A program made the position numbers and the translations under genes. Shown here in pieces: positions 1 through 64,000 of a DNA stretch of 64,000 nt. The stretch comes from Escherichia coli. Its GTDB lineage: Bacteria; Pseudomonadota; Gammaproteobacteria; Enterobacterales; Enterobacteriaceae. The number at the start of each line of letters is the position of its first letter. Within the stretch, counting starts at the first letter, position 1. The stretch is taken from the NCBI RefSeq assembly GCF_046105845.1, contig NZ_CP151004.1, one strand, 5' to 3'. Under the pieces are notes generated by a model, which was not told where the DNA came from, did not search any database, and saw only the letters and a program-made list of their open reading frames with translations.

Positions 1-285
1 GCTGAACTGCCGTACTCCGTGACCGTGGAGATCGAACGTTTCGTCTCTAACGAACGCGGTGGTTATGACATCAATGGTTTGATTCTCGTTGAGCGTGAAG
101 GGCAGAAGAAGATGGTTATTGGCAACAAAGGGGCCAAGATCAAAACCATCGGGATTGAAGCGCGTAAAGACATGCAGGAAATGTTCGAAGCGCCTGTCCA
201 CCTTGAACTGTGGGTAAAAGTGAAATCCGGTTGGGCCGACGACGAACGCGCACTGCGCAGTCTCGGTTACGTTGACGATCTTTAA
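1..285 (+). CDS. era: GTPase Era, C-terminal part (5' end lies outside the window)
   Basis: Frame-1 translation ends ...[20 protein letters not shown], which I recognise as the Era C-terminus (KH domain region); stop at 283-285; followed by recO as in the rnc-era-recO operon. Confidence 0.9.
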
Positions 286-296
286 GAGTAACTCCG

Positions 297-1025
297 ATGG
301 AAGGCTGGCAGCGCGCATTTGTCCTGCATAGTCGCCCGTGGAGCGAAACCAGCCTGATGCTGGACGTCTTCACGGAGGAATCGGGTCGCGTGCGTCTGGT
401 TGCCAAAGGCGCACGCTCTAAACGCTCTACTCTGAAAGGTGCATTACAGCCTTTCACCCCTCTCTTGCTACGTTTCGGCGGGCGTGGTGAAGTCAAAACG
501 CTGCGCAGTGCTGAAGCTGTCTCGCTGGCGCTGCCATTAAGCGGTATCACGCTTTACAGCGGTCTGTACATCAACGAACTTCTCTCCCGCGTACTGGAAT
601 ACGAGACGCGCTTCTCTGAACTCTTTTTCGATTACTTGCACTGCATTCAGTCTCTTGCAGGTGCCACTGGTACGCCAGAACCCGCGCTGCGCCGCTTTGA
701 ACTGGCACTGCTCGGGCATCTGGGCTATGGCGTCAATTTTACCCATTGCGCGGGTAGCGGCGAGCCGGTAGATGACACCATGACGTATCGTTATCGCGAA
801 GAAAAAGGGTTTATCGCAAGCGTCGTTATCGACAATAAAACGTTCACCGGAAGGCAGTTAAAAGCGTTAAACGCGCGGGAATTTCCTGACGCAGACACAC
901 TGCGCGCCGCGAAACGCTTTACCCGCATGGCGCTTAAGCCGTATCTTGGCGGTAAACCATTAAAGAGCAGGGAACTGTTCCGGCAGTTTATGCCTAAGCG
1001 AACGGTGAAAACACATTATGAATGA
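297..1025 (+). CDS. recO: DNA repair protein RecO
   Basis: 242-aa [31 protein letters not shown]... recognised as RecO; position between era and pdxJ. Confidence 0.95.
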
Positions 1026-1036
1026 TGAGGATTGTC

Positions 1037-1768
1037 ATGGCTGAATTACTGTTAGGCGTCAACATTGACCATATTGCAACGCTGCGTAATGCACGCGGTA
1101 CTGCTTACCCGGATCCGGTGCAGGCGGCGTTTATTGCCGAGCAGGCGGGAGCAGACGGCATTACCGTGCATTTACGTGAAGATCGCCGCCACATTACTGA
1201 CCGCGATGTGCGCATCCTGCGTCAGACGCTGGATACCCGCATGAATCTGGAGATGGCGGTGACCGAAGAGATGCTGGCGATCGCCGTTGAGACGAAGCCA
1301 CATTTTTGCTGCCTGGTACCGGAAAAGCGTCAGGAAGTAACAACCGAAGGCGGCCTGGACGTCGCAGGGCAGCGTGAAAAAATGCGCGATGCCTGCAAAC
1401 GTCTGGCGGAGGCCGGGATCCTGGTTTCTCTGTTTATCGACGCCGATGAAGAGCAGATCAAAGCTGCGGCAGAGGTTGGCGCACCGTTTATCGAGATCCA
1501 CACCGGTTGCTATGCTGATGCCAAAACTGACGCCGAACAGGCGCAAGAGCTGGCGCGTATCGCCAAAGCCGCGACCTTTGCCGCTAGTCTCGGTCTGAAA
1601 GTTAACGCTGGTCACGGTCTGACCTATCACAACGTGAAAGCCATTGCAGCCATCCCTGAGATGCATGAACTGAATATCGGTCATGCCATTATTGGTCGTG
1701 CAGTGATGACCGGACTGAAAGATGCGGTGGCAGAAATGAAGCGTCTGATGCTGGAAGCGCGTGGCTAA
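1037..1768 (+). CDS. pdxJ: Pyridoxine 5'-phosphate synthase PdxJ
   Basis: ORF track starts at 1022 ([10 protein letters not shown]...); I place the start at the ATG at 1037 ([21 protein letters not shown]...), giving the expected 243 aa. Confidence 0.92.
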
Positions 1769-2148
1769 TGGCAATATTAGGTTTAGGTACGGATATTGTG
1801 GAGATCGCTCGCATAGAAGCGGTGATCGCCCGATCCGGTGAGCGCCTGGCACGCCGCGTATTAAGCGATAACGAATGGGCAATCTGGAAAACGCACCACC
1901 AGCCGGTGCGTTTTCTGGCGAAGCGTTTTGCTGTGAAAGAAGCGGCGGCAAAAGCGTTTGGCACCGGGATCCGCAATGGTCTGGCGTTTAATCAATTTGA
2001 AGTATTTAACGATGAGCTCGGCAAACCACGGCTACGGCTATGGGGTGAGGCATTAAAACTGGCGGAAAAGCTCGGCGTTGTAAATATGCATGTAACGCTG
2101 GCAGATGAACGCCACTATGCTTGTGCCACGGTAATTATTGAAAGTTAA
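1768..2148 (+). CDS. acpS: Holo-[acyl-carrier-protein] synthase
   Basis: 126-aa [35 protein letters not shown]...; start codon overlaps the pdxJ stop (TAATG). Confidence 0.95.
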
Positions 2149-2164
2149 AAAAATACCGTTCTCT

Positions 2165-2245
2165 TTATAAAGTAAAACCCCCGAACTGGTGAGGAACGGG
2201 GGTTTTACTTTATTTTGTGCAGCACGCACCCTCAATGAGGATAAT
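2165..2245 (-). ncRNA. ohsC: Candidate antisense sRNA OhsC (type I antitoxin partner of shoB); coordinates approximate
   Basis: Minus-strand unit ending at the bidirectional terminator (2171-2216) with a small 5' stem (cctca/tgagg); location upstream of and divergent from shoB matches what I recall of the K-12 shoB/ohsC arrangement. Boundaries inferred, not measured. Confidence 0.3.
2171..2216. terminator. Intrinsic terminator after acpS, bidirectional in shape
   Basis: Inverted repeat agtaaaacccccg ... cgggggttttact followed by ttattttgtg on the plus strand and preceded by an A-rich run, so it could also terminate a minus-strand RNA. Confidence 0.6.
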
Positions 2246-2558
2246 TATGGATCAGTGTGGTTATCTTTTACAAGCAACTTGCAATCTTTAGTATAAAAAC
2301 TCGAGCCTTGACGAAGAAATCGATATTGATGGCAAGATTAACGTGACCGCCAATTCATAAGTACATTAAAATTGGCTTCGTTATTGGAGATTTTGCTGTG
2401 CTTTACACCATGCCACTGAATTCCCCCATTGAAACGAGTGGTGTCGTCAAAGCTCTGGTGTGGAGTGCAGCATGTACCCTCAATAACTCGCACGTTCAGT
2501 TTTGGGGAGATGTAAGGGCTAATCTGAACGGCTGCATTCCTTGTTTAAGGAAAAACGA

Positions 2559-2639
2559 ATGACTGATTGCCGATACCTGATTAAACGGGTCATCAAAATC
2601 ATCATTGCTGTTTTACAGCTGATCCTTCTGTTCTTATAA
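2559..2639 (+). CDS. shoB: Small toxic membrane peptide ShoB (26 aa), type I toxin
   Basis: ATG at 2559 encodes MTDCRYLIKRVIKIIIAVLQLILLFL then TAA; hydrophobic single-helix peptide; too short for the ORF track; lies between acpS and yfhL. Confidence 0.85.
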   Translation: MTDCRYLIKRVIKIIIAVLQLILLFL

Positions 2640-2656
2640 CATAAGGAAACGTACTT

Positions 2657-2696
2657 AAGGCGCGTCAGGTTAACCAGCCAGGCGCGCCTTTAATAA
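2657..2696. terminator. Stem-loop terminator downstream of shoB
   Basis: aaggcgcg...cgcgcctt inverted repeat (8-bp GC-rich stem) followed by ttaataattat. Confidence 0.5.
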
Positions 2697-2832
2697 TTAT
2701 AAATAAATGTCTGGGCAGATATTATATAAATTCATTTTGTGAATAATTATGCCAATGTCATCAATTAAATAAATATAATGGCGTTAAGGCTTTCCTGTAA
2801 AATAATTAATACTCTACTTCCAGAGCAGAATA

Positions 2833-3129
<297 letters not shown>

Positions 3130-3148
3130 TTATACGCGCATTCTTTAC

Positions 3149-3997
3149 TCAGACCAGTTTTTTCACCAGCGCTTCACTATGACGAATACGTTCTGGTGCC
3201 AGTTCCAGATCCTGCTGAATCAGCGCAATGAACAGCAAATCCGTTAACATTCCCTGCGCGTGACAAGCAGAGATTGAAGCACTGTTTGTCGCTTGTTCTT
3301 CGGCAATGGTATACAGGCAATGAGAAGCGCGCTGTTGCAGGGCATTGGGAGTAAAGCCGGTAATCGCCAGCACTTTTCCGCCCACTCGCAGCATCTCATC
3401 TGCCGCCAGGTTTAACTCGCGTCGTACACCGGTGTAAGAAATGGCTAATAACAGATCGTCAGGGGACGACGCCTGTACTGTAGCGAGTAGCGCATGCATA
3501 TCGCGCACTGCGGCAGCATTGAAGCCAATCTTCATCAGCTTCCAGGCAAAGTTTTGAGCCACCAGACCCGAAGCGCCAATACCGGTCAGAATTATCCGCC
3601 GCGCAGAGCGCAACATTGCCACGCACTCATGCAGCTTCTCTTCACTATTAACGTTTAGCGTTGCGTACATGGCGGCAGTATTTTCTTTAATCAGTTTTTC
3701 GCCGACCAGCCGTAACGGATCATCACCGCGGATTTGGTTATGAATGGGCACGGAGGGAGATTCCGGCTGGCTTGCCAGCGCTTCACTCAACGCCAGCTTA
3801 AGCGCCGGAAAACCTTTATAGCCGAGTTTTTGCGCGAACTTCACGACGCTGGACTGACTGACTCCGGCTTCGTTGGCCAGTTGCTGAGAGCTTAAATGGC
3901 GCGCCGTATCAGGTTGTAGCAGCAGATAATCTGCCAGTTTTTTATCACTCTGGGCAAGCCCCTGGTAACGCTGACGGATACGAAGTAATCCGTTCAT
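3149..3997 (-). CDS. yfhH: RpiR/MurR-family transcriptional regulator (HTH plus SIS domain)
   Basis: Translation MNGLLRIRQRYQGLAQSDKKLADYLL... with an N-terminal HTH and a sugar-isomerase-like C-terminal part; start at the ATG at 3995-3997 (282 aa) rather than the extended ORF. Confidence 0.85.
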   Translation of the reverse strand: MNGLLRIRQRYQGLAQSDKKLADYLLLQPDTARHLSSQQLANEAGVSQSSVVKFAQKLGYKGFPALKLALSEALASQPESPSVPIHNQIRGDDPLRLVGEKLIKENTAAMYATLNVNSEEKLHECVAMLRSARRIILTGIGASGLVAQNFAWKLMKIGFNAAAVRDMHALLATVQASSPDDLLLAISYTGVRRELNLAADEMLRVGGKVLAITGFTPNALQQRASHCLYTIAEEQATNSASISACHAQGMLTDLLFIALIQQDLELAPERIRHSEALVKKLV

Positions 3998-4205
3998 ATC
4001 TTTCCTCGCGATGAAATAGTGGCAACAACAGGCAATATGAGACAAACGCGAGTGAATTTTATATTCCATTGCCGCTAATTGCCATGAATTAAAAATTCCA
4101 GTTAGCCATGATGCGGTCGATTGTTGCCGGAAAAGTGATGATCTATCTGTTAGGCTATGTAGTAGCGAAAATTAATCAGGATGTTTCAGTCCAGAGGAGT
4201 ATGGT

Positions 4206-4841
4206 TTGGCAACTCACGAGCGTCGTGTGGTGTTTTTTGACTTAGATGGAACATTGCATCAGCAGGATATGTTCGGCAGTTTTTTGCGTTATTTACTGCG
4301 TCGCCAACCGCTGAATGCGTTGCTTGTCCTGCCGTTGTTGCCGATCATAGCCATTGCGTTATTGATAAAAGGCCGTGCGGCACGCTGGCCGATGAGTCTG
4401 CTTCTGTGGGGATGCACTTTTGGTCACAATGAAGCGCGTTTGCAGGCGTTGCAGGCCGATTTCGTACGCTGGTTTCGTGACAATGTTACCGCCTTTCCGC
4501 TGGTTCAGGAGCGATTAACCACCTACCTGTTAAGTTCCGATGCTGATATCTGGTTGATTACCGGCTCTCCGCAGCCGCTGGTTGAAGCGGTTTATTTCGA
4601 TACGCCCTGGCTGCCGCGGGTTAATCTTATCGCCAGTCAGATTCAGCGTGGCTATGGTGGTTGGGTATTGACGATGCGTTGCCTCGGGCATGAGAAGGTC
4701 GCGCAACTGGAGCGTAAAATCGGCACGCCACTGCGGTTGTACAGTGGCTATAGCGACAGTAATCAGGACAACCCGCTGCTTTATTTCTGTCAGCATCGTT
4801 GGCGAGTAACCCCGCGCGGTGAACTCCAGCAACTGGAATAG
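4206..4841 (+). CDS. pgpC: Phosphatidylglycerophosphatase C (HAD-like)
   Basis: 211-aa ORF MATHERRVVFFDLDGTLHQQD... with the HAD motif DLDGT; apparent TTG start at 4206 preceded by GAGGAG 6 nt upstream. Confidence 0.85.
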   Translation: MATHERRVVFFDLDGTLHQQDMFGSFLRYLLRRQPLNALLVLPLLPIIAIALLIKGRAARWPMSLLLWGCTFGHNEARLQALQADFVRWFRDNVTAFPLVQERLTTYLLSSDADIWLITGSPQPLVEAVYFDTPWLPRVNLIASQIQRGYGGWVLTMRCLGHEKVAQLERKIGTPLRLYSGYSDSNQDNPLLYFCQHRWRVTPRGELQQLE

Positions 4842-4853
4842 AGTAAAGCATAG

Positions 4854-6955
<2,102 letters not shown>

Positions 6956-7120
6956 TTAGTTAATTCTCTGTGTCGTGCACGTCCCAGCTTGAAAAAACGT
7001 AATAATAGTGAAAGGTTTACTCATAAATGAGCGGCATTTTGCGTAAACCTGCGCCAGTTGGCAACTTATTACAGCCATTGGCGGCACGCGTTGCTAATTC
7101 ACGATGGTGATTTTATTTCC

Positions 7121-7136
7121 ACGCAAACGGTTTCGT
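7121..7136. promoter_or_regulatory. PurR operator (pur box) in the purL control region
   Basis: acgcaaacggtttcgt matches the PurR box consensus (ACGCAAACGTTTTCNT-like palindrome), about 80 bp upstream of the purL start; a tataat hexamer lies at 7154-7159. Confidence 0.6.
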
Positions 7137-7212
7137 CAGCGCATCAGATTCTTTATAATGACGCCCGTTTCCCCCCCTTGGGTACACCGAAAGCTTAGAA
7201 GACGAGAGACTT

Positions 7213-10200
7213 ATGATGGAAATTCTGCGTGGTTCGCCTGCATTGTCGGCATTCCGAATCAACAAACTGCTGGCACGTTTTCAGGCTGCCAGGCTCCCGG
7301 TTCACACTATTTACGCCGAGTATGTCCATTTTGCTGACCTCAATGCGCCGTTAAACGATGATGAGCACGCACAACTTGAACGCCTGCTGAAATATGGCCC
7401 GGCACTCGCCAGCCACGCCCCGCAAGGCAAACTCCTGCTGGTGACCCCGCGTCCTGGCACCATCTCTCCCTGGTCTTCGAAAGCGACCGATATTGCCCAT
7501 AACTGCGGGCTGCAACAGGTAAACCGCCTTGAGCGCGGCGTTGCTTACTATATAGAAGCCGGTACGCTGACCAATGAACAATGGCAGCAGGTTACCGCTG
7601 AACTGCACGACCGCATGATGGAAACGGTCTTTTTTGCTTTAGATGATGCAGAGCAGCTGTTTGCACACCATCAACCGACTCCGGTCACCAGCGTTGATTT
7701 GCTGGGGCAGGGCCGTCAGGCGCTAATCGACGCTAACCTGCGTCTTGGCCTGGCACTGGCGGAAGATGAAATTGACTATTTGCAGGATGCTTTCACAAAG
7801 CTTGGTCGTAACCCGAACGACATCGAACTGTATATGTTTGCCCAGGCGAACTCCGAGCACTGCCGCCACAAAATTTTTAACGCCGACTGGATTATCGACG
7901 GTGAACAGCAGCCGAAATCGCTGTTTAAGATGATCAAAAACACCTTCGAAACCACGCCGGATCACGTTCTCTCTGCTTATAAAGATAACGCCGCCGTAAT
8001 GGAAGGTTCTGAAGTGGGCCGCTACTTTGCTGACCACGAAACGGGCCGCTACGATTTCCATCAGGAACCTGCGCATATCCTGATGAAAGTTGAAACTCAC
8101 AACCACCCGACGGCGATTTCTCCGTGGCCGGGCGCGGCGACCGGTTCCGGCGGTGAAATCCGCGATGAAGGTGCCACCGGGCGCGGCGCGAAGCCGAAAG
8201 CTGGTCTGGTCGGTTTCTCCGTGTCCAACCTGCGAATTCCTGGCTTCGAACAACCGTGGGAAGAAGATTTCGGTAAGCCTGAGCGCATTGTCACCGCGCT
8301 GGACATCATGACCGAAGGCCCGCTGGGTGGCGCGGCATTTAACAACGAATTTGGTCGTCCGGCACTGAACGGCTACTTCCGTACTTATGAAGAAAAAGTG
8401 AATAGCCACAATGGCGAAGAGCTGCGCGGTTATCACAAACCGATCATGCTGGCGGGCGGGATCGGCAACATTCGCGCCGATCACGTACAAAAAGCCGAGA
8501 TCAACGTTGGTGCGAAGCTGGTCGTTCTCGGCGGCCCGGCAATGAACATCGGTCTTGGCGGCGGCGCGGCGTCTTCCATGGCGTCTGGTCAGTCTGATGC
8601 CGACCTCGACTTTGCTTCCGTACAGCGCGACAACCCGGAGATGGAGCGTCGCTGCCAGGAAGTGATCGACCGTTGCTGGCAGCTTGGTGATGCCAACCCA
8701 ATCCTGTTTATCCACGACGTCGGCGCTGGCGGTCTTTCTAACGCCATGCCGGAACTGGTGAGCGACGGCGGGCGCGGCGGTAAATTCGAACTGCGCGATA
8801 TCCTGAGCGACGAACCGGGCATGAGCCCGCTGGAAATCTGGTGTAACGAATCCCAGGAACGCTACGTGCTGGCGGTTGCTGCCGATCAGTTACCGCTGTT
8901 TGACGAACTGTGTAAGCGTGAGCGCGCGCCATACGCGGTGATTGGTGAAGCGACCGAAGAACTGCATCTTTCTTTGCACGATCGTCATTTTGATAATCAG
9001 CCGATCGATCTGCCGCTGGACGTACTGCTTGGTAAAACGCCGAAGATGACCCGCGAAGTACAAACGCTGAAAGCGAAGGGTGATGCGCTGGTTCGTGAAG
9101 GGATTACCATTGCTGACGCGGTGAAACGCGTGCTGCACCTGCCGACCGTGGCGGAGAAAACTTTCCTGGTGACCATTGGTGACCGCAGCGTAACCGGCAT
9201 GGTAGCGCGCGATCAGATGGTGGGTCCGTGGCAGGTGCCGGTCGCTAACTGCGCGGTCACTACCGCCAGCCTCGATAGCTACTACGGCGAAGCGATGGCG
9301 ATTGGCGAGCGTGCGCCGGTTGCGCTGCTGGATTTCGCCGCTTCTGCCCGTCTGGCGGTCGGTGAAGCGTTAACCAACATCGCCGCAACACAAATTGGCG
9401 ATATCAAACGCATTAAACTTTCCGCGAACTGGATGGCGGCGGCAGGCCACCCTGGTGAAGATGCGGGCCTGTATGAAGCCGTTAAAGCTGTGGGCGAAGA
9501 ACTTTGTCCGGCGCTGGGCCTGACGATCCCGGTGGGTAAAGACTCTATGTCGATGAAAACCCGCTGGCAGGAAGGTAACGAAGAGCGCGAAATGACGTCG
9601 CCGCTGTCGCTGGTGATTTCTGCATTTGCCCGCGTGGAAGATGTACGTCACACCATTACGCCGCAGCTTTCTACCGAAGATAACGCACTGCTGCTGATTG
9701 ATTTGGGCAAAGGCAATAACGCGCTGGGCGCAACGGCGCTGGCGCAGGTTTATCGTCAGCTTGGCGACAAACCGGCAGATGTACGCGATGTTGCCCAACT
9801 GAAAGGCTTCTATGACGCGATTCAGGCGCTGGTTGCACAGCGTAAGCTGCTGGCGTATCACGACCGCTCTGATGGCGGCCTGCTGGTAACGCTGGCGGAA
9901 ATGGCCTTTGCTGGTCATTGTGGCATTGACGCGGATATCGCCACTCTGGGTGACGATCGCCTGGCTGCATTGTTTAGCGAAGAACTGGGTGCGGTGATTC
10001 AGGTTCGAGCCGCTGACCGTAAAGCAGTTGAAGCGGTACTGGCACAGCATGGGCTTGCTGATTGCGTCCATTATGTTGGCCAGGCGGTTTCCGGTGACCG
10101 TTTTGTGATTACCGCCAACGGGCAGACTGTATTCAGCGAAAGCCGCACTACGTTGCGTGTCTGGTGGGCAGAAACTACCTGGCAGATGCAGCGCCTGCGT

Positions 10201-11100
10201 GACAACCCGGAGTGTGCCGATCAGGAGCATCAGGCGAAATCAAACGACGCCGATCCGGGCCTGAATGTAAAACTGTCGTTCGATATCAACGAAGATGTGG
10301 CAGCACCGTATATTGCCACTGGCGCACGTCCGAAAGTTGCTGTGCTGCGTGAGCAGGGCGTGAACTCGCATGTTGAAATGGCGGCAGCTTTCCACCGTGC
10401 AGGCTTCGATGCTATCGACGTGCATATGAGCGACCTGCTGGCTGGACGCACGGGCCTGGAGGATTTCCACGCCCTGGTCGCGTGCGGTGGTTTCTCCTAC
10501 GGTGATGTGCTGGGTGCCGGTGAAGGTTGGGCGAAGTCTATCCTGTTCAATGACCGTGTACGCGATGAGTTTGCAACCTTCTTCCACCGTCCGCAAACGC
10601 TGGCGCTGGGGGTATGTAACGGTTGCCAGATGATGTCTAATCTGCGCGAACTGATCCCAGGTAGTGAGTTGTGGCCACGTTTTGTGCGCAATACCTCCGA
10701 TCGCTTTGAAGCGCGTTTCAGCCTGGTTGAAGTAACCCAAAGCCCGTCTCTGCTGTTGCAGGGGATGGTGGGCTCGCAAATGCCGATTGCTGTCTCTCAT
10801 GGTGAAGGGCGCGTGGAAGTGCGTGATGCGGCGCATCTGGCGGCACTGGAAAGCAAAGGGCTGGTGGCACTGCGCTATGTCGATAACTTCGGCAAAGTCA
10901 CTGAAACCTACCCGGCTAACCCGAACGGTTCTCCGAATGGTATTACGGCAGTCACGACTGAAAGTGGTCGAGTCACCATTATGATGCCGCACCCGGAACG
11001 TGTTTTCCGTACTGTCAGCAACTCCTGGCATCCGGAAAACTGGGGCGAGGATGGCCCATGGATGCGCATTTTCCGCAATGCGCGTAAGCAGTTGGGGTAA
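7213..11100 (+). CDS. purL: Phosphoribosylformylglycinamidine synthase
   Basis: 1295-aa [29 protein letters not shown]... recognised as large single-chain PurL with a C-terminal glutamine amidotransferase region (GVCNGCQMM). Confidence 0.96.
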
Positions 11101-11157
11101 GTCGTCAGCCCATTGGTTTTGCAGCCGGATGAGGCATTAAGCACCAACCACTATTAT

Positions 11158-11186
11158 AAGCTCCCAACTTCGGGAGCTTTTTTGTG
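11158..11186 (+). terminator. Rho-independent terminator of purL
   Basis: agctcccaacttcgggagct hairpin followed by tttttgtg. Confidence 0.65.
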
Positions 11187-11298
11187 TCTGTAAATCACGA
11201 CAATGGGTGGTTTACCGTGTCGCTTTATGGCGACACTTAACTCATTGATTTTAATGGCATCTAATAAGTTTATCTTAAGTTGTCTCTTTTTAGCGACA
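11185..11298. promoter_or_regulatory. Three TGTC-N10-GACA inverted repeats (GlrR/QseF-type activator sites) upstream of glmY
   Basis: tgtctgtaaatcacgaca (11185-11202), tgtcgctttatggcgaca (11218-11235) and tgtctctttttagcgaca (11281-11298), spaced as expected for an enhancer-binding-protein site cluster upstream of a sigma54 promoter. Confidence 0.55.
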
Positions 11299-11387
11299 CA
11301 GTGGCTGATTTACAGCCAAATAGCGAAGAAGCCATAAATCCCTCAAAGCAGCGTATAATCAGTACGTTACCAAACTATTTTCTTTAT

Positions 11388-11403
11388 TGGCACAGTTACT
11401 GCA
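11388..11403 (+). promoter_or_regulatory. Sigma54 (-24/-12) promoter of glmY, overlapping a sigma70-like -10
   Basis: tggcac-agtta-ctgca matches TGGCAC-N5-TTGCA; the GC of the -12 element sits about 13 nt before the predicted RNA 5' end; ataata at 11403-11408 could serve as an overlapping sigma70 -10. Confidence 0.65.
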
Positions 11404-11414
11404 TAATAGTAACC

Positions 11415-11598
11415 AGTGGCTCATTCACCGACTTATGTCAGCCCCTTCGGGACGTGCTACATAAAATTCGAATGACGCACAACAAGGTGCCTGCCGTCCA
11501 ACTTCTGATATCAGCGTAGCTATATCAATCATCGGGCGAAACGTCGAGTTAGGCACCGCCTTATTCCATAACAAAGCCGGGTAATTCCCGGCTTTGTT
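11415..11598 (+). ncRNA. glmY: Small RNA GlmY (activator of the GlmZ/glmS pathway)
   Basis: Sequence beginning agtggctcattcaccgacttatgtcagccccttcggg matches my recollection of GlmY; about 184 nt; ends in hairpin aaagccgggtaattcccggcttt plus a U-rich tail; lies upstream of glrK with a sigma54 promoter and GlrR-type sites. Confidence 0.8.
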
Positions 11599-11656
11599 GT
11601 ATCTGAACTTCCCCTCGGTTAGCATCAGGCTATTCGCGTCTGACGAGAGTAACACC

Positions 11657-13084
11657 TTGAAACGCTGGCCCGTTTTTCCCCGCTCATTACGACAACTGGT
11701 AATGCTGGCATTTTTGCTGATTCTGCTGCCCCTGTTGGTGCTGGCATGGCAAGCCTGGCAAAGCCTGAATGCGCTTAGCGATCAGGCGGCGCTGGTTAAC
11801 CGCACTACGCTTATTGATGCCCGGCGCAGTGAAGCGATGACCAACGCGGCGCTGGAGATGGAGCGTAGTTACCGTCAGTATTGCGTGCTGGACGACCCAA
11901 CCCTGGCGAAGGTTTATCAAAGCCAGCGCAAGCGTTACAGCGAAATGCTCGATGCCCACGCAGGCGTGCTGCCGGACGATAAACTCTACCAGGCATTGCG
12001 TCAGGACTTGAACAATCTGGCTCAACTTCAGTGTAACAACAGCGGTCCCGATGCCGCCGCCGCCGCACGTCTTGAAGCCTTTGCCAGTGCCAATACCGAA
12101 ATGGTACAGGCCACGCGCACAGTGGTGTTCTCTCGTGGGCAGCAGCTTCAGCGTGAAATCGCCGAACGTGGGCAATATTTTGGTTGGCAATCGCTGGTGC
12201 TATTTCTGGTGAGTCTGGTGATGGTACTGCTTTTCACACGGATGATTATCGGGCCGGTGAAAAATATCGAGCGCATGATCAACCGTCTGGGGGAAGGGCG
12301 TTCTCTGGGCAATAGCGTCTCGTTCAGTGGACCGAGCGAGTTACGCTCGGTTGGGCAACGTATTCTTTGGTTAAGTGAGCGCCTGTCATGGCTGGAATCC
12401 CAACGTCATCAATTCTTAAGACATTTATCTCATGAATTAAAAACGCCACTGGCGAGTATGCGCGAGGGCACTGAATTACTGGCTGACCAGGTTGTCGGGC
12501 CGCTTACGCCAGAGCAAAAAGAGGTGGTGAGCATCCTTGATAGCAGTAGCCGCAATTTGCAAAAACTGATCGAACAACTGCTTGATTACAACCGTAAACA
12601 AGCGGACAGTGCGGTGGAGCTGGAGAATGTTGAATTAGCACCGCTGGTGGAGACAGTAGTTTCTGCTCATAGCCTGCCAGCACGGGCTAAAATGATGCAT
12701 ACCGACGTCGATCTCAAAGCAACAGCTTGCCTGGCGGAGCCAATGCTGCTGATGAGCGTACTGGATAATCTTTACTCCAATGCGGTGCACTACGGGGCTG
12801 AATCCGGTAACATTTGCCTTCGCAGCAGCTTACATGGCGCGCGGGTTTATATTGATGTCATCAATACAGGCACACCCATTCCGCAAGAGGAACGCGCCAT
12901 GATCTTCGAACCCTTTTTTCAGGGAAGCCACCAGCGAAAAGGGGCGGTGAAGGGCAGCGGTCTGGGATTAAGCATTGCCAGGGATTGTATTCGCCGTATG
13001 CAAGGGGAACTGTATCTGGTCGACGAGAGCGGGCAAGACGTTTGCTTCCGCATTGAATTGCCGTCGTCGAAAAACACGAAATAA
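11657..13084 (+). CDS. glrK: Sensor histidine kinase GlrK (QseE)
   Basis: Start taken at TTG 11657 (MKRWPVFPRSLRQLVMLAF...; 475 aa) because the 5'-extended ORF-track start at 11594 would run through the glmY terminator; H-box HELKTPLASM; HATPase region. Confidence 0.85.
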   Translation: MKRWPVFPRSLRQLVMLAFLLILLPLLVLAWQAWQSLNALSDQAALVNRTTLIDARRSEAMTNAALEMERSYRQYCVLDDPTLAKVYQSQRKRYSEMLDAHAGVLPDDKLYQALRQDLNNLAQLQCNNSGPDAAAAARLEAFASANTEMVQATRTVVFSRGQQLQREIAERGQYFGWQSLVLFLVSLVMVLLFTRMIIGPVKNIERMINRLGEGRSLGNSVSFSGPSELRSVGQRILWLSERLSWLESQRHQFLRHLSHELKTPLASMREGTELLADQVVGPLTPEQKEVVSILDSSSRNLQKLIEQLLDYNRKQADSAVELENVELAPLVETVVSAHSLPARAKMMHTDVDLKATACLAEPMLLMSVLDNLYSNAVHYGAESGNICLRSSLHGARVYIDVINTGTPIPQEERAMIFEPFFQGSHQRKGAVKGSGLGLSIARDCIRRMQGELYLVDESGQDVCFRIELPSSKNTK

Positions 13085-13248
13085 TGCTAACAGCCTATCC
13101 CATCAGGCTATTTTATTTGCCAGTTCGGCCCTGGGCAGTGCTCGAAATCCTCACGTACGACGTGTACGCTCCGGTTTCTCCGCGCTGTCCATGTCCAAAC
13201 TGTCTGCAACAACTACGCCCACTGGGAAAGGCGCTAAGTCTGGTGAAT

Positions 13249-13962
13249 ATGCGACACATTTTTCAACGATTATTGCCCCGACGGCTGTGGCTGGCAGGGC
13301 TGCCATGTCTGGCATTGCTGGGTTGCGTGCAGAGTCACAATAAACCAGCCATTGATACGCCAGCAGAAGAAAAAATTCCGGTTTATCAACTGGCTGACTA
13401 TCTTTCTACCGAATGTAGCGACATCTGGGCGCTGCAAGGTAAATCAACCGAAACCAATCCGCTTTACTGGCTGCGGGCGATGGATTGTGCTGATCGTTTA
13501 ATGCCTGCGCAGTCGCGTCAGCAAGCTCGCCAATATGACGACGGCAGCTGGCAAAAGACCTTTAAACAAGGGATTTTGCTCGCCGACGCCAAAATTACGC
13601 CGTATGAGCGCCGCCAGCTGGTCGCGCGCATTGATGCGTTAAGTACCGAGATCCCGGCACAGGTTCGCCCACTGTATCAACTCTGGCGCGACGGTCAGGC
13701 GCTGCAACTGCAACTGGCGGAAGAGCGCCAACGCTACGGCAAGCTCCAGCAATCCAGCGACAGCGAGCTGGATACATTGCGCCAGCAACATCACGTTCTA
13801 CAGCAGCAACTGGAACTCACCACCCGCAAGCTGGAAAACCTGACTGATATTGAACGCCAGCTCTCGACCCGCAAACCGGCTGGAAATTTCTCGCCGGATA
13901 CGCCGCACGAGGGTGAAAAGCCCGCGCCATCCACCCATGAGGTCACTCCTGATGAGCCATAA
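13249..13962 (+). CDS. qseG: Lipoprotein QseG (YfhG), accessory to the GlrK/GlrR two-component system
   Basis: Internal ATG at 13249 gives MRHIFQRLLPRRLWLAGLPCLALLGCVQ... with lipobox LLGC (237 aa); the ORF track's 5' extension overlaps glrK's end and is rejected. Confidence 0.85.
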   Translation: MRHIFQRLLPRRLWLAGLPCLALLGCVQSHNKPAIDTPAEEKIPVYQLADYLSTECSDIWALQGKSTETNPLYWLRAMDCADRLMPAQSRQQARQYDDGSWQKTFKQGILLADAKITPYERRQLVARIDALSTEIPAQVRPLYQLWRDGQALQLQLAEERQRYGKLQQSSDSELDTLRQQHHVLQQQLELTTRKLENLTDIERQLSTRKPAGNFSPDTPHEGEKPAPSTHEVTPDEP

Positions 13963-15286
13963 ACCTGCGCATTTATTATTGGTCGATGACGATCCGGGAT
14001 TGCTGAAACTGCTTGGCCTGCGCCTGACCAGCGAAGGCTACAGCGTGGTCACGGCGGAAAGTGGTGCTGAAGGATTACGGGTACTGAATCGCGAAAAAGT
14101 AGATTTAGTCATCAGCGACCTGCGGATGGATGAAATGGACGGTATGCAGCTGTTTGCTGAAATTCAGAAAGTCCAGCCTGGAATGCCAGTAATTATTCTT
14201 ACCGCGCATGGTTCTATTCCCGATGCCGTTGCAGCAACACAGCAGGGCGTGTTCAGTTTCCTCACCAAGCCTGTCGATAAAGACGCGCTATATCAGGCAA
14301 TTGATGATGCGCTGGAGCAGTCCGCGCCAGCCACCGACGAACGCTGGCGCGAAGCAATTGTCACCCGCAGCCCGCTGATGCTGCGTTTGCTGGAACAGGC
14401 GCGGCTGGTGGCGCAATCAGACGTCAGCGTTTTGATTAATGGCCAGAGCGGCACCGGGAAAGAGATTTTCGCCCAGGCTATCCACAACGCCAGCCCGCGC
14501 AATAGCAAACCATTTATTGCTATTAACTGTGGTGCATTGCCCGAGCAATTGCTGGAGTCGGAGCTGTTTGGTCATGCGCGTGGCGCGTTTACTGGCGCTG
14601 TCAGCAATCGCGAAGGTTTATTCCAGGCGGCGGAAGGCGGTACGCTATTTCTCGATGAGATTGGCGATATGCCCGCACCGTTGCAGGTTAAACTGCTGCG
14701 CGTGTTGCAGGAGCGTAAAGTGCGCCCGCTGGGCAGTAACCGCGATATTGATATCGACGTGCGGATTATTTCCGCCACTCACCGCGACCTGCCAAAAGCG
14801 ATGGCGCGCGGGGAATTCCGTGAAGATCTCTATTACCGCCTCAACGTTGTCAGCCTGAAAATTCCGGCTCTGGCAGAGCGCACAGAAGACATTCCGCTAC
14901 TGGCAAATCACCTGTTGCGCCAGGCGGCAGAGCGACATAAACCGTTTGTCCGCGCGTTCTCCACCGATGCGATGAAACGCCTGATGACCGCTAGCTGGCC
15001 GGGTAATGTACGCCAGTTGGTCAACGTGATTGAACAGTGCGTGGCGCTGACCTCATCTCCGGTGATTAGCGATGCATTAGTAGAGCAGGCGCTGGAGGGC
15101 GAAAACACGGCGCTGCCAACCTTTGTTGAGGCGCGTAATCAGTTTGAACTCAACTACTTGCGTAAGCTGCTGCAAATTACCAAAGGCAACGTCACCCACG
15201 CGGCGAGAATGGCGGGGCGCAACCGGACAGAATTTTATAAACTGCTATCCCGACACGAGCTGGATGCAAACGATTTCAAGGAATGA
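13952..15286 (+). CDS. glrR: Sigma54-dependent response regulator GlrR (QseF)
   Basis: [18 protein letters not shown]... receiver domain, AAA+ sigma54-interaction domain with GAFTGA (HARGAFTGA) and a C-terminal HTH; start overlaps the qseG stop; 444 aa. Confidence 0.92.
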
Positions 15287-15310
15287 ATTGGCGTTATGTG
15301 TTACGTTTAG

Positions 15311-15685
<375 letters not shown>

Positions 15686-15697
15686 ACCGCGTCAAGG

Positions 15698-15723
15698 GTT
15701 GCCGGATGTTTCCATCCGGCAAC
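15698..15723. terminator. Hairpin between the convergent glnB and hmp genes
   Basis: gttgccggatg-tttc-catccggcaac perfect 11-bp stem; the U tracts are weak on both sides, so terminator function is inferred from position only. Confidence 0.4.
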
Positions 15724-15729
15724 ATCAAA

Positions 15730-16920
15730 TCACAGCACCTTATGCGGGCCAAAGCATTCGTAATGAATGTTTTCCTGCTTCACGCCCAGATCCACTAACT
15801 GTTTCGCGGCAAACTGCATGAAGCCAACCGGGCCGCAGAGATAGAACTGCATTGTCGGATCGCTGAACGCACCTTCCAGTTTGCTCAAATCCATCAGACC
15901 TTCGCTATCAAACTGACCTTTAGCGCGATCGGCTTCGCTCGGCTGACGATACCAGGTGTGCGCGGTAAAGCGCGGCAGTGCTTGCCCCAGTTCCTTAACT
16001 TCATCGGCAAAGGCGTGAACATCGCCATTTTCTGCCGCATGGAACCAGTTCACTTGTGCTGTGTGGCCAGCTTTTGCCAGCGTGTCGAGCATTGCCAGCA
16101 TTGGTGTTTGACCGACACCGGCAGAGATTAACGTCACTGGTGTGTCATCTGCGACAGCCATAAAGAAATCACCTGCTGGAGCGACCAGTTTCACGACATC
16201 GCCAACATTGGCGTGATTGTGCAGCCAGTTGGATACCTGCCCGCCATCTTCGCGTTTCACCGCAATACGATAGCCTTTGCCATCCGGTTTGCGAGTCAAA
16301 GAGTACTGACGAATTTCCTGATGCGGGAAACCTTCCGGCTTCAGCCAGACGCCGAGATATTGCCCCGGACGGTATTCTGCCACTGCGCCACCGTCGACCG
16401 GCTCCAGTTCGAAGCTGGTGATAAGTGCGCTGCGCGGTGTTTTAGCCACAATGCGGAAATCGCGAGTACCTTCCCAGCCACCGGCTTTGCTGGCGTTTTC
16501 GTTATAGATTTCCGCCTCGCGATTGATAAATACATTAGCCAGTACGCCATAGGCTTTACCCCACGCGTCCAGCACTTCCTGGCCCGGGCTGAACATTTCG
16601 TCCAGCGTCGCCAACAGGTGTTCGCCGACGATGTTGTACTGTTCCGGTTTGATCTGGAAACTGGTGTGCTTCTGCGCGATTTTTTCTACCGCTGGCAGCA
16701 GCGCAGGCAGGTTTTCAATATTACTGGCGTAGGCGGCAATGGCGTTAAACAGGGCTTCACGTTGATCGCCATTACGCTGGTTACTCATGTTAAAAATTTC
16801 TTTGAGTTCTGGGTTATGAGTAAACATACGGTCGTAGAAATGGGCGGTTAACTTTGGCCCTGTTTCCACCAGTAAAGGGATGGTGGCTTTTACTGTAGCG
16901 ATGGTTTGAGCGTCAAGCAT
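15730..16920 (-). CDS. hmp: Flavohemoglobin (nitric oxide dioxygenase)
   Basis: 396-aa [51 protein letters not shown]... with globin domain plus FAD/NAD-binding reductase domain. Confidence 0.96.
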
Positions 16921-16942
16921 ATGGTCTTCCTTTTTTGCATCT

Positions 16943-16970
16943 TAATTGATGTATCTCAAATGCATCTTAT
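16943..16970. promoter_or_regulatory. NsrR-type operator in the hmp promoter
   Basis: gcatcttaattgatgtatctcaaatgcatctt contains AAGATGCATTT-like half-sites in imperfect inverted arrangement immediately upstream of the hmp start. Confidence 0.45.
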
Positions 16971-17113
16971 AAAAAATAGCCCTGCAATGTAAATGGTTCT
17001 TTGGTGTTTTTCAGAAAGAATGTGATGAAGTGAAAAATTTACATCACAAACCTGAAAAGAAATCCGTTTCCGGTTGCAAGCTCTTTATTCTCCAAAGCCT
17101 TGCGCAGCCTGAA

Positions 17114-17130
17114 GGTAATCGTTTGCGTAA
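17114..17130. promoter_or_regulatory. Possible PurR box upstream of glyA
   Basis: ggtaatcgtttgcgtaa contains CGTTTGCGT, matching the conserved core of the pur-box palindrome; weaker than the purL site. Confidence 0.3.
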
Positions 17131-17246
17131 ATTCCTTTGTCAAGACCTGTTATCGCACAATGATTCGGTTATACTGTTCGCCGTTGTCCAACAGGACCGC
17201 CTATAAAGGCCAAAAATTTTATTGTTAGCTGAGTCAGGAGATGCGG

Positions 17247-18500
17247 ATGTTAAAGCGTGAAATGAACATTGCCGATTATGATGCCGAACTGTGGCAGGCT
17301 ATGGAGCAGGAAAAAGTACGTCAGGAAGAGCACATCGAACTGATCGCCTCCGAAAACTACACCAGCCCGCGCGTAATGCAGGCGCAGGGTTCTCAGCTGA
17401 CCAACAAATATGCTGAAGGTTATCCGGGCAAACGCTACTACGGCGGTTGCGAATATGTTGATATCGTTGAACAACTGGCGATCGATCGTGCGAAAGAATT
17501 GTTCGGCGCTGACTACGCTAACGTCCAGCCGCACTCCGGCTCCCAGGCTAACTTTGCGGTGTACACCGCGCTGCTGGAACCAGGTGATACCGTTCTGGGT
17601 ATGAACCTGGCGCATGGCGGTCACCTGACTCACGGTTCTCCGGTTAACTTCTCCGGTAAACTGTACAACATCGTTCCTTACGGTATCGATGCTAGCGGTC
17701 ATATCGACTACGCCGATCTGGAAAAACAAGCCAAAGAACACAAACCGAAAATGATTATCGGTGGCTTCTCTGCATATTCCGGCGTGGTTGACTGGGCGAA
17801 AATGCGTGAAATCGCTGACAGCATCGGTGCTTACCTGTTCGTTGATATGGCGCACGTTGCGGGCCTGGTTGCAGCTGGCGTCTACCCGAACCCGGTTCCT
17901 CATGCTCACGTTGTTACTACCACCACTCACAAAACCCTGGCGGGTCCGCGCGGCGGCCTGATCCTGGCGAAAGGTGGTAGCGAAGAGCTGTACAAAAAAC
18001 TGAACTCTGCCGTTTTCCCTGGTGGTCAGGGCGGTCCGTTGATGCACGTAATCGCCGGTAAAGCGGTTGCTCTGAAAGAAGCGATGGAGCCTGAGTTCAA
18101 AACTTACCAGCAGCAGGTCGCTAAAAACGCTAAAGCGATGGTAGAAGTGTTCCTGGAACGCGGCTACAAAGTGGTTTCCGGCGGCACTGATAACCACCTG
18201 TTCCTGGTTGATCTGGTTGATAAAAACCTGACCGGTAAAGAAGCAGACGCCGCTCTGGGCCGTGCTAACATCACCGTCAACAAAAACAGCGTACCGAACG
18301 ATCCGAAGAGCCCGTTTGTGACCTCCGGTATTCGCGTGGGTACTCCGGCGATTACGCGTCGCGGCTTCAAAGAAGCAGAAGCGAAAGAACTGGCTGGCTG
18401 GATGTGTGACGTGCTGGACAGCATCAATGATGAAGCGGTTATTGAGCGCATCAAAGGTAAAGTTCTCGACATCTGTGCACGTTACCCGGTTTACGCATAA
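17247..18500 (+). CDS. glyA: Serine hydroxymethyltransferase
   Basis: [49 protein letters not shown]... (417 aa); the PLP-lysine context [14 protein letters not shown] is present; start at the second ATG of the ORF-track model. Confidence 0.96.
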
Positions 18501-18519
18501 GCGAAACGGTTAATCTGTT

Positions 18520-18550
18520 GAAAAAAGGCTTCCTTCGGGAAGCCTTTCTA
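18520..18550. terminator. Bidirectional intrinsic terminator shared by glyA and yphH
   Basis: aaaaaa-aggcttcc-ttcg-ggaagcct: 8-bp stem with an A-run upstream, which is a T-run for the minus strand. Confidence 0.6.
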
Positions 18551-18563
18551 CGTTATCGCGCCA

Positions 18564-19757
18564 TCAAATCTGCCGTAACTGCGCCTCAACATACAAATAG
18601 CCAATCCCCAGCACCTGTTGTGCGCGGCTTAATTGCCCAAAGCCAATTTTCGTCGCTTTCACGCTCGGTCCTTCGTCGCGGTCGAACGGGTTAAATCCCG
18701 TCTGGCGAATAATGGTATTAAGCCAGTGCTCACCAAAGGCACAACTGCGACCGTACAACCAAATCTGATTAATATTGAGGATGTTGAGGAAGTTATACAG
18801 ACTCAAACCAATGGCGTTGGCAGAGCGATCAACCCAACTGGTGATCCACGGTTCTCCACTCTGCCAGGCAGCGATTAACTGCGCGGTAGTCAGTTTTTCA
18901 GGATCAAGCTGAGTATTAACCGGTTGTGATTTTAGCCATACCCGCGCCTGTTTTTTTAATGCGCTTAACGAGGCGACGGTTTCCAGGCAGCCGTAACGCC
19001 CGCAGTCGCAGACGACGCCATCCGGATTAACGATGGTGTGACCAATCTGTCCGCTACCATACAAACTGCCGCGATAAATTTGCTCGTTAATCACGAACGA
19101 CGAGCCAATGCCGTAATCAACGTTGATCACGCAGAAATCCCGTTCCTGCGAATTATTTTGCCATTTCTCCGCCAGCGCCAGCATCACGCAGTCATTATCG
19201 ACCATCACCCGAATGCCGAGCTTCTCTTCCAGCAGATACTTTACCTCAACCGGCGTTGTCCACGGCGCTTGCGGCATGGTTTGCGACACGCCAGTCACCG
19301 GATCAACCTGACCGTGGATTGCCAGCGCCAGGTTGATGGTACGGTCCGGCCACAATTTACGGTGGCGATGCCAGCATTTTTCGATTTCGGACAGCAGCGC
19401 CTGCGGCGTCGGTGCATCAATCTGTAAATACTCAAATTCACCTTTCGGACTTAAACAAGCATTAGCAACCTGACACTCAATACTGGTGGGCGTCACGTTC
19501 AGGCACAGCGTCCAGTCACCTTCCGGCGCAATCAGCCATGTACCGCTACTATGCCCGCGCGTATGGCTTTCATCGTCGATATTCACCACCCGTTTTTCGC
19601 TTTCCAGTTCCTGCAAAATATTACTGACCGCCGGAATCGAAATTTGCGCCAGCCGGGCCAGGGTTGATTTATTGGCGCGCTTTTGCCGGTACAGCAGTTC
19701 CAGAATCACGCATTTGTTATGGTGGCGGATCTGTTGATTGTTAATGCAGGCTCTCAT
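18564..19757 (-). CDS. yphH: ROK-family (NagC/XylR-like) transcriptional regulator
   Basis: 397-aa ORF with N-terminal HTH (KSTLARLAQISIPAVSNILQELE) and the ROK zinc motif GHTIVNPDGVVCDCGRYGCLE. Confidence 0.88.
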   Translation of the reverse strand: MRACINNQQIRHHNKCVILELLYRQKRANKSTLARLAQISIPAVSNILQELESEKRVVNIDDESHTRGHSSGTWLIAPEGDWTLCLNVTPTSIECQVANACLSPKGEFEYLQIDAPTPQALLSEIEKCWHRHRKLWPDRTINLALAIHGQVDPVTGVSQTMPQAPWTTPVEVKYLLEEKLGIRVMVDNDCVMLALAEKWQNNSQERDFCVINVDYGIGSSFVINEQIYRGSLYGSGQIGHTIVNPDGVVCDCGRYGCLETVASLSALKKQARVWLKSQPVNTQLDPEKLTTAQLIAAWQSGEPWITSWVDRSANAIGLSLYNFLNILNINQIWLYGRSCAFGEHWLNTIIRQTGFNPFDRDEGPSVKATKIGFGQLSRAQQVLGIGYLYVEAQLRQI

Positions 19758-19874
19758 CTTTACTAAACCTTGTTTAGTTAATTGCGTGATTATTCCGCGA
19801 AAACATTGCCAGATTGTTCAATACACTGCCACAAATCTTTTAATTCAGTATGTCTTGTTAATATTGAGGGCACC

Positions 19875-22800
19875 ATGACTCCAGTAAAAGTGTGGCAAGA
19901 GCGCGTTGAGATCCCGACCTATGAAACCGGGCCACAGGATATACATCCCATGTTCCTGGAAAATCGCGTTTATCAGGGATCGTCCGGCGCGGTTTATCCC
20001 TACGGCGTGACCGATACGCTGAGCGAGCAGAAAACCCTGAAATCCTGGCAGGCTGTGTGGCTGGAAAACGACTACATCAAAGTGATGATCCTGCCGGAAC
20101 TGGGCGGTCGGGTGCATCGCGCATGGGATAAAGTGAAACAGCGCGATTTTGTCTATCACAATGAAGTCATTAAACCTGCGCTGGTGGGGCTGCTGGGACC
20201 GTGGATCTCCGGTGGGATTGAGTTTAACTGGCCGCAACACCATCGCCCGACCACCTTTATGCCCGTTGATTTCACCCTCGAAGCCCATGAAGACGGTGCA
20301 CAGACGGTGTGGGTCGGCGAAACGGAGCCGATGCATGGTTTACAGGTGATGACAGGTTTCACCCTGCGCCCTGACCGGGCGGCGCTGGAAATCGCCAGCC
20401 GCGTCTATAACGGCAACGCCACGCCGCGTCATTTCTTGTGGTGGGCCAACCCGGCAGTGAAAGGGGGTGAAGGGCATCAGAGCGTTTTCCCACCGGATGT
20501 GACTGCGGTGTTTGATCACGGCAAACGGGCCGTCTCCGCTTTCCCCATCGCCACCGGCACTTACTACAAAGTGGACTACTCCGCCGGAGTGGACATTTCT
20601 CGCTATAAAAATGTGCCTGTTCCAACCTCATATATGGCCGAAAAATCGCAGTACGATTTTGTCGGCGCGTGGTGTCACGATGAAGATGGCGGTTTGCTAC
20701 ACGTTGCCAACCACCATATTGCGCCAGGTAAAAAACAGTGGAGCTGGGGACACAGTGAATTCGGCCAGGCGTGGGATAAGAGCCTGACTGACAATAACGG
20801 CCCGTATATCGAACTGATGACCGGTATTTTTGCCGATAACCAGCCTGATTTTACCTGGCTTGATGCTTACGAAGAGAAGCGTTTTGAGCAGTATTTCCTG
20901 CCTTACCATTCTTTGGGCATGGTGCAAAACGCCTCCCGCGATGCGGTGATTAAACTCCAGCGTAGCGAGCGGGGGATTGAGTGGGGGGTGTATGCCATCT
21001 CTCCGTTGAAAGGATACCGTCTGGCGATCCGCGAAATCGGCAAATGCAACGCGTTGCTCGATGATGCCGTGACCCTGACACCAGCGACCGCCATCCAGGG
21101 CGTGTTGCACGGTATCAATCCTGAAAGGCTGACCATTGAACTCTCCGATGCCGACGGCAATATCATACTGAGTTATCAGGAACATCAGCCGCAAGAGTTG
21201 CCGTTGCCGGACGTCGCCAAAGCGCCACTGGCAGCACAAGACATTACCAGTACAGATGAAGCCTGGTTTATCGGTCAGCATCTGGAGCAATATCATCACG
21301 CCAGCCGTTCACCGTTCGATTACTACCTGCGCGGCGTGGCGCTGGATCCGCTGGATTATCGCTGTAACCTGGCGCTGGCGATGCTGGAATATAACCGCGC
21401 CGATTTCCCGCAAGCGGTGGCGTATGCCACTCAGGCGCTGAAACGCGCACATGCGCTGAACAAAAATCCGCAGTGCGGACAGGCCAGTTTGATTCGCGCC
21501 AGTGCTTACGAACGTCAGGGACAATATCAACAAGCCGAAGAGGATTTCTGGCGTGCGGTCTGGAGCGGCAATAGTAAAGCAGGCGGCTATTATGGTCTGG
21601 CACGACTGGCGACGCGTAATGGTCACTTCGATGCTGGTCTGGATTTTTGCCAACAAAGTCTTCGCGCCTGCCCAACCAATCAGGAAGTGCTTTGCCTGCA
21701 TAATCTGCTGCTGGTGTTAAGTGGTCGTCAGGACAACGCGCGTTTGCAGCGCGAGAAACTGCTGCGCGATTATCCGCTGAACGCCACTCTGTGGTGGCTG
21801 AACTGGTTCGATGGTCGTAGCGAATCAGCCCTCGCGCAGTGGCGCGGTCTGTGTCAGGGACGCGACGTTAACGCCCTGATGACCGCCGGGCAACTGATTA
21901 ACTGGGGAATGCCCACCCTGGCGGCAGAGATGCTGAACGCACTGGACTGCCAGCGCACGCTGCCGCTTTACCTGCAAGCCAGCTTGCTGCCGAAAGCCGA
22001 ACGCGGCGAACTGGTCGCAAAAGCCATTGATGTCTTCCCGCAGTTTGTCCGTTTCCCGAATACGCTGGAAGAAGTGGCGGCGCTGGAGAGTATTGAAGAG
22101 TGCTGGTTTGCCCGTCATTTACTGGCCTGCTTCTACTACAACAAGCGCAGCTACAACAAAGCCATTACTTTATGGCAACGTTGCGTAGAGATGTCGCCGG
22201 AGTTTGCCGACGGCTGGCGCGGGTTAGCGATCCATGCGTGGAATAAGCAACACGATTATGAGCTGGCCGCGCGTTATCTTGATAATGCTTATCAGCTTGC
22301 GCCGCAGGATGCACGTCTGCTTTTCGAACGGGATTTGCTGGATAAGTTAAGCGGAGCCACACCGGAGAAACGACTGGCGCGTCTGGAAAATAATCTGGAA
22401 ATTGCGCTGAAACGCGACGACATGACCGCAGAACTGCTCAATTTGTGGCATCTCACGGGTCAGGCAGACAAAGCGGCGGACATTCTCGCCACGCGCAAAT
22501 TCCACCCGTGGGAAGGCGGGGAAGGGAAGATCACCAGTCAGTTTATCCTCAACCAGTTATTACGCGCCTGGCAGCATCTTGATGCCAGAGAGCCGCAGCA
22601 GGCCAGCGAACTGCTTCATGCCGCGTTGCATTATCCGGAGAATTTAAGCGAAGGCCGTTTACCGGGGCAAACTGACAACGACATCTGGTTCTGGCAGGCG
22701 ATATGCGCCAACGCGCAGGGCGATGAAACTGAAGCGACGCGTTGTTTACGTCTGGCGGCGACCGGCGATCGCACCATTAACATCCACAGTTATTACAACG

Positions 22801-23165
22801 ATCAGCCGGTTGATTATCTCTTCTGGCAAGGAATGGCGCTGCGACTGCTGGGCGAACAACACACCGCACAGCAACTGTTTAGTGAAATGAAACAGTGGGC
22901 GCAAGAGATGGCGAAAACCAGTATCGAGGCGGATTTCTTTGCCGTCTCGCAGCCTGACTTGTTGTCGCTGTATGGCGATTTACAACAGCAACATAAAGAA
23001 AAATGCCTGATGGTGGCGATGCTGGCGTCCGCAGGACTCGGGGAGGTTGCGCAATATGAATCTGCTCGCGCTGAATTGACGGCGATTAATCCGGCCTGGC
23101 CGAAAGCAGCATTATTCACCACCGTGATGCCTTTTATTTTAACCGCGTTCACTAAACCTTATTAA
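19875..23165 (+). CDS. yphG: Large uncharacterized protein with TPR-like repeats in the C-terminal two-thirds
   Basis: Start taken at ATG 19875 (MTPVKVWQERVEIPTYETGPQD...; GAGGG ribosome-binding site 5 nt upstream) rather than the ORF-track start at 19782, which would leave no room for the divergent yphH promoter. Confidence 0.8.
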   Translation: MTPVKVWQERVEIPTYETGPQDIHPMFLENRVYQGSSGAVYPYGVTDTLSEQKTLKSWQAVWLENDYIKVMILPELGGRVHRAWDKVKQRDFVYHNEVIKPALVGLLGPWISGGIEFNWPQHHRPTTFMPVDFTLEAHEDGAQTVWVGETEPMHGLQVMTGFTLRPDRAALEIASRVYNGNATPRHFLWWANPAVKGGEGHQSVFPPDVTAVFDHGKRAVSAFPIATGTYYKVDYSAGVDISRYKNVPVPTSYMAEKSQYDFVGAWCHDEDGGLLHVANHHIAPGKKQWSWGHSEFGQAWDKSLTDNNGPYIELMTGIFADNQPDFTWLDAYEEKRFEQYFLPYHSLGMVQNASRDAVIKLQRSERGIEWGVYAISPLKGYRLAIREIGKCNALLDDAVTLTPATAIQGVLHGINPERLTIELSDADGNIILSYQEHQPQELPLPDVAKAPLAAQDITSTDEAWFIGQHLEQYHHASRSPFDYYLRGVALDPLDYRCNLALAMLEYNRADFPQAVAYATQALKRAHALNKNPQCGQASLIRASAYERQGQYQQAEEDFWRAVWSGNSKAGGYYGLARLATRNGHFDAGLDFCQQSLRACPTNQEVLCLHNLLLVLSGRQDNARLQREKLLRDYPLNATLWWLNWFDGRSESALAQWRGLCQGRDVNALMTAGQLINWGMPTLAAEMLNALDCQRTLPLYLQASLLPKAERGELVAKAIDVFPQFVRFPNTLEEVAALESIEECWFARHLLACFYYNKRSYNKAITLWQRCVEMSPEFADGWRGLAIHAWNKQHDYELAARYLDNAYQLAPQDARLLFERDLLDKLSGATPEKRLARLENNLEIALKRDDMTAELLNLWHLTGQADKAADILATRKFHPWEGGEGKITSQFILNQLLRAWQHLDAREPQQASELLHAALHYPENLSEGRLPGQTDNDIWFWQAICANAQGDETEATRCLRLAATGDRTINIHSYYNDQPVDYLFWQGMALRLLGEQHTAQQLFSEMKQWAQEMAKTSIEADFFAVSQPDLLSLYGDLQQQHKEKCLMVAMLASAGLGEVAQYESARAELTAINPAWPKAALFTTVMPFILTAFTKPY

Positions 23166-23251
23166 CTGTAATATTTGAGCGGCACGCGCTGCCGCTCACG
23201 CTCAAATAATTAAAATAAGCCGTTGTAAATAAAAACCCTACAGGAGGCACT

Positions 23252-24235
23252 ATGCCTAAAAAAATGAGAACAACCCGTAATCTATTATTAATGGCTACGC
23301 TATTAGGTAGCGCACTATTTGCCAGGGCTGCGGATAAAGAAATGACCATTGGCGCAATATACCTTGATACCCAGGGATATTACGCTGGCGTGCGTCAGGG
23401 CGTTCAGGATGCGGCAAAAGATTCTTCAGTACAGGTACAGTTAATTGAAACTAACGCCCAGGGTGATATTTCGAAAGAAAGTACCTTTGTTGATACCCTC
23501 GTGGCGCGTAATGTCGATGCCATTATTTTATCGGCAGTGTCTGAAAATGGCAGTAGCCGTACCGTTCGTCGCGCCAGTGAAGCGGGTATTCCGGTGATTT
23601 GCTACAACACCTGTATTAATCAAAAAGGTGTCGATAAATATGTCTCGGCGTATCTGGTCGGCGATCCGCTGGAATTTGGTAAAAAACTGGGTAACGCTGC
23701 CGCCGATTATTTTATTGCCAACAAAATTGACCAGCCGAAAATTGCCGTCATCAATTGCGAAGCCTTTGAAGTTTGTGTGCAGCGCCGTAAAGGATTTGAA
23801 GAAGTATTAAAAATCCGTGTTCCCGGCGCGCAAATTGTCGCTAATCAGGAAGGGACTGTTTTAGATAAAGCGATTTCCGTTGGTGAAAAACTAATTATCT
23901 CCACGCCGGATCTCAACGCCATTATGGGAGAATCGGGCGGTGCGACACTCGGCGCGGTAAAAGCGGTACGTAATCAAAATCAGACCGGAAAAATTGCTGT
24001 TTTCGGTTCGGATATGACCACTGAAATTGCTCAGGAGCTGGAAAACAATCAGGTGTTGAAAGCGGTGGTGGATATTTCCGGTAAGAAAATGGGCAATGCT
24101 GTTTTCGCGCAAACTTTGAAGGTTATCAATAAACAAGCCGACGGTGAAAAAGTGATTCAGGTGCCTATCGATCTCTATACCAAAACGGAAGACGGTAAAC
24201 AGTGGCTGGCAACGCACGTTGATGGTCTGCCCTAA
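23252..24235 (+). CDS. yphF: Periplasmic sugar-binding protein of an ABC transporter (RbsB/LacI-type fold)
   Basis: Signal peptide MPKKMRTTRNLLLMATLLGSALFARA followed by a periplasmic binding-protein-like domain; adjacent to the ATPase and permease genes. Confidence 0.88.
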   Translation: MPKKMRTTRNLLLMATLLGSALFARAADKEMTIGAIYLDTQGYYAGVRQGVQDAAKDSSVQVQLIETNAQGDISKESTFVDTLVARNVDAIILSAVSENGSSRTVRRASEAGIPVICYNTCINQKGVDKYVSAYLVGDPLEFGKKLGNAAADYFIANKIDQPKIAVINCEAFEVCVQRRKGFEEVLKIRVPGAQIVANQEGTVLDKAISVGEKLIISTPDLNAIMGESGGATLGAVKAVRNQNQTGKIAVFGSDMTTEIAQELENNQVLKAVVDISGKKMGNAVFAQTLKVINKQADGEKVIQVPIDLYTKTEDGKQWLATHVDGLP

Positions 24236-24257
24236 TCGCTGATTCGCAGAGGTCCCT

Positions 24258-25769
24258 ATGTTCACGGCAACAGAGGCAGTCCCGGTAGCAAAAGTGGTGG
24301 CAGGAAATAAGCGTTATCCCGGCGTCGTTGCGTTGGATAACGTTAACTTCACGCTCAATAAAGGCGAAGTTCGTGCGCTGTTAGGCAAAAACGGCGCGGG
24401 CAAATCGACCCTCATTCGAATGCTTACCGGCAGTGAACGTCCGGATAGCGGTGATATCTGGATTGGCGAGACGCGACTGGAAGGTGACGAAGCTACGTTG
24501 ACTCGCCGTGCCGCTGAACTGGGGGTTCGTGCGGTTTATCAGGAGTTAAGTCTGGTGGAGGGATTGACGGTGGCGGAAAACCTCTGCCTCGGTCAGTGGC
24601 CCCGCCGCAACGGCATGATTGATTACCTGCAAATGGCGCAGGATGCCCAACGTTGCTTACAGGCGCTGGGCGTTGACGTTAGCCCTGAACAACTTGTTTC
24701 AACGCTAAGCCCGGCGCAAAAGCAACTGGTGGAAATTGCGCGGGTGATGAAGGGCGAGCCGCGCGTGGTCATTCTTGATGAACCTACCAGTTCGCTTGCC
24801 AGTGCGGAAGTTGAACTGGTGATCAGCGCGGTTAAAAAGATGTCGGCACTGGGCGTGGCGGTGATTTATGTCAGCCACCGGATGGAAGAAATTCGCCGCA
24901 TTGCCTCCTGTGCCACCGTTATGCGCGATGGTCAGGTGGCGGGCGATGTGATGCTCGAAAACACCTCCACGCATCATATTGTGTCGCTAATGCTCGGGCG
25001 CGATCACGTTGATATTGCGCCGGTTTCCCCTCAGGAAATTGTCGATCAGGCCGTGCTGGAAGTCCGTGCGTTACGCCATAAGCCCAAGCTGGAGGATATC
25101 AGCTTTACGCTCCGTCGTGGCGAAGTACTCGGCATTGCTGGCCTGCTGGGGGCAGGGCGCAGTGAATTGTTGAAAGCCATAGTTGGGCTGGAGACGTATG
25201 AACAGGGCGAAATTGTTATCAACGGCGAGAAAATCACGCGCCCCGATTACGGCGACATGCTGAAACGCGGCATTGGCTATACGCCAGAAAACCGCAAAGA
25301 AGCGGGGATCATTCCCTGGCTGGGCGTTGACGAAAATACAGTGCTGACCAATCGGCAAAAAATCAGCGCCAACGGTGTGCTGCAATGGTCCACCATCCGC
25401 CGCCTGACCGAAGAGGTGATGCAGCGGATGACGGTCAAGGCCGCCAGTAGCGAAACGCCCATCGGCACGCTTTCTGGCGGCAATCAGCAAAAAGTGGTGA
25501 TCGGTCGTTGGGTCTATGCCGCCAGCCAGATTTTGTTGCTCGACGAGCCAACGCGTGGCGTCGATATCGAAGCCAAACAGCAGATTTACCGTATTGTCCG
25601 CGAGCTGGCTGCCGAAGGAAAAAGCGTGGTGTTTATCTCCAGTGAAGTGGAGGAGTTGCCGCTGGTGTGCGACCGCATTCTGTTGTTACAGCACGGTACG
25701 TTCTCGCAGGAGTTTCACGCTCCGGTCAATGTGGATGAGCTGATGTCCGCCATTCTGTCTGTGCACTGA
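24258..25769 (+). CDS. yphE: ABC transporter ATP-binding protein with duplicated nucleotide-binding domains (sugar importer type)
   Basis: Walker A GKNGAGKST, signature LSGGNQQKV and a second nucleotide-binding domain; 503 aa. Confidence 0.9.
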   Translation: MFTATEAVPVAKVVAGNKRYPGVVALDNVNFTLNKGEVRALLGKNGAGKSTLIRMLTGSERPDSGDIWIGETRLEGDEATLTRRAAELGVRAVYQELSLVEGLTVAENLCLGQWPRRNGMIDYLQMAQDAQRCLQALGVDVSPEQLVSTLSPAQKQLVEIARVMKGEPRVVILDEPTSSLASAEVELVISAVKKMSALGVAVIYVSHRMEEIRRIASCATVMRDGQVAGDVMLENTSTHHIVSLMLGRDHVDIAPVSPQEIVDQAVLEVRALRHKPKLEDISFTLRRGEVLGIAGLLGAGRSELLKAIVGLETYEQGEIVINGEKITRPDYGDMLKRGIGYTPENRKEAGIIPWLGVDENTVLTNRQKISANGVLQWSTIRRLTEEVMQRMTVKAASSETPIGTLSGGNQQKVVIGRWVYAASQILLLDEPTRGVDIEAKQQIYRIVRELAAEGKSVVFISSEVEELPLVCDRILLLQHGTFSQEFHAPVNVDELMSAILSVH

Positions 25770-25792
25770 TGAATTTTACCGAGGAACCTAAG

Positions 25793-26791
25793 ATGTCTGC
25801 TTCGTCATTACCATTGCCGCAGGGCAAGAGCGTCTCGCTCAAACAATTTGTCAGTCGCCATATTAATGAGATCGGTTTGCTGGTGGTGATCGCCATTCTT
25901 TATCTGGTCTTCTCCCTGAACGCGCCTGGCTTTATCTCATTGAATAACCAGATGAACGTGCTGCGCGATGCCGCCACCATCGGGATCGCCGCATGGGCGA
26001 TGACGCTGATTATTATCTCCGGTGAAATTGATGTCAGCGTTGGGCCGATGGTGGCTTTTGTCTCGGTGTGCCTGGCATTTTTGCTGCAATTTGAAGTTCC
26101 GCTGGCGGTGGCGTGTCTGCTGGTGTTGCTGTTAGGCGCGCTGATGGGAACGCTCGCCGGGGTGCTGCGCGGCGTGTTTAACGTGCCAAGTTTTGTTGCC
26201 ACGCTGGGTTTATGGAGCGCCCTGCGCGGAATGGGGCTGTTTATGACCAACGCCTTGCCAGTGCCGATTGATGAAAACGAAGTGCTGGACTGGCTGGGGG
26301 GACAATTTCTCGGTGTGCCGGTATCCGCGCTGATCATGATGGTGTTGTTTGCGCTGTTTGTGTTCATCAGCCGCAAAACCGCCTTCGGGCGCTCGGTTTT
26401 TGCCGTTGGCGGTAATGCCACGGCGGCGCAGTTGTGCGGTATTAACGTTCGTCGGGTACGCATTCTTATCTTTACCCTTTCGGGATTATTAGCGGCGGTG
26501 ACCGGCATTTTGTTGGCGGCGCGCCTCGGTTCCGGTAACGCAGGTGCCGCAAACGGTCTGGAGTTTGACGTCATCGCCGCGGTCGTGGTTGGCGGTACGG
26601 CGCTTTCCGGTGGTCGCGGCTCGTTGTTCGGTACGCTGCTTGGCGTACTGGTGATTACGCTAATCGGTAACGGTCTGGTGCTGCTCGGGATTAACTCCTT
26701 TTTCCAGCAGGTGGTGCGCGGCGTCATCATCGTGGTGGCGGTGCTGGCGAATATCTTGCTGACTCAGCGAAGCAGTAAAGCGAAACGCTAA
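25793..26791 (+). CDS. yphD: ABC transporter permease (RbsC-like, multiple transmembrane helices)
   Basis: Hydrophobic polytopic protein; start at ATG 25793 (MSASSLPL...; GAGGAA 8 nt upstream) giving 332 aa; the alternative start at 25769 overlaps the yphE stop. Confidence 0.82.
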   Translation: MSASSLPLPQGKSVSLKQFVSRHINEIGLLVVIAILYLVFSLNAPGFISLNNQMNVLRDAATIGIAAWAMTLIIISGEIDVSVGPMVAFVSVCLAFLLQFEVPLAVACLLVLLLGALMGTLAGVLRGVFNVPSFVATLGLWSALRGMGLFMTNALPVPIDENEVLDWLGGQFLGVPVSALIMMVLFALFVFISRKTAFGRSVFAVGGNATAAQLCGINVRRVRILIFTLSGLLAAVTGILLAARLGSGNAGAANGLEFDVIAAVVVGGTALSGGRGSLFGTLLGVLVITLIGNGLVLLGINSFFQQVVRGVIIVVAVLANILLTQRSSKAKR

Positions 26792-26856
26792 ACCTAAACG
26801 CCCCTGGCGCGGGTGCGGCAGGGATGAAAATTAATCGTATTGTTAATGAGGGATTT

Positions 26857-27918
26857 ATGAAAACGATGCTGGCAGCTTATTTACCAGGAAATTCGACCGT
26901 CGATCTGCGGGAAGTTGCGGTGCCGACGCCGGGGATTAACCAGGTACTGATCAAAATGAAATCATCCGGAATTTGCGGAAGCGATGTCCACTATATCTAC
27001 CACCAGCACCGTGCTACGGCGGCGGCACCCGATAAACCGTTATACCAGGGATTTATCAACGGTCATGAACCGTGCGGGCAAATTGTGGCGATGGGGCAAG
27101 GCTGCCGCCATTTTAAAGAGGGCGACCGTGTGCTGGTGTATCATATTTCTGGCTGTGGTTTTTGCCCGAACTGCCGCCGCGGCTTTCCTATCTCTTGTAC
27201 TGGCAAAGGAAAAGCGGCTTACGGCTGGCAGCGTGACGGCGGTCATGCCGAATATCTGCTGGCGGAAGAAAAAGATCTGATCCTCCTGCCGGATGCGCTG
27301 AGCTACGAAGATGGTGCGTTTATCAGTTGCGGCGTTGGCACGGCCTATGAAGGGATTTTGCGCGGCGAAGTTTCCGGCAGCGATAACGTGCTGGTGGTCG
27401 GTCTGGGGCCGGTCGGCATGATGGCGATGATGCTGGCGAAAGGTCGCGGTGCAAAACGGATCATCGGCGTTGATATGCTGCCGGAACGTCTGGCGATGGC
27501 AAAACAGTTAGGGGTGATGGATCACGGCTATTTAGCAACGACCGAAGGTCTGTCGCAGATTATCGCCGAACTCACCCACGGCGGCGCGGATGTTGCGCTC
27601 GATTGTTCCGGTAATGCCGCAGGTCGCTTGCTGGCACTGCAATCCACTGCTGACTGGGGACGGGTGGTTTACATCGGGGAAACCGGAAAAGTGGAATTCG
27701 AGGTTAGCGCTGATCTGATGCATCATCAACGGCGGATTATTGGCTCCTGGGTGACCAGTCTATTCCATATGGAAAAATGCGCCCACGATTTAACGGACTG
27801 GAAACTGTGGCCGCGTAATGCCATTACCCATCGCTTCTCACTGGAACAGGCAGGAGATGCCTATGCGCTGATGGCGAGCGGTAAATGCGGGAAAGTTGTG
27901 ATTAACTTCCCGGATTAA
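26857..27918 (+). CDS. yphC: Zinc-dependent alcohol/polyol dehydrogenase (MDR family)
   Basis: GHEPCGQIV catalytic-zinc motif, a CGFCPNCRRGFPISC structural-zinc cysteine cluster and a GLGPVGMMAM Rossmann motif; internal start with GAGGG ribosome-binding site (353 aa). Confidence 0.85.
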   Translation: MKTMLAAYLPGNSTVDLREVAVPTPGINQVLIKMKSSGICGSDVHYIYHQHRATAAAPDKPLYQGFINGHEPCGQIVAMGQGCRHFKEGDRVLVYHISGCGFCPNCRRGFPISCTGKGKAAYGWQRDGGHAEYLLAEEKDLILLPDALSYEDGAFISCGVGTAYEGILRGEVSGSDNVLVVGLGPVGMMAMMLAKGRGAKRIIGVDMLPERLAMAKQLGVMDHGYLATTEGLSQIIAELTHGGADVALDCSGNAAGRLLALQSTADWGRVVYIGETGKVEFEVSADLMHHQRRIIGSWVTSLFHMEKCAHDLTDWKLWPRNAITHRFSLEQAGDAYALMASGKCGKVVINFPD

Positions 27919-27929
27919 GGAGTCAGCGG

Positions 27930-28802
27930 ATGACCATCTATACCTTATCTCACGGGCCGCTAAAGCTGGACGTTTCTGACCGGGGCGGCGTCATCGAAGG
28001 CTTCTGGCGTGACGCGACGCCGCTCTTACGTCCCGGTAAAAAAAGCGGTGTGGCAACCGATGCCTCTTGTTTTCCGCTGGTGCCGTTTGCAAACCGGGTG
28101 AGCGGCAATCGTTTTGTCTGGCAGGGGCGTGAGTATCAACTGCAACCGAATGTTGAGTGGGATGCGCACTATCTGCACGGCGACGGCTGGCTGGGGCAGT
28201 GGCAATGTGTCTCGCGCAGCGAAGATAGCTTGTGTCTGGTGTATGAACATCGCAGCGGTGTTTATCACTATCGGGTAAGTCAGGCGTTTCATTTAACGGC
28301 AGATACGCTGACGGTGACGCTCTCTGTCACCAATCAAGGGGCAGAGACGCTGCCATTTGGTACCGGCTGGCATCCTTATTTTCCGTTGTCACCACAAACG
28401 CGGATTCAGGCGCAGGCGAGCGGTTACTGGCTGGAGCGGGAGCAGTGGCTGGCGGGTGAGTTTTGCGAGCAGCTACCGCAAGAGCTGGATTTCAACCAGC
28501 TCGCGCCGTTGCCGTGCCAGTGGGTAAACAATGGCTTTGCCGGATGGAATGGTCAGGCCCGCATCGAGCAGCCGCAGGAGGGTTATGCCATCATCATGGA
28601 AACGACGCCACCTGCACCATGTTATTTCATCTTTGTTTCCGACCCGGCGTTTGATAAAGGATATGCGTTTGATTTCTTCTGTCTGGAACCGATGAGCCAT
28701 GCGCCGGATGACCATCATCGCCCGGAAGGGGGTGATCTCATTGCGCTTGCACCAGGGGAATCAACAACTTCAGAGATGTCGTTGCGGGTTGCGTTACTGT
28801 AA
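27930..28802 (+). CDS. yphB: Aldose 1-epimerase-family protein
   Basis: 290-aa ORF MTIYTLSHGPLKLDVSDRGGVIEGFWRDATPLL... of mutarotase-like length; assignment by recollection of YphB. Confidence 0.85.
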   Translation: MTIYTLSHGPLKLDVSDRGGVIEGFWRDATPLLRPGKKSGVATDASCFPLVPFANRVSGNRFVWQGREYQLQPNVEWDAHYLHGDGWLGQWQCVSRSEDSLCLVYEHRSGVYHYRVSQAFHLTADTLTVTLSVTNQGAETLPFGTGWHPYFPLSPQTRIQAQASGYWLEREQWLAGEFCEQLPQELDFNQLAPLPCQWVNNGFAGWNGQARIEQPQEGYAIIMETTPPAPCYFIFVSDPAFDKGYAFDFFCLEPMSHAPDDHHRPEGGDLIALAPGESTTSEMSLRVALL

Positions 28803-28811
28803 TTTATAAAA

Positions 28812-28845
28812 TGCCGGATAAGGCGTTCACGCCGCATCCGGCATC
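28812..28845. repeat. REP (repetitive extragenic palindrome) element
   Basis: gccggataaggcgttcacgccgcatccggc: classic REP palindrome between the convergent yphB and yphA. Confidence 0.55.
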
Positions 28846-28849
28846 TTTC

Positions 28850-29272
28850 CTAACGCCGATCGAGAGAAATTGCCCCCGGCCCGGTAATTGCCAACAGCAG
28901 GAATGCGCCAGCGATACTGACATTCTTCCAGAAATTAATCATATTTGGCCCAATCGCATCGCCGGTCATATCCCAGTAATGGTGACCAATTACCGCTGTA
29001 CCCAGCGTGTAGAAAATAAACAGCACCGCCAGCGGACGGGTGAAAAAGCCAAGCACGATTAATATCGCGGCGGGCACTTCCATAACTACCGCAATAATAG
29101 CTGCCAGCATCGGCATCGGCGCGCCCAGCGAGGCCATATATTGGACCGTACCGTCAAAGCCCATCATTTTGGGAAAACCAAAAATAATGAAAATTAAGAT
29201 GACGGCGATACGGGCAATTAATAACAAAACGGGGCGGGCAGCACCAAAATCAAAATAACGTAGTGAGTTCAT
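28850..29272 (-). CDS. yphA: DoxX-family inner membrane protein
   Basis: [41 protein letters not shown]...; four hydrophobic segments; internal start giving 140 aa. Confidence 0.85.
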
Positions 29273-29368
29273 AACCAATCCCTTTGCAAGATAATGTGAT
29301 TTAAACGTAATACACACTCTGGTACCTCGCCACGCCCCAGGCGTTGAGATATTCGCTAATTATCCTGG

Positions 29369-30580
<1,212 letters not shown>

Positions 30581-31393
30581 TTAAAGATCCAGCCCAGCCG
30601 CTACGTGGCGAATGCCGCGAATCGCTAAACCCGCATCAGCGTTGATCATCACACCGCTTAATGCGCGATTATTGCGCCGCGATGCCAACATCACATACGG
30701 ACCCGTAAAATCCGCCGGTTGCGGGAAAAATTGCAGCGGTAAAATGGCGGCAATTTTCTCCGGCGTCAGAGACTGCATTATCGAGGTTTCACTTTGCCCG
30801 AGCGCCTGTGGGCCGCGCAGGTCGCTGGCCATACCACACGGGCCGACGCCATTCACCCGCACTTTCGGTGCCAATTCATAAGCCAGTTGGCGAATAAGTC
30901 CGGTTGCGGCATGTTTACTGGCGGTGTACAGCGGGCCACCGCCGCCGGGATACCAGGCGGCATTTGACAGTGTGAAAATCATGCTGCCTTCACTGGCGAT
31001 TAACGCCGGAGCGCAGGCTTTTGCGCCCAGCAGGTAACCGAGTACGTTGACATTAAACAGCTCGTGGAAGCCGGTTTCGAGCGTCTCTGCGGGAGTGTTA
31101 ACCAGTGAGGCATTGTGATCCCAGATGCCCGCATTGCCGATAAAACAATCCAGCTTGCCAGAACGAGTCAGGATCTGATCGACCGCGCGTTGATAATCGG
31201 CATAGCAGGTCACGTTACCTTCCACCGCCAGAATATGTTCGCCAAATCGCTGACGCAGACTGGCGACTTTTGCCGCCGACAGTTCCAGCGTGGCAACCTG
31301 CGCGCCTTCTTCGATAAATCGCTCGACCAGCGCCAGGCCTAACCCCGATCCGCCGCCGGTAATAAAGATGGACTCGTTATGCAGATCGCTCAT
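30581..31393 (-). CDS. hcaB: 2,3-dihydroxy-2,3-dihydrophenylpropionate dehydrogenase (SDR family)
   Basis: [26 protein letters not shown]...; the SDR catalytic motif YTASKHA is present. Confidence 0.92.
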
Positions 31394-31709
31394 GGCTGCG
31401 CCTCCGGTAAGTCGATGAAGATGTCACCACCTTCAACGTGTACTGGATAAGTGGTTAGCGGATCGGTGGCGGGCAGGCATAATGCTTTCCCCGTTTTCAG
31501 GCAAAAACTGGCGGCGTGCAGCGGGCACTCCACCGTGGCGTCATCTTCCAGATACCCTTCTGACATCGACGCATTACCATGGCTGCAACGATCGTTAATG
31601 GCATAAAACTCGCCGCCCACGTTGAACAAGGCGATGACGGGCGAGGTATCGATCCGGAGAGCCTCACCCTCCGGCACATCCGCAACGGGACACGCATAAA
31701 TTCGATTCA

Positions 31710-31710
<1 letters not shown>
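31390..31710 (-). CDS. hcaC: Rieske-type ferredoxin of 3-phenylpropionate dioxygenase
   Basis: 106 aa with Rieske motifs [11 protein letters not shown] ... CPLHAASF. Confidence 0.92.
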
Positions 31711-33622
<1,912 letters not shown>

Positions 33623-33721
33623 CTATTTTTGTGCCATAAGGATGTTGCTGGTTGGTTGCTGATATGTGAAATAGTTAATTTCTACCAGCTGAGACGTTTT
33701 TTCGATAACAAGGGGAAGGTG

Positions 33722-34612
33722 ATGGAACTACGGCATTTACGCTATTTCGTCGCAGTGGCGCAGGCACTGAACTTTACCCGTGCGGCGGAAAAACTGCATA
33801 CCTCACAGCCTTCGTTAAGCAGCCAGATCCGCGATCTTGAAAACTGTGTCGGTGTTCCGTTACTGGTGAGGGATAAGCGCAAAGTCGCGTTGACGGCGGC
33901 GGGAGAATGTTTTCTCCAGGACGCGCTGGCAATCCTCGAACAAGCGGAAAATGCCAAATTACGGGCGCGGAAAATTGTTCAGGAAGACAGACAATTAACC
34001 ATTGGCTTTGTGCCATCGGCGGAAGTGAATTTACTGCCAAAAGTATTACCGATGTTTCGTCTCAGACAGCCAGATACCTTAATTGAGCTGGTGAGTTTAA
34101 TCACCACGGAACAGGAAGAAAAAATTCGCCGTGGTGAACTCGACGTCGGCTTAATGCGCCATCCTGTTTATAGCCCGGAGATTGATTATCTGGAGCTTTT
34201 TGACGAACCATTAGTGGTGGTGTTACCGGTTGATCACCCTTTAGCACATGAAAAAGAGATCACTGCCGCGCAACTGGATGGCGTGAATTTCGTCAGTACT
34301 GATCCAGCGTATTCCGGTTCGCTTGCGCCGATCGTTAAAGCGTGGTTTGCGCAAGAAAACAGCCAGCCAAATATCGTCCAGGTGGCAACGAATATTCTGG
34401 TGACCATGAATCTGGTGGGGATGGGGCTGGGCGTCACTTTGATACCCGGTTATATGAATAATTTTAATACCGGCCAGGTGGTATTTCGACCCATTGCCGG
34501 AAATGTGCCTTCCATTGCTTTACTGATGGCGTGGAAGAAAGGGGAGATGAAGCCGGCATTACGCGATTTCATCGCCATTGTGCAGGAACGTTTGGCAAGC
34601 GTAACGGCATAA
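33722..34612 (+). CDS. hcaR: LysR-type transcriptional activator of the hca operon
   Basis: MELRHLRYFVAVAQALNFTRAAEKLHTSQPSLSSQIRDLE (LysR HTH); internal start giving 296 aa; divergent from hcaE. Confidence 0.9.
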   Translation: MELRHLRYFVAVAQALNFTRAAEKLHTSQPSLSSQIRDLENCVGVPLLVRDKRKVALTAAGECFLQDALAILEQAENAKLRARKIVQEDRQLTIGFVPSAEVNLLPKVLPMFRLRQPDTLIELVSLITTEQEEKIRRGELDVGLMRHPVYSPEIDYLELFDEPLVVVLPVDHPLAHEKEITAAQLDGVNFVSTDPAYSGSLAPIVKAWFAQENSQPNIVQVATNILVTMNLVGMGLGVTLIPGYMNNFNTGQVVFRPIAGNVPSIALLMAWKKGEMKPALRDFIAIVQERLASVTA

Positions 34613-34771
34613 TTACGCATTATTTTTGCAAAACGCGTCGCGGATCGCAGTTTTTTAGTGCTTGTGAACTGGCGTTACAGACATCGGGAAGCAGGCTCGA
34701 ATATTCTTATTTTTCAACTTGCACCAACATTCGATTAACCCCAGACTAACGCCTCCTGACGGGAGGGACTC

Positions 34772-35911
34772 ATGGTTTTGCAATCCACGCGCTGGTTGGC
34801 GCTCGGCTATTTCACATACTTTTTTAGTTACGGCATTTTTCTACCTTTCTGGAGCGTCTGGCTTAAGGGGATTGGTTTAACGCCAGAAACCATCGGCCTG
34901 TTATTGGGGGCAGGTCTGGTTGCCCGTTTTCTCGGGAGCTTGCTCATCGCGCCCCGCGTCAGCGATCCTTCTCGCCTGATTTCCGCCTTGCGCGTGCTGG
35001 CACTGCTGACACTTCTCTTTGCTGTCGCCTTCTGGGCGGGGGCGCACGTAGCGTGGCTGATGCTGGTGATGATTGGCTTTAACCTCTTTTTCTCACCGCT
35101 GGTACCGTTGACCGATGCACTGGCGAATACGTGGCAAAAGCAGTTCCCGCTTGATTACGGCAAAGTGCGATTGTGGGGCTCGGTAGCGTTTGTCATTGGC
35201 TCGGCGCTGACGGGCAAACTGGTCAGTATGTTTGATTATCGGGTGATCCTCGCGCTGTTGACGTTGGGCGTGGCATCCATGCTGCTCGGCTTTCTCATCC
35301 GTCCGACGATTCAGCCACAAGGGGCAAGCCGCCAGCAGGAGAGCACCGGTTGGTCTGCGTGGTTGGCGTTGGTTCGCCAGAACTGGCGCTTTCTGGCCTG
35401 CGTTTGTTTATTGCAGGGGGCGCATGCGGCCTATTACGGTTTTAGCGCCATTTACTGGCAGGCTGCTGGCTATTCGGCCTCGGCGGTGGGCTATTTGTGG
35501 TCGCTGGGCGTGGTGGCGGAAGTCATTATCTTTGCGCTGAGTAATAAACTTTTCCGCCGTTGTAGTGCACGCGATATGCTGTTGATCTCAGCGATTTGCG
35601 GCGTAGTGCGCTGGGGCATTATGGGAGCAACTACGGCGTTGCCGTGGTTGATAGTGGTGCAAATTCTGCATTGTGGCACCTTCACGGTCTGCCACCTGGC
35701 CGCCATGCGCTATATTGCCGCTCGCCAGGGTAGCGAAGTCATCCGTTTACAGGCGGTTTACTCTGCCGTCGCGATGGGCGGCAGTATCGCTATCATGACC
35801 GTTTTCGCCGGTTTCCTGTATCAATATCTGGGCCACGGCGTGTTCTGGGTGATGGCGCTGGTGGCGCTTCCGGCAATGTTTTTGCGCCCGAAAGTTGTTC
35901 CCTCATGCTGA
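34772..35911 (+). CDS. hcaT: MFS transporter (probable 3-phenylpropionate transporter)
   Basis: 379-aa polytopic membrane protein MVLQSTRWLALGYFTYFFSYGIFLPFWSVWL... Confidence 0.9.
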   Translation: MVLQSTRWLALGYFTYFFSYGIFLPFWSVWLKGIGLTPETIGLLLGAGLVARFLGSLLIAPRVSDPSRLISALRVLALLTLLFAVAFWAGAHVAWLMLVMIGFNLFFSPLVPLTDALANTWQKQFPLDYGKVRLWGSVAFVIGSALTGKLVSMFDYRVILALLTLGVASMLLGFLIRPTIQPQGASRQQESTGWSAWLALVRQNWRFLACVCLLQGAHAAYYGFSAIYWQAAGYSASAVGYLWSLGVVAEVIIFALSNKLFRRCSARDMLLISAICGVVRWGIMGATTALPWLIVVQILHCGTFTVCHLAAMRYIAARQGSEVIRLQAVYSAVAMGGSIAIMTVFAGFLYQYLGHGVFWVMALVALPAMFLRPKVVPSC

Positions 35912-37183
35912 TTCGAGCATTTTGCGGATCTGCTCCTGTTGATGTGTTGTCAACGTCAGGTCCGTATAGATCAGCGGTGGTGAAAAGAGCGGTAACGGCA
36001 TGGTATAAGGAGCAATAATCAGTGCCGCGCTGCGCGGAGCGCCTGTCTGCAAAAATACCTTTACCGACATATGTTTAATGTTGAGCGGCAGTAACGTTAG
36101 TTCGCGTAGCTGCTGCTCAATCTGCGCTTCTCGCTCGCTATCATTCCCGGTCAGTAGAATAATCTGTTTCTTATGCAGGTCGTTTTCCTGCATTAGCCAG
36201 GCACCGAAAATCACCGCGACCAGACCGCTTTCCTCATCAGAAAGATGGACGCCGTATTCACTTTCAAATCCGGCCAGCGCCGCGCGGGTGGTGCGCACCA
36301 GGCGTGGATACAGGCGGGCGAACTCTTCCGGCAGGGTGTTATCAATACCGATGGCAAACAAACTGCGATTTAACGCCTGGGCGAGGTGGGTATAAAGCTG
36401 ATCGCATAACCCTTGTTCATCATAAAAACGAACATTTCCCAGCTCACGAAAGTGGTTTACCAGACGTTTGATAGACTGACGCAGTTGTCTGTCCCGCTGA
36501 TGCGCATCCCGCAGTGGATCGGGAACCCGCAACATGGAAAAAAGTAATGCCATAAACAGTGGCTCATCAGGCGGTACAGGCTGGAGCGCCCGACGCTGCC
36601 AGTGGCGTCCAATTTCCTGCGCTACCTGAAATTCAAGGCAGGATTCCGCCCAGCGACGTTGGAGCGGATTAAACTGAGGCGTAATTCCAGCGTGGTGTTG
36701 CAGCAAACAATATTGCAGATACAGACACAGGAAATGAATATCGCGTGTTTCAAAGCGTTTTTGCAGCCGTCGGGAGCAGAGATTCACTAACGCTTGTAGA
36801 TTGGTATCGTCGTAAAAGTTACGCGCAATTCCGCGCCGCTTCAGTTCACTCTTCAGGGCGGGGGTGAAATGGCTGGTAATAAATGACGGACAGAGACGGA
36901 AACCACGTCGTAGCCAGTGAAATAAACACAAACGTTGGTTAAGCACTGTACCTTCAACCCGGTAGCTACCGTCATAACCAGTAGTCAGTGTGAGTTGATG
37001 ATAGCGCAGGATCTCCCGTCCTGTTTCGCTGATATCAAGACTGGCAATATCATCATCCACACCATTAAGCTCGCTGAAAGTTGCCGTGGTGGCGGTCAAC
37101 CCCGGCTGAAAGAGCGTCAGCAAGATCTGGCAGCGGCGCTGGGGAGCCGAAAGGACAGATGGTGGAGCAAGCGTAGGCATCAT
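35903..37183 (-). CDS. csiE: Stationary-phase-inducible protein CsiE
   Basis: Start at the internal ATG (MMPTLAPPSVLSAPQRRCQILLTLFQPG...; 426 aa); 3' end overlaps hcaT by 9 bp (convergent). Confidence 0.85.
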   Translation of the reverse strand: MMPTLAPPSVLSAPQRRCQILLTLFQPGLTATTATFSELNGVDDDIASLDISETGREILRYHQLTLTTGYDGSYRVEGTVLNQRLCLFHWLRRGFRLCPSFITSHFTPALKSELKRRGIARNFYDDTNLQALVNLCSRRLQKRFETRDIHFLCLYLQYCLLQHHAGITPQFNPLQRRWAESCLEFQVAQEIGRHWQRRALQPVPPDEPLFMALLFSMLRVPDPLRDAHQRDRQLRQSIKRLVNHFRELGNVRFYDEQGLCDQLYTHLAQALNRSLFAIGIDNTLPEEFARLYPRLVRTTRAALAGFESEYGVHLSDEESGLVAVIFGAWLMQENDLHKKQIILLTGNDSEREAQIEQQLRELTLLPLNIKHMSVKVFLQTGAPRSAALIIAPYTMPLPLFSPPLIYTDLTLTTHQQEQIRKMLESA

Positions 37184-37373
37184 CTGTAGATCTCCCATAA
37201 GCATAATTGATAAGAATAGCTAAAGTTTGCTCAGGGAAATGGCGAAGGGAATGCTAATCATCAGAAATGTTGGCAAGCGTCACAGAATTTTTCTCATCTT
37301 AAACTGTTCTGACCAGTGGATTAGCATGTCTTAAGGTAGTTTTGTGAATGATTATCGTGCTAGCGATCATGGG

Positions 37374-38228
37374 TTAGTTCTGCGGATTCAACGCGCTAAG
37401 GATAAAATCCACTATCTGTTCGCGATAAACATCGCCGTGACGATCGGAAAAAGCATCAATGTGTTCGCCATCCGGGATTAGGATCAACCGTTTTGGCTCT
37501 TTTGCCAGGCTATACAACTTTTCGCTGTGCTGCCATGGGATAACGTGATCAGCTTTACCGTGAATCAGTAAAAGCGGGATCGGGCTGACGCTGGCGATGT
37601 AATTTTCGCCGCTGTAACTCTCATCAAGTAAGTAGCCACTGCCGGGGATCATCTGGTTGGCGATGGTCGCATAAGAGGCAAATGTGGAGTCGAGGATCAC
37701 CGCACGTATGCCTTCACGATCACCCTGACCAATAACATCCAGAATATTCGCCCCGCCAATACTCTGCCCGAACAGCACCAGCCGTTGTGGGTTTACATCA
37801 CTGCGATGGCGCACCACATTGATGGCACTTTGCGTATCGTCCAGCAATCCGGCCTGGGACGGCGTGCCTTTTGATTTACCAAACCCGCGATAATCAAACA
37901 TAAAAACGTTGAAATTACGCTCGGGTAACCAACTGACCAGCGGCCAGTGGGCGGACATATTTCCGGCATTGCCGTGAGCATGAATAATGGTAGCAATGGC
38001 GTTATCAGCAGGGCCCGTCGAAGAAGGGATAAACCAGCCTTGCAGATGAGTACCGTCCTTAGCCGTAAATTCGACGGATTCCGCCGACCAGGGTTCGGGA
38101 CCGTAAATTTTGTCGTCAGGATAATAGAAGAAATTGATGGCGATGCGCGGTATTAAATAAATGCAGAAGGCAACAACAAAGAGAATAAACAGAATTTTGA
38201 GAACGCGTTTGTTCACTGGCAGCGCCAT
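37374..38228 (-). CDS. yfhR: Alpha/beta-hydrolase-fold protein (putative peptidase/esterase)
   Basis: GxSxG nucleophile motif (LFGQSIGG) and HGNAGN oxyanion region; N-terminal transmembrane segment; start at the internal ATG 38228 with AAGGAAAGG ribosome-binding site (the 5'-extended ORF start at 38255 has none). Confidence 0.8.
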   Translation of the reverse strand: MALPVNKRVLKILFILFVVAFCIYLIPRIAINFFYYPDDKIYGPEPWSAESVEFTAKDGTHLQGWFIPSSTGPADNAIATIIHAHGNAGNMSAHWPLVSWLPERNFNVFMFDYRGFGKSKGTPSQAGLLDDTQSAINVVRHRSDVNPQRLVLFGQSIGGANILDVIGQGDREGIRAVILDSTFASYATIANQMIPGSGYLLDESYSGENYIASVSPIPLLLIHGKADHVIPWQHSEKLYSLAKEPKRLILIPDGEHIDAFSDRHGDVYREQIVDFILSALNPQN

Positions 38229-38372
38229 AACCTTTCCTTGCGACTTCTTTATCATCCATTAATCGGGGAAAGATGGTGGGAGAGTGGCGAAAGAAAGTAA
38301 AGCGGTGAGGAAGTATTTCGGAATAGCGCCTGAAAGGCGAGGGCGGGTGAGTGACATCACCCGCCAGAGTCA

Positions 38373-39176
38373 TTAACGCTTCAGGGCGTCGCTTAACTCG
38401 TCACGCATATTCGCCAGCATGGCTTTAACAACGCGCGGGTTACCAGCAACGATGTTACCGGTCAGCATGTAGTTATGACCACCGGTGAAGTCGCTGACGA
38501 TGCCGCCCGCTTCACGAACCAGCAGCTCGCCTGCGGCGAAATCCCACGGACGCAGACCGATTTCAAAGAAACCGTCAACGCGACCCGCAGCAACGTAAGC
38601 CAGATCCAGCGCCGCAGAACCGGTACGACGGAAGTCTGCACATTCGTTGAACAGTTTGCCGACGATGTTGATGTAGGTGGTGGCGTACTGTTTTGCTTTG
38701 AACGGGAAGCCGGTCGCCAGAATAGTACCGTCGAGATCGCGAGCGGTGCTGCCGCGCAGACGGTAGCCGTTCAGCTGTGCGCCCTGACCGCGAGTGGCGG
38801 TGAACAGTTCGTTACGCATAGGATCGTAAACCACAGCAACTTCAGTGCGGCCTTTGATACGAACGGCGATAGATACCGCGAAGTGCGGCAGACGTTTGAT
38901 AAAGTTGGTAGTGCCATCCAGTGGATCGATAACCCATTGAACATCCTGATCAGTACCTTCAAGTTCACCGCTTTCTTCGGTGATGATGGTGTGCTGTGGG
39001 TAAGATTTACGAATCGTGTCGATAATCACCGCTTCGGCAGCTTTATCTACGTTGGTCACGAAGTCGTTACTGCCTTTCTGGCTCGCTTCTACAGCGTCCG
39101 GGGTTTCATAGTTTTTGGCAATTAAATTACCCGCCTTGCGCGCTGCGCGCACGGCGATGTTCAGCATCGGATGCAT
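38373..39176 (-). CDS. suhB: Inositol-1-monophosphatase
   Basis: 267-aa ORF MHPMLNIAVRAARKAGNLIAKNYE... with IMPase motifs (WVIDPLDGT). Confidence 0.95.
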   Translation of the reverse strand: MHPMLNIAVRAARKAGNLIAKNYETPDAVEASQKGSNDFVTNVDKAAEAVIIDTIRKSYPQHTIITEESGELEGTDQDVQWVIDPLDGTTNFIKRLPHFAVSIAVRIKGRTEVAVVYDPMRNELFTATRGQGAQLNGYRLRGSTARDLDGTILATGFPFKAKQYATTYINIVGKLFNECADFRRTGSAALDLAYVAAGRVDGFFEIGLRPWDFAAGELLVREAGGIVSDFTGGHNYMLTGNIVAGNPRVVKAMLANMRDELSDALKR

Positions 39177-39294
39177 CGGTCTCTCTCACTGGATGTTAAA
39201 GAACGGGAAAACGGCGCAGAGTATAGCAGCGAGATCGGCATCTGTCTTCGTTTTATGATAAGATGCGCGAATAATCTTTAGACGAAGAAAGACA

Positions 39295-40035
39295 ATGCTG
39301 CAAAATATTCGAATTGTGCTGGTGGAGACGTCACACACCGGCAATATGGGTTCTGTTGCCCGTGCCATGAAAACAATGGGATTAACCAATCTGTGGCTGG
39401 TTAATCCACTGGTGAAACCTGACTCCCAGGCGATTGCCCTGGCAGCAGGGGCCAGCGATGTGATTGGTAATGCTCATATCGTCGATACGCTCGACGAAGC
39501 GTTAGCCGGTTGTAGCCTGGTGGTGGGCACCAGCGCACGCTCCCGCACGCTGCCGTGGCCGATGCTCGACCCGCGCGAATGCGGTCTGAAAAGCGTCGCT
39601 GAAGCGGCAAATACCCCGGTGGCGCTGGTTTTTGGTCGCGAGCGCGTCGGCTTGACCAATGAAGAGTTGCAGAAATGCCATTATCATGTCGCGATTGCCG
39701 CTAACCCGGAATACAGTTCGCTGAACCTGGCGATGGCGGTTCAGGTTATTGCCTATGAAGTGCGCATGGCCTGGCTTGCAACTCAGGAAAATGGTGAGCA
39801 GGTCGAGCATGAAGAGACGCCGTATCCGCTGGTCGATGATCTGGAGCGTTTTTATGGTCATCTGGAACAAACGCTGCTGGCAACCGGTTTTATCCGTGAA
39901 AACCATCCGGGGCAGGTGATGAATAAATTGCGTCGTCTGTTTACCCGTGCGCGCCCGGAAAGCCAGGAATTGAATATCCTGCGCGGGATTCTGGCTTCTA
40001 TAGAGCAGCAGAATAAAGGTAATAAGGCCGAATAA
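39295..40035 (+). CDS. trmJ: tRNA (cytidine/uridine-2'-O)-methyltransferase TrmJ (SPOUT family)
   Basis: 246-aa [39 protein letters not shown]... Confidence 0.93.
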
Positions 40036-40039
40036 TAGT

Positions 40040-40135
40040 GGTTGCCTGATGCGACGCTTAACGCGTCTTATCAGGCCTGCAGTGCACAGAGCCTCAGGTC
40101 GGATAAGGCGTTCACGTCGCATCCGACAACAGGTA
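40040..40135. repeat. REP/BIME cluster (two REP palindromes)
   Basis: gcctgatgcgacgcttaacgcgtcttatcaggcc and ggataaggcgttcacgtcgcatccgaca: REP-family palindromes between trmJ and iscR. Confidence 0.55.
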
Positions 40136-40168
40136 CAAACGCCACGATAAAAAAATGGCACTGAAGGT

Positions 40169-40225
40169 TAAATACCCGACTAAATCAGTCAAGTAAATAG
40201 TTGACCAATTTACTCGGGAATGTCA
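40169..40225. promoter_or_regulatory. Probable IscR (type 1) autoregulatory sites in the iscR promoter
   Basis: aaatacccgactaaatcagtcaagtaaat and atagttgaccaatttactcgggaatg resemble the ATASYYGACTRwwwYAGTCRRSTAT-type motif as I recall it; upstream of iscR. Confidence 0.45.
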
Positions 40226-40304
40226 GACTTGACCCTGCTATGCAATACCCCCACTTTTACAATAAAAAACCCCGGGCAGGGGCGAGTTTGAGGTGAAGTA
40301 AGAC

Positions 40305-40793
40305 ATGAGACTGACATCTAAAGGGCGCTATGCCGTGACCGCAATGCTTGACGTTGCGCTCAACTCTGAAGCGGGCCCGGTACCGTTGGCTGATATTTCC
40401 GAACGTCAGGGAATTTCTCTTTCTTATCTGGAACAACTGTTTTCCCGTCTGCGTAAAAATGGTCTGGTTTCCAGCGTACGTGGACCAGGCGGTGGTTATC
40501 TGTTAGGCAAAGATGCCAGCAGCATCGCCGTTGGCGAAGTGATTAGCGCCGTTGACGAATCTGTAGATGCCACCCGTTGTCAGGGTAAAGGCGGCTGCCA
40601 GGGCGGCGATAAATGCCTGACCCACGCGCTGTGGCGTGATTTGAGCGACCGTCTCACCGGTTTTCTCAACAACATTACTTTAGGCGAACTGGTTAATAAC
40701 CAGGAAGTGCTGGATGTGTCTGGTCGTCAGCATACTCACGACGCGCCACGCACCCGCACACAAGACGCGATCGACGTTAAGTTACGCGCTTAA
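40305..40793 (+). CDS. iscR: Fe-S cluster assembly transcriptional regulator IscR (Rrf2 family)
   Basis: 162-aa [49 protein letters not shown]... with cluster-ligand cysteines ([13 protein letters not shown]). Confidence 0.95.
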
Positions 40794-41033
40794 TTTAACC
40801 GTCCTGTTTCGTGTTGCATCTGCGTTGACTGCACATACTCACTCTGGTCACTTACTTATGTAAGCTCCCGGAGATTCGTAAGTTTGTCAACTTGCTGAAA
40901 CCCGAAACAGTTAGGTTAAAGATAACAAGATATTAGAATCAGGCCGGGGCGTATCGCGCTCCGTAAACACGGTCGTACATCCAGCCGGTAGCCTGGTTCC
41001 TTGCATTGAGTGATGTACGGAGTTTATAGAGCA

Positions 41034-42248
41034 ATGAAATTACCGATTTATCTCGACTACTCCGCAACCACGCCGGTGGACCCGCGTGTTGCCGAGAAAA
41101 TGATGCAGTTTATGACGATGGACGGAACCTTTGGTAACCCGGCCTCCCGTTCTCACCGTTTCGGCTGGCAGGCTGAAGAAGCGGTAGATATCGCCCGTAA
41201 TCAGATTGCCGAACTGGTCGGCGCTGACCCGCGTGAAATCGTCTTTACCTCTGGTGCAACCGAATCTGACAACCTGGCGATCAAAGGTGCAGCCAACTTT
41301 TATCAGAAAAAAGGCAAGCACATCATCACCAGTAAAACCGAACACAAAGCGGTACTGGATACCTGCCGTCAGCTGGAGCGCGAAGGTTTCGAAGTCACCT
41401 ACCTGGCACCGCAGCGTAATGGCATTATCGACCTGAAAGAACTGGAAGCAGCGATGCGTGACGACACCATCCTCGTTTCCATCATGCACGTAAATAACGA
41501 AATCGGCGTGGTGCAGGATATCGCGGCTATCGGCGAAATGTGCCGTGCTCGCGGCATTATCTATCACGTTGATGCAACCCAGAGCGTGGGCAAACTGCCT
41601 ATCGACCTGAGCCAGTTGAAAGTTGACCTGATGTCATTCTCCGGTCACAAAATCTATGGCCCGAAAGGTATCGGTGCGCTATATGTGCGTCGTAAACCGC
41701 GCGTACGCATCGAAGCGCAAATGCACGGCGGCGGTCACGAGCGCGGTATGCGTTCCGGCACTCTGCCTGTTCACCAGATCGTTGGTATGGGCGAAGCCTA
41801 TCGCATCGCAAAAGAAGAGATGGCGACCGAGATGGAACGTCTGCGCGGCCTGCGTAACCGTCTGTGGAACGGCATCAAAGATATCGAAGAAGTTTACCTG
41901 AACGGTGACCTGGAACACGGTGCGCCGAACATTCTCAACGTCAGCTTCAACTACGTTGAAGGTGAGTCGCTGATTATGGCGCTGAAAGACCTCGCGGTTT
42001 CTTCAGGTTCCGCCTGTACGTCAGCAAGCCTCGAACCGTCCTACGTGCTGCGCGCGCTGGGGCTGAACGACGAGCTGGCACATAGCTCTATCCGTTTCTC
42101 TTTAGGTCGTTTTACTACTGAAGAAGAGATCGACTACACCATCGAGTTAGTTCGTAAATCCATCGGTCGTCTGCGTGACCTTTCTCCGCTGTGGGAAATG
42201 TACAAGCAGGGCGTGGATCTGAACAGCATCGAATGGGCACATCATTAA
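41034..42248 (+). CDS. iscS: Cysteine desulfurase IscS
   Basis: [31 protein letters not shown]... (404 aa); PLP-lysine context [12 protein letters not shown]; active-site SSGSACTS; start at the internal ATG 41034. Confidence 0.96.
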
Positions 42249-42275
42249 TCGGTATCGGAATCAGGAGAATTTATA

Positions 42276-42662
42276 ATGGCTTACAGCGAAAAAGTTATCG
42301 ACCATTACGAGAATCCGCGTAACGTGGGTTCCTTTGACAACAACGACGAGAACGTCGGCAGCGGCATGGTGGGTGCACCGGCATGTGGCGACGTGATGAA
42401 GTTGCAGATTAAAGTCAACGATGAAGGTATCATTGAAGACGCGCGTTTTAAAACTTACGGCTGCGGTTCTGCTATCGCTTCCAGCTCCCTGGTCACCGAA
42501 TGGGTGAAAGGGAAGTCTCTCGACGAAGCGCAGGCGATCAAAAACACCGATATTGCTGAAGAACTTGAACTGCCTCCGGTGAAAATTCACTGTTCTATTC
42601 TGGCAGAAGACGCGATCAAAGCCGCCATTGCGGACTATAAAAGCAAACGTGAAGCAAAATAA
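42276..42662 (+). CDS. iscU: Fe-S cluster scaffold protein IscU
   Basis: 128-aa ORF MAYSEKVIDHYENPRNVGSFDNNDENVGSGMVGAPACGDVMKLQIKVN... with the LPPVK motif. Confidence 0.96.
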   Translation: MAYSEKVIDHYENPRNVGSFDNNDENVGSGMVGAPACGDVMKLQIKVNDEGIIEDARFKTYGCGSAIASSSLVTEWVKGKSLDEAQAIKNTDIAEELELPPVKIHCSILAEDAIKAAIADYKSKREAK

Positions 42663-42678
42663 GAGTTGAGGTTTGGTT

Positions 42679-43002
42679 ATGTCGATTACACTGAGCGACA
42701 GTGCAGCAGCGCGAGTAAATACCTTTCTGGCTAACCGCGGCAAAGGGTTTGGCCTGCGTCTGGGCGTGAGAACCTCCGGATGTTCAGGTATGGCTTATGT
42801 ACTGGAATTTGTTGACGAACCGACGCCGGAAGACATCGTGTTTGAAGACAAAGGCGTGAAAGTCGTGGTCGATGGCAAAAGCCTGCAATTTCTGGACGGT
42901 ACGCAGCTGGACTTCGTAAAAGAAGGCCTGAACGAAGGGTTTAAATTCACCAACCCGAACGTCAAAGATGAGTGTGGTTGCGGCGAAAGCTTCCACGTTT
43001 GA
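42679..43002 (+). CDS. iscA: Fe-S cluster insertion protein IscA (A-type carrier)
   Basis: [40 protein letters not shown]...CGCGESF (107 aa); start at ATG 42679. Confidence 0.95.
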
Positions 43003-43097
43003 TGCGCATACCGATAACCCCACCGTGGTCGCCTGCGCGTGGGGTTTGTTTTACCTGATTCGCCGTTATCGCGGCGGATCGCAGCCCTGAGAATGTT

Positions 43098-43613
43098 ATG
43101 GATTACTTCACCCTCTTTGGCTTGCCTGCCCGTTATCAACTCGATACCCAGGCACTGAGCCTGCGTTTTCAGGATCTACAACGTCAGTATCATCCTGATA
43201 AATTCGCCAGCGGAAGCCAGGCGGAACAACTCGCCGCCGTACAGCAATCTGCAACCATTAACCAGGCCTGGCAAACGCTGCGTCATCCGTTAATGCGCGC
43301 GGAATATTTGCTTTCTTTGCACGGTTTTGATCTCGCCAGCGAGCAGCATACTGTGCGCGACACCGCGTTCCTGATGGAACAGCTGGAACTGCGCGAAGAA
43401 CTGGACGAGATCGAACAGGCGAAAGATGAAGCGCGGCTGGAAAGCTTTATCAAACGTGTGAAAAAGATGTTTGATACCCGCCATCAGTTGATGGTTGAAC
43501 AGTTAGACAACGAGACGTGGGACGCGGCGGCGGATACCGTGCGTAAGCTGCGTTTTCTCGATAAACTGCGAAGCAGTGCCGAACAACTCGAAGAAAAACT
43601 GCTCGATTTTTAA
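43098..43613 (+). CDS. hscB: Co-chaperone HscB (J-domain protein)
   Basis: 171 aa [36 protein letters not shown]... with the HPD J-domain motif. Confidence 0.95.
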
Positions 43614-43629
43614 TTTCTGGAAGCTAAAC

Positions 43630-45480
43630 ATGGCCTTATTACAAATTAGTGAACCTGGTTTGAGTGCTGCGCCGCATCAGCGTCGTCTGGCGGCCGGTAT
43701 CGACCTGGGCACAACCAACTCGCTGGTGGCGACAGTGCGCAGCGGTCAGGCCGAAACGTTAGCCGACCATGAAGGCCGTCACCTGCTGCCGTCTGTTGTT
43801 CACTATCAACAGCAAGGGCATTCGGTGGGTTATGACGCGCGTACTAACGCAGCGCTTGATACCGCCAACACCATTAGTTCTGTTAAACGCCTGATGGGGC
43901 GCTCGCTGGCTGATATCCAGCAACGCTATCCGCATCTGCCTTATCAATTCCAGGCCAGCGAAAACGGCCTGCCGATGATTGAAACGGCGGCGGGGCTGCT
44001 GAACCCGGTGCGCGTTTCTGCGGACATCCTCAAAGCACTGGCGGCGCGGGCAACTGAAGCCCTGGCAGGCGAGCTGGATGGTGTAGTTATCACCGTTCCG
44101 GCGTACTTTGACGATGCCCAGCGTCAGGGCACCAAAGACGCGGCGCGTCTGGCGGGCCTTCACGTCCTGCGCTTACTTAACGAACCGACCGCTGCGGCTA
44201 TCGCCTACGGGCTGGATTCCGGTCAGGAAGGCGTGATCGCCGTTTATGACCTCGGTGGCGGGACGTTTGATATTTCCATTCTGCGCTTAAGTCGCGGCGT
44301 GTTTGAAGTGCTGGCGACCGGCGGTGATTCCGCGCTCGGCGGCGATGATTTCGACCATCTGCTGGCGGATTACATTCGCGAGCAGGCGGGCATTCCTGAT
44401 CGTAGCGATAACCGCGTTCAGCGTGAACTGCTGGATGCCGCCATTGCAGCCAAAATCGCGCTGAGCGATGCGGACTCCGTGACCGTTAACGTTGCGGGCT
44501 GGCAGGGCGAAATCAGCCGTGAACAATTCAATGAACTGATCGCGCCACTGGTAAAACGAACCTTACTGGCTTGTCGTCGCGCGCTGAAAGACGCTGGCGT
44601 AGAAGCTGATGAAGTGCTGGAAGTGGTGATGGTTGGCGGTTCTACTCGCGTGCCGCTGGTGCGTGAACGAGTAGGCGAATTTTTCGGTCGTCCACCGCTG
44701 ACTTCTATCGACCCGGATAAAGTCGTCGCTATTGGCGCGGCGATTCAGGCGGATATTCTGGTGGGTAACAAGCCGGACAGCGAAATGCTGTTGCTGGATG
44801 TGATCCCGCTGTCGCTGGGCCTCGAAACGATGGGCGGCCTGGTGGAGAAAGTGATTCCGCGTAATACCACTATTCCGGTGGCGCGCGCTCAGGATTTCAC
44901 CACCTTTAAAGATGGTCAGACGGCGATGTCTATCCATGTAATGCAGGGTGAGCGTGAACTGGTGCAGGACTGCCGCTCGCTGGCGCGTTTTGCACTGCGT
45001 GGTATCCCGGCGCTACCGGCTGGCGGCGCGCATATTCGCGTAACGTTCCAGGTCGATGCCGACGGTCTTTTGAGCGTGACGGCGATGGAGAAATCCACCG
45101 GCGTTGAGGCGTCTATTCAGGTCAAACCGTCTTACGGTCTGACCGATAGCGAAATCGCTTCGATGATCAAAGACTCAATGAGCTATGCCGAGCAGGACGT
45201 AAAAGCCCGTATGCTGGCAGAACAAAAAGTAGAAGCGGCGCGTGTGCTGGAAAGTCTGCACGGCGCGCTGGCTGCTGATGCCGCGCTGTTAAGCGCCGCA
45301 GAACGTCAGGATATCGACGATGCTGCCGCTCACCTGAGTGAAGTGGCGCAGGGCGATGATGTTGACGCCATCGAACAAGCGATTAAAAACGTAGACAAAC
45401 AAACCCAGGATTTCGCCGCTCGCCGCATGGACCAGTCGGTTCGTCGTGCGCTGAAAGGCCATTCCGTGGACGAGGTTTAA
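43630..45480 (+). CDS. hscA: Hsp70-type chaperone HscA
   Basis: [34 protein letters not shown]... (616 aa); Hsp70 ATPase motifs; start at the internal ATG 43630, since the ORF-track start lies inside hscB. Confidence 0.95.
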
Positions 45481-45481
45481 T

Positions 45482-45817
45482 ATGCCAAAGATTGTTATTT
45501 TGCCTCATCAGGATCTCTGCCCTGATGGCGCTGTTCTGGAAGCGAATAGTGGTGAAACCATTCTCGACGTTGCGCTGCGTAACGGTATCGAGATTGAACA
45601 CGCCTGTGAAAAATCCTGTGCTTGCACCACCTGCCACTGCATCGTTCGCGAAGGTTTTGACTCGCTGCCGGAAAGCTCAGAGCAGGAAGACGACATGCTG
45701 GACAAAGCCTGGGGACTGGAGCCGGAAAGCCGTTTAAGCTGCCAGGCGCGCGTTACCGACGAAGATTTAGTGGTCGAAATCCCGCGTTACACTATCAACC
45801 ATGCGCGTGAGCATTAA
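45482..45817 (+). CDS. fdx: [2Fe-2S] ferredoxin of the isc operon
   Basis: 111 aa [53 protein letters not shown]... Confidence 0.95.
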
Positions 45818-45828
45818 CAGAGGTTAGT

Positions 45829-46029
45829 ATGGGACTTAAGTGGACCGATAGCCGCGAAATTGGCGAAGCACTGTACGATGCGTATCCCGATCTTGATCCG
45901 AAAACGGTTCGATTCACCGATATGCATCAGTGGATTTGCGATCTGGAAGATTTCGACGACGACCCGCAGGCATCCAACGAGAAAATCCTCGAAGCGATTT
46001 TGTTAGTCTGGCTGGACGAAGCCGAATAA
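45829..46029 (+). CDS. iscX: Fe-S assembly protein IscX
   Basis: 66 aa [47 protein letters not shown]... Confidence 0.93.
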
Positions 46030-46245
46030 TTTCCGCGTCATGCTTCACGCCGCAGATGCGTTGGCTGCGCTCGTTCACCCCAGTCACATAGTTATCTATG
46101 CTCCTGGGGCTTCACTCACTTGCCGCGTGATTCGGCCTTTTGGCCTCACCCCTCCGGGGCCAGCGCAAGCGCTGTTCAAAACGCAATGCGTTTTGTCCTG
46201 CAACGCGAATCATTTAGCGGAAAAATCCTGGGGCTGCCAACTGGC
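46030..46245 (-). repeat. ERIC (IRU) element
   Basis: The reverse complement of 46040-46130 reads GTGAAGCCCCAGGAGCATAGATAACTATGTGACTGGGGTGAACGAGCGCAGCCAACGCATCTGCGGCGTGAAGCAT, a close match to the ERIC consensus (GTGAATCCCCAGGAGCTTACATAAGTAAGTGACTGGGGTGAGCG...) as I recall it; abuts the iscX stop. Confidence 0.65.
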
Positions 46246-46273
46246 GGCCCTTTTACAAAGAAGGATAACTAGA

Positions 46274-47557
46274 ATGACAGAAGCGATGAAGATTACCCTC
46301 TCTACCCAACCTGCCGACGCGCGCTGGGGAGAAAAAGCGACTTACAGCATTAATAATGATGGCATTACCCTGCATTTGAACGGGACAGACGATCTGGGGC
46401 TGATCCAGCGTGCGGCGCGCAAGATTGACGGTCTGGGCATCAAGCATGTTCAGTTAAGCGGTGAAGACTGGGATGCGGATCGCTGCTGGGCATTCTGGCA
46501 AGGTTACAAAGCCCCGAAAGGCACACGTAAAGTGGAGTGGCCGGATCTGGACGATGCCCAGCGCCAGGAACTGGATAACCGCCTGATGATCATCGACTGG
46601 GTGCGTGACACCATTAACGCACCGGCGGAAGAGCTGGGTCCATCGCAACTGGCACAGCGTGCTGTTGATCTGATCAGCAACGTCGCAGGCGATCGTGTGA
46701 CTTATCGGATCACCAAAGGTGAAGATCTGCGTGATCAAGGTTATATGGGGCTGCACACGGTCGGGCGCGGTTCAGAACGTTCTCCGGTATTGCTGGCGCT
46801 GGATTACAACCCAACAGGCGATAAAGAAGCGCCAGTGTACGCGTGCCTGGTTGGTAAAGGCATCACCTTTGATTCCGGCGGCTACAGCATCAAACAGACC
46901 GCATTTATGGACTCGATGAAGTCGGACATGGGCGGCGCGGCAACGGTTACCGGAGCGCTGGCGTTTGCCATTACGCGCGGACTGAACAAGCGCGTGAAGC
47001 TGTTCCTCTGCTGTGCGGATAACCTGATCAGCGGCAATGCGTTCAAGCTGGGCGATATCATTACCTATCGCAACGGTAAAAAAGTTGAAGTGATGAACAC
47101 CGATGCGGAAGGGCGTCTGGTGCTGGCCGATGGCCTGATTGATGCCAGTGCGCAGAAACCGGAACTGATCATTGATGCGGCGACCCTCACCGGGGCGGCG
47201 AAAACTGCGCTGGGTAATGATTATCACGCGCTGTTCAGTTTTGACGATGCGCTTGCCGGTCGCTTGCTGGCGAGTGCCGCGCAGGAGAATGAACCGTTCT
47301 GGCGTCTGCCGCTGGCGGAGTTCCACCGCAGCCAGCTGCCGTCTAACTTTGCGGAACTGAACAATACCGGAAGCGCGGCGTATCCGGCAGGCGCGAGCAC
47401 GGCGGCGGGCTTCCTGTCGCACTTTGTTGAGAACTATCAGCAAGGCTGGCTGCATATCGACTGCTCGGCGACTTACCGTAAAGCGCCGGTTGAACAGTGG
47501 TCTGCGGGTGCTACGGGACTTGGTGTGCGCACGATTGCTAATCTGTTAACGGCGTAA
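46274..47557 (+). CDS. pepB: Peptidase B (M17 leucyl aminopeptidase family)
   Basis: [30 protein letters not shown]... (427 aa); M17 signature NTDAEGRL; AAGGA ribosome-binding site 8 nt upstream; the ORF-track 5' extension runs through the ERIC element and is rejected. Confidence 0.93.
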
Positions 47558-47559
47558 AC

Positions 47560-47650
47560 GTCTTATTTGGCCTACAAAATTGCGAAAATCCAATAGATTG
47601 AGATTCCCTTGTAGGCCTGATAAGCGTAGCGCATCAGGCACTTGTGCCCC
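47560..47650. repeat. REP-like palindromic elements between pepB and sseB
   Basis: ttggcctacaa ... ttgtaggcctgataagcgtagcgcatcaggca: REP-family sequence with an inverted copy fragment. Confidence 0.45.
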
Positions 47651-47675
47651 GAACGTTGAATGAATTGTGGTTCTT

Positions 47676-48452
47676 ATGTCCGAAACAAAAAACGAACTTG
47701 AAGATCTGCTGAAAAAAGCAGCAATCGAACCGGCGCACCGCCCGGCCTTTTTCCGTACTCTACTGGAATCCACCGTCTGGGTGCCGGGTACGGCGGCGCA
47801 GGGCGAGGCTGTGGTTGAAGATAGCGCGCTTGATTTACAGCACTGGGAAAAAGAAGACGGCACCAGCGTCATTCCTTTTTTTACCTCGTTAGAAGCACTT
47901 CAACAGGCGGTTGAAGACGAACAGGCATTTGTCGTAATGCCCGTTCGCACATTGTTTGAGATGACCCTTGGCGAAACGCTCTTCCTTAATGCCAAACTGC
48001 CAACCGGTAAAGAATTTATGCCGCGTGAAATCAGTTTGTTGATTGGTGAAGAAGGAAATCCGCTGAGCAGCCAGGAAGTACTGGAGGGCGGTGAATCGCT
48101 GATATTATCGGAAGTCGCAGAGCCACCAGCACAAATGATTGATTCTCTCACCACCTTATTTAAAACTATTAAGCCGGTGAAGCGTGCTTTTATTTGTTCA
48201 ATTAAAGAGAACGAAGAGGCACAGCCTAATTTACTTATTGGCATTGAAGCCGATGGTGATATCGAAGAAATTATTCAGGCGGCGGGAAGTGTAGCGACCG
48301 ATACATTACCTGGCGATGAACCCATCGATATTTGTCAAGTGAAAAAAGGGGAAAAAGGAATTAGCCACTTTATTACCGAACATATTGTGCCATTCTATGA
48401 ACGTCGCTGGGGTGGTTTTTTGCGTGACTTTAAACAGAACCGGATAATCTAA
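47676..48452 (+). CDS. sseB: SseB (enhanced serine sensitivity protein B)
   Basis: MSETKNELEDLLKKAAIEPAHRPAFFRTLLESTVWVPG... (258 aa); start at ATG 47676. Confidence 0.88.
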   Translation: MSETKNELEDLLKKAAIEPAHRPAFFRTLLESTVWVPGTAAQGEAVVEDSALDLQHWEKEDGTSVIPFFTSLEALQQAVEDEQAFVVMPVRTLFEMTLGETLFLNAKLPTGKEFMPREISLLIGEEGNPLSSQEVLEGGESLILSEVAEPPAQMIDSLTTLFKTIKPVKRAFICSIKENEEAQPNLLIGIEADGDIEEIIQAAGSVATDTLPGDEPIDICQVKKGEKGISHFITEHIVPFYERRWGGFLRDFKQNRII

Positions 48453-48454
48453 AA

Positions 48455-48754
48455 TATGCCGCCCCAAAGGGCGGCATTCGGGCTTACCTGCTGTTCTGAA
48501 GGTTGTTAACCACCAATAAATTGTTGCCGGAGAGATTCCGGTTATTATTTACCTCGGTTAACAGCGCACCAGAAACAATAAGTACGATACAAAAGCACCG
48601 TATCTTCATTGTGCGGTCCATGCGAAGACCGCATCACGACAGCACCACTGGCGATATTGCCGCGATAGCAAGCGCTGAGACGCGCGTGCCCTAACGGTCG
48701 CGGAACATCCTTTCCTTAAGCCAGCGCCCGCTTGCGAGACGGCGGAAAGGTCCG
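48455..48754 (-). ncRNA. ryfA: ryfA-like transcript (about 300 nt) carrying a small hydrophobic ORF; boundaries inferred
   Basis: On the minus strand there is a -10-like TATTAT at 48766-48761 and a terminator hairpin gccgccc-tttg-gggcggc followed by atatttt ending near 48455; length and location between sseB and sseA fit what I recall of RyfA. Confidence 0.5.
48484..48609 (-). CDS. Small hydrophobic protein (41 aa; TimP-like candidate type I toxin) within the ryfA-like transcript
   Basis: Minus-strand ORF MKIRCFCIVLIVSGALLTEVNNNRNLSGNNLLVVNNLQNSR then TAA; hydrophobic N-terminal helix; in-frame alternative ATG four codons upstream (48621, giving MDRTMKIR...); below the ORF-track length cutoff. 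Confidence 0.45.
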   Translation of the reverse strand: MKIRCFCIVLIVSGALLTEVNNNRNLSGNNLLVVNNLQNSR

Positions 48755-48797
48755 CAGTGGATAATACACTAACAGAACAATAATAACTCTCTTTTGC

Positions 48798-48826
48798 TTG
48801 ACAAAAAGAGGGTTACTGGCGAGTAT
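48798..48826 (+). promoter_or_regulatory. Sigma70-like promoter of sRNA-like unit A
   Basis: TTGACA (48798-48803), 17-bp spacer, GAGTAT (48821-48826); the same architecture is repeated 276 bp downstream. Confidence 0.4.
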
Positions 48827-48832
48827 TGTCTC

Positions 48833-48930
48833 CGCTGAGACGCGCTTGCATTACTACGGTAATACAACCTGCTGGAAAGGCCGCGAACCGGACCAGCAAC
48901 AAAAAACCGCCTGATTTTGGCGGTTTTTTG
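48833..48930 (+). ncRNA. Candidate sRNA, unit A (putative antitoxin RNA pairing with the ryfA-like mRNA)
   Basis: Predicted 5' end about 48833; ends at terminator aaaaaaccgcc-tgatttt-ggcggtttttt (48901-48929); its first 13 nt (CGCUGAGACGCGC) are perfectly complementary to the minus-strand transcript at 48673-48685. Confidence 0.45.
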
Positions 48931-49073
48931 TTGTTTAAAGAAAATGAAATTACACGTTTAAGTAATATCTTTTACCAGTTAGTATATTTTAATATTAAGC
49001 GGGATTTTTTTATATTTGTCTGAATTCGGACTGATAAGCCAAATGAATTCAAAATCTATCCTTTTTTATCTAC

Positions 49074-49102
49074 TTGACATCGTTGATGCATAAAGCGAGT
49101 AT
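49074..49102 (+). promoter_or_regulatory. Sigma70-like promoter of sRNA-like unit B
   Basis: TTGACA (49074-49079), 17-bp spacer, GAGTAT (49097-49102); paralogous to the unit A promoter. Confidence 0.4.
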
Positions 49103-49108
49103 TGAGTA

Positions 49109-49197
49109 GACGAGATACACTTGCAGTAATACAACCTGCTGGAAAGGCCGCGAACCAGACCAGCAATAAAAAAACCGCCAAATTCGGCGGTTTTTTT
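49109..49197 (+). ncRNA. Candidate sRNA, unit B (tandem paralog of unit A with a diverged 5' region)
   Basis: The body gtaatacaacctgctggaaaggccgcgaacc-gaccagcaa is nearly identical to unit A; terminator aaaaaaaccgcc-aaattc-ggcggttttttt (49165-49197) has a different loop but a conserved stem; this terminator is also positioned to serve the convergent sseA. Confidence 0.4.
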
Positions 49198-49213
49198 ATT
49201 GCCTGTAAAAAGC

Positions 49214-50059
49214 TTATTTCAATGGCTCAACCGGTAAATCTGCCCGTGCGCCCCATTCACTCCATGCGCCGTCGTACAGTTTCACGTTTGGCACATCCAG
49301 CGTCGCGAGTGCCAACAAAACCACGGCTGCCGTTACACCAGAGCCGCAGCTGACGATAATCGGTTTGTCATAGCTGACGCCGCGACCAAAAAATATCGCA
49401 TCCAGTTCATCGGTCGTTTTTAGTTCGCCTTCGCGCACCAGTTCCGTCCACGGAACGTTCAATGCACCGGGAATATGTCCGCGACGTAAACCTGGGCGAG
49501 GTTCATCAACTTCTGCGTTAAAACGTGCAGCCGGGCGGGCATCAATAATTTGCGCCGTATTTTCATGGCTTGCCAATAACACATCGGTGACTTTCACCAC
49601 GGCTTCAGGATTAAACGTGGCGTTAAACTCTCCTTCCGGCAGCTCTACTGCCCCTTCTTCTAACAGCAGATCATCACGCTGCCAGCCTGCAAGTCCACCC
49701 CCCAGAATCGACACTTTCTCTACACCAAAGGTGCGCAGCATCCACCATGCTCGTGGGGCTGAGAATAGATTACCTTCGTCATAGATAATCAGGTGCTTAT
49801 CCTGGTTAACGCCTAATTCACGCATCGCCACGGCGAACGTTTCCGGGCGCGGCAGCATGTGCGGAAGCGGGGAAGTGTGATCAGAAAGCGCTTCGATATC
49901 AAAAAATACTGCGCCGGGAATATGTCCATTCAGATACTCCTGAGCAACGTTACGATCTTCCTGTCCAGGCGACGCCATGCGGGCATCGATAATCTGAATT
50001 TCCGGGTCATCAATATGTTCGGCGAGCCAGTCGGCTCCTACAAACCATGTCGTGGACAT
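49214..50059 (-). CDS. sseA: 3-mercaptopyruvate sulfurtransferase (tandem rhodanese domains)
   Basis: MSTTWFVGADWLAEHIDDPEIQIIDARMASPGQEDRNVAQEYLNGHIPGAVFFD... (281 aa); active-site context SCGSGVTA; start at the internal ATG 50059, not the 334-aa ORF-track start. Confidence 0.9.
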   Translation of the reverse strand: MSTTWFVGADWLAEHIDDPEIQIIDARMASPGQEDRNVAQEYLNGHIPGAVFFDIEALSDHTSPLPHMLPRPETFAVAMRELGVNQDKHLIIYDEGNLFSAPRAWWMLRTFGVEKVSILGGGLAGWQRDDLLLEEGAVELPEGEFNATFNPEAVVKVTDVLLASHENTAQIIDARPAARFNAEVDEPRPGLRRGHIPGALNVPWTELVREGELKTTDELDAIFFGRGVSYDKPIIVSCGSGVTAAVVLLALATLDVPNVKLYDGAWSEWGARADLPVEPLK

Positions 50060-50265
50060 AGGCATCTCCATTTTTGCCGGGGTTAGGCTAAATTGTCGGA
50101 TGTTTAGTGAAAGGCGACAAGCAAAAGAGGCTGATTTGGCTGTCTGAGCCACAATTCTCACTAAAATTCGGATTGTATGGGCGTGATACTGAATTACATA
50201 ACGTAAATTCTCACGCATAATAATTATTCGACGTTGCTAACGGGCCATTGTGGCAGGGATGAAAA

Positions 50266-53200
50266 ATGAAAAAGTTACGCGTAGCCGCCTGCATACTAAT
50301 GCTGGCGCTGGCAGGGTGCGACAACAACGATAACGCGCCAACAGCGGTGAAAAAAGATGCGCCTTCTGAAGTTACTAAAGCGGCCTCTTCAGAAAACGTG
50401 AGTTCAGCAAAACTTTCCGCGCCGGAGCGACAAAAACTGGCCCAACAGAGTGCCGGTAAGGCGCTGACATTGCTGGATCTCTCTGAAGTTCAACTTGATG
50501 GCGCAGCCACGCTGGTGCTGACGTTCTCCATTCCTCTCGACCCGGATCAGGATTTCTCACGCGTTATCCATGTCGTCGATAAGAAAATCGGCAAAGTGGA
50601 TGGTGCCTGGGAGCTGTCAGATAATCTTAAAGAGTTGCGTTTACGCCACCTCGAACCGAAACGTGATTTGATCGTCACTATTGGCAAGGAGGTCAAAGCA
50701 CTCAACAACGCAACCTTCAGTAAAGATTACGAAAAAACTATAACTACCCGCGATATCCAACCCAGCGTAGGTTTTGCCAGCCGTGGCTCGTTGTTACCTG
50801 GTAAAGTTATTGAAGGGCTGCCGGTAATGGCGCTCAACGTTAACAATGTCGATGTTAACTTCTTCCGTGTGAAGCCCGAATCTCTGCCTGCATTCATTAG
50901 CCAATGGGAATACCGCAATTCGCTGGCGAACTGGCAGTCTGACAAACTGCTGCAGATGGCGGATCTGGTCTACACCGGACGGTTTGATCTCAATCCTGCG
51001 CGTAACACCCGTGAAAAATTATTGCTGCCGCTGGGCGATATCAAACCGCTTCAGCAGGCAGGCGTGTATCTGGCTGTGATGAATCAGGCTGGACGTTACG
51101 ATTACAGTAATCCCGCGACGCTGTTTACGTTAAGTGATATCGGCGTTTCAGCTCACCGTTATCACAATCGTCTGGATATCTTTACCCAAAGTCTGGAAAA
51201 CGGCGCGGCCCAGCAAGGAATAGAAGTCTCTTTATTAAATGAGAAAGGGCAGACTCTGACTCAGGCAACCAGTGATGCTCAGGGGCATGTGCAGCTGGAA
51301 AATGATAAAAATGCGGCATTACTGCTGGCGCGTAAAGACGGTCAGACAACGCTACTCGATTTAAAACTTCCGGCGCTGGACTTAGCAGAATTTAACATTG
51401 CTGGCGCGCCAGGCTATAGCAAACAGTTTTTCATGTTTGGCCCGCGCGATCTTTATCGCCCAGGTGAAACAGTCATCCTCAATGGTTTATTGCGTGATGC
51501 AGATGGTAAAGCATTGCCCGATCAACCCATCAAGTTAGACGTGATTAAACCCGACGGGCAGGTACTCAGGAGCGTCGTTAGTCAGCCGGAGAATGGCCTC
51601 TACCACTTTACCTGGCCACTCGATAGCAATGCGGCAACCGGTATGTGGCATATTCGCGCTAACACGGGCGATAACCAGTATCGGATGTGGGATTTCCACG
51701 TCGAAGATTTTATGCCAGAGCGCATGGCGCTGAATCTGACCGGTGAGAAAACCCCGCTAACGCCGAAAGATGAAGTGAAATTCTCCGTGGTGGGGTACTA
51801 CCTGTATGGTGCACCTGCTAATGGTAATACTTTGCAAGGGCAACTTTTCCTGCGCCCACTGCGTGAAGCTGTGTCAGCCTTACCTGGTTTTCAATTCGGC
51901 GATATAGCTGCCGAAAATCTTTCCCGCACGCTGGATGAAGTTCAGTTGACGCTGGATGATAAAGGGCGTGGCGAAGTTTCTACAGAAACCCAGTGGAAGG
52001 AAACGCATTCCCCATTACAGGTTATTTTCCAGGGTAGTTTGCTGGAATCGGGCGGTCGCCCGGTGACGCGCCGCGCTGAGCAGGCTATCTGGCCTGCCGA
52101 TGCATTGCCGGGGATCCGTCCGCAGTTCGCCTCGAAATCGGTTTACGATTATCGCACTGACAGCACGGTGAAACAGCCCATTGTTGATGAAGGCAGTAAC
52201 GCCGCTTTTGACATCGTTTATAGCGATGCGCAAGGCGTAAAAAAAGCCGTGTCGGGCTTGCAGGTGCGCCTGATTCGCGAACGCCGCGATTACTACTGGA
52301 ACTGGTCAGAAGATGAAGGCTGGCAGTCACAGTTTGATCAAAAAGATCTGATTGAAAATGAACAAACTCTGGATCTTCAGGCGGATGAAACCGGTAAGGT
52401 CAGTTTCCCGGTAGAGTGGGGCGCTTATCGTCTGGAAGTCAAAGCGCCGAATGAAGCGGTCAGTAGTGTGCGTTTCTGGGCTGGCTATAGCTGGCAGGAC
52501 AACAGCGACGGGAGCGGTGCCGTGCGACCTGACCGTGTCACGCTGAAACTGGATAAAGCCAGTTATCGCCCTGGCGATACCATTAAGTTGCATATTGCCG
52601 CGCCAACGGCGGGTAAAGGTTATGCGATGGTCGAGTCCAGTGAAGGGCCGCTGTGGTGGCAAGAGATTGATGTTCCGGCTCAAGGGCTGGATCTGACGAT
52701 TCCGGTCGATAAAACCTGGAATCGTCATGATCTGTATTTAAGTACGCTGGTGGTACGTCCTGGCGATAAATCTCGCTCCGCGACGCCAAAACGTGCGGTT
52801 GGGGTGTTGCATCTGCCGCTTGGTGATGAAAACCGTCGCCTCGATCTGGCGCTGGAAACCCCCACCAAAATGCGCCCCAATCAGCCATTAACCGTGAAAA
52901 TTAAAGCCAGCAATAAAAACGGTGAGATGCCAAAACAGGTGAATGTGCTGGTGTCTGCCGTTGATAGCGGTGTGCTGAATATTACTGATTACGTTACCCC
53001 CGATCCGTGGCAGGCGTTCTTTGGTCAGAAACGCTATGGTGCAGACATTTACGATATTTACGGTCAGGTCATTGAAGGTCAGGGGCGTCTGGCAGCTCTG
53101 CGTTTTGGTGGCGATGGTGATGAGCTGAAACGTGGTGGTAAACCGCCGGTCAATCACGTCAATATTGTCGCGCAGCAGGCGCTGCCGGTAACGCTCAACG

Positions 53201-55227
53201 AACAGGGTGAAGGCTCGGTTACACTGCCGATTGGCGATTTTAACGGTGAATTGCGCGTCATGGCGCAAGCCTGGACGGCAGATGACTTCGGTAGCAACGA
53301 AAGGAAAGTGATAGTTGCCGCACCGGTGATTGCTGAACTGAACATGCCGCGTTTTATGGCGAGTGGCGATACCTCGCGCCTGACGCTGGATATCACTAAT
53401 CTTACCGATAAACCGCAAAAACTAAACGTTGCCCTGACCGCCAGTGGTTTGCTTGAACTGGTCAGCGATTCACCCGCAGCCGTTGAATTAGCGCCAGGCG
53501 TACGTACTACGCTGTTTATCCCGGTGCGAGCATTGCAAGGTTATGGCGATGGAGAAATTCAGGCCTCCATTAGTGGGTTAGCGTTACCAGGTGAAACCGT
53601 TGCCGACCAGCATAAGCAGTGGAAAATCGGCGTCCGTCCAGCGTTCCCGGCACAAACGGTTAATTACGGTACGGCGTTGCAGCCTGGTGAAACCTGGGCG
53701 CTCCCGGCGGATGGATTGCAAAACTTCTCGCCTGTTACGCTGCAAGGTCAGCTATTGTTGAGCGGCAAACCACCGCTGAACATCGCACGTTATATCAAAG
53801 AGTTAAAAGCGTATCCGTACGGCTGTCTCGAGCAAACCGCCAGCGGCCTGTTCCCGTCACTTTATACCAACGCAGCCCAACTGCAGTCGTTGGGCATCAA
53901 AGGCGACAGTGATGAGAAACGCCGTGCATCGGTCGATATCGGTATTTCCCGTTTGCTGCAAATGCAACGTGATAACGGCGGCTTTGCGCTGTGGGATAAA
54001 AACGGTGACGAAGAGTACTGGCTGACGGCTTACGTGATGGATTTCCTGGTCCGCGCAGGCGAACAGGGTTACAGCGTGCCGACAGACGCCATTAACCGGG
54101 GTAATGAGCGTCTGCTGCGCTATTTACAAGATCCGGGCATGATGTCGATCCCGTACGCGGATAATCTCAAAGCCAGTAAATTCGCCGTACAGTCTTACGC
54201 TGCGCTGGTGTTGGCCCGTCAGCAAAAGGCACCGCTGGGTGCGCTGCGTGAAATCTGGGAGCATCGTGCAGATGCCGCTTCTGGTTTACCGCTGCTGCAA
54301 CTTGGCGTTGCGCTGAAAACCATGGGTGATGCGACGCGTGGTGAAGAAGCAATTGCGTTGGCGCTGAAAACGCCGCGTAATAGTGATGAGCGGATATGGC
54401 TGGGTGATTACGGTAGTCCACTGCGCGACAACGCGTTGATGCTCTCCTTGCTGGAAGAAAATAAACTGCTACCCGATGAGCAGAACACTTTGCTGAACAC
54501 GCTTTCGCAGCAGGCATTTGGTGAACGCTGGCTATCGACCCAGGAAAGTAACGCGTTGTTCCTGGCTGCCCGTACGGTTCAGGATTTACCCGGTAAATGG
54601 CAGGCGCAAACCTCTTTCTCAGCTGAGCCGCTGACAGGCGAGAAAGCGCAAAACAGTAATCTGAATAGCGATCAACTTGCTACCTTACAGGTGACCAACA
54701 GTGGCGATCAGCCGTTATGGCTGCGTGTGGATGCCAGCGGTTATCCTCAATCCGCACCTTTACCGGCGAACAATGTGCTGCAAATCGAGCGTCATATTCT
54801 TGGTACTGATGGTAAGAGCAAATCGCTGGACTCGTTACGTAGCGGCGATCTGGTGCTGGTCTGGTTGCAGGTAAAAGCCAGTAACAGCGTGCCGGATGCG
54901 TTAGTCGTGGATCTGCTGCCTGCGGGTCTGGAACTGGAAAACCAGAATCTGGCGAACGGTAGCGCCAGCCTGGAGCAAAGTTGTGGCGAAGTGCAGAACT
55001 TACTGAACCAGATGCAGCAGGCGAGTATTAAGCACATTGAGTTCCGTGACGATCGCTTTGTGGCGGCGGTTGCCGTTGATGAATACCAACCGGTAACGCT
55101 GGTGTATCTGGCGCGGGCGGTGACGCCGGGAACGTATCAGGTGCCGCAGCCTATGGTGGAATCGATGTATGTTCCCCAATGGCGGGCGACCGGCGCGGCT
55201 GAAGATTTGCTGATTGTCAGACCGTAA
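50266..55227 (+). CDS. yfhM: Alpha-2-macroglobulin family lipoprotein
   Basis: 1653 aa; lipoprotein signal MKKLRVAACILMLALAGCDNN (lipobox LAGC); thioester motif CLEQ present (AYPYGCLEQTASG); immediately followed by pbpC. Confidence 0.93.
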   Translation: MKKLRVAACILMLALAGCDNNDNAPTAVKKDAPSEVTKAASSENVSSAKLSAPERQKLAQQSAGKALTLLDLSEVQLDGAATLVLTFSIPLDPDQDFSRVIHVVDKKIGKVDGAWELSDNLKELRLRHLEPKRDLIVTIGKEVKALNNATFSKDYEKTITTRDIQPSVGFASRGSLLPGKVIEGLPVMALNVNNVDVNFFRVKPESLPAFISQWEYRNSLANWQSDKLLQMADLVYTGRFDLNPARNTREKLLLPLGDIKPLQQAGVYLAVMNQAGRYDYSNPATLFTLSDIGVSAHRYHNRLDIFTQSLENGAAQQGIEVSLLNEKGQTLTQATSDAQGHVQLENDKNAALLLARKDGQTTLLDLKLPALDLAEFNIAGAPGYSKQFFMFGPRDLYRPGETVILNGLLRDADGKALPDQPIKLDVIKPDGQVLRSVVSQPENGLYHFTWPLDSNAATGMWHIRANTGDNQYRMWDFHVEDFMPERMALNLTGEKTPLTPKDEVKFSVVGYYLYGAPANGNTLQGQLFLRPLREAVSALPGFQFGDIAAENLSRTLDEVQLTLDDKGRGEVSTETQWKETHSPLQVIFQGSLLESGGRPVTRRAEQAIWPADALPGIRPQFASKSVYDYRTDSTVKQPIVDEGSNAAFDIVYSDAQGVKKAVSGLQVRLIRERRDYYWNWSEDEGWQSQFDQKDLIENEQTLDLQADETGKVSFPVEWGAYRLEVKAPNEAVSSVRFWAGYSWQDNSDGSGAVRPDRVTLKLDKASYRPGDTIKLHIAAPTAGKGYAMVESSEGPLWWQEIDVPAQGLDLTIPVDKTWNRHDLYLSTLVVRPGDKSRSATPKRAVGVLHLPLGDENRRLDLALETPTKMRPNQPLTVKIKASNKNGEMPKQVNVLVSAVDSGVLNITDYVTPDPWQAFFGQKRYGADIYDIYGQVIEGQGRLAALRFGGDGDELKRGGKPPVNHVNIVAQQALPVTLNEQGEGSVTLPIGDFNGELRVMAQAWTADDFGSNERKVIVAAPVIAELNMPRFMASGDTSRLTLDITNLTDKPQKLNVALTASGLLELVSDSPAAVELAPGVRTTLFIPVRALQGYGDGEIQASISGLALPGETVADQHKQWKIGVRPAFPAQTVNYGTALQPGETWALPADGLQNFSPVTLQGQLLLSGKPPLNIARYIKELKAYPYGCLEQTASGLFPSLYTNAAQLQSLGIKGDSDEKRRASVDIGISRLLQMQRDNGGFALWDKNGDEEYWLTAYVMDFLVRAGEQGYSVPTDAINRGNERLLRYLQDPGMMSIPYADNLKASKFAVQSYAALVLARQQKAPLGALREIWEHRADAASGLPLLQLGVALKTMGDATRGEEAIALALKTPRNSDERIWLGDYGSPLRDNALMLSLLEENKLLPDEQNTLLNTLSQQAFGERWLSTQESNALFLAARTVQDLPGKWQAQTSFSAEPLTGEKAQNSNLNSDQLATLQVTNSGDQPLWLRVDASGYPQSAPLPANNVLQIERHILGTDGKSKSLDSLRSGDLVLVWLQVKASNSVPDALVVDLLPAGLELENQNLANGSASLEQSCGEVQNLLNQMQQASIKHIEFRDDRFVAAVAVDEYQPVTLVYLARAVTPGTYQVPQPMVESMYVPQWRATGAAEDLLIVRP

Positions 55228-57540
55228 ATGCCTCGCCAGTTAACAAAACGCGGCTGCTGGATAATGCTGGCAGCTGCGCCCTTTCTCCTTTTTCTTGCAG
55301 CGTGGGGAGCTGATAAACTCTGGCCTCTACCGCTGCATGAAGTCAATCCCGCACGCGTGGTTGTGGCTCAGGATGGGACGCCGCTCTGGCGCTTTGCCGA
55401 TGCGGACGGCATCTGGCGTTATCCGGTAACAATCGAAGATGTTTCTCCACGTTACCTTGAAGCGCTGATCAATTATGAAGATCGCTGGTTCTGGAAGCAT
55501 CCGGGGGTGAATCCATTCTCGGTGGCGCGCGCAGCATGGCAAGATCTCACTTCGGGAAGAGTTATTTCCGGTGGCAGCACGCTCACTATGCAGGTTGCTC
55601 GTCTGCTTGATCCTCACCCCAAAACATTTGGCGGCAAAATTCGCCAGCTCTGGCGCGCGTTGCAACTGGAGTGGCATCTGTCTAAGCGTGAAATTCTGAC
55701 CTTGTATCTTAACCGCGCTCCGTTTGGCGGTACGTTGCAGGGGATCGGTGCGGCAAGTTGGGCTTATCTCGGAAAATCGCCTGCGAATTTAAGCTATTCC
55801 GAGGCGGCAATGCTGGCGGTGTTGCCGCAAGCGCCCAGCCGACTACGCCCGGATCGCTGGCCGGAACGTGCCGAAGCCGCGCGTAATAAAGTTCTCGAAC
55901 GGATGGCCGTGCAAGGTGTGTGGTCCCGTGAGCAGGTAAAAGAGTCAAGGGAAGAACCCATCTGGCTGGCACCCCGACAAATGCCGCAATTGGCACCGCT
56001 GTTTTCGCGCATGATGCTCGGTAAAAGCAAAAGCGACAAAATCGTTACTACGCTGGATGCCGGTCTTCAACGACGTCTGGAAGAACTGGCGCAAAACTGG
56101 AAAGGACGATTACCACCGCGCAGCTCACTGGCGATGATCGTGGTTGATCATACCGATATGCGTGTTCGCGGCTGGGTGGGTTCGGTTGATCTCAACGATG
56201 ATTCACGCTTTGGTCATGTTGATATGGTCAATGCGATCCGATCGCCAGGATCGGTGCTCAAACCATTTGTTTATGGTCTGGCGCTGGATGAAGGCTTGAT
56301 CCACCCGGCATCACTGCTGCAAGACGTTCCCCGGCGCACCGGTGATTATCGACCAGGTAACTTTGATAGCGGTTTTCATGGCCCGATCAGCATGAGCGAG
56401 GCGCTGGTGCGCTCGCTGAATTTACCTGCTGTGCAGGTGCTGGAAGCCTATGGACCGAAACGGTTTGCGGCAAAATTACGCAATGTTGGATTGCCGTTGT
56501 ATCTGCCCAACGGCGCTGCGCCGAATCTTTCGCTCATTCTCGGCGGCGCTGGTGCAAAACTGGAAGATATGGCGGCAGCGTATACCGCGTTTGCTCGCCA
56601 CGGCAAGGCAGGCAAATTGCGCTTACAGCCGGGCGATCCGCTGCTTGAACGGCCTTTAATGTCGTCGGGGGCTGCGTGGATCATTCGCCGGATTATGGCT
56701 GATGAAGCGCAACCCTTGCCGGATGGTGCCTTGCCGCGCGTCGCCCCACTGGCATGGAAAACGGGCACCAGCTATGGCTATCGTGATGCCTGGGCGATTG
56801 GGGTTAACGCTCGCTATGTCATTGGGATCTGGACTGGCAGACCGGACGGCACGCCCGTTGTTGGTCAGTTTGGCTTTGCCAGCGCCGTACCATTGTTGAA
56901 TCAGGTTAATAATATCTTACTGTCGCGCAGTGCGAATCTGCCGGAAGACCCACGTCCTGACTCTGTAAGTCGTGGCGTTATCTGCTGGCCGGGCGGACAG
57001 TCTTTGCCGGAAGGTGACGGTAACTGCCGCCGCCGCCTGGCAACCTGGCTGCTGGACGGGAGTCAGCCGCCAACTCTATTACTGCCGGAGCAGGAAGGCA
57101 TTAATGGCATTCGTTTCCCCATCTGGCTGGATGAAAACGGCAAACGTGTTGCCGCTGATTGCCCTCAGGCGCGACAAGAAATGATAAATGTCTGGCCGCT
57201 ACCGCTGGAACCCTGGTTGCCCGCATCAGAACGCCGCGCTGTGCGCTTACCACCGGCCTCGACAATTTGCCCGCCATACGGTCACGATGCACAACTCCCG
57301 CTGCAGCTGACAGGCGTGCGCGATGGCGCGATTATTAAACGCTTACCGGGTGCAGCGGAAGCGACTTTGCCGTTGCAATCAAGTGGAGGGGCAGGTGAAC
57401 GCTGGTGGTTTCTGAATGGCGAACCGTTAACTGAACGCGGGCGCAACGTGACCCTGCATTTGATGGATAAAGGCGATTATCAATTGCTGGTGATGGATGA
57501 GGTGGGGCAAATCGCGACAGTGAAATTTGTCATGCAATAG
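55228..57540 (+). CDS. pbpC: Penicillin-binding protein 1C (class A, transglycosylase plus transpeptidase)
   Basis: 770 aa; N-terminal membrane anchor MPRQLTKRGCWIMLAAAPFLLFLAA; glycosyltransferase-family-51 motifs; transpeptidase-like C-domain; ATG directly abuts the yfhM stop. Confidence 0.93.
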   Translation: MPRQLTKRGCWIMLAAAPFLLFLAAWGADKLWPLPLHEVNPARVVVAQDGTPLWRFADADGIWRYPVTIEDVSPRYLEALINYEDRWFWKHPGVNPFSVARAAWQDLTSGRVISGGSTLTMQVARLLDPHPKTFGGKIRQLWRALQLEWHLSKREILTLYLNRAPFGGTLQGIGAASWAYLGKSPANLSYSEAAMLAVLPQAPSRLRPDRWPERAEAARNKVLERMAVQGVWSREQVKESREEPIWLAPRQMPQLAPLFSRMMLGKSKSDKIVTTLDAGLQRRLEELAQNWKGRLPPRSSLAMIVVDHTDMRVRGWVGSVDLNDDSRFGHVDMVNAIRSPGSVLKPFVYGLALDEGLIHPASLLQDVPRRTGDYRPGNFDSGFHGPISMSEALVRSLNLPAVQVLEAYGPKRFAAKLRNVGLPLYLPNGAAPNLSLILGGAGAKLEDMAAAYTAFARHGKAGKLRLQPGDPLLERPLMSSGAAWIIRRIMADEAQPLPDGALPRVAPLAWKTGTSYGYRDAWAIGVNARYVIGIWTGRPDGTPVVGQFGFASAVPLLNQVNNILLSRSANLPEDPRPDSVSRGVICWPGGQSLPEGDGNCRRRLATWLLDGSQPPTLLLPEQEGINGIRFPIWLDENGKRVAADCPQARQEMINVWPLPLEPWLPASERRAVRLPPASTICPPYGHDAQLPLQLTGVRDGAIIKRLPGAAEATLPLQSSGGAGERWWFLNGEPLTERGRNVTLHLMDKGDYQLLVMDEVGQIATVKFVMQ

Positions 57541-57688
57541 TCTGTTTTGTCCCTGATTGTTGCTTAAACTAGGTTTATTTTAAAAAAATGTTACCTTCAT
57601 CAATAGTCAACGGCCCTGTTGCTCATTATAATCCGCGCCATCTCGTACGCTGGTACAGACAACAACAGAACAATTTACAGAGGTAAAA

Positions 57689-58120
57689 ATGGCTATTGAA
57701 CGTACTTTTTCCATCATCAAACCGAACGCGGTAGCAAAAAACGTCATTGGTAATATCTTTGCGCGCTTTGAAGCTGCAGGGTTCAAAATTGTCGGCACCA
57801 AAATGCTGCACCTGACCGTTGAACAGGCTCGTGGCTTTTATGCTGAACACGATGGAAAACCGTTCTTTGATGGTCTGGTTGAATTCATGACCTCTGGCCC
57901 GATCGTGGTTTCCGTGCTGGAAGGTGAAAACGCCGTTCAGCGTCACCGCGATCTGCTGGGCGCGACCAATCCGGCAAATGCACTGGCCGGTACTCTGCGC
58001 GCTGATTACGCTGACAGCCTGACCGAAAACGGTACCCACGGTTCTGATTCCGTCGAATCTGCCGCTCGCGAAATCGCTTATTTCTTCGGCGAAGGCGAAG
58101 TGTGCCCGCGCACCCGTTAA
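57689..58120 (+). CDS. ndk: Nucleoside diphosphate kinase
   Basis: 143 aa [36 protein letters not shown]... with active-site NGTHGSDS. Confidence 0.96.
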
Positions 58121-58269
58121 TAATTTCGTAAATGCCGCGTGCAAACGTGGCATCCATGCGCCAGAATTTGTACAATGCAGCGCCCCCGGACGAGCAGCCG
58201 CTCACCGGGGCGTTTCTTTTTTCAACCCTCCAGGGGCCATAACGTGTAATAACGAGGCCGGAATAGCAT

Positions 58270-59424
58270 ATGTCTGAACAATTAGTCACACCTGAAAACG
58301 TCACCACGAAAGATGGAAAAATCAACCTGCTGGATCTCAACCGTCAGCAGATGCGGGAGTTTTTTAAAGATTTAGGTGAAAAACCCTTCCGCGCCGATCA
58401 GGTGATGAAGTGGATGTATCACTATTGCTGCGACAACTTTGATGAGATGACCGACATCAATAAAGTGTTGCGCGGCAAACTGAAAGAGGTGGCGGAAATC
58501 CGTGCACCGGAAGTGGTTGAAGAACAGCGTTCATCTGACGGCACCATTAAATGGGCGATCGCCGTTGGCGATCAGCGCGTTGAAACGGTGTATATCCCGG
58601 AAGACGACCGTGCCACGCTCTGCGTCTCTTCGCAGGTAGGGTGTGCGCTGGAGTGTAAATTCTGTTCCACCGCCCAGCAGGGCTTTAACCGCAACCTGCG
58701 GGTATCGGAAATTATCGGCCAGGTGTGGCGTGCGGCGAAAATTGTCGGCGCAGCAAAAGTCACCGGTCAGCGCCCAATCACTAACGTAGTGATGATGGGC
58801 ATGGGCGAGCCGCTGCTCAACCTGAACAATGTCGTTCCGGCGATGGAAATCATGTTGGATGACTTTGGCTTTGGTCTGTCTAAACGTCGCGTGACGCTTT
58901 CCACTTCCGGTGTAGTTCCGGCGCTGGATAAACTGGGCGATATGATCGACGTTGCACTGGCAATTTCCCTGCACGCGCCGAACGATGAAATTCGTGACGA
59001 AATTGTGCCGATCAACAAAAAGTACAATATCGAAACGTTCCTTGCTGCGGTGCGCCGTTATCTGGAGAAATCCAACGCCAATCAGGGCCGAGTCACTATT
59101 GAATACGTGATGCTTGACCACGTTAACGACGGCACTGAACACGCGCACCAACTGGCGGAGCTACTGAAAGATACGCCGTGTAAGATCAACCTGATCCCGT
59201 GGAACCCGTTCCCTGGCGCGCCGTATGGACGCAGTTCGAACAGCCGTATCGACCGTTTCTCAAAAGTGCTGATGAGCTACGGTTTCACCACTATTGTGCG
59301 TAAAACTCGTGGTGATGATATCGATGCTGCCTGTGGACAGTTGGCGGGCGATGTTATCGACCGTACGAAACGTACTCTGCGTAAACGGATGCAGGGTGAA
59401 GCCATCGACATTAAAGCGGTCTGA
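58270..59424 (+). CDS. rlmN: Radical-SAM rRNA/tRNA adenine-C2 methyltransferase RlmN
   Basis: 384 aa; radical-SAM CxxxCxxC motif (CALECKFC). Confidence 0.95.
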
Positions 59425-59429
59425 TAGCC

Positions 59430-59470
59430 ATTACGCCACGGTTACTTTATGTACCGTGGCGTAATCTTTT
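59430..59470 (+). terminator. Intrinsic terminator after rlmN
   Basis: attacgccacggt ... accgtggcgtaat: 13-bp stem followed by cttttat. Confidence 0.55.
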
Positions 59471-59708
59471 ATGAATGAAGTATTAAGTTGCAATTGTCTG
59501 GTCAATATTAACGGTGCGTTTTTGCTGACTTTAAGGCAGTATGTAACGATGCAACAGTAAGTTAGCCTTAGTGAATGTGGGCTTTGTCACGAGCACACAG
59601 ACGGTCTTATACTGTATGATAACGGTTAACTTAACGGATGTTTCGCGGTGTGGGTGAGCATGATGGTTCACCGGCATCTCAATTCTCATTTAAACGTACC
59701 TGCAGCGA

Positions 59709-60722
59709 ATGAATACTGAAGCCACGCACGACCAAAATGAAGCACTTACTACCGGCGCTCGCCTGCGTAATGCTCGCGAACAACTAGGACTTAGTCAGCA
59801 GGCCGTTGCCGAGCGACTTTGCCTGAAGGTTTCCACGGTACGCGACATTGAAGAAGATAAGGCACCCGCCGATCTTGCTTCAACATTCCTGCGCGGATAT
59901 ATCCGCTCTTATGCGCGTCTGGTACATATTCCAGAAGAAGAACTGCTGCCAGGGCTGGAAAAGCAGGCTCCACTACGGGCTGCAAAAGTTGCGCCGATGC
60001 AGAGTTTTTCCCTCGGTAAACGCCGCAAAAAACGCGACGGCTGGCTGATGACCTTCACCTGGCTGGTGTTGTTTGTTGTCATTGGCCTGAGCGGTGCCTG
60101 GTGGTGGCAAGACCACAAAGCTCAGCAGGAAGAGATCACCACTATGGCCGATCAATCTTCGGCGGAACTGAGCAGTAATAGCGAGCAGGGGCAGAGTGTT
60201 CCGTTAAATACGTCGACAACTACAGACCCGGCTACAACGTCCACGCCGCCAGCGTCTGTGGATACTACCGCAACCAACACGCAAACACCTGCCGTAACTG
60301 CGCCAGCACCAGCTGTTGATCCGCAACAGAATGCGGTTGTTTCACCTTCACAGGCAAATGTTGATACTGCTGCGACCCCGGCACCAACGGCAACAATAAC
60401 GCCAGATGGTGCTGCGCCGTTGCCAACCGATCAGGCAGGCGTGACTACGCCGGCGGCTGATCCGAATGCGCTGGTGATGAACTTTACTGCCGATTGCTGG
60501 CTGGAGGTCACTGATGCTACCGGTAAAAAACTGTTTAGCGGGATGCAGCGTAAAGACGGTAATTTGAATTTAACCGGCCAGGCACCGTATAAACTGAAAA
60601 TTGGTGCGCCAGCCGCAGTACAGATCCAGTATCAAGGGAAACCTGTCGATCTGAGTCGTTTTATCAGAACTAACCAGGTTGCGCGTCTGACCCTCAATGC
60701 CGAACAATCACCGGCGCAGTAA
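59709..60722 (+). CDS. rodZ: Cytoskeleton protein RodZ (HTH, transmembrane segment, periplasmic domain)
   Basis: 337 aa [37 protein letters not shown]... with an HTH, one transmembrane helix ([21 protein letters not shown]) and a Thr/Pro/Ala-rich linker. Confidence 0.93.
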
Positions 60723-60748
60723 CAGACGGGTAACGCGGGAGATTTTTC

Positions 60749-61867
60749 ATGCATAACCAGGCTCCAATTCAACGTAGAAAATCAACACGTATTTACGTTG
60801 GGAATGTGCCGATTGGCGATGGTGCTCCCATCGCCGTACAGTCCATGACCAATACGCGCACGACAGACGTCGAAGCAACGGTCAATCAAATCAAGGCGTT
60901 GGAACGTGTTGGCGCTGATATCGTCCGTGTCTCCGTACCGACGATGGACGCGGCAGAAGCGTTCAAACTCATCAAACAGCAGGTTAACGTGCCGCTGGTG
61001 GCTGACATCCATTTCGACTATCGCATTGCGCTGAAAGTAGCGGAATACGGCGTCGATTGTCTGCGTATTAACCCTGGCAATATCGGTAATGAAGAGCGTA
61101 TTCGCATGGTGGTTGACTGTGCGCGCGATAAAAACATTCCGATCCGTATTGGCGTTAACGCCGGATCGCTGGAAAAAGATCTGCAAGAAAAGTATGGCGA
61201 ACCGACGCCGCAGGCGTTGCTGGAATCCGCCATGCGTCATGTTGATCATCTCGATCGCCTGAACTTCGATCAGTTCAAAGTCAGCGTGAAAGCGTCAGAC
61301 GTCTTCCTCGCTGTTGAGTCTTATCGTTTGCTGGCAAAACAGATCGATCAGCCGCTGCATCTGGGGATCACCGAAGCGGGTGGTGCGCGCAGCGGGGCGG
61401 TTAAATCCGCCATTGGTTTAGGTCTGCTGCTGTCTGAAGGCATCGGCGACACGCTGCGCGTATCGCTGGCGGCCGATCCGGTCGAAGAGATCAAAGTCGG
61501 TTTCGATATTTTGAAATCGCTGCGTATCCGTTCGCGAGGGATCAACTTCATCGCCTGCCCGACCTGTTCGCGTCAGGAATTTGATGTTATCGGTACGGTT
61601 AACGCGCTGGAGCAACGCCTGGAAGATATCATCACTCCAATGGACGTTTCGATTATCGGCTGCGTGGTGAATGGCCCAGGTGAGGCGCTGGTTTCTACAC
61701 TCGGCGTCACCGGCGGCAACAAGAAAAGCGGCCTCTATGAAGATGGCGTGCGCAAAGACCGTCTGGACAACAACGATATGATCGACCAGCTGGAAGCACG
61801 CATTCGTGCGAAAGCCAGTCAGCTGGACGAAGCGCGTCGAATTGACGTTCAGCAGGTTGAAAAATAA
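60749..61867 (+). CDS. ispG: 4-hydroxy-3-methylbut-2-en-1-yl diphosphate synthase
   Basis: 372 aa [36 protein letters not shown]... with cluster cysteines (FIACPTCSR ... GCVVNGPGE). Confidence 0.96.
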
Positions 61868-61977
61868 TAACGTGATGGGAAGCGCCTCGCTTCCCGTGTA
61901 TGATTGAACCCGCATGGCTCCCGAAACATTGAGGGAAGCGTTGAGGGTTCATTTTTATATTCAGAAAGAGAATAAAC

Positions 61978-63252
61978 GTGGCAAAAAACATTCAAGCCAT
62001 TCGCGGCATGAACGATTACCTGCCTGGCGAAACGGCCATCTGGCAGCGCATTGAAGGCACACTGAAAAACGTGCTCGGCAGCTACGGTTACAGTGAAATC
62101 CGCTTGCCGATTGTAGAGCAGACCCCGCTATTCAAACGTGCGATTGGTGAAGTCACCGACGTGGTTGAAAAAGAGATGTACACCTTTGAGGATCGCAATG
62201 GCGACAGCCTGACTCTGCGCCCTGAAGGGACGGCGGGCTGTGTACGCGCCGGCATCGAGCATGGTCTTCTGTACAATCAGGAACAGCGTCTGTGGTATAT
62301 CGGGCCGATGTTCCGTCACGAGCGTCCGCAGAAAGGACGTTATCGTCAGTTCCATCAGTTGGGCTGCGAAGTTTTCGGTCTGCAAGGTCCGGATATCGAC
62401 GCTGAACTGATTATGCTCACTGCCCGCTGGTGGCGCGCGCTGGGTATTTCCGAGCACGTAACACTTGAGCTGAACTCTATCGGTTCGCTGGAAGCTCGTG
62501 CGAATTACCGCGATGCGCTGGTGGCATTCCTTGAGCAGCATAAAGAAAAGCTGGACGAAGACTGCAAACGCCGCATGTACACTAACCCGCTGCGCGTGCT
62601 GGATTCAAAAAATCCGGAAGTGCAGGCGCTTCTCAACGATGCTCCGGCATTAGGCGATTATCTGGACGAGGAATCTCGTGAGCATTTTGCCGGTCTGTGC
62701 AAACTGCTTGAGAGCGCGGGGATCGCTTACACCGTAAACCAGCGTCTGGTGCGTGGTCTGGATTACTATAACCGTACCGTTTTCGAGTGGGTGACTAACA
62801 GCCTCGGCTCTCAGGGCACCGTGTGTGCAGGCGGTCGTTATGACGGTCTGGTGGAACAACTGGGCGGTCGTGCAACACCGGCTGTCGGTTTTGCGATGGG
62901 CCTCGAACGTCTTGTATTGTTAGTACAGGCCGTTAATCCGGAATTTAAAGCCGATCCTGTTGTCGATATATACCTGGTGGCTTCAGGTGCTGATACACAA
63001 TCTGCGGCTATGGCATTAGCAGAGCGTCTGCGTGATGAATTACCGGGCGTGAAACTGATGACCAACCACGGCGGCGGCAACTTTAAGAAACAGTTTGCCC
63101 GTGCTGATAAATGGGGTGCCCGCGTTGCTGTGGTGCTGGGTGAGTCTGAAGTGGCTAACGGCACAGCAGTAGTGAAGGATTTGCGCTCTGGTGAGCAAAC
63201 GGCAGTCGCGCAGGATAGCGTAGCCGCGCATTTGCGCACGTTACTGGGTTAA
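61978..63252 (+). CDS. hisS: Histidine--tRNA ligase
   Basis: 424 aa [49 protein letters not shown]... with class II synthetase motifs. Confidence 0.96.
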
Positions 63253-63269
63253 GGAAGGAGAAGGACAGC

Positions 63270-63890
63270 GTGGAAATTTACGAGAACGAAAACGACCAGG
63301 TTGAAGCGGTTAAACGCTTTTTTGCTGAAAATGGCAAAGCACTGGCTGTTGGGGTGATTTTGGGCGTTGGTGCACTGATTGGCTGGCGCTACTGGAACAG
63401 CCATCAGGTTGATTCTGCACGCTCCGCTTCTCTTGCCTATCAAAATGCGGTTACCGCAGTGAGCGAAGGCAAACCGGATAGCATTCCGGCGGCGGAAAAA
63501 TTTGCTGCTGAAAATAAAAATACTTATGGTGCGCTGGCTTCTTTGGAACTTGCGCAGCAATTTGTTGACAAAAATGAACTAGAGAAAGCTGCCGCCCAGT
63601 TACAACAGGGGCTGGCAGACACGAGCGATGAAAATCTCAAAGCCGTGATAAATCTGCGTCTTGCTCGCGTTCAGGTTCAGCTCAAGCAGGCTGATGCCGC
63701 GCTGAAAACCCTTGATACCATCAAAGGTGAAGGGTGGGCTGCCATTGTTGCCGACCTGCGTGGTGAAGCATTGCTGAGCAAAGGTGATAAGCAAGGTGCG
63801 CGTAGTGCATGGGAAGCAGGCGTGAAAAGCGATGTTACCCCGGCACTGAGCGAAATGATGCAGATGAAAATTAATAATTTGTCCATCTGA
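63270..63890 (+). CDS. yfgM: Membrane-anchored TPR-like protein YfgM
   Basis: 206 aa, GTG start; MEIYENENDQVEAVKRFFAENGKALAVGVILGVGALIGWRYW...; single transmembrane segment. Confidence 0.9.
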   Translation: MEIYENENDQVEAVKRFFAENGKALAVGVILGVGALIGWRYWNSHQVDSARSASLAYQNAVTAVSEGKPDSIPAAEKFAAENKNTYGALASLELAQQFVDKNELEKAAAQLQQGLADTSDENLKAVINLRLARVQVQLKQADAALKTLDTIKGEGWAAIVADLRGEALLSKGDKQGARSAWEAGVKSDVTPALSEMMQMKINNLSI

Positions 63891-63900
63891 GAGGGACCCG

Positions 63901-64000
63901 ATGCAATTGCGTAAATTACTGCTGCCAGGACTGCTTTCCGTTACCCTTTTAAGCGGCTGTTCGCTGTTTAACAGCGAAGAAGATGTGGTAAAGATGTCCC
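63901..64000 (+). CDS. bamB: Outer membrane protein assembly factor BamB, N-terminal part (3' end outside the window)
   Basis: MQLRKLLLPGLLSVTLLSGCSLFNSEEDVVKMS: lipoprotein signal with lipobox LSGC; expected position downstream of yfgM. Confidence 0.9.
   Translation, partial: MQLRKLLLPGLLSVTLLSGCSLFNSEEDVVKMS

Follow-up and report, generated by a model that had tools for sequence, protein, structure and literature searches.

Sequence analysis of the yfhM-pbpC operon of Escherichia coli, encoding a type I alpha-2-macroglobulin and penicillin-binding protein 1C

The window, a 64,000-nucleotide stretch of Escherichia coli DNA, carries the core E. coli operon yfhM-pbpC, which is intact and ordinary here. 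The yfhM gene (50266..55227, + strand; 1653 aa ORF) encodes a type I (thioester) bacterial alpha-2-macroglobulin (A2M), ECAM, and pbpC (55228..57540, + strand; 770 aa ORF) encodes the class A penicillin-binding protein 1C (PBP1C). The best overall explanation, and a highly probable one, is that the region is this known operon, whose protease trap and PBP1C would be produced in a coupled manner and may serve damage control. The pair is already known and well studied. Of the four checks proposed in the initial annotation, three (methylamine sensitivity, protease trapping and co-occurrence) already have published results for YfhM, so the finding opens no new question. Gene identity, domain architecture, thioester chemistry, in vitro trapping and genomic linkage are established here or in the literature.

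Gene identity and relation to known macroglobulins

The identities proposed for the two genes in the initial annotation were borne out by Pfam, PDB and NCBIfam matches, and the name yfhM is that used in the annotation of E. coli genomes. Eleven Pfam models of the A2M family scored above the cut-off on YfhM (bMG1, bMG2, bMG3, MG2, bMG5, bMG6, BRD, A2M, TED, CUB, and bMG10), and the protein aligned end to end with 4rtd, 4ziq and 5a42 (E = 0); thus, chance was excluded for the yfhM features. PbpC scored 1564.6 bits against the NCBIfam equivalog NF008414 (cut-off 1121) and 914 against TIGR02073 (cut-off 494), with the Pfam domains Transgly, Transpeptidase and BiPBP_C at residues 61-226, 330-519 and 687-767, respectively.

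The K-12 protein (ECAM, b2520; PDB 4RTD, 4ZIQ, 5A42) shares with the window YfhM its chromosomal position (sseA, yfhM, pbpC, ndk, rlmN), the 1653 aa length, the lipobox, the bait region, the CLEQ residues and the TAA-ATG junction. The two differ by 29 amino acid substitutions (98.2% identity). Residues 889-968 and the thioester motif are free of them, and the substitution G1573C introduces an extra cysteine into the C-terminal MG domain. Among the collection's complete E. coli genomes, none exceeded 98.8% identity over the yfhM-pbpC region, and the flanks were similarly distant. The divergent sseA-yfhM intergenic region (50060..50265; 206 nt, taken from the K-12-equivalent start of sseA), which presumably holds the yfhM promoter and Shine-Dalgarno (SD) sequence, differed from K-12 by one base, and a promoter-like site lies at 50193-50221 as a consensus match only. 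In the pbpC-ndk intergenic region (57541..57688, + strand), covered by consensus scans only, a promoter-like site with 10/12 consensus matches was seen at 57604-57632 and no terminator-like hairpin was found on the + strand.

The A2M from Salmonella enterica (SaA2M; PDB 4U48, 4U4J, 4U59) aligned in full length over YfhM residues 18-1653. It likewise belongs to the type I thioester A2Ms, has its domains in the same order and shows an identity of 82% with ECAM (PMC4498604), but it is the orthologue of another genus, and its structures represent the native locked state rather than the protease-cleaved state of 4RTD. The type II bacterial A2Ms, such as MagD from P. aeruginosa and the E. coli YfaS class, share the macroglobulin fold, the bait region, the periplasmic location and the inner membrane association (PMC3735191, PMC5764988). 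However, they lack CxEQ and the lipobox cysteine and are encoded in a six-gene mag-type operon, not beside pbpC. The window YfhM was assigned to type I because it has CLEQ, the lipobox and an adjacent pbpC. Human alpha-2-macroglobulin and complement C3 have the MG, TED and CUB domains, the CxEQ thioester and the conformational change after bait cleavage in common with YfhM; the similarity is remote (E about 1e-6, a single MG domain), and the human and bacterial proteins show 12% identity (PMC4498604). Unlike them, YfhM is monomeric and lipid-anchored, with two additional N-terminal MG domains.

Membrane anchor, protease trap and peptidoglycan synthase

The lipoprotein signal peptide noticed earlier (50266..50319, + strand) was confirmed. 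The N-terminus reads MKKLRVAACILMLALAGC followed by DNND, and Cys at position 18 of the lipobox L-A-G-C18 satisfies the PROSITE PS51257-type lipobox rule, with Asp19 at position +2. In Lol sorting, Asp at +2 causes a lipoprotein to be retained in the inner membrane. YfhM would be exported and then lipidated on Cys18, and the Asp at +2 would keep it on the outer face of the inner membrane, where ECAM is anchored (PMC4498604). Residues 19-58 (50320..50439, + strand), between the lipid anchor and MG1, are of low complexity and showed the lowest conservation and the most gaps in a 32-sequence alignment; bMG1 starts at residue 59 according to Pfam. This flexible tether of about 40 residues would hold YfhM at the inner membrane.

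The Pfam A2M_BRD match covered YfhM residues 759-905. The bait region core, Arg923-Leu942 (53032..53091, + strand), was identical to that of K-12, in which these residues are disordered after elastase cleavage (PMC4498604). The thioester motif Cys1187-Leu-Glu-Gln1190 (53824..53835, + strand), previously described as an intact CLEQ, was indeed so and lies within KAYPYGCLEQTASG. P1184, Y1185, G1186, C1187, E1189 and Q1190 were invariant in 32 homologues (35-56% identity), and CxEQ was kept in 114/114 full-length distant homologue representatives. Moreover, Met1634 and Tyr1635 of the C-terminal MG (CTMG) domain (55165..55170, + strand), part of the thioester-shielding pocket, were invariant in the 32-sequence alignment; the CTMG methionine normally lies in a hydrophobic pocket of the uncleaved native Salmonella A2M (PMC4498604). 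Activation of ECAM by methylamine and protease, with conformational change, has been reported (PMC3328433), as has the structure of the cleaved state, including Cys1187 and Gln1190 (PMC4498604), and covalent capture via surface lysines has been used as a laboratory tool (PMC9918453). As a monomeric alpha-2-macroglobulin, YfhM would rearrange when an endopeptidase in the periplasm cuts the bait region (about residues 923-942), the buried Cys1187-Gln1190 thioester would become exposed, and its reaction with a lysine would tether the protease covalently.

PbpC has a predicted N-terminal membrane anchor at residues 9-28 (55252..55311, + strand), assigned from hydrophobicity; the most hydrophobic 19-mer was CWIMLAAAPFLLFLAAWGA (mean Kyte-Doolittle 1.93), and one transmembrane anchor has been described for PBP1C (PMC3328433). 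GT51 motif 1, EDRWFWKHPG with the catalytic Glu84 (55477..55506, + strand), had E84 and D85 invariant in 68 orthologues. The transpeptidase motifs SVLK (342-345), SLN (396-398) and KTG (511-513) (56251..56766, + strand) were conserved in every PbpC orthologue with a residue at those columns. Like PBP1A and PBP1B, which are class A enzymes with GT51 and transpeptidase domains, PbpC has GT51 motif 1 with Glu84, motif 2, SxxK, SxN and KTG, but it scored far under their equivalog cut-offs and possesses an additional BiPBP_C domain. It also differs in the GT51 motif 3 variant GKIRQ (55633..55647, + strand), with Gln140 at the second conserved Glu, a residue that is Glu in five aligned solved GT51 enzymes. 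Gln140 was invariant in 68/68 PbpC orthologues, and given this Gln the polymerase activity of PbpC may be unusual. In the alignment, each of the five solved GT51 sequences has the Glu of RKxxE opposite Gln140. Previous studies indicated that PBP1C is unable to substitute for PBP1A and PBP1B and is not known to play a role in cells grown under standard laboratory conditions (PMC7554673), and the first reported PBP1C phenotype required overproduction (PMC6131605).

Genomic linkage and the yfhM-pbpC junction

The yfhM-pbpC pair was single-copy in 5425/5426 complete E. coli genomes; strain NCTC9100 has kept yfhM and lost pbpC and ndk. The dN/dS values of yfhM and pbpC were 0.075 and 0.067, respectively, with dS resembling that of neighbouring genes, and both genes are under purifying selection. 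In the co-occurrence check suggested in the initial annotation, 66-67 of 70 evaluable gammaproteobacterial loci had pbpC beside a thioester A2M gene and on its strand. It was also adjacent in three of four distant metagenomic relatives (A2M 33-42% identity), while three loci (L045, L058 and L068) had a thioester A2M without pbpC. Loss of the CLEQ motif with pbpC retained, named beforehand as evidence to the contrary, was found in none of the loci and homologues examined. In the two-class scheme of bacterial A2Ms, class 1 combines lipobox, CLEQ and adjacent pbpC (PMC3735191). That the adjacency is a functionally meaningless historical accident would fit the lack of a known joint phenotype, but it is very improbable and already disfavoured, since nearly all of these loci preserve the order and orientation of the two genes, even where the A2M is only 33-42% identical and the gene neighbourhoods are quite different.

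As previously claimed, the pbpC start (55228-55230) abuts the yfhM stop (55225-55227); the junction (55225..55230, + strand; CCG TAA ATG CCT) has a 0-nt gap, the same frame and no SD. The anti-SD duplex energies were +0.4, -6.0 and -7.1 kcal/mol for pbpC, yfhM and ndk, respectively, and 94% of the positions sampled within yfhM paired more strongly than the pbpC site. No nucleotide separates the two genes in Escherichia and Citrobacter, and a single one does so in 15 other loci, mostly from Enterobacteriaceae. Yersinia, Photorhabdus and Serratia have gaps of 50-60 nt, and Pseudomonas has 430-740 nt with a small opposite-strand ORF between. The tight junction is lineage-specific rather than general, and therefore any joint function needs no coupling.

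From the junction sequence, we infer that ribosomes finishing yfhM at its TAA most likely go on to translate pbpC, which would restrict PBP1C synthesis to the times and places of YfhM synthesis. The absence of an SD and the gap of 0-1 nt, shared by 20 loci that are nearly all from Enterobacteriaceae and often have a GTG start, would fit translational coupling, the part of the earlier claim that goes beyond the observed abutment. Co-transcription without translational coupling, with pbpC initiated by a non-SD/standby mechanism or from an internal yfhM promoter and the junction reflecting genome compaction, is rather unlikely. It could draw on an RpoE-holoenzyme binding peak within yfhM seen by genomic SELEX (PMC5493296), which could be an internal pbpC promoter, on other window genes that also lack a recognisable SD (e.g., rodZ, +0.4 kcal/mol), and on the wide variation in spacing between genera. 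However, a scan for a sigma-E consensus site as a possible internal pbpC promoter found none, the SD-less junction has been retained in these 20 loci despite divergence of the surrounding sequence, and weak GTG starts are common at pbpC among them.

Proposed joint function and alternatives

The trap-plus-repair idea mentioned in the initial annotation corresponds to the hypothesis of Budd 2004, to which PMC3328433, PMC4498604, PMC5764988 and PMC7554673 refer. According to this proposal, the pair would act in damage control after an outer membrane breach; the trap would neutralise incoming proteases, and PBP1C, a membrane-anchored class A PBP able to polymerise glycan strands, would patch the peptidoglycan. 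Against this proposal stands the lack of an in vivo phenotype that would link both proteins. The same four papers treat the physiological role as unsettled, in agreement with the earlier remark that the targets are poorly defined.

The pair may defend against bacterial enzymes or control endogenous periplasmic proteolysis, with competitor-delivered or self proteases as targets instead of host ones; this is a tentative reading, though the most plausible of the alternatives. Many Gammaproteobacteria from the environment or from plants carry the linked pair, as do metagenomic lineages without an obvious animal host, inter-bacterial competition has been raised for bacterial A2M (PMC3328433, PMC5764988), and the bait core was about as conserved as the remaining protein (0.54 vs. 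0.50 overall in the 32-sequence alignment), unlike a broad fast-evolving bait. However, the in vitro studies used mammalian proteases, e.g., elastase and chymotrypsin, which were efficiently trapped (PMC4498604, PMC3328433). It is improbable that YfhM regulates or activates PBP1C in the way that PBP1A and PBP1B are served by the Lpo lipoproteins, with trap cleavage switching on a dedicated peptidoglycan synthase. A direct interaction via the ECAM C-terminus has been proposed (PMC3328433), and linkage in nearly every locus examined is in line with it; moreover, BiPBP_C and the invariant Gln could make PbpC activator-dependent. However, one partner occurs without the other in some genomes. In addition, membranes overproducing PBP1C reportedly polymerise murein without added YfhM (Schiffer and Holtje 1999).

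The gene pair in Escherichia coli

The yfhM ORF (50266-55227, plus strand, 1653 aa) was followed by the pbpC ORF (55228-57540, plus strand, 770 aa), and both ORFs, the signal peptide, the CLEQ motif and the junction were found where the initial annotation had placed them. The gene order, hscA-fdx-iscX-pepB-sseB-ryfA/timP-sseA followed by yfhM-pbpC-ndk-rlmN-rodZ-ispG-hisS, was the same as in K-12. The pair was matched in 5425 of the 5426 complete E. coli genomes, with one copy of each gene and on the chromosome only, and at least 80% of it was kept in 5423 of them; the matched genes were annotated as yfhM (alpha2-macroglobulin) and pbpC. A second copy was considered, the first search having returned 5805 places in 5425 genomes, and was rejected because a search with the two genes only gave exactly one place per genome. 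The extra matches were therefore due to short flanks.

Compared with K-12, the DNA identity was 97.1% for yfhM and 97.0% for pbpC, with 29 and 11 amino-acid changes, respectively. Residues 889-968 of YfhM, which include the bait core, and the thioester motif carried zero changes. The dN/dS values between the window and K-12 were 0.075 for yfhM and 0.067 for pbpC, with a dS of about 0.10, like that of the neighbour genes, which shows that both genes are kept by purifying selection. The best identity over the pair among complete E. coli genomes was at most 98.8%, and that of the flanks was 98.4-99.4%. An unusual allele was ruled out, since the flanks were similarly distant and the dS was equal to that of the neighbouring genes; the flanks being as distant as the pair, the strain comes from a lineage poorly represented among complete genomes. 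One of the replacements, Cys for the K-12 Gly (G1573C, window 54982-54984), gives the C-terminal MG domain of YfhM an additional cysteine. In E. coli NCTC9100 (NZ_LR134239.1 1233678-1239970), yfhM was intact, pbpC and ndk were cleanly deleted, and rlmN stood directly after yfhM. NCTC9100 thus naturally lacks pbpC, a kind of loss that is very rare.

YfhM and its thioester motif

Two classes of bacterial alpha-2-macroglobulin (A2M) have been described. In the first, the protein possesses a lipobox and a CLEQ thioester and its gene adjoins pbpC, while the second (MagD/YfaS) is without both cysteines and its gene belongs to an operon of six genes (PMC3735191, PMC5764988). In YfhM, eleven Pfam models passed their gathering cut-offs and were arranged along the protein as expected (bMG1, bMG2, bMG3, MG2, bMG5, bMG6, BRD, A2M, TED, CUB and bMG10), and none of the NCBIfam models matched at E <= 1e-5 (window 50266-55224). 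YfhM aligned over its full length to the solved structures 4RTD, 4ZIQ and 5A42 from E. coli and 4U48 from Salmonella. The MG1-MG10 architecture with a bait-region domain, TED and CUB was that of a type I (thioester) bacterial A2M.

The initial annotation had reported an intact CLEQ motif, which was present in the TED at residues 1187-1190 (53824-53835, plus strand) inside YPYGCLEQT; the protein also contains KAYPYGCLEQTASG. The thioester column was invariant in an alignment of 32 homologues that were 35-56% identical to YfhM, as were P1184, Y1185, G1186, C1187, E1189, Q1190, M1634 and Y1635. The residues shielding the thioester in the Met/Tyr pocket of the C-terminal MG domain, M1634, Y1635 and Y1185, were all present; Met1634 is part of a hydrophobic pocket in the uncleaved Salmonella enterica A2M (PMC4498604). 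The lipoprotein signal peptide claimed earlier was also borne out. The N-terminus reads MKKLRVAACILMLALAGC and then DNND, and the lipobox, MKKLRVAACILMLALAG-C18, satisfied a PROSITE-like rule; the Cys that is lipidated is residue 18, and Asp follows it at +2. By all the sequence criteria, namely the domains, CxEQ, the lipobox, the adjacent pbpC and the pocket, YfhM is a type I bacterial A2M.

The retention of the thioester was further studied with a HMMER search of 1.84 billion cluster representatives, using YfhM residues 960-1653 as the query, and this representative set was the unbiased test of CxEQ retention. The search yielded 10,645 homologues at E <= 1e-3. Among the best 150 of these, all 114 full-length proteins had CxEQ at the TED position: CLEQ (91), CAEQ (8), CIEQ (6), CTEQ (4), CVEQ (3) and CSEQ (2). 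The universal keeping of the motif in the thioester class is a small by-product of this work. The loss of CLEQ with pbpC retained, which had been named beforehand as evidence against the reading, was seen in no locus or homologue examined. A PROSITE-like lipobox was found in 47 of the 114 full-length distant thioester homologues (representatives P0121-P0270), although wrongly called gene starts may have raised the count of those lacking one, and seven of the 47 had Asp at +2, so that lipid anchoring is typical and no universal trait of the thioester class. Many of the remaining homologues appear to carry ordinary signal peptides.

A hypervariable bait was expected, as in animal A2Ms. This was rejected, because the bait core (53032-53091) had a conservation of 0.54 in the 32 bacterial type I A2Ms compared with a protein average of 0.50. 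It was different from the animal proteins, in which the bait is hypervariable. The least conserved segment of YfhM was the N-terminal tether of about 40 residues between the lipid anchor and MG1 (residues 19-60, 50320-50439). Directly after the bait core, an LRFGGD motif was conserved.

The biochemistry of this protein (ECAM) has been studied. ECAM reacts with methylamine, chymotrypsin and elastase and thereby takes on another conformation (PMC3328433). In the structure of elastase-cleaved ECAM, Cys1187 and Gln1190 are exposed and the bait, Arg923-Leu942, is disordered (PMC4498604). Furthermore, E. coli A2M with an engineered bait serves as a covalent protease-capture reagent (PMC9918453). Thioester formation, methylamine reactivity and covalent protease capture have been shown for the K-12 protein (PMC3328433, PMC4498604, PMC9918453), to which the YfhM here is 98.2% identical. 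In all the papers cited so far, the hypothesis that the pair acts as a protease trap plus cell-wall repair unit is credited to Budd et al. 2004 (e.g. PMC3328433, PMC4498604, PMC5764988). The initial annotation had given this idea as a hypothesis, and several of these papers say outright what it proposed. Its interpretation of yfhM-pbpC was supported. With methylamine, protease-trapping and co-occurrence work published, three of the four checks it had suggested were already done. Nothing in this allele is distinctive, and the system was known before and has been characterised structurally. Since the protein has been solved structurally and the linkage was published in 2004, identifying the pair again adds nothing to knowledge.

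Linkage of yfhM with pbpC and the PbpC active site

The linkage was investigated by scanning one genome from each species, which gave 76 loci, all from Gammaproteobacteria, of which 70 were evaluable. Because one of the two scan patterns was the thioester motif itself, this set speaks only to linkage and is no test of CxEQ retention. The pbpC gene was adjacent to the A2M gene on the same strand in 67 of the 70 loci. It lay downstream at 12 nt or less in 22 loci, at 13-250 nt in 16, at 251-1000 nt in 26 and at more than 1 kb in two, and upstream in one; the sequence available for the other three had no pbpC. In addition, in three of four metagenomic relatives (33-42% identity), the next gene downstream encoded Transgly, Transpeptidase and BiPBP_C domains, with gaps of 152, 10 and 21 nt.

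The pbpC ATG had been described as directly abutting the yfhM stop, and the junction reads so: in CCG TAA ATG CCT, the stop (55225-55227) and the start (55228-55230) are in the same frame with a gap of 0 nt. The anti-Shine-Dalgarno duplex energy, calculated for the best pairing of the 16S 3' end against the 20 nt upstream, was +0.4 kcal/mol for pbpC, compared with -6.0 for yfhM, -7.1 for ndk and -7.4 for ispG. The pbpC pairing was weaker than at 94% of sampled positions within yfhM, so that pbpC is without a Shine-Dalgarno (SD) sequence. The gap was 0-1 nt in 20 related loci, being 0 nt in Escherichia and Citrobacter and 1 nt in 15 further loci, most of them from Enterobacteriaceae (for instance Enterobacter, Kluyvera, Pseudocitrobacter, Phytobacter and Pluralibacter). 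The loci with a 1-nt gap were likewise without SD, many with a GTG start, and the energies at related junctions were between +0.6 and -1.7, except for -6.1 in the distant locus L072. An abutting stop and start without SD is the classical geometry of termination-reinitiation. With this geometry, translational coupling of pbpC to yfhM is the most economical reading, and the two genes would probably be so coupled. The two ORFs being in frame with one TAA between them, a readthrough product would be a fusion of 2424 residues. This arrangement is probably incidental, because the orthologues with a 1-nt gap are out of frame.

The tight junction was lineage-specific. The spacer was 50-60 nt in Yersinia, Photorhabdus and Serratia, and 430-740 nt in Pseudomonas; that the tight SD-less junction occurs almost only in Enterobacteriaceae in this sample is another small by-product. 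The Pseudomonas spacer (12758-13275 in locus L025, with equivalents in about 20 loci, L026-L071) contains a conserved, strongly hydrophobic ORF of 97 aa on the opposite strand (MQVESFFEWLGQALG...), for which a Pfam search matched no family. With such a spacer and an opposite-strand ORF in it, the pair cannot be translationally coupled in Pseudomonas. For K-12, a peak of the RpoE holoenzyme in genomic SELEX lies inside yfhM, upstream of pbpC, at coordinate 2649866 (PMC5493296). A scan of 50000-57700 for the sigma-E consensus (GGAACTT-N15-17-TCAAA, at least 10 of 12 matches) gave no site.

The pbpC product passed both NCBIfam equivalog cut-offs, NF008414 with 1564.6 bits (cut-off 1121) and TIGR02073 with 914.1 bits (cut-off 494.2), and is penicillin-binding protein 1C (PBP1C). 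The Pfam domains were Transgly (61-226), Transpeptidase (330-519) and BiPBP_C (687-767). The transpeptidase motifs SxxK (S342-V-L-K345), SxN (S396-L-N398) and KTG (K511-T-G513) were conserved in orthologues. GT51 motif 1 (EDxxFxxHxG) was EDRWFWKHPG, with E84 as the first catalytic Glu, and Glu84-Asp85 was invariant in 68 orthologues. At GT51 motif 3 (RKxxE) stood GKIRQ (residues 136-140, window 55633-55647), in which Gln140 occupies the second conserved Glu position. This position was Glu in all five aligned solved GT51 sequences and Gln in all 68 PbpC orthologues, and PbpC does not have the second conserved Glu of canonical GT51. As aligned, the Gln belongs to the PbpC family as a whole, independent of this allele, and this one-position departure from the canonical active site in all the orthologues examined is a further by-product. 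It suggests that PBP1C may not share the chemistry or regulation of PBP1A and PBP1B. A limited literature search found no paper joining PBP1c, GT51 and glutamate, and publication elsewhere is possible. PBP1C has no known role in standard laboratory conditions (PMC7554673), and its first phenotype was reported only on overproduction (PMC6131605).

The A2M YfhM sits in the periplasm, anchored to the inner membrane. When the bait is cleaved, the domain carrying the thioester comes free of the C-terminal MG domain, and a covalent bond then forms between the thioester and the protease, which is thereby captured. The lipid anchor and the variable 40-residue tether would hold this trap near the membrane. 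PBP1C, anchored by its N-terminal helix (residues 9-28), would sit at the membrane by the trap, and its synthesis may be slaved to that of YfhM. It might be hypothesized that the two act jointly after envelope damage. GT51 enzymes need the second Glu. Because every PbpC examined has Gln there and a thioester A2M is a near-constant neighbour, PBP1C could depend on the macroglobulin. We consider it very improbable that PBP1C is no stand-alone polymerase and depends on, or is switched on by, YfhM, for instance after protease cleavage reshapes the latter. If this were true, YfhM-PBP1C would be a protease-sensing switch for cell-wall repair, and YfhM would serve PBP1C much as the Lpo activators serve PBP1A and PBP1B.

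Other features of the window

Three parts of the window were tested, and the best match to a complete E. coli genome was 98.4-99.4% at most. In each E. coli genome, the stretch 40000-49200 was matched at several places (median 12, maximum 34), 25 places on plasmids included, and a short dispersed repeat must lie within it. The window had no tRNA genes. The RNAs assigned by Rfam were the ohsC antitoxin RNA (2169-2233, minus strand), GlmY (11415-11562, plus strand), the iscRS stability element (40923-41032, plus strand), SroE (61867-61958, plus strand) and, marginally, Aggregatibacter sRNA 22 (46131-46203, minus strand; 45.3 bits, gathering score 39.8). Within 48451-49202, the ryfA RNA (48451-48755) and the IS128 RNA (48887-49065) were both on the minus strand. 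A direct repeat of 71 nt was observed at 48859-48929 and 49126-49196, the copies being 87% identical and each ending in a bidirectional terminator-like hairpin. Moreover, timP was present in three tandem copies in the closest strain, MEW, and in one copy in the window and K-12.
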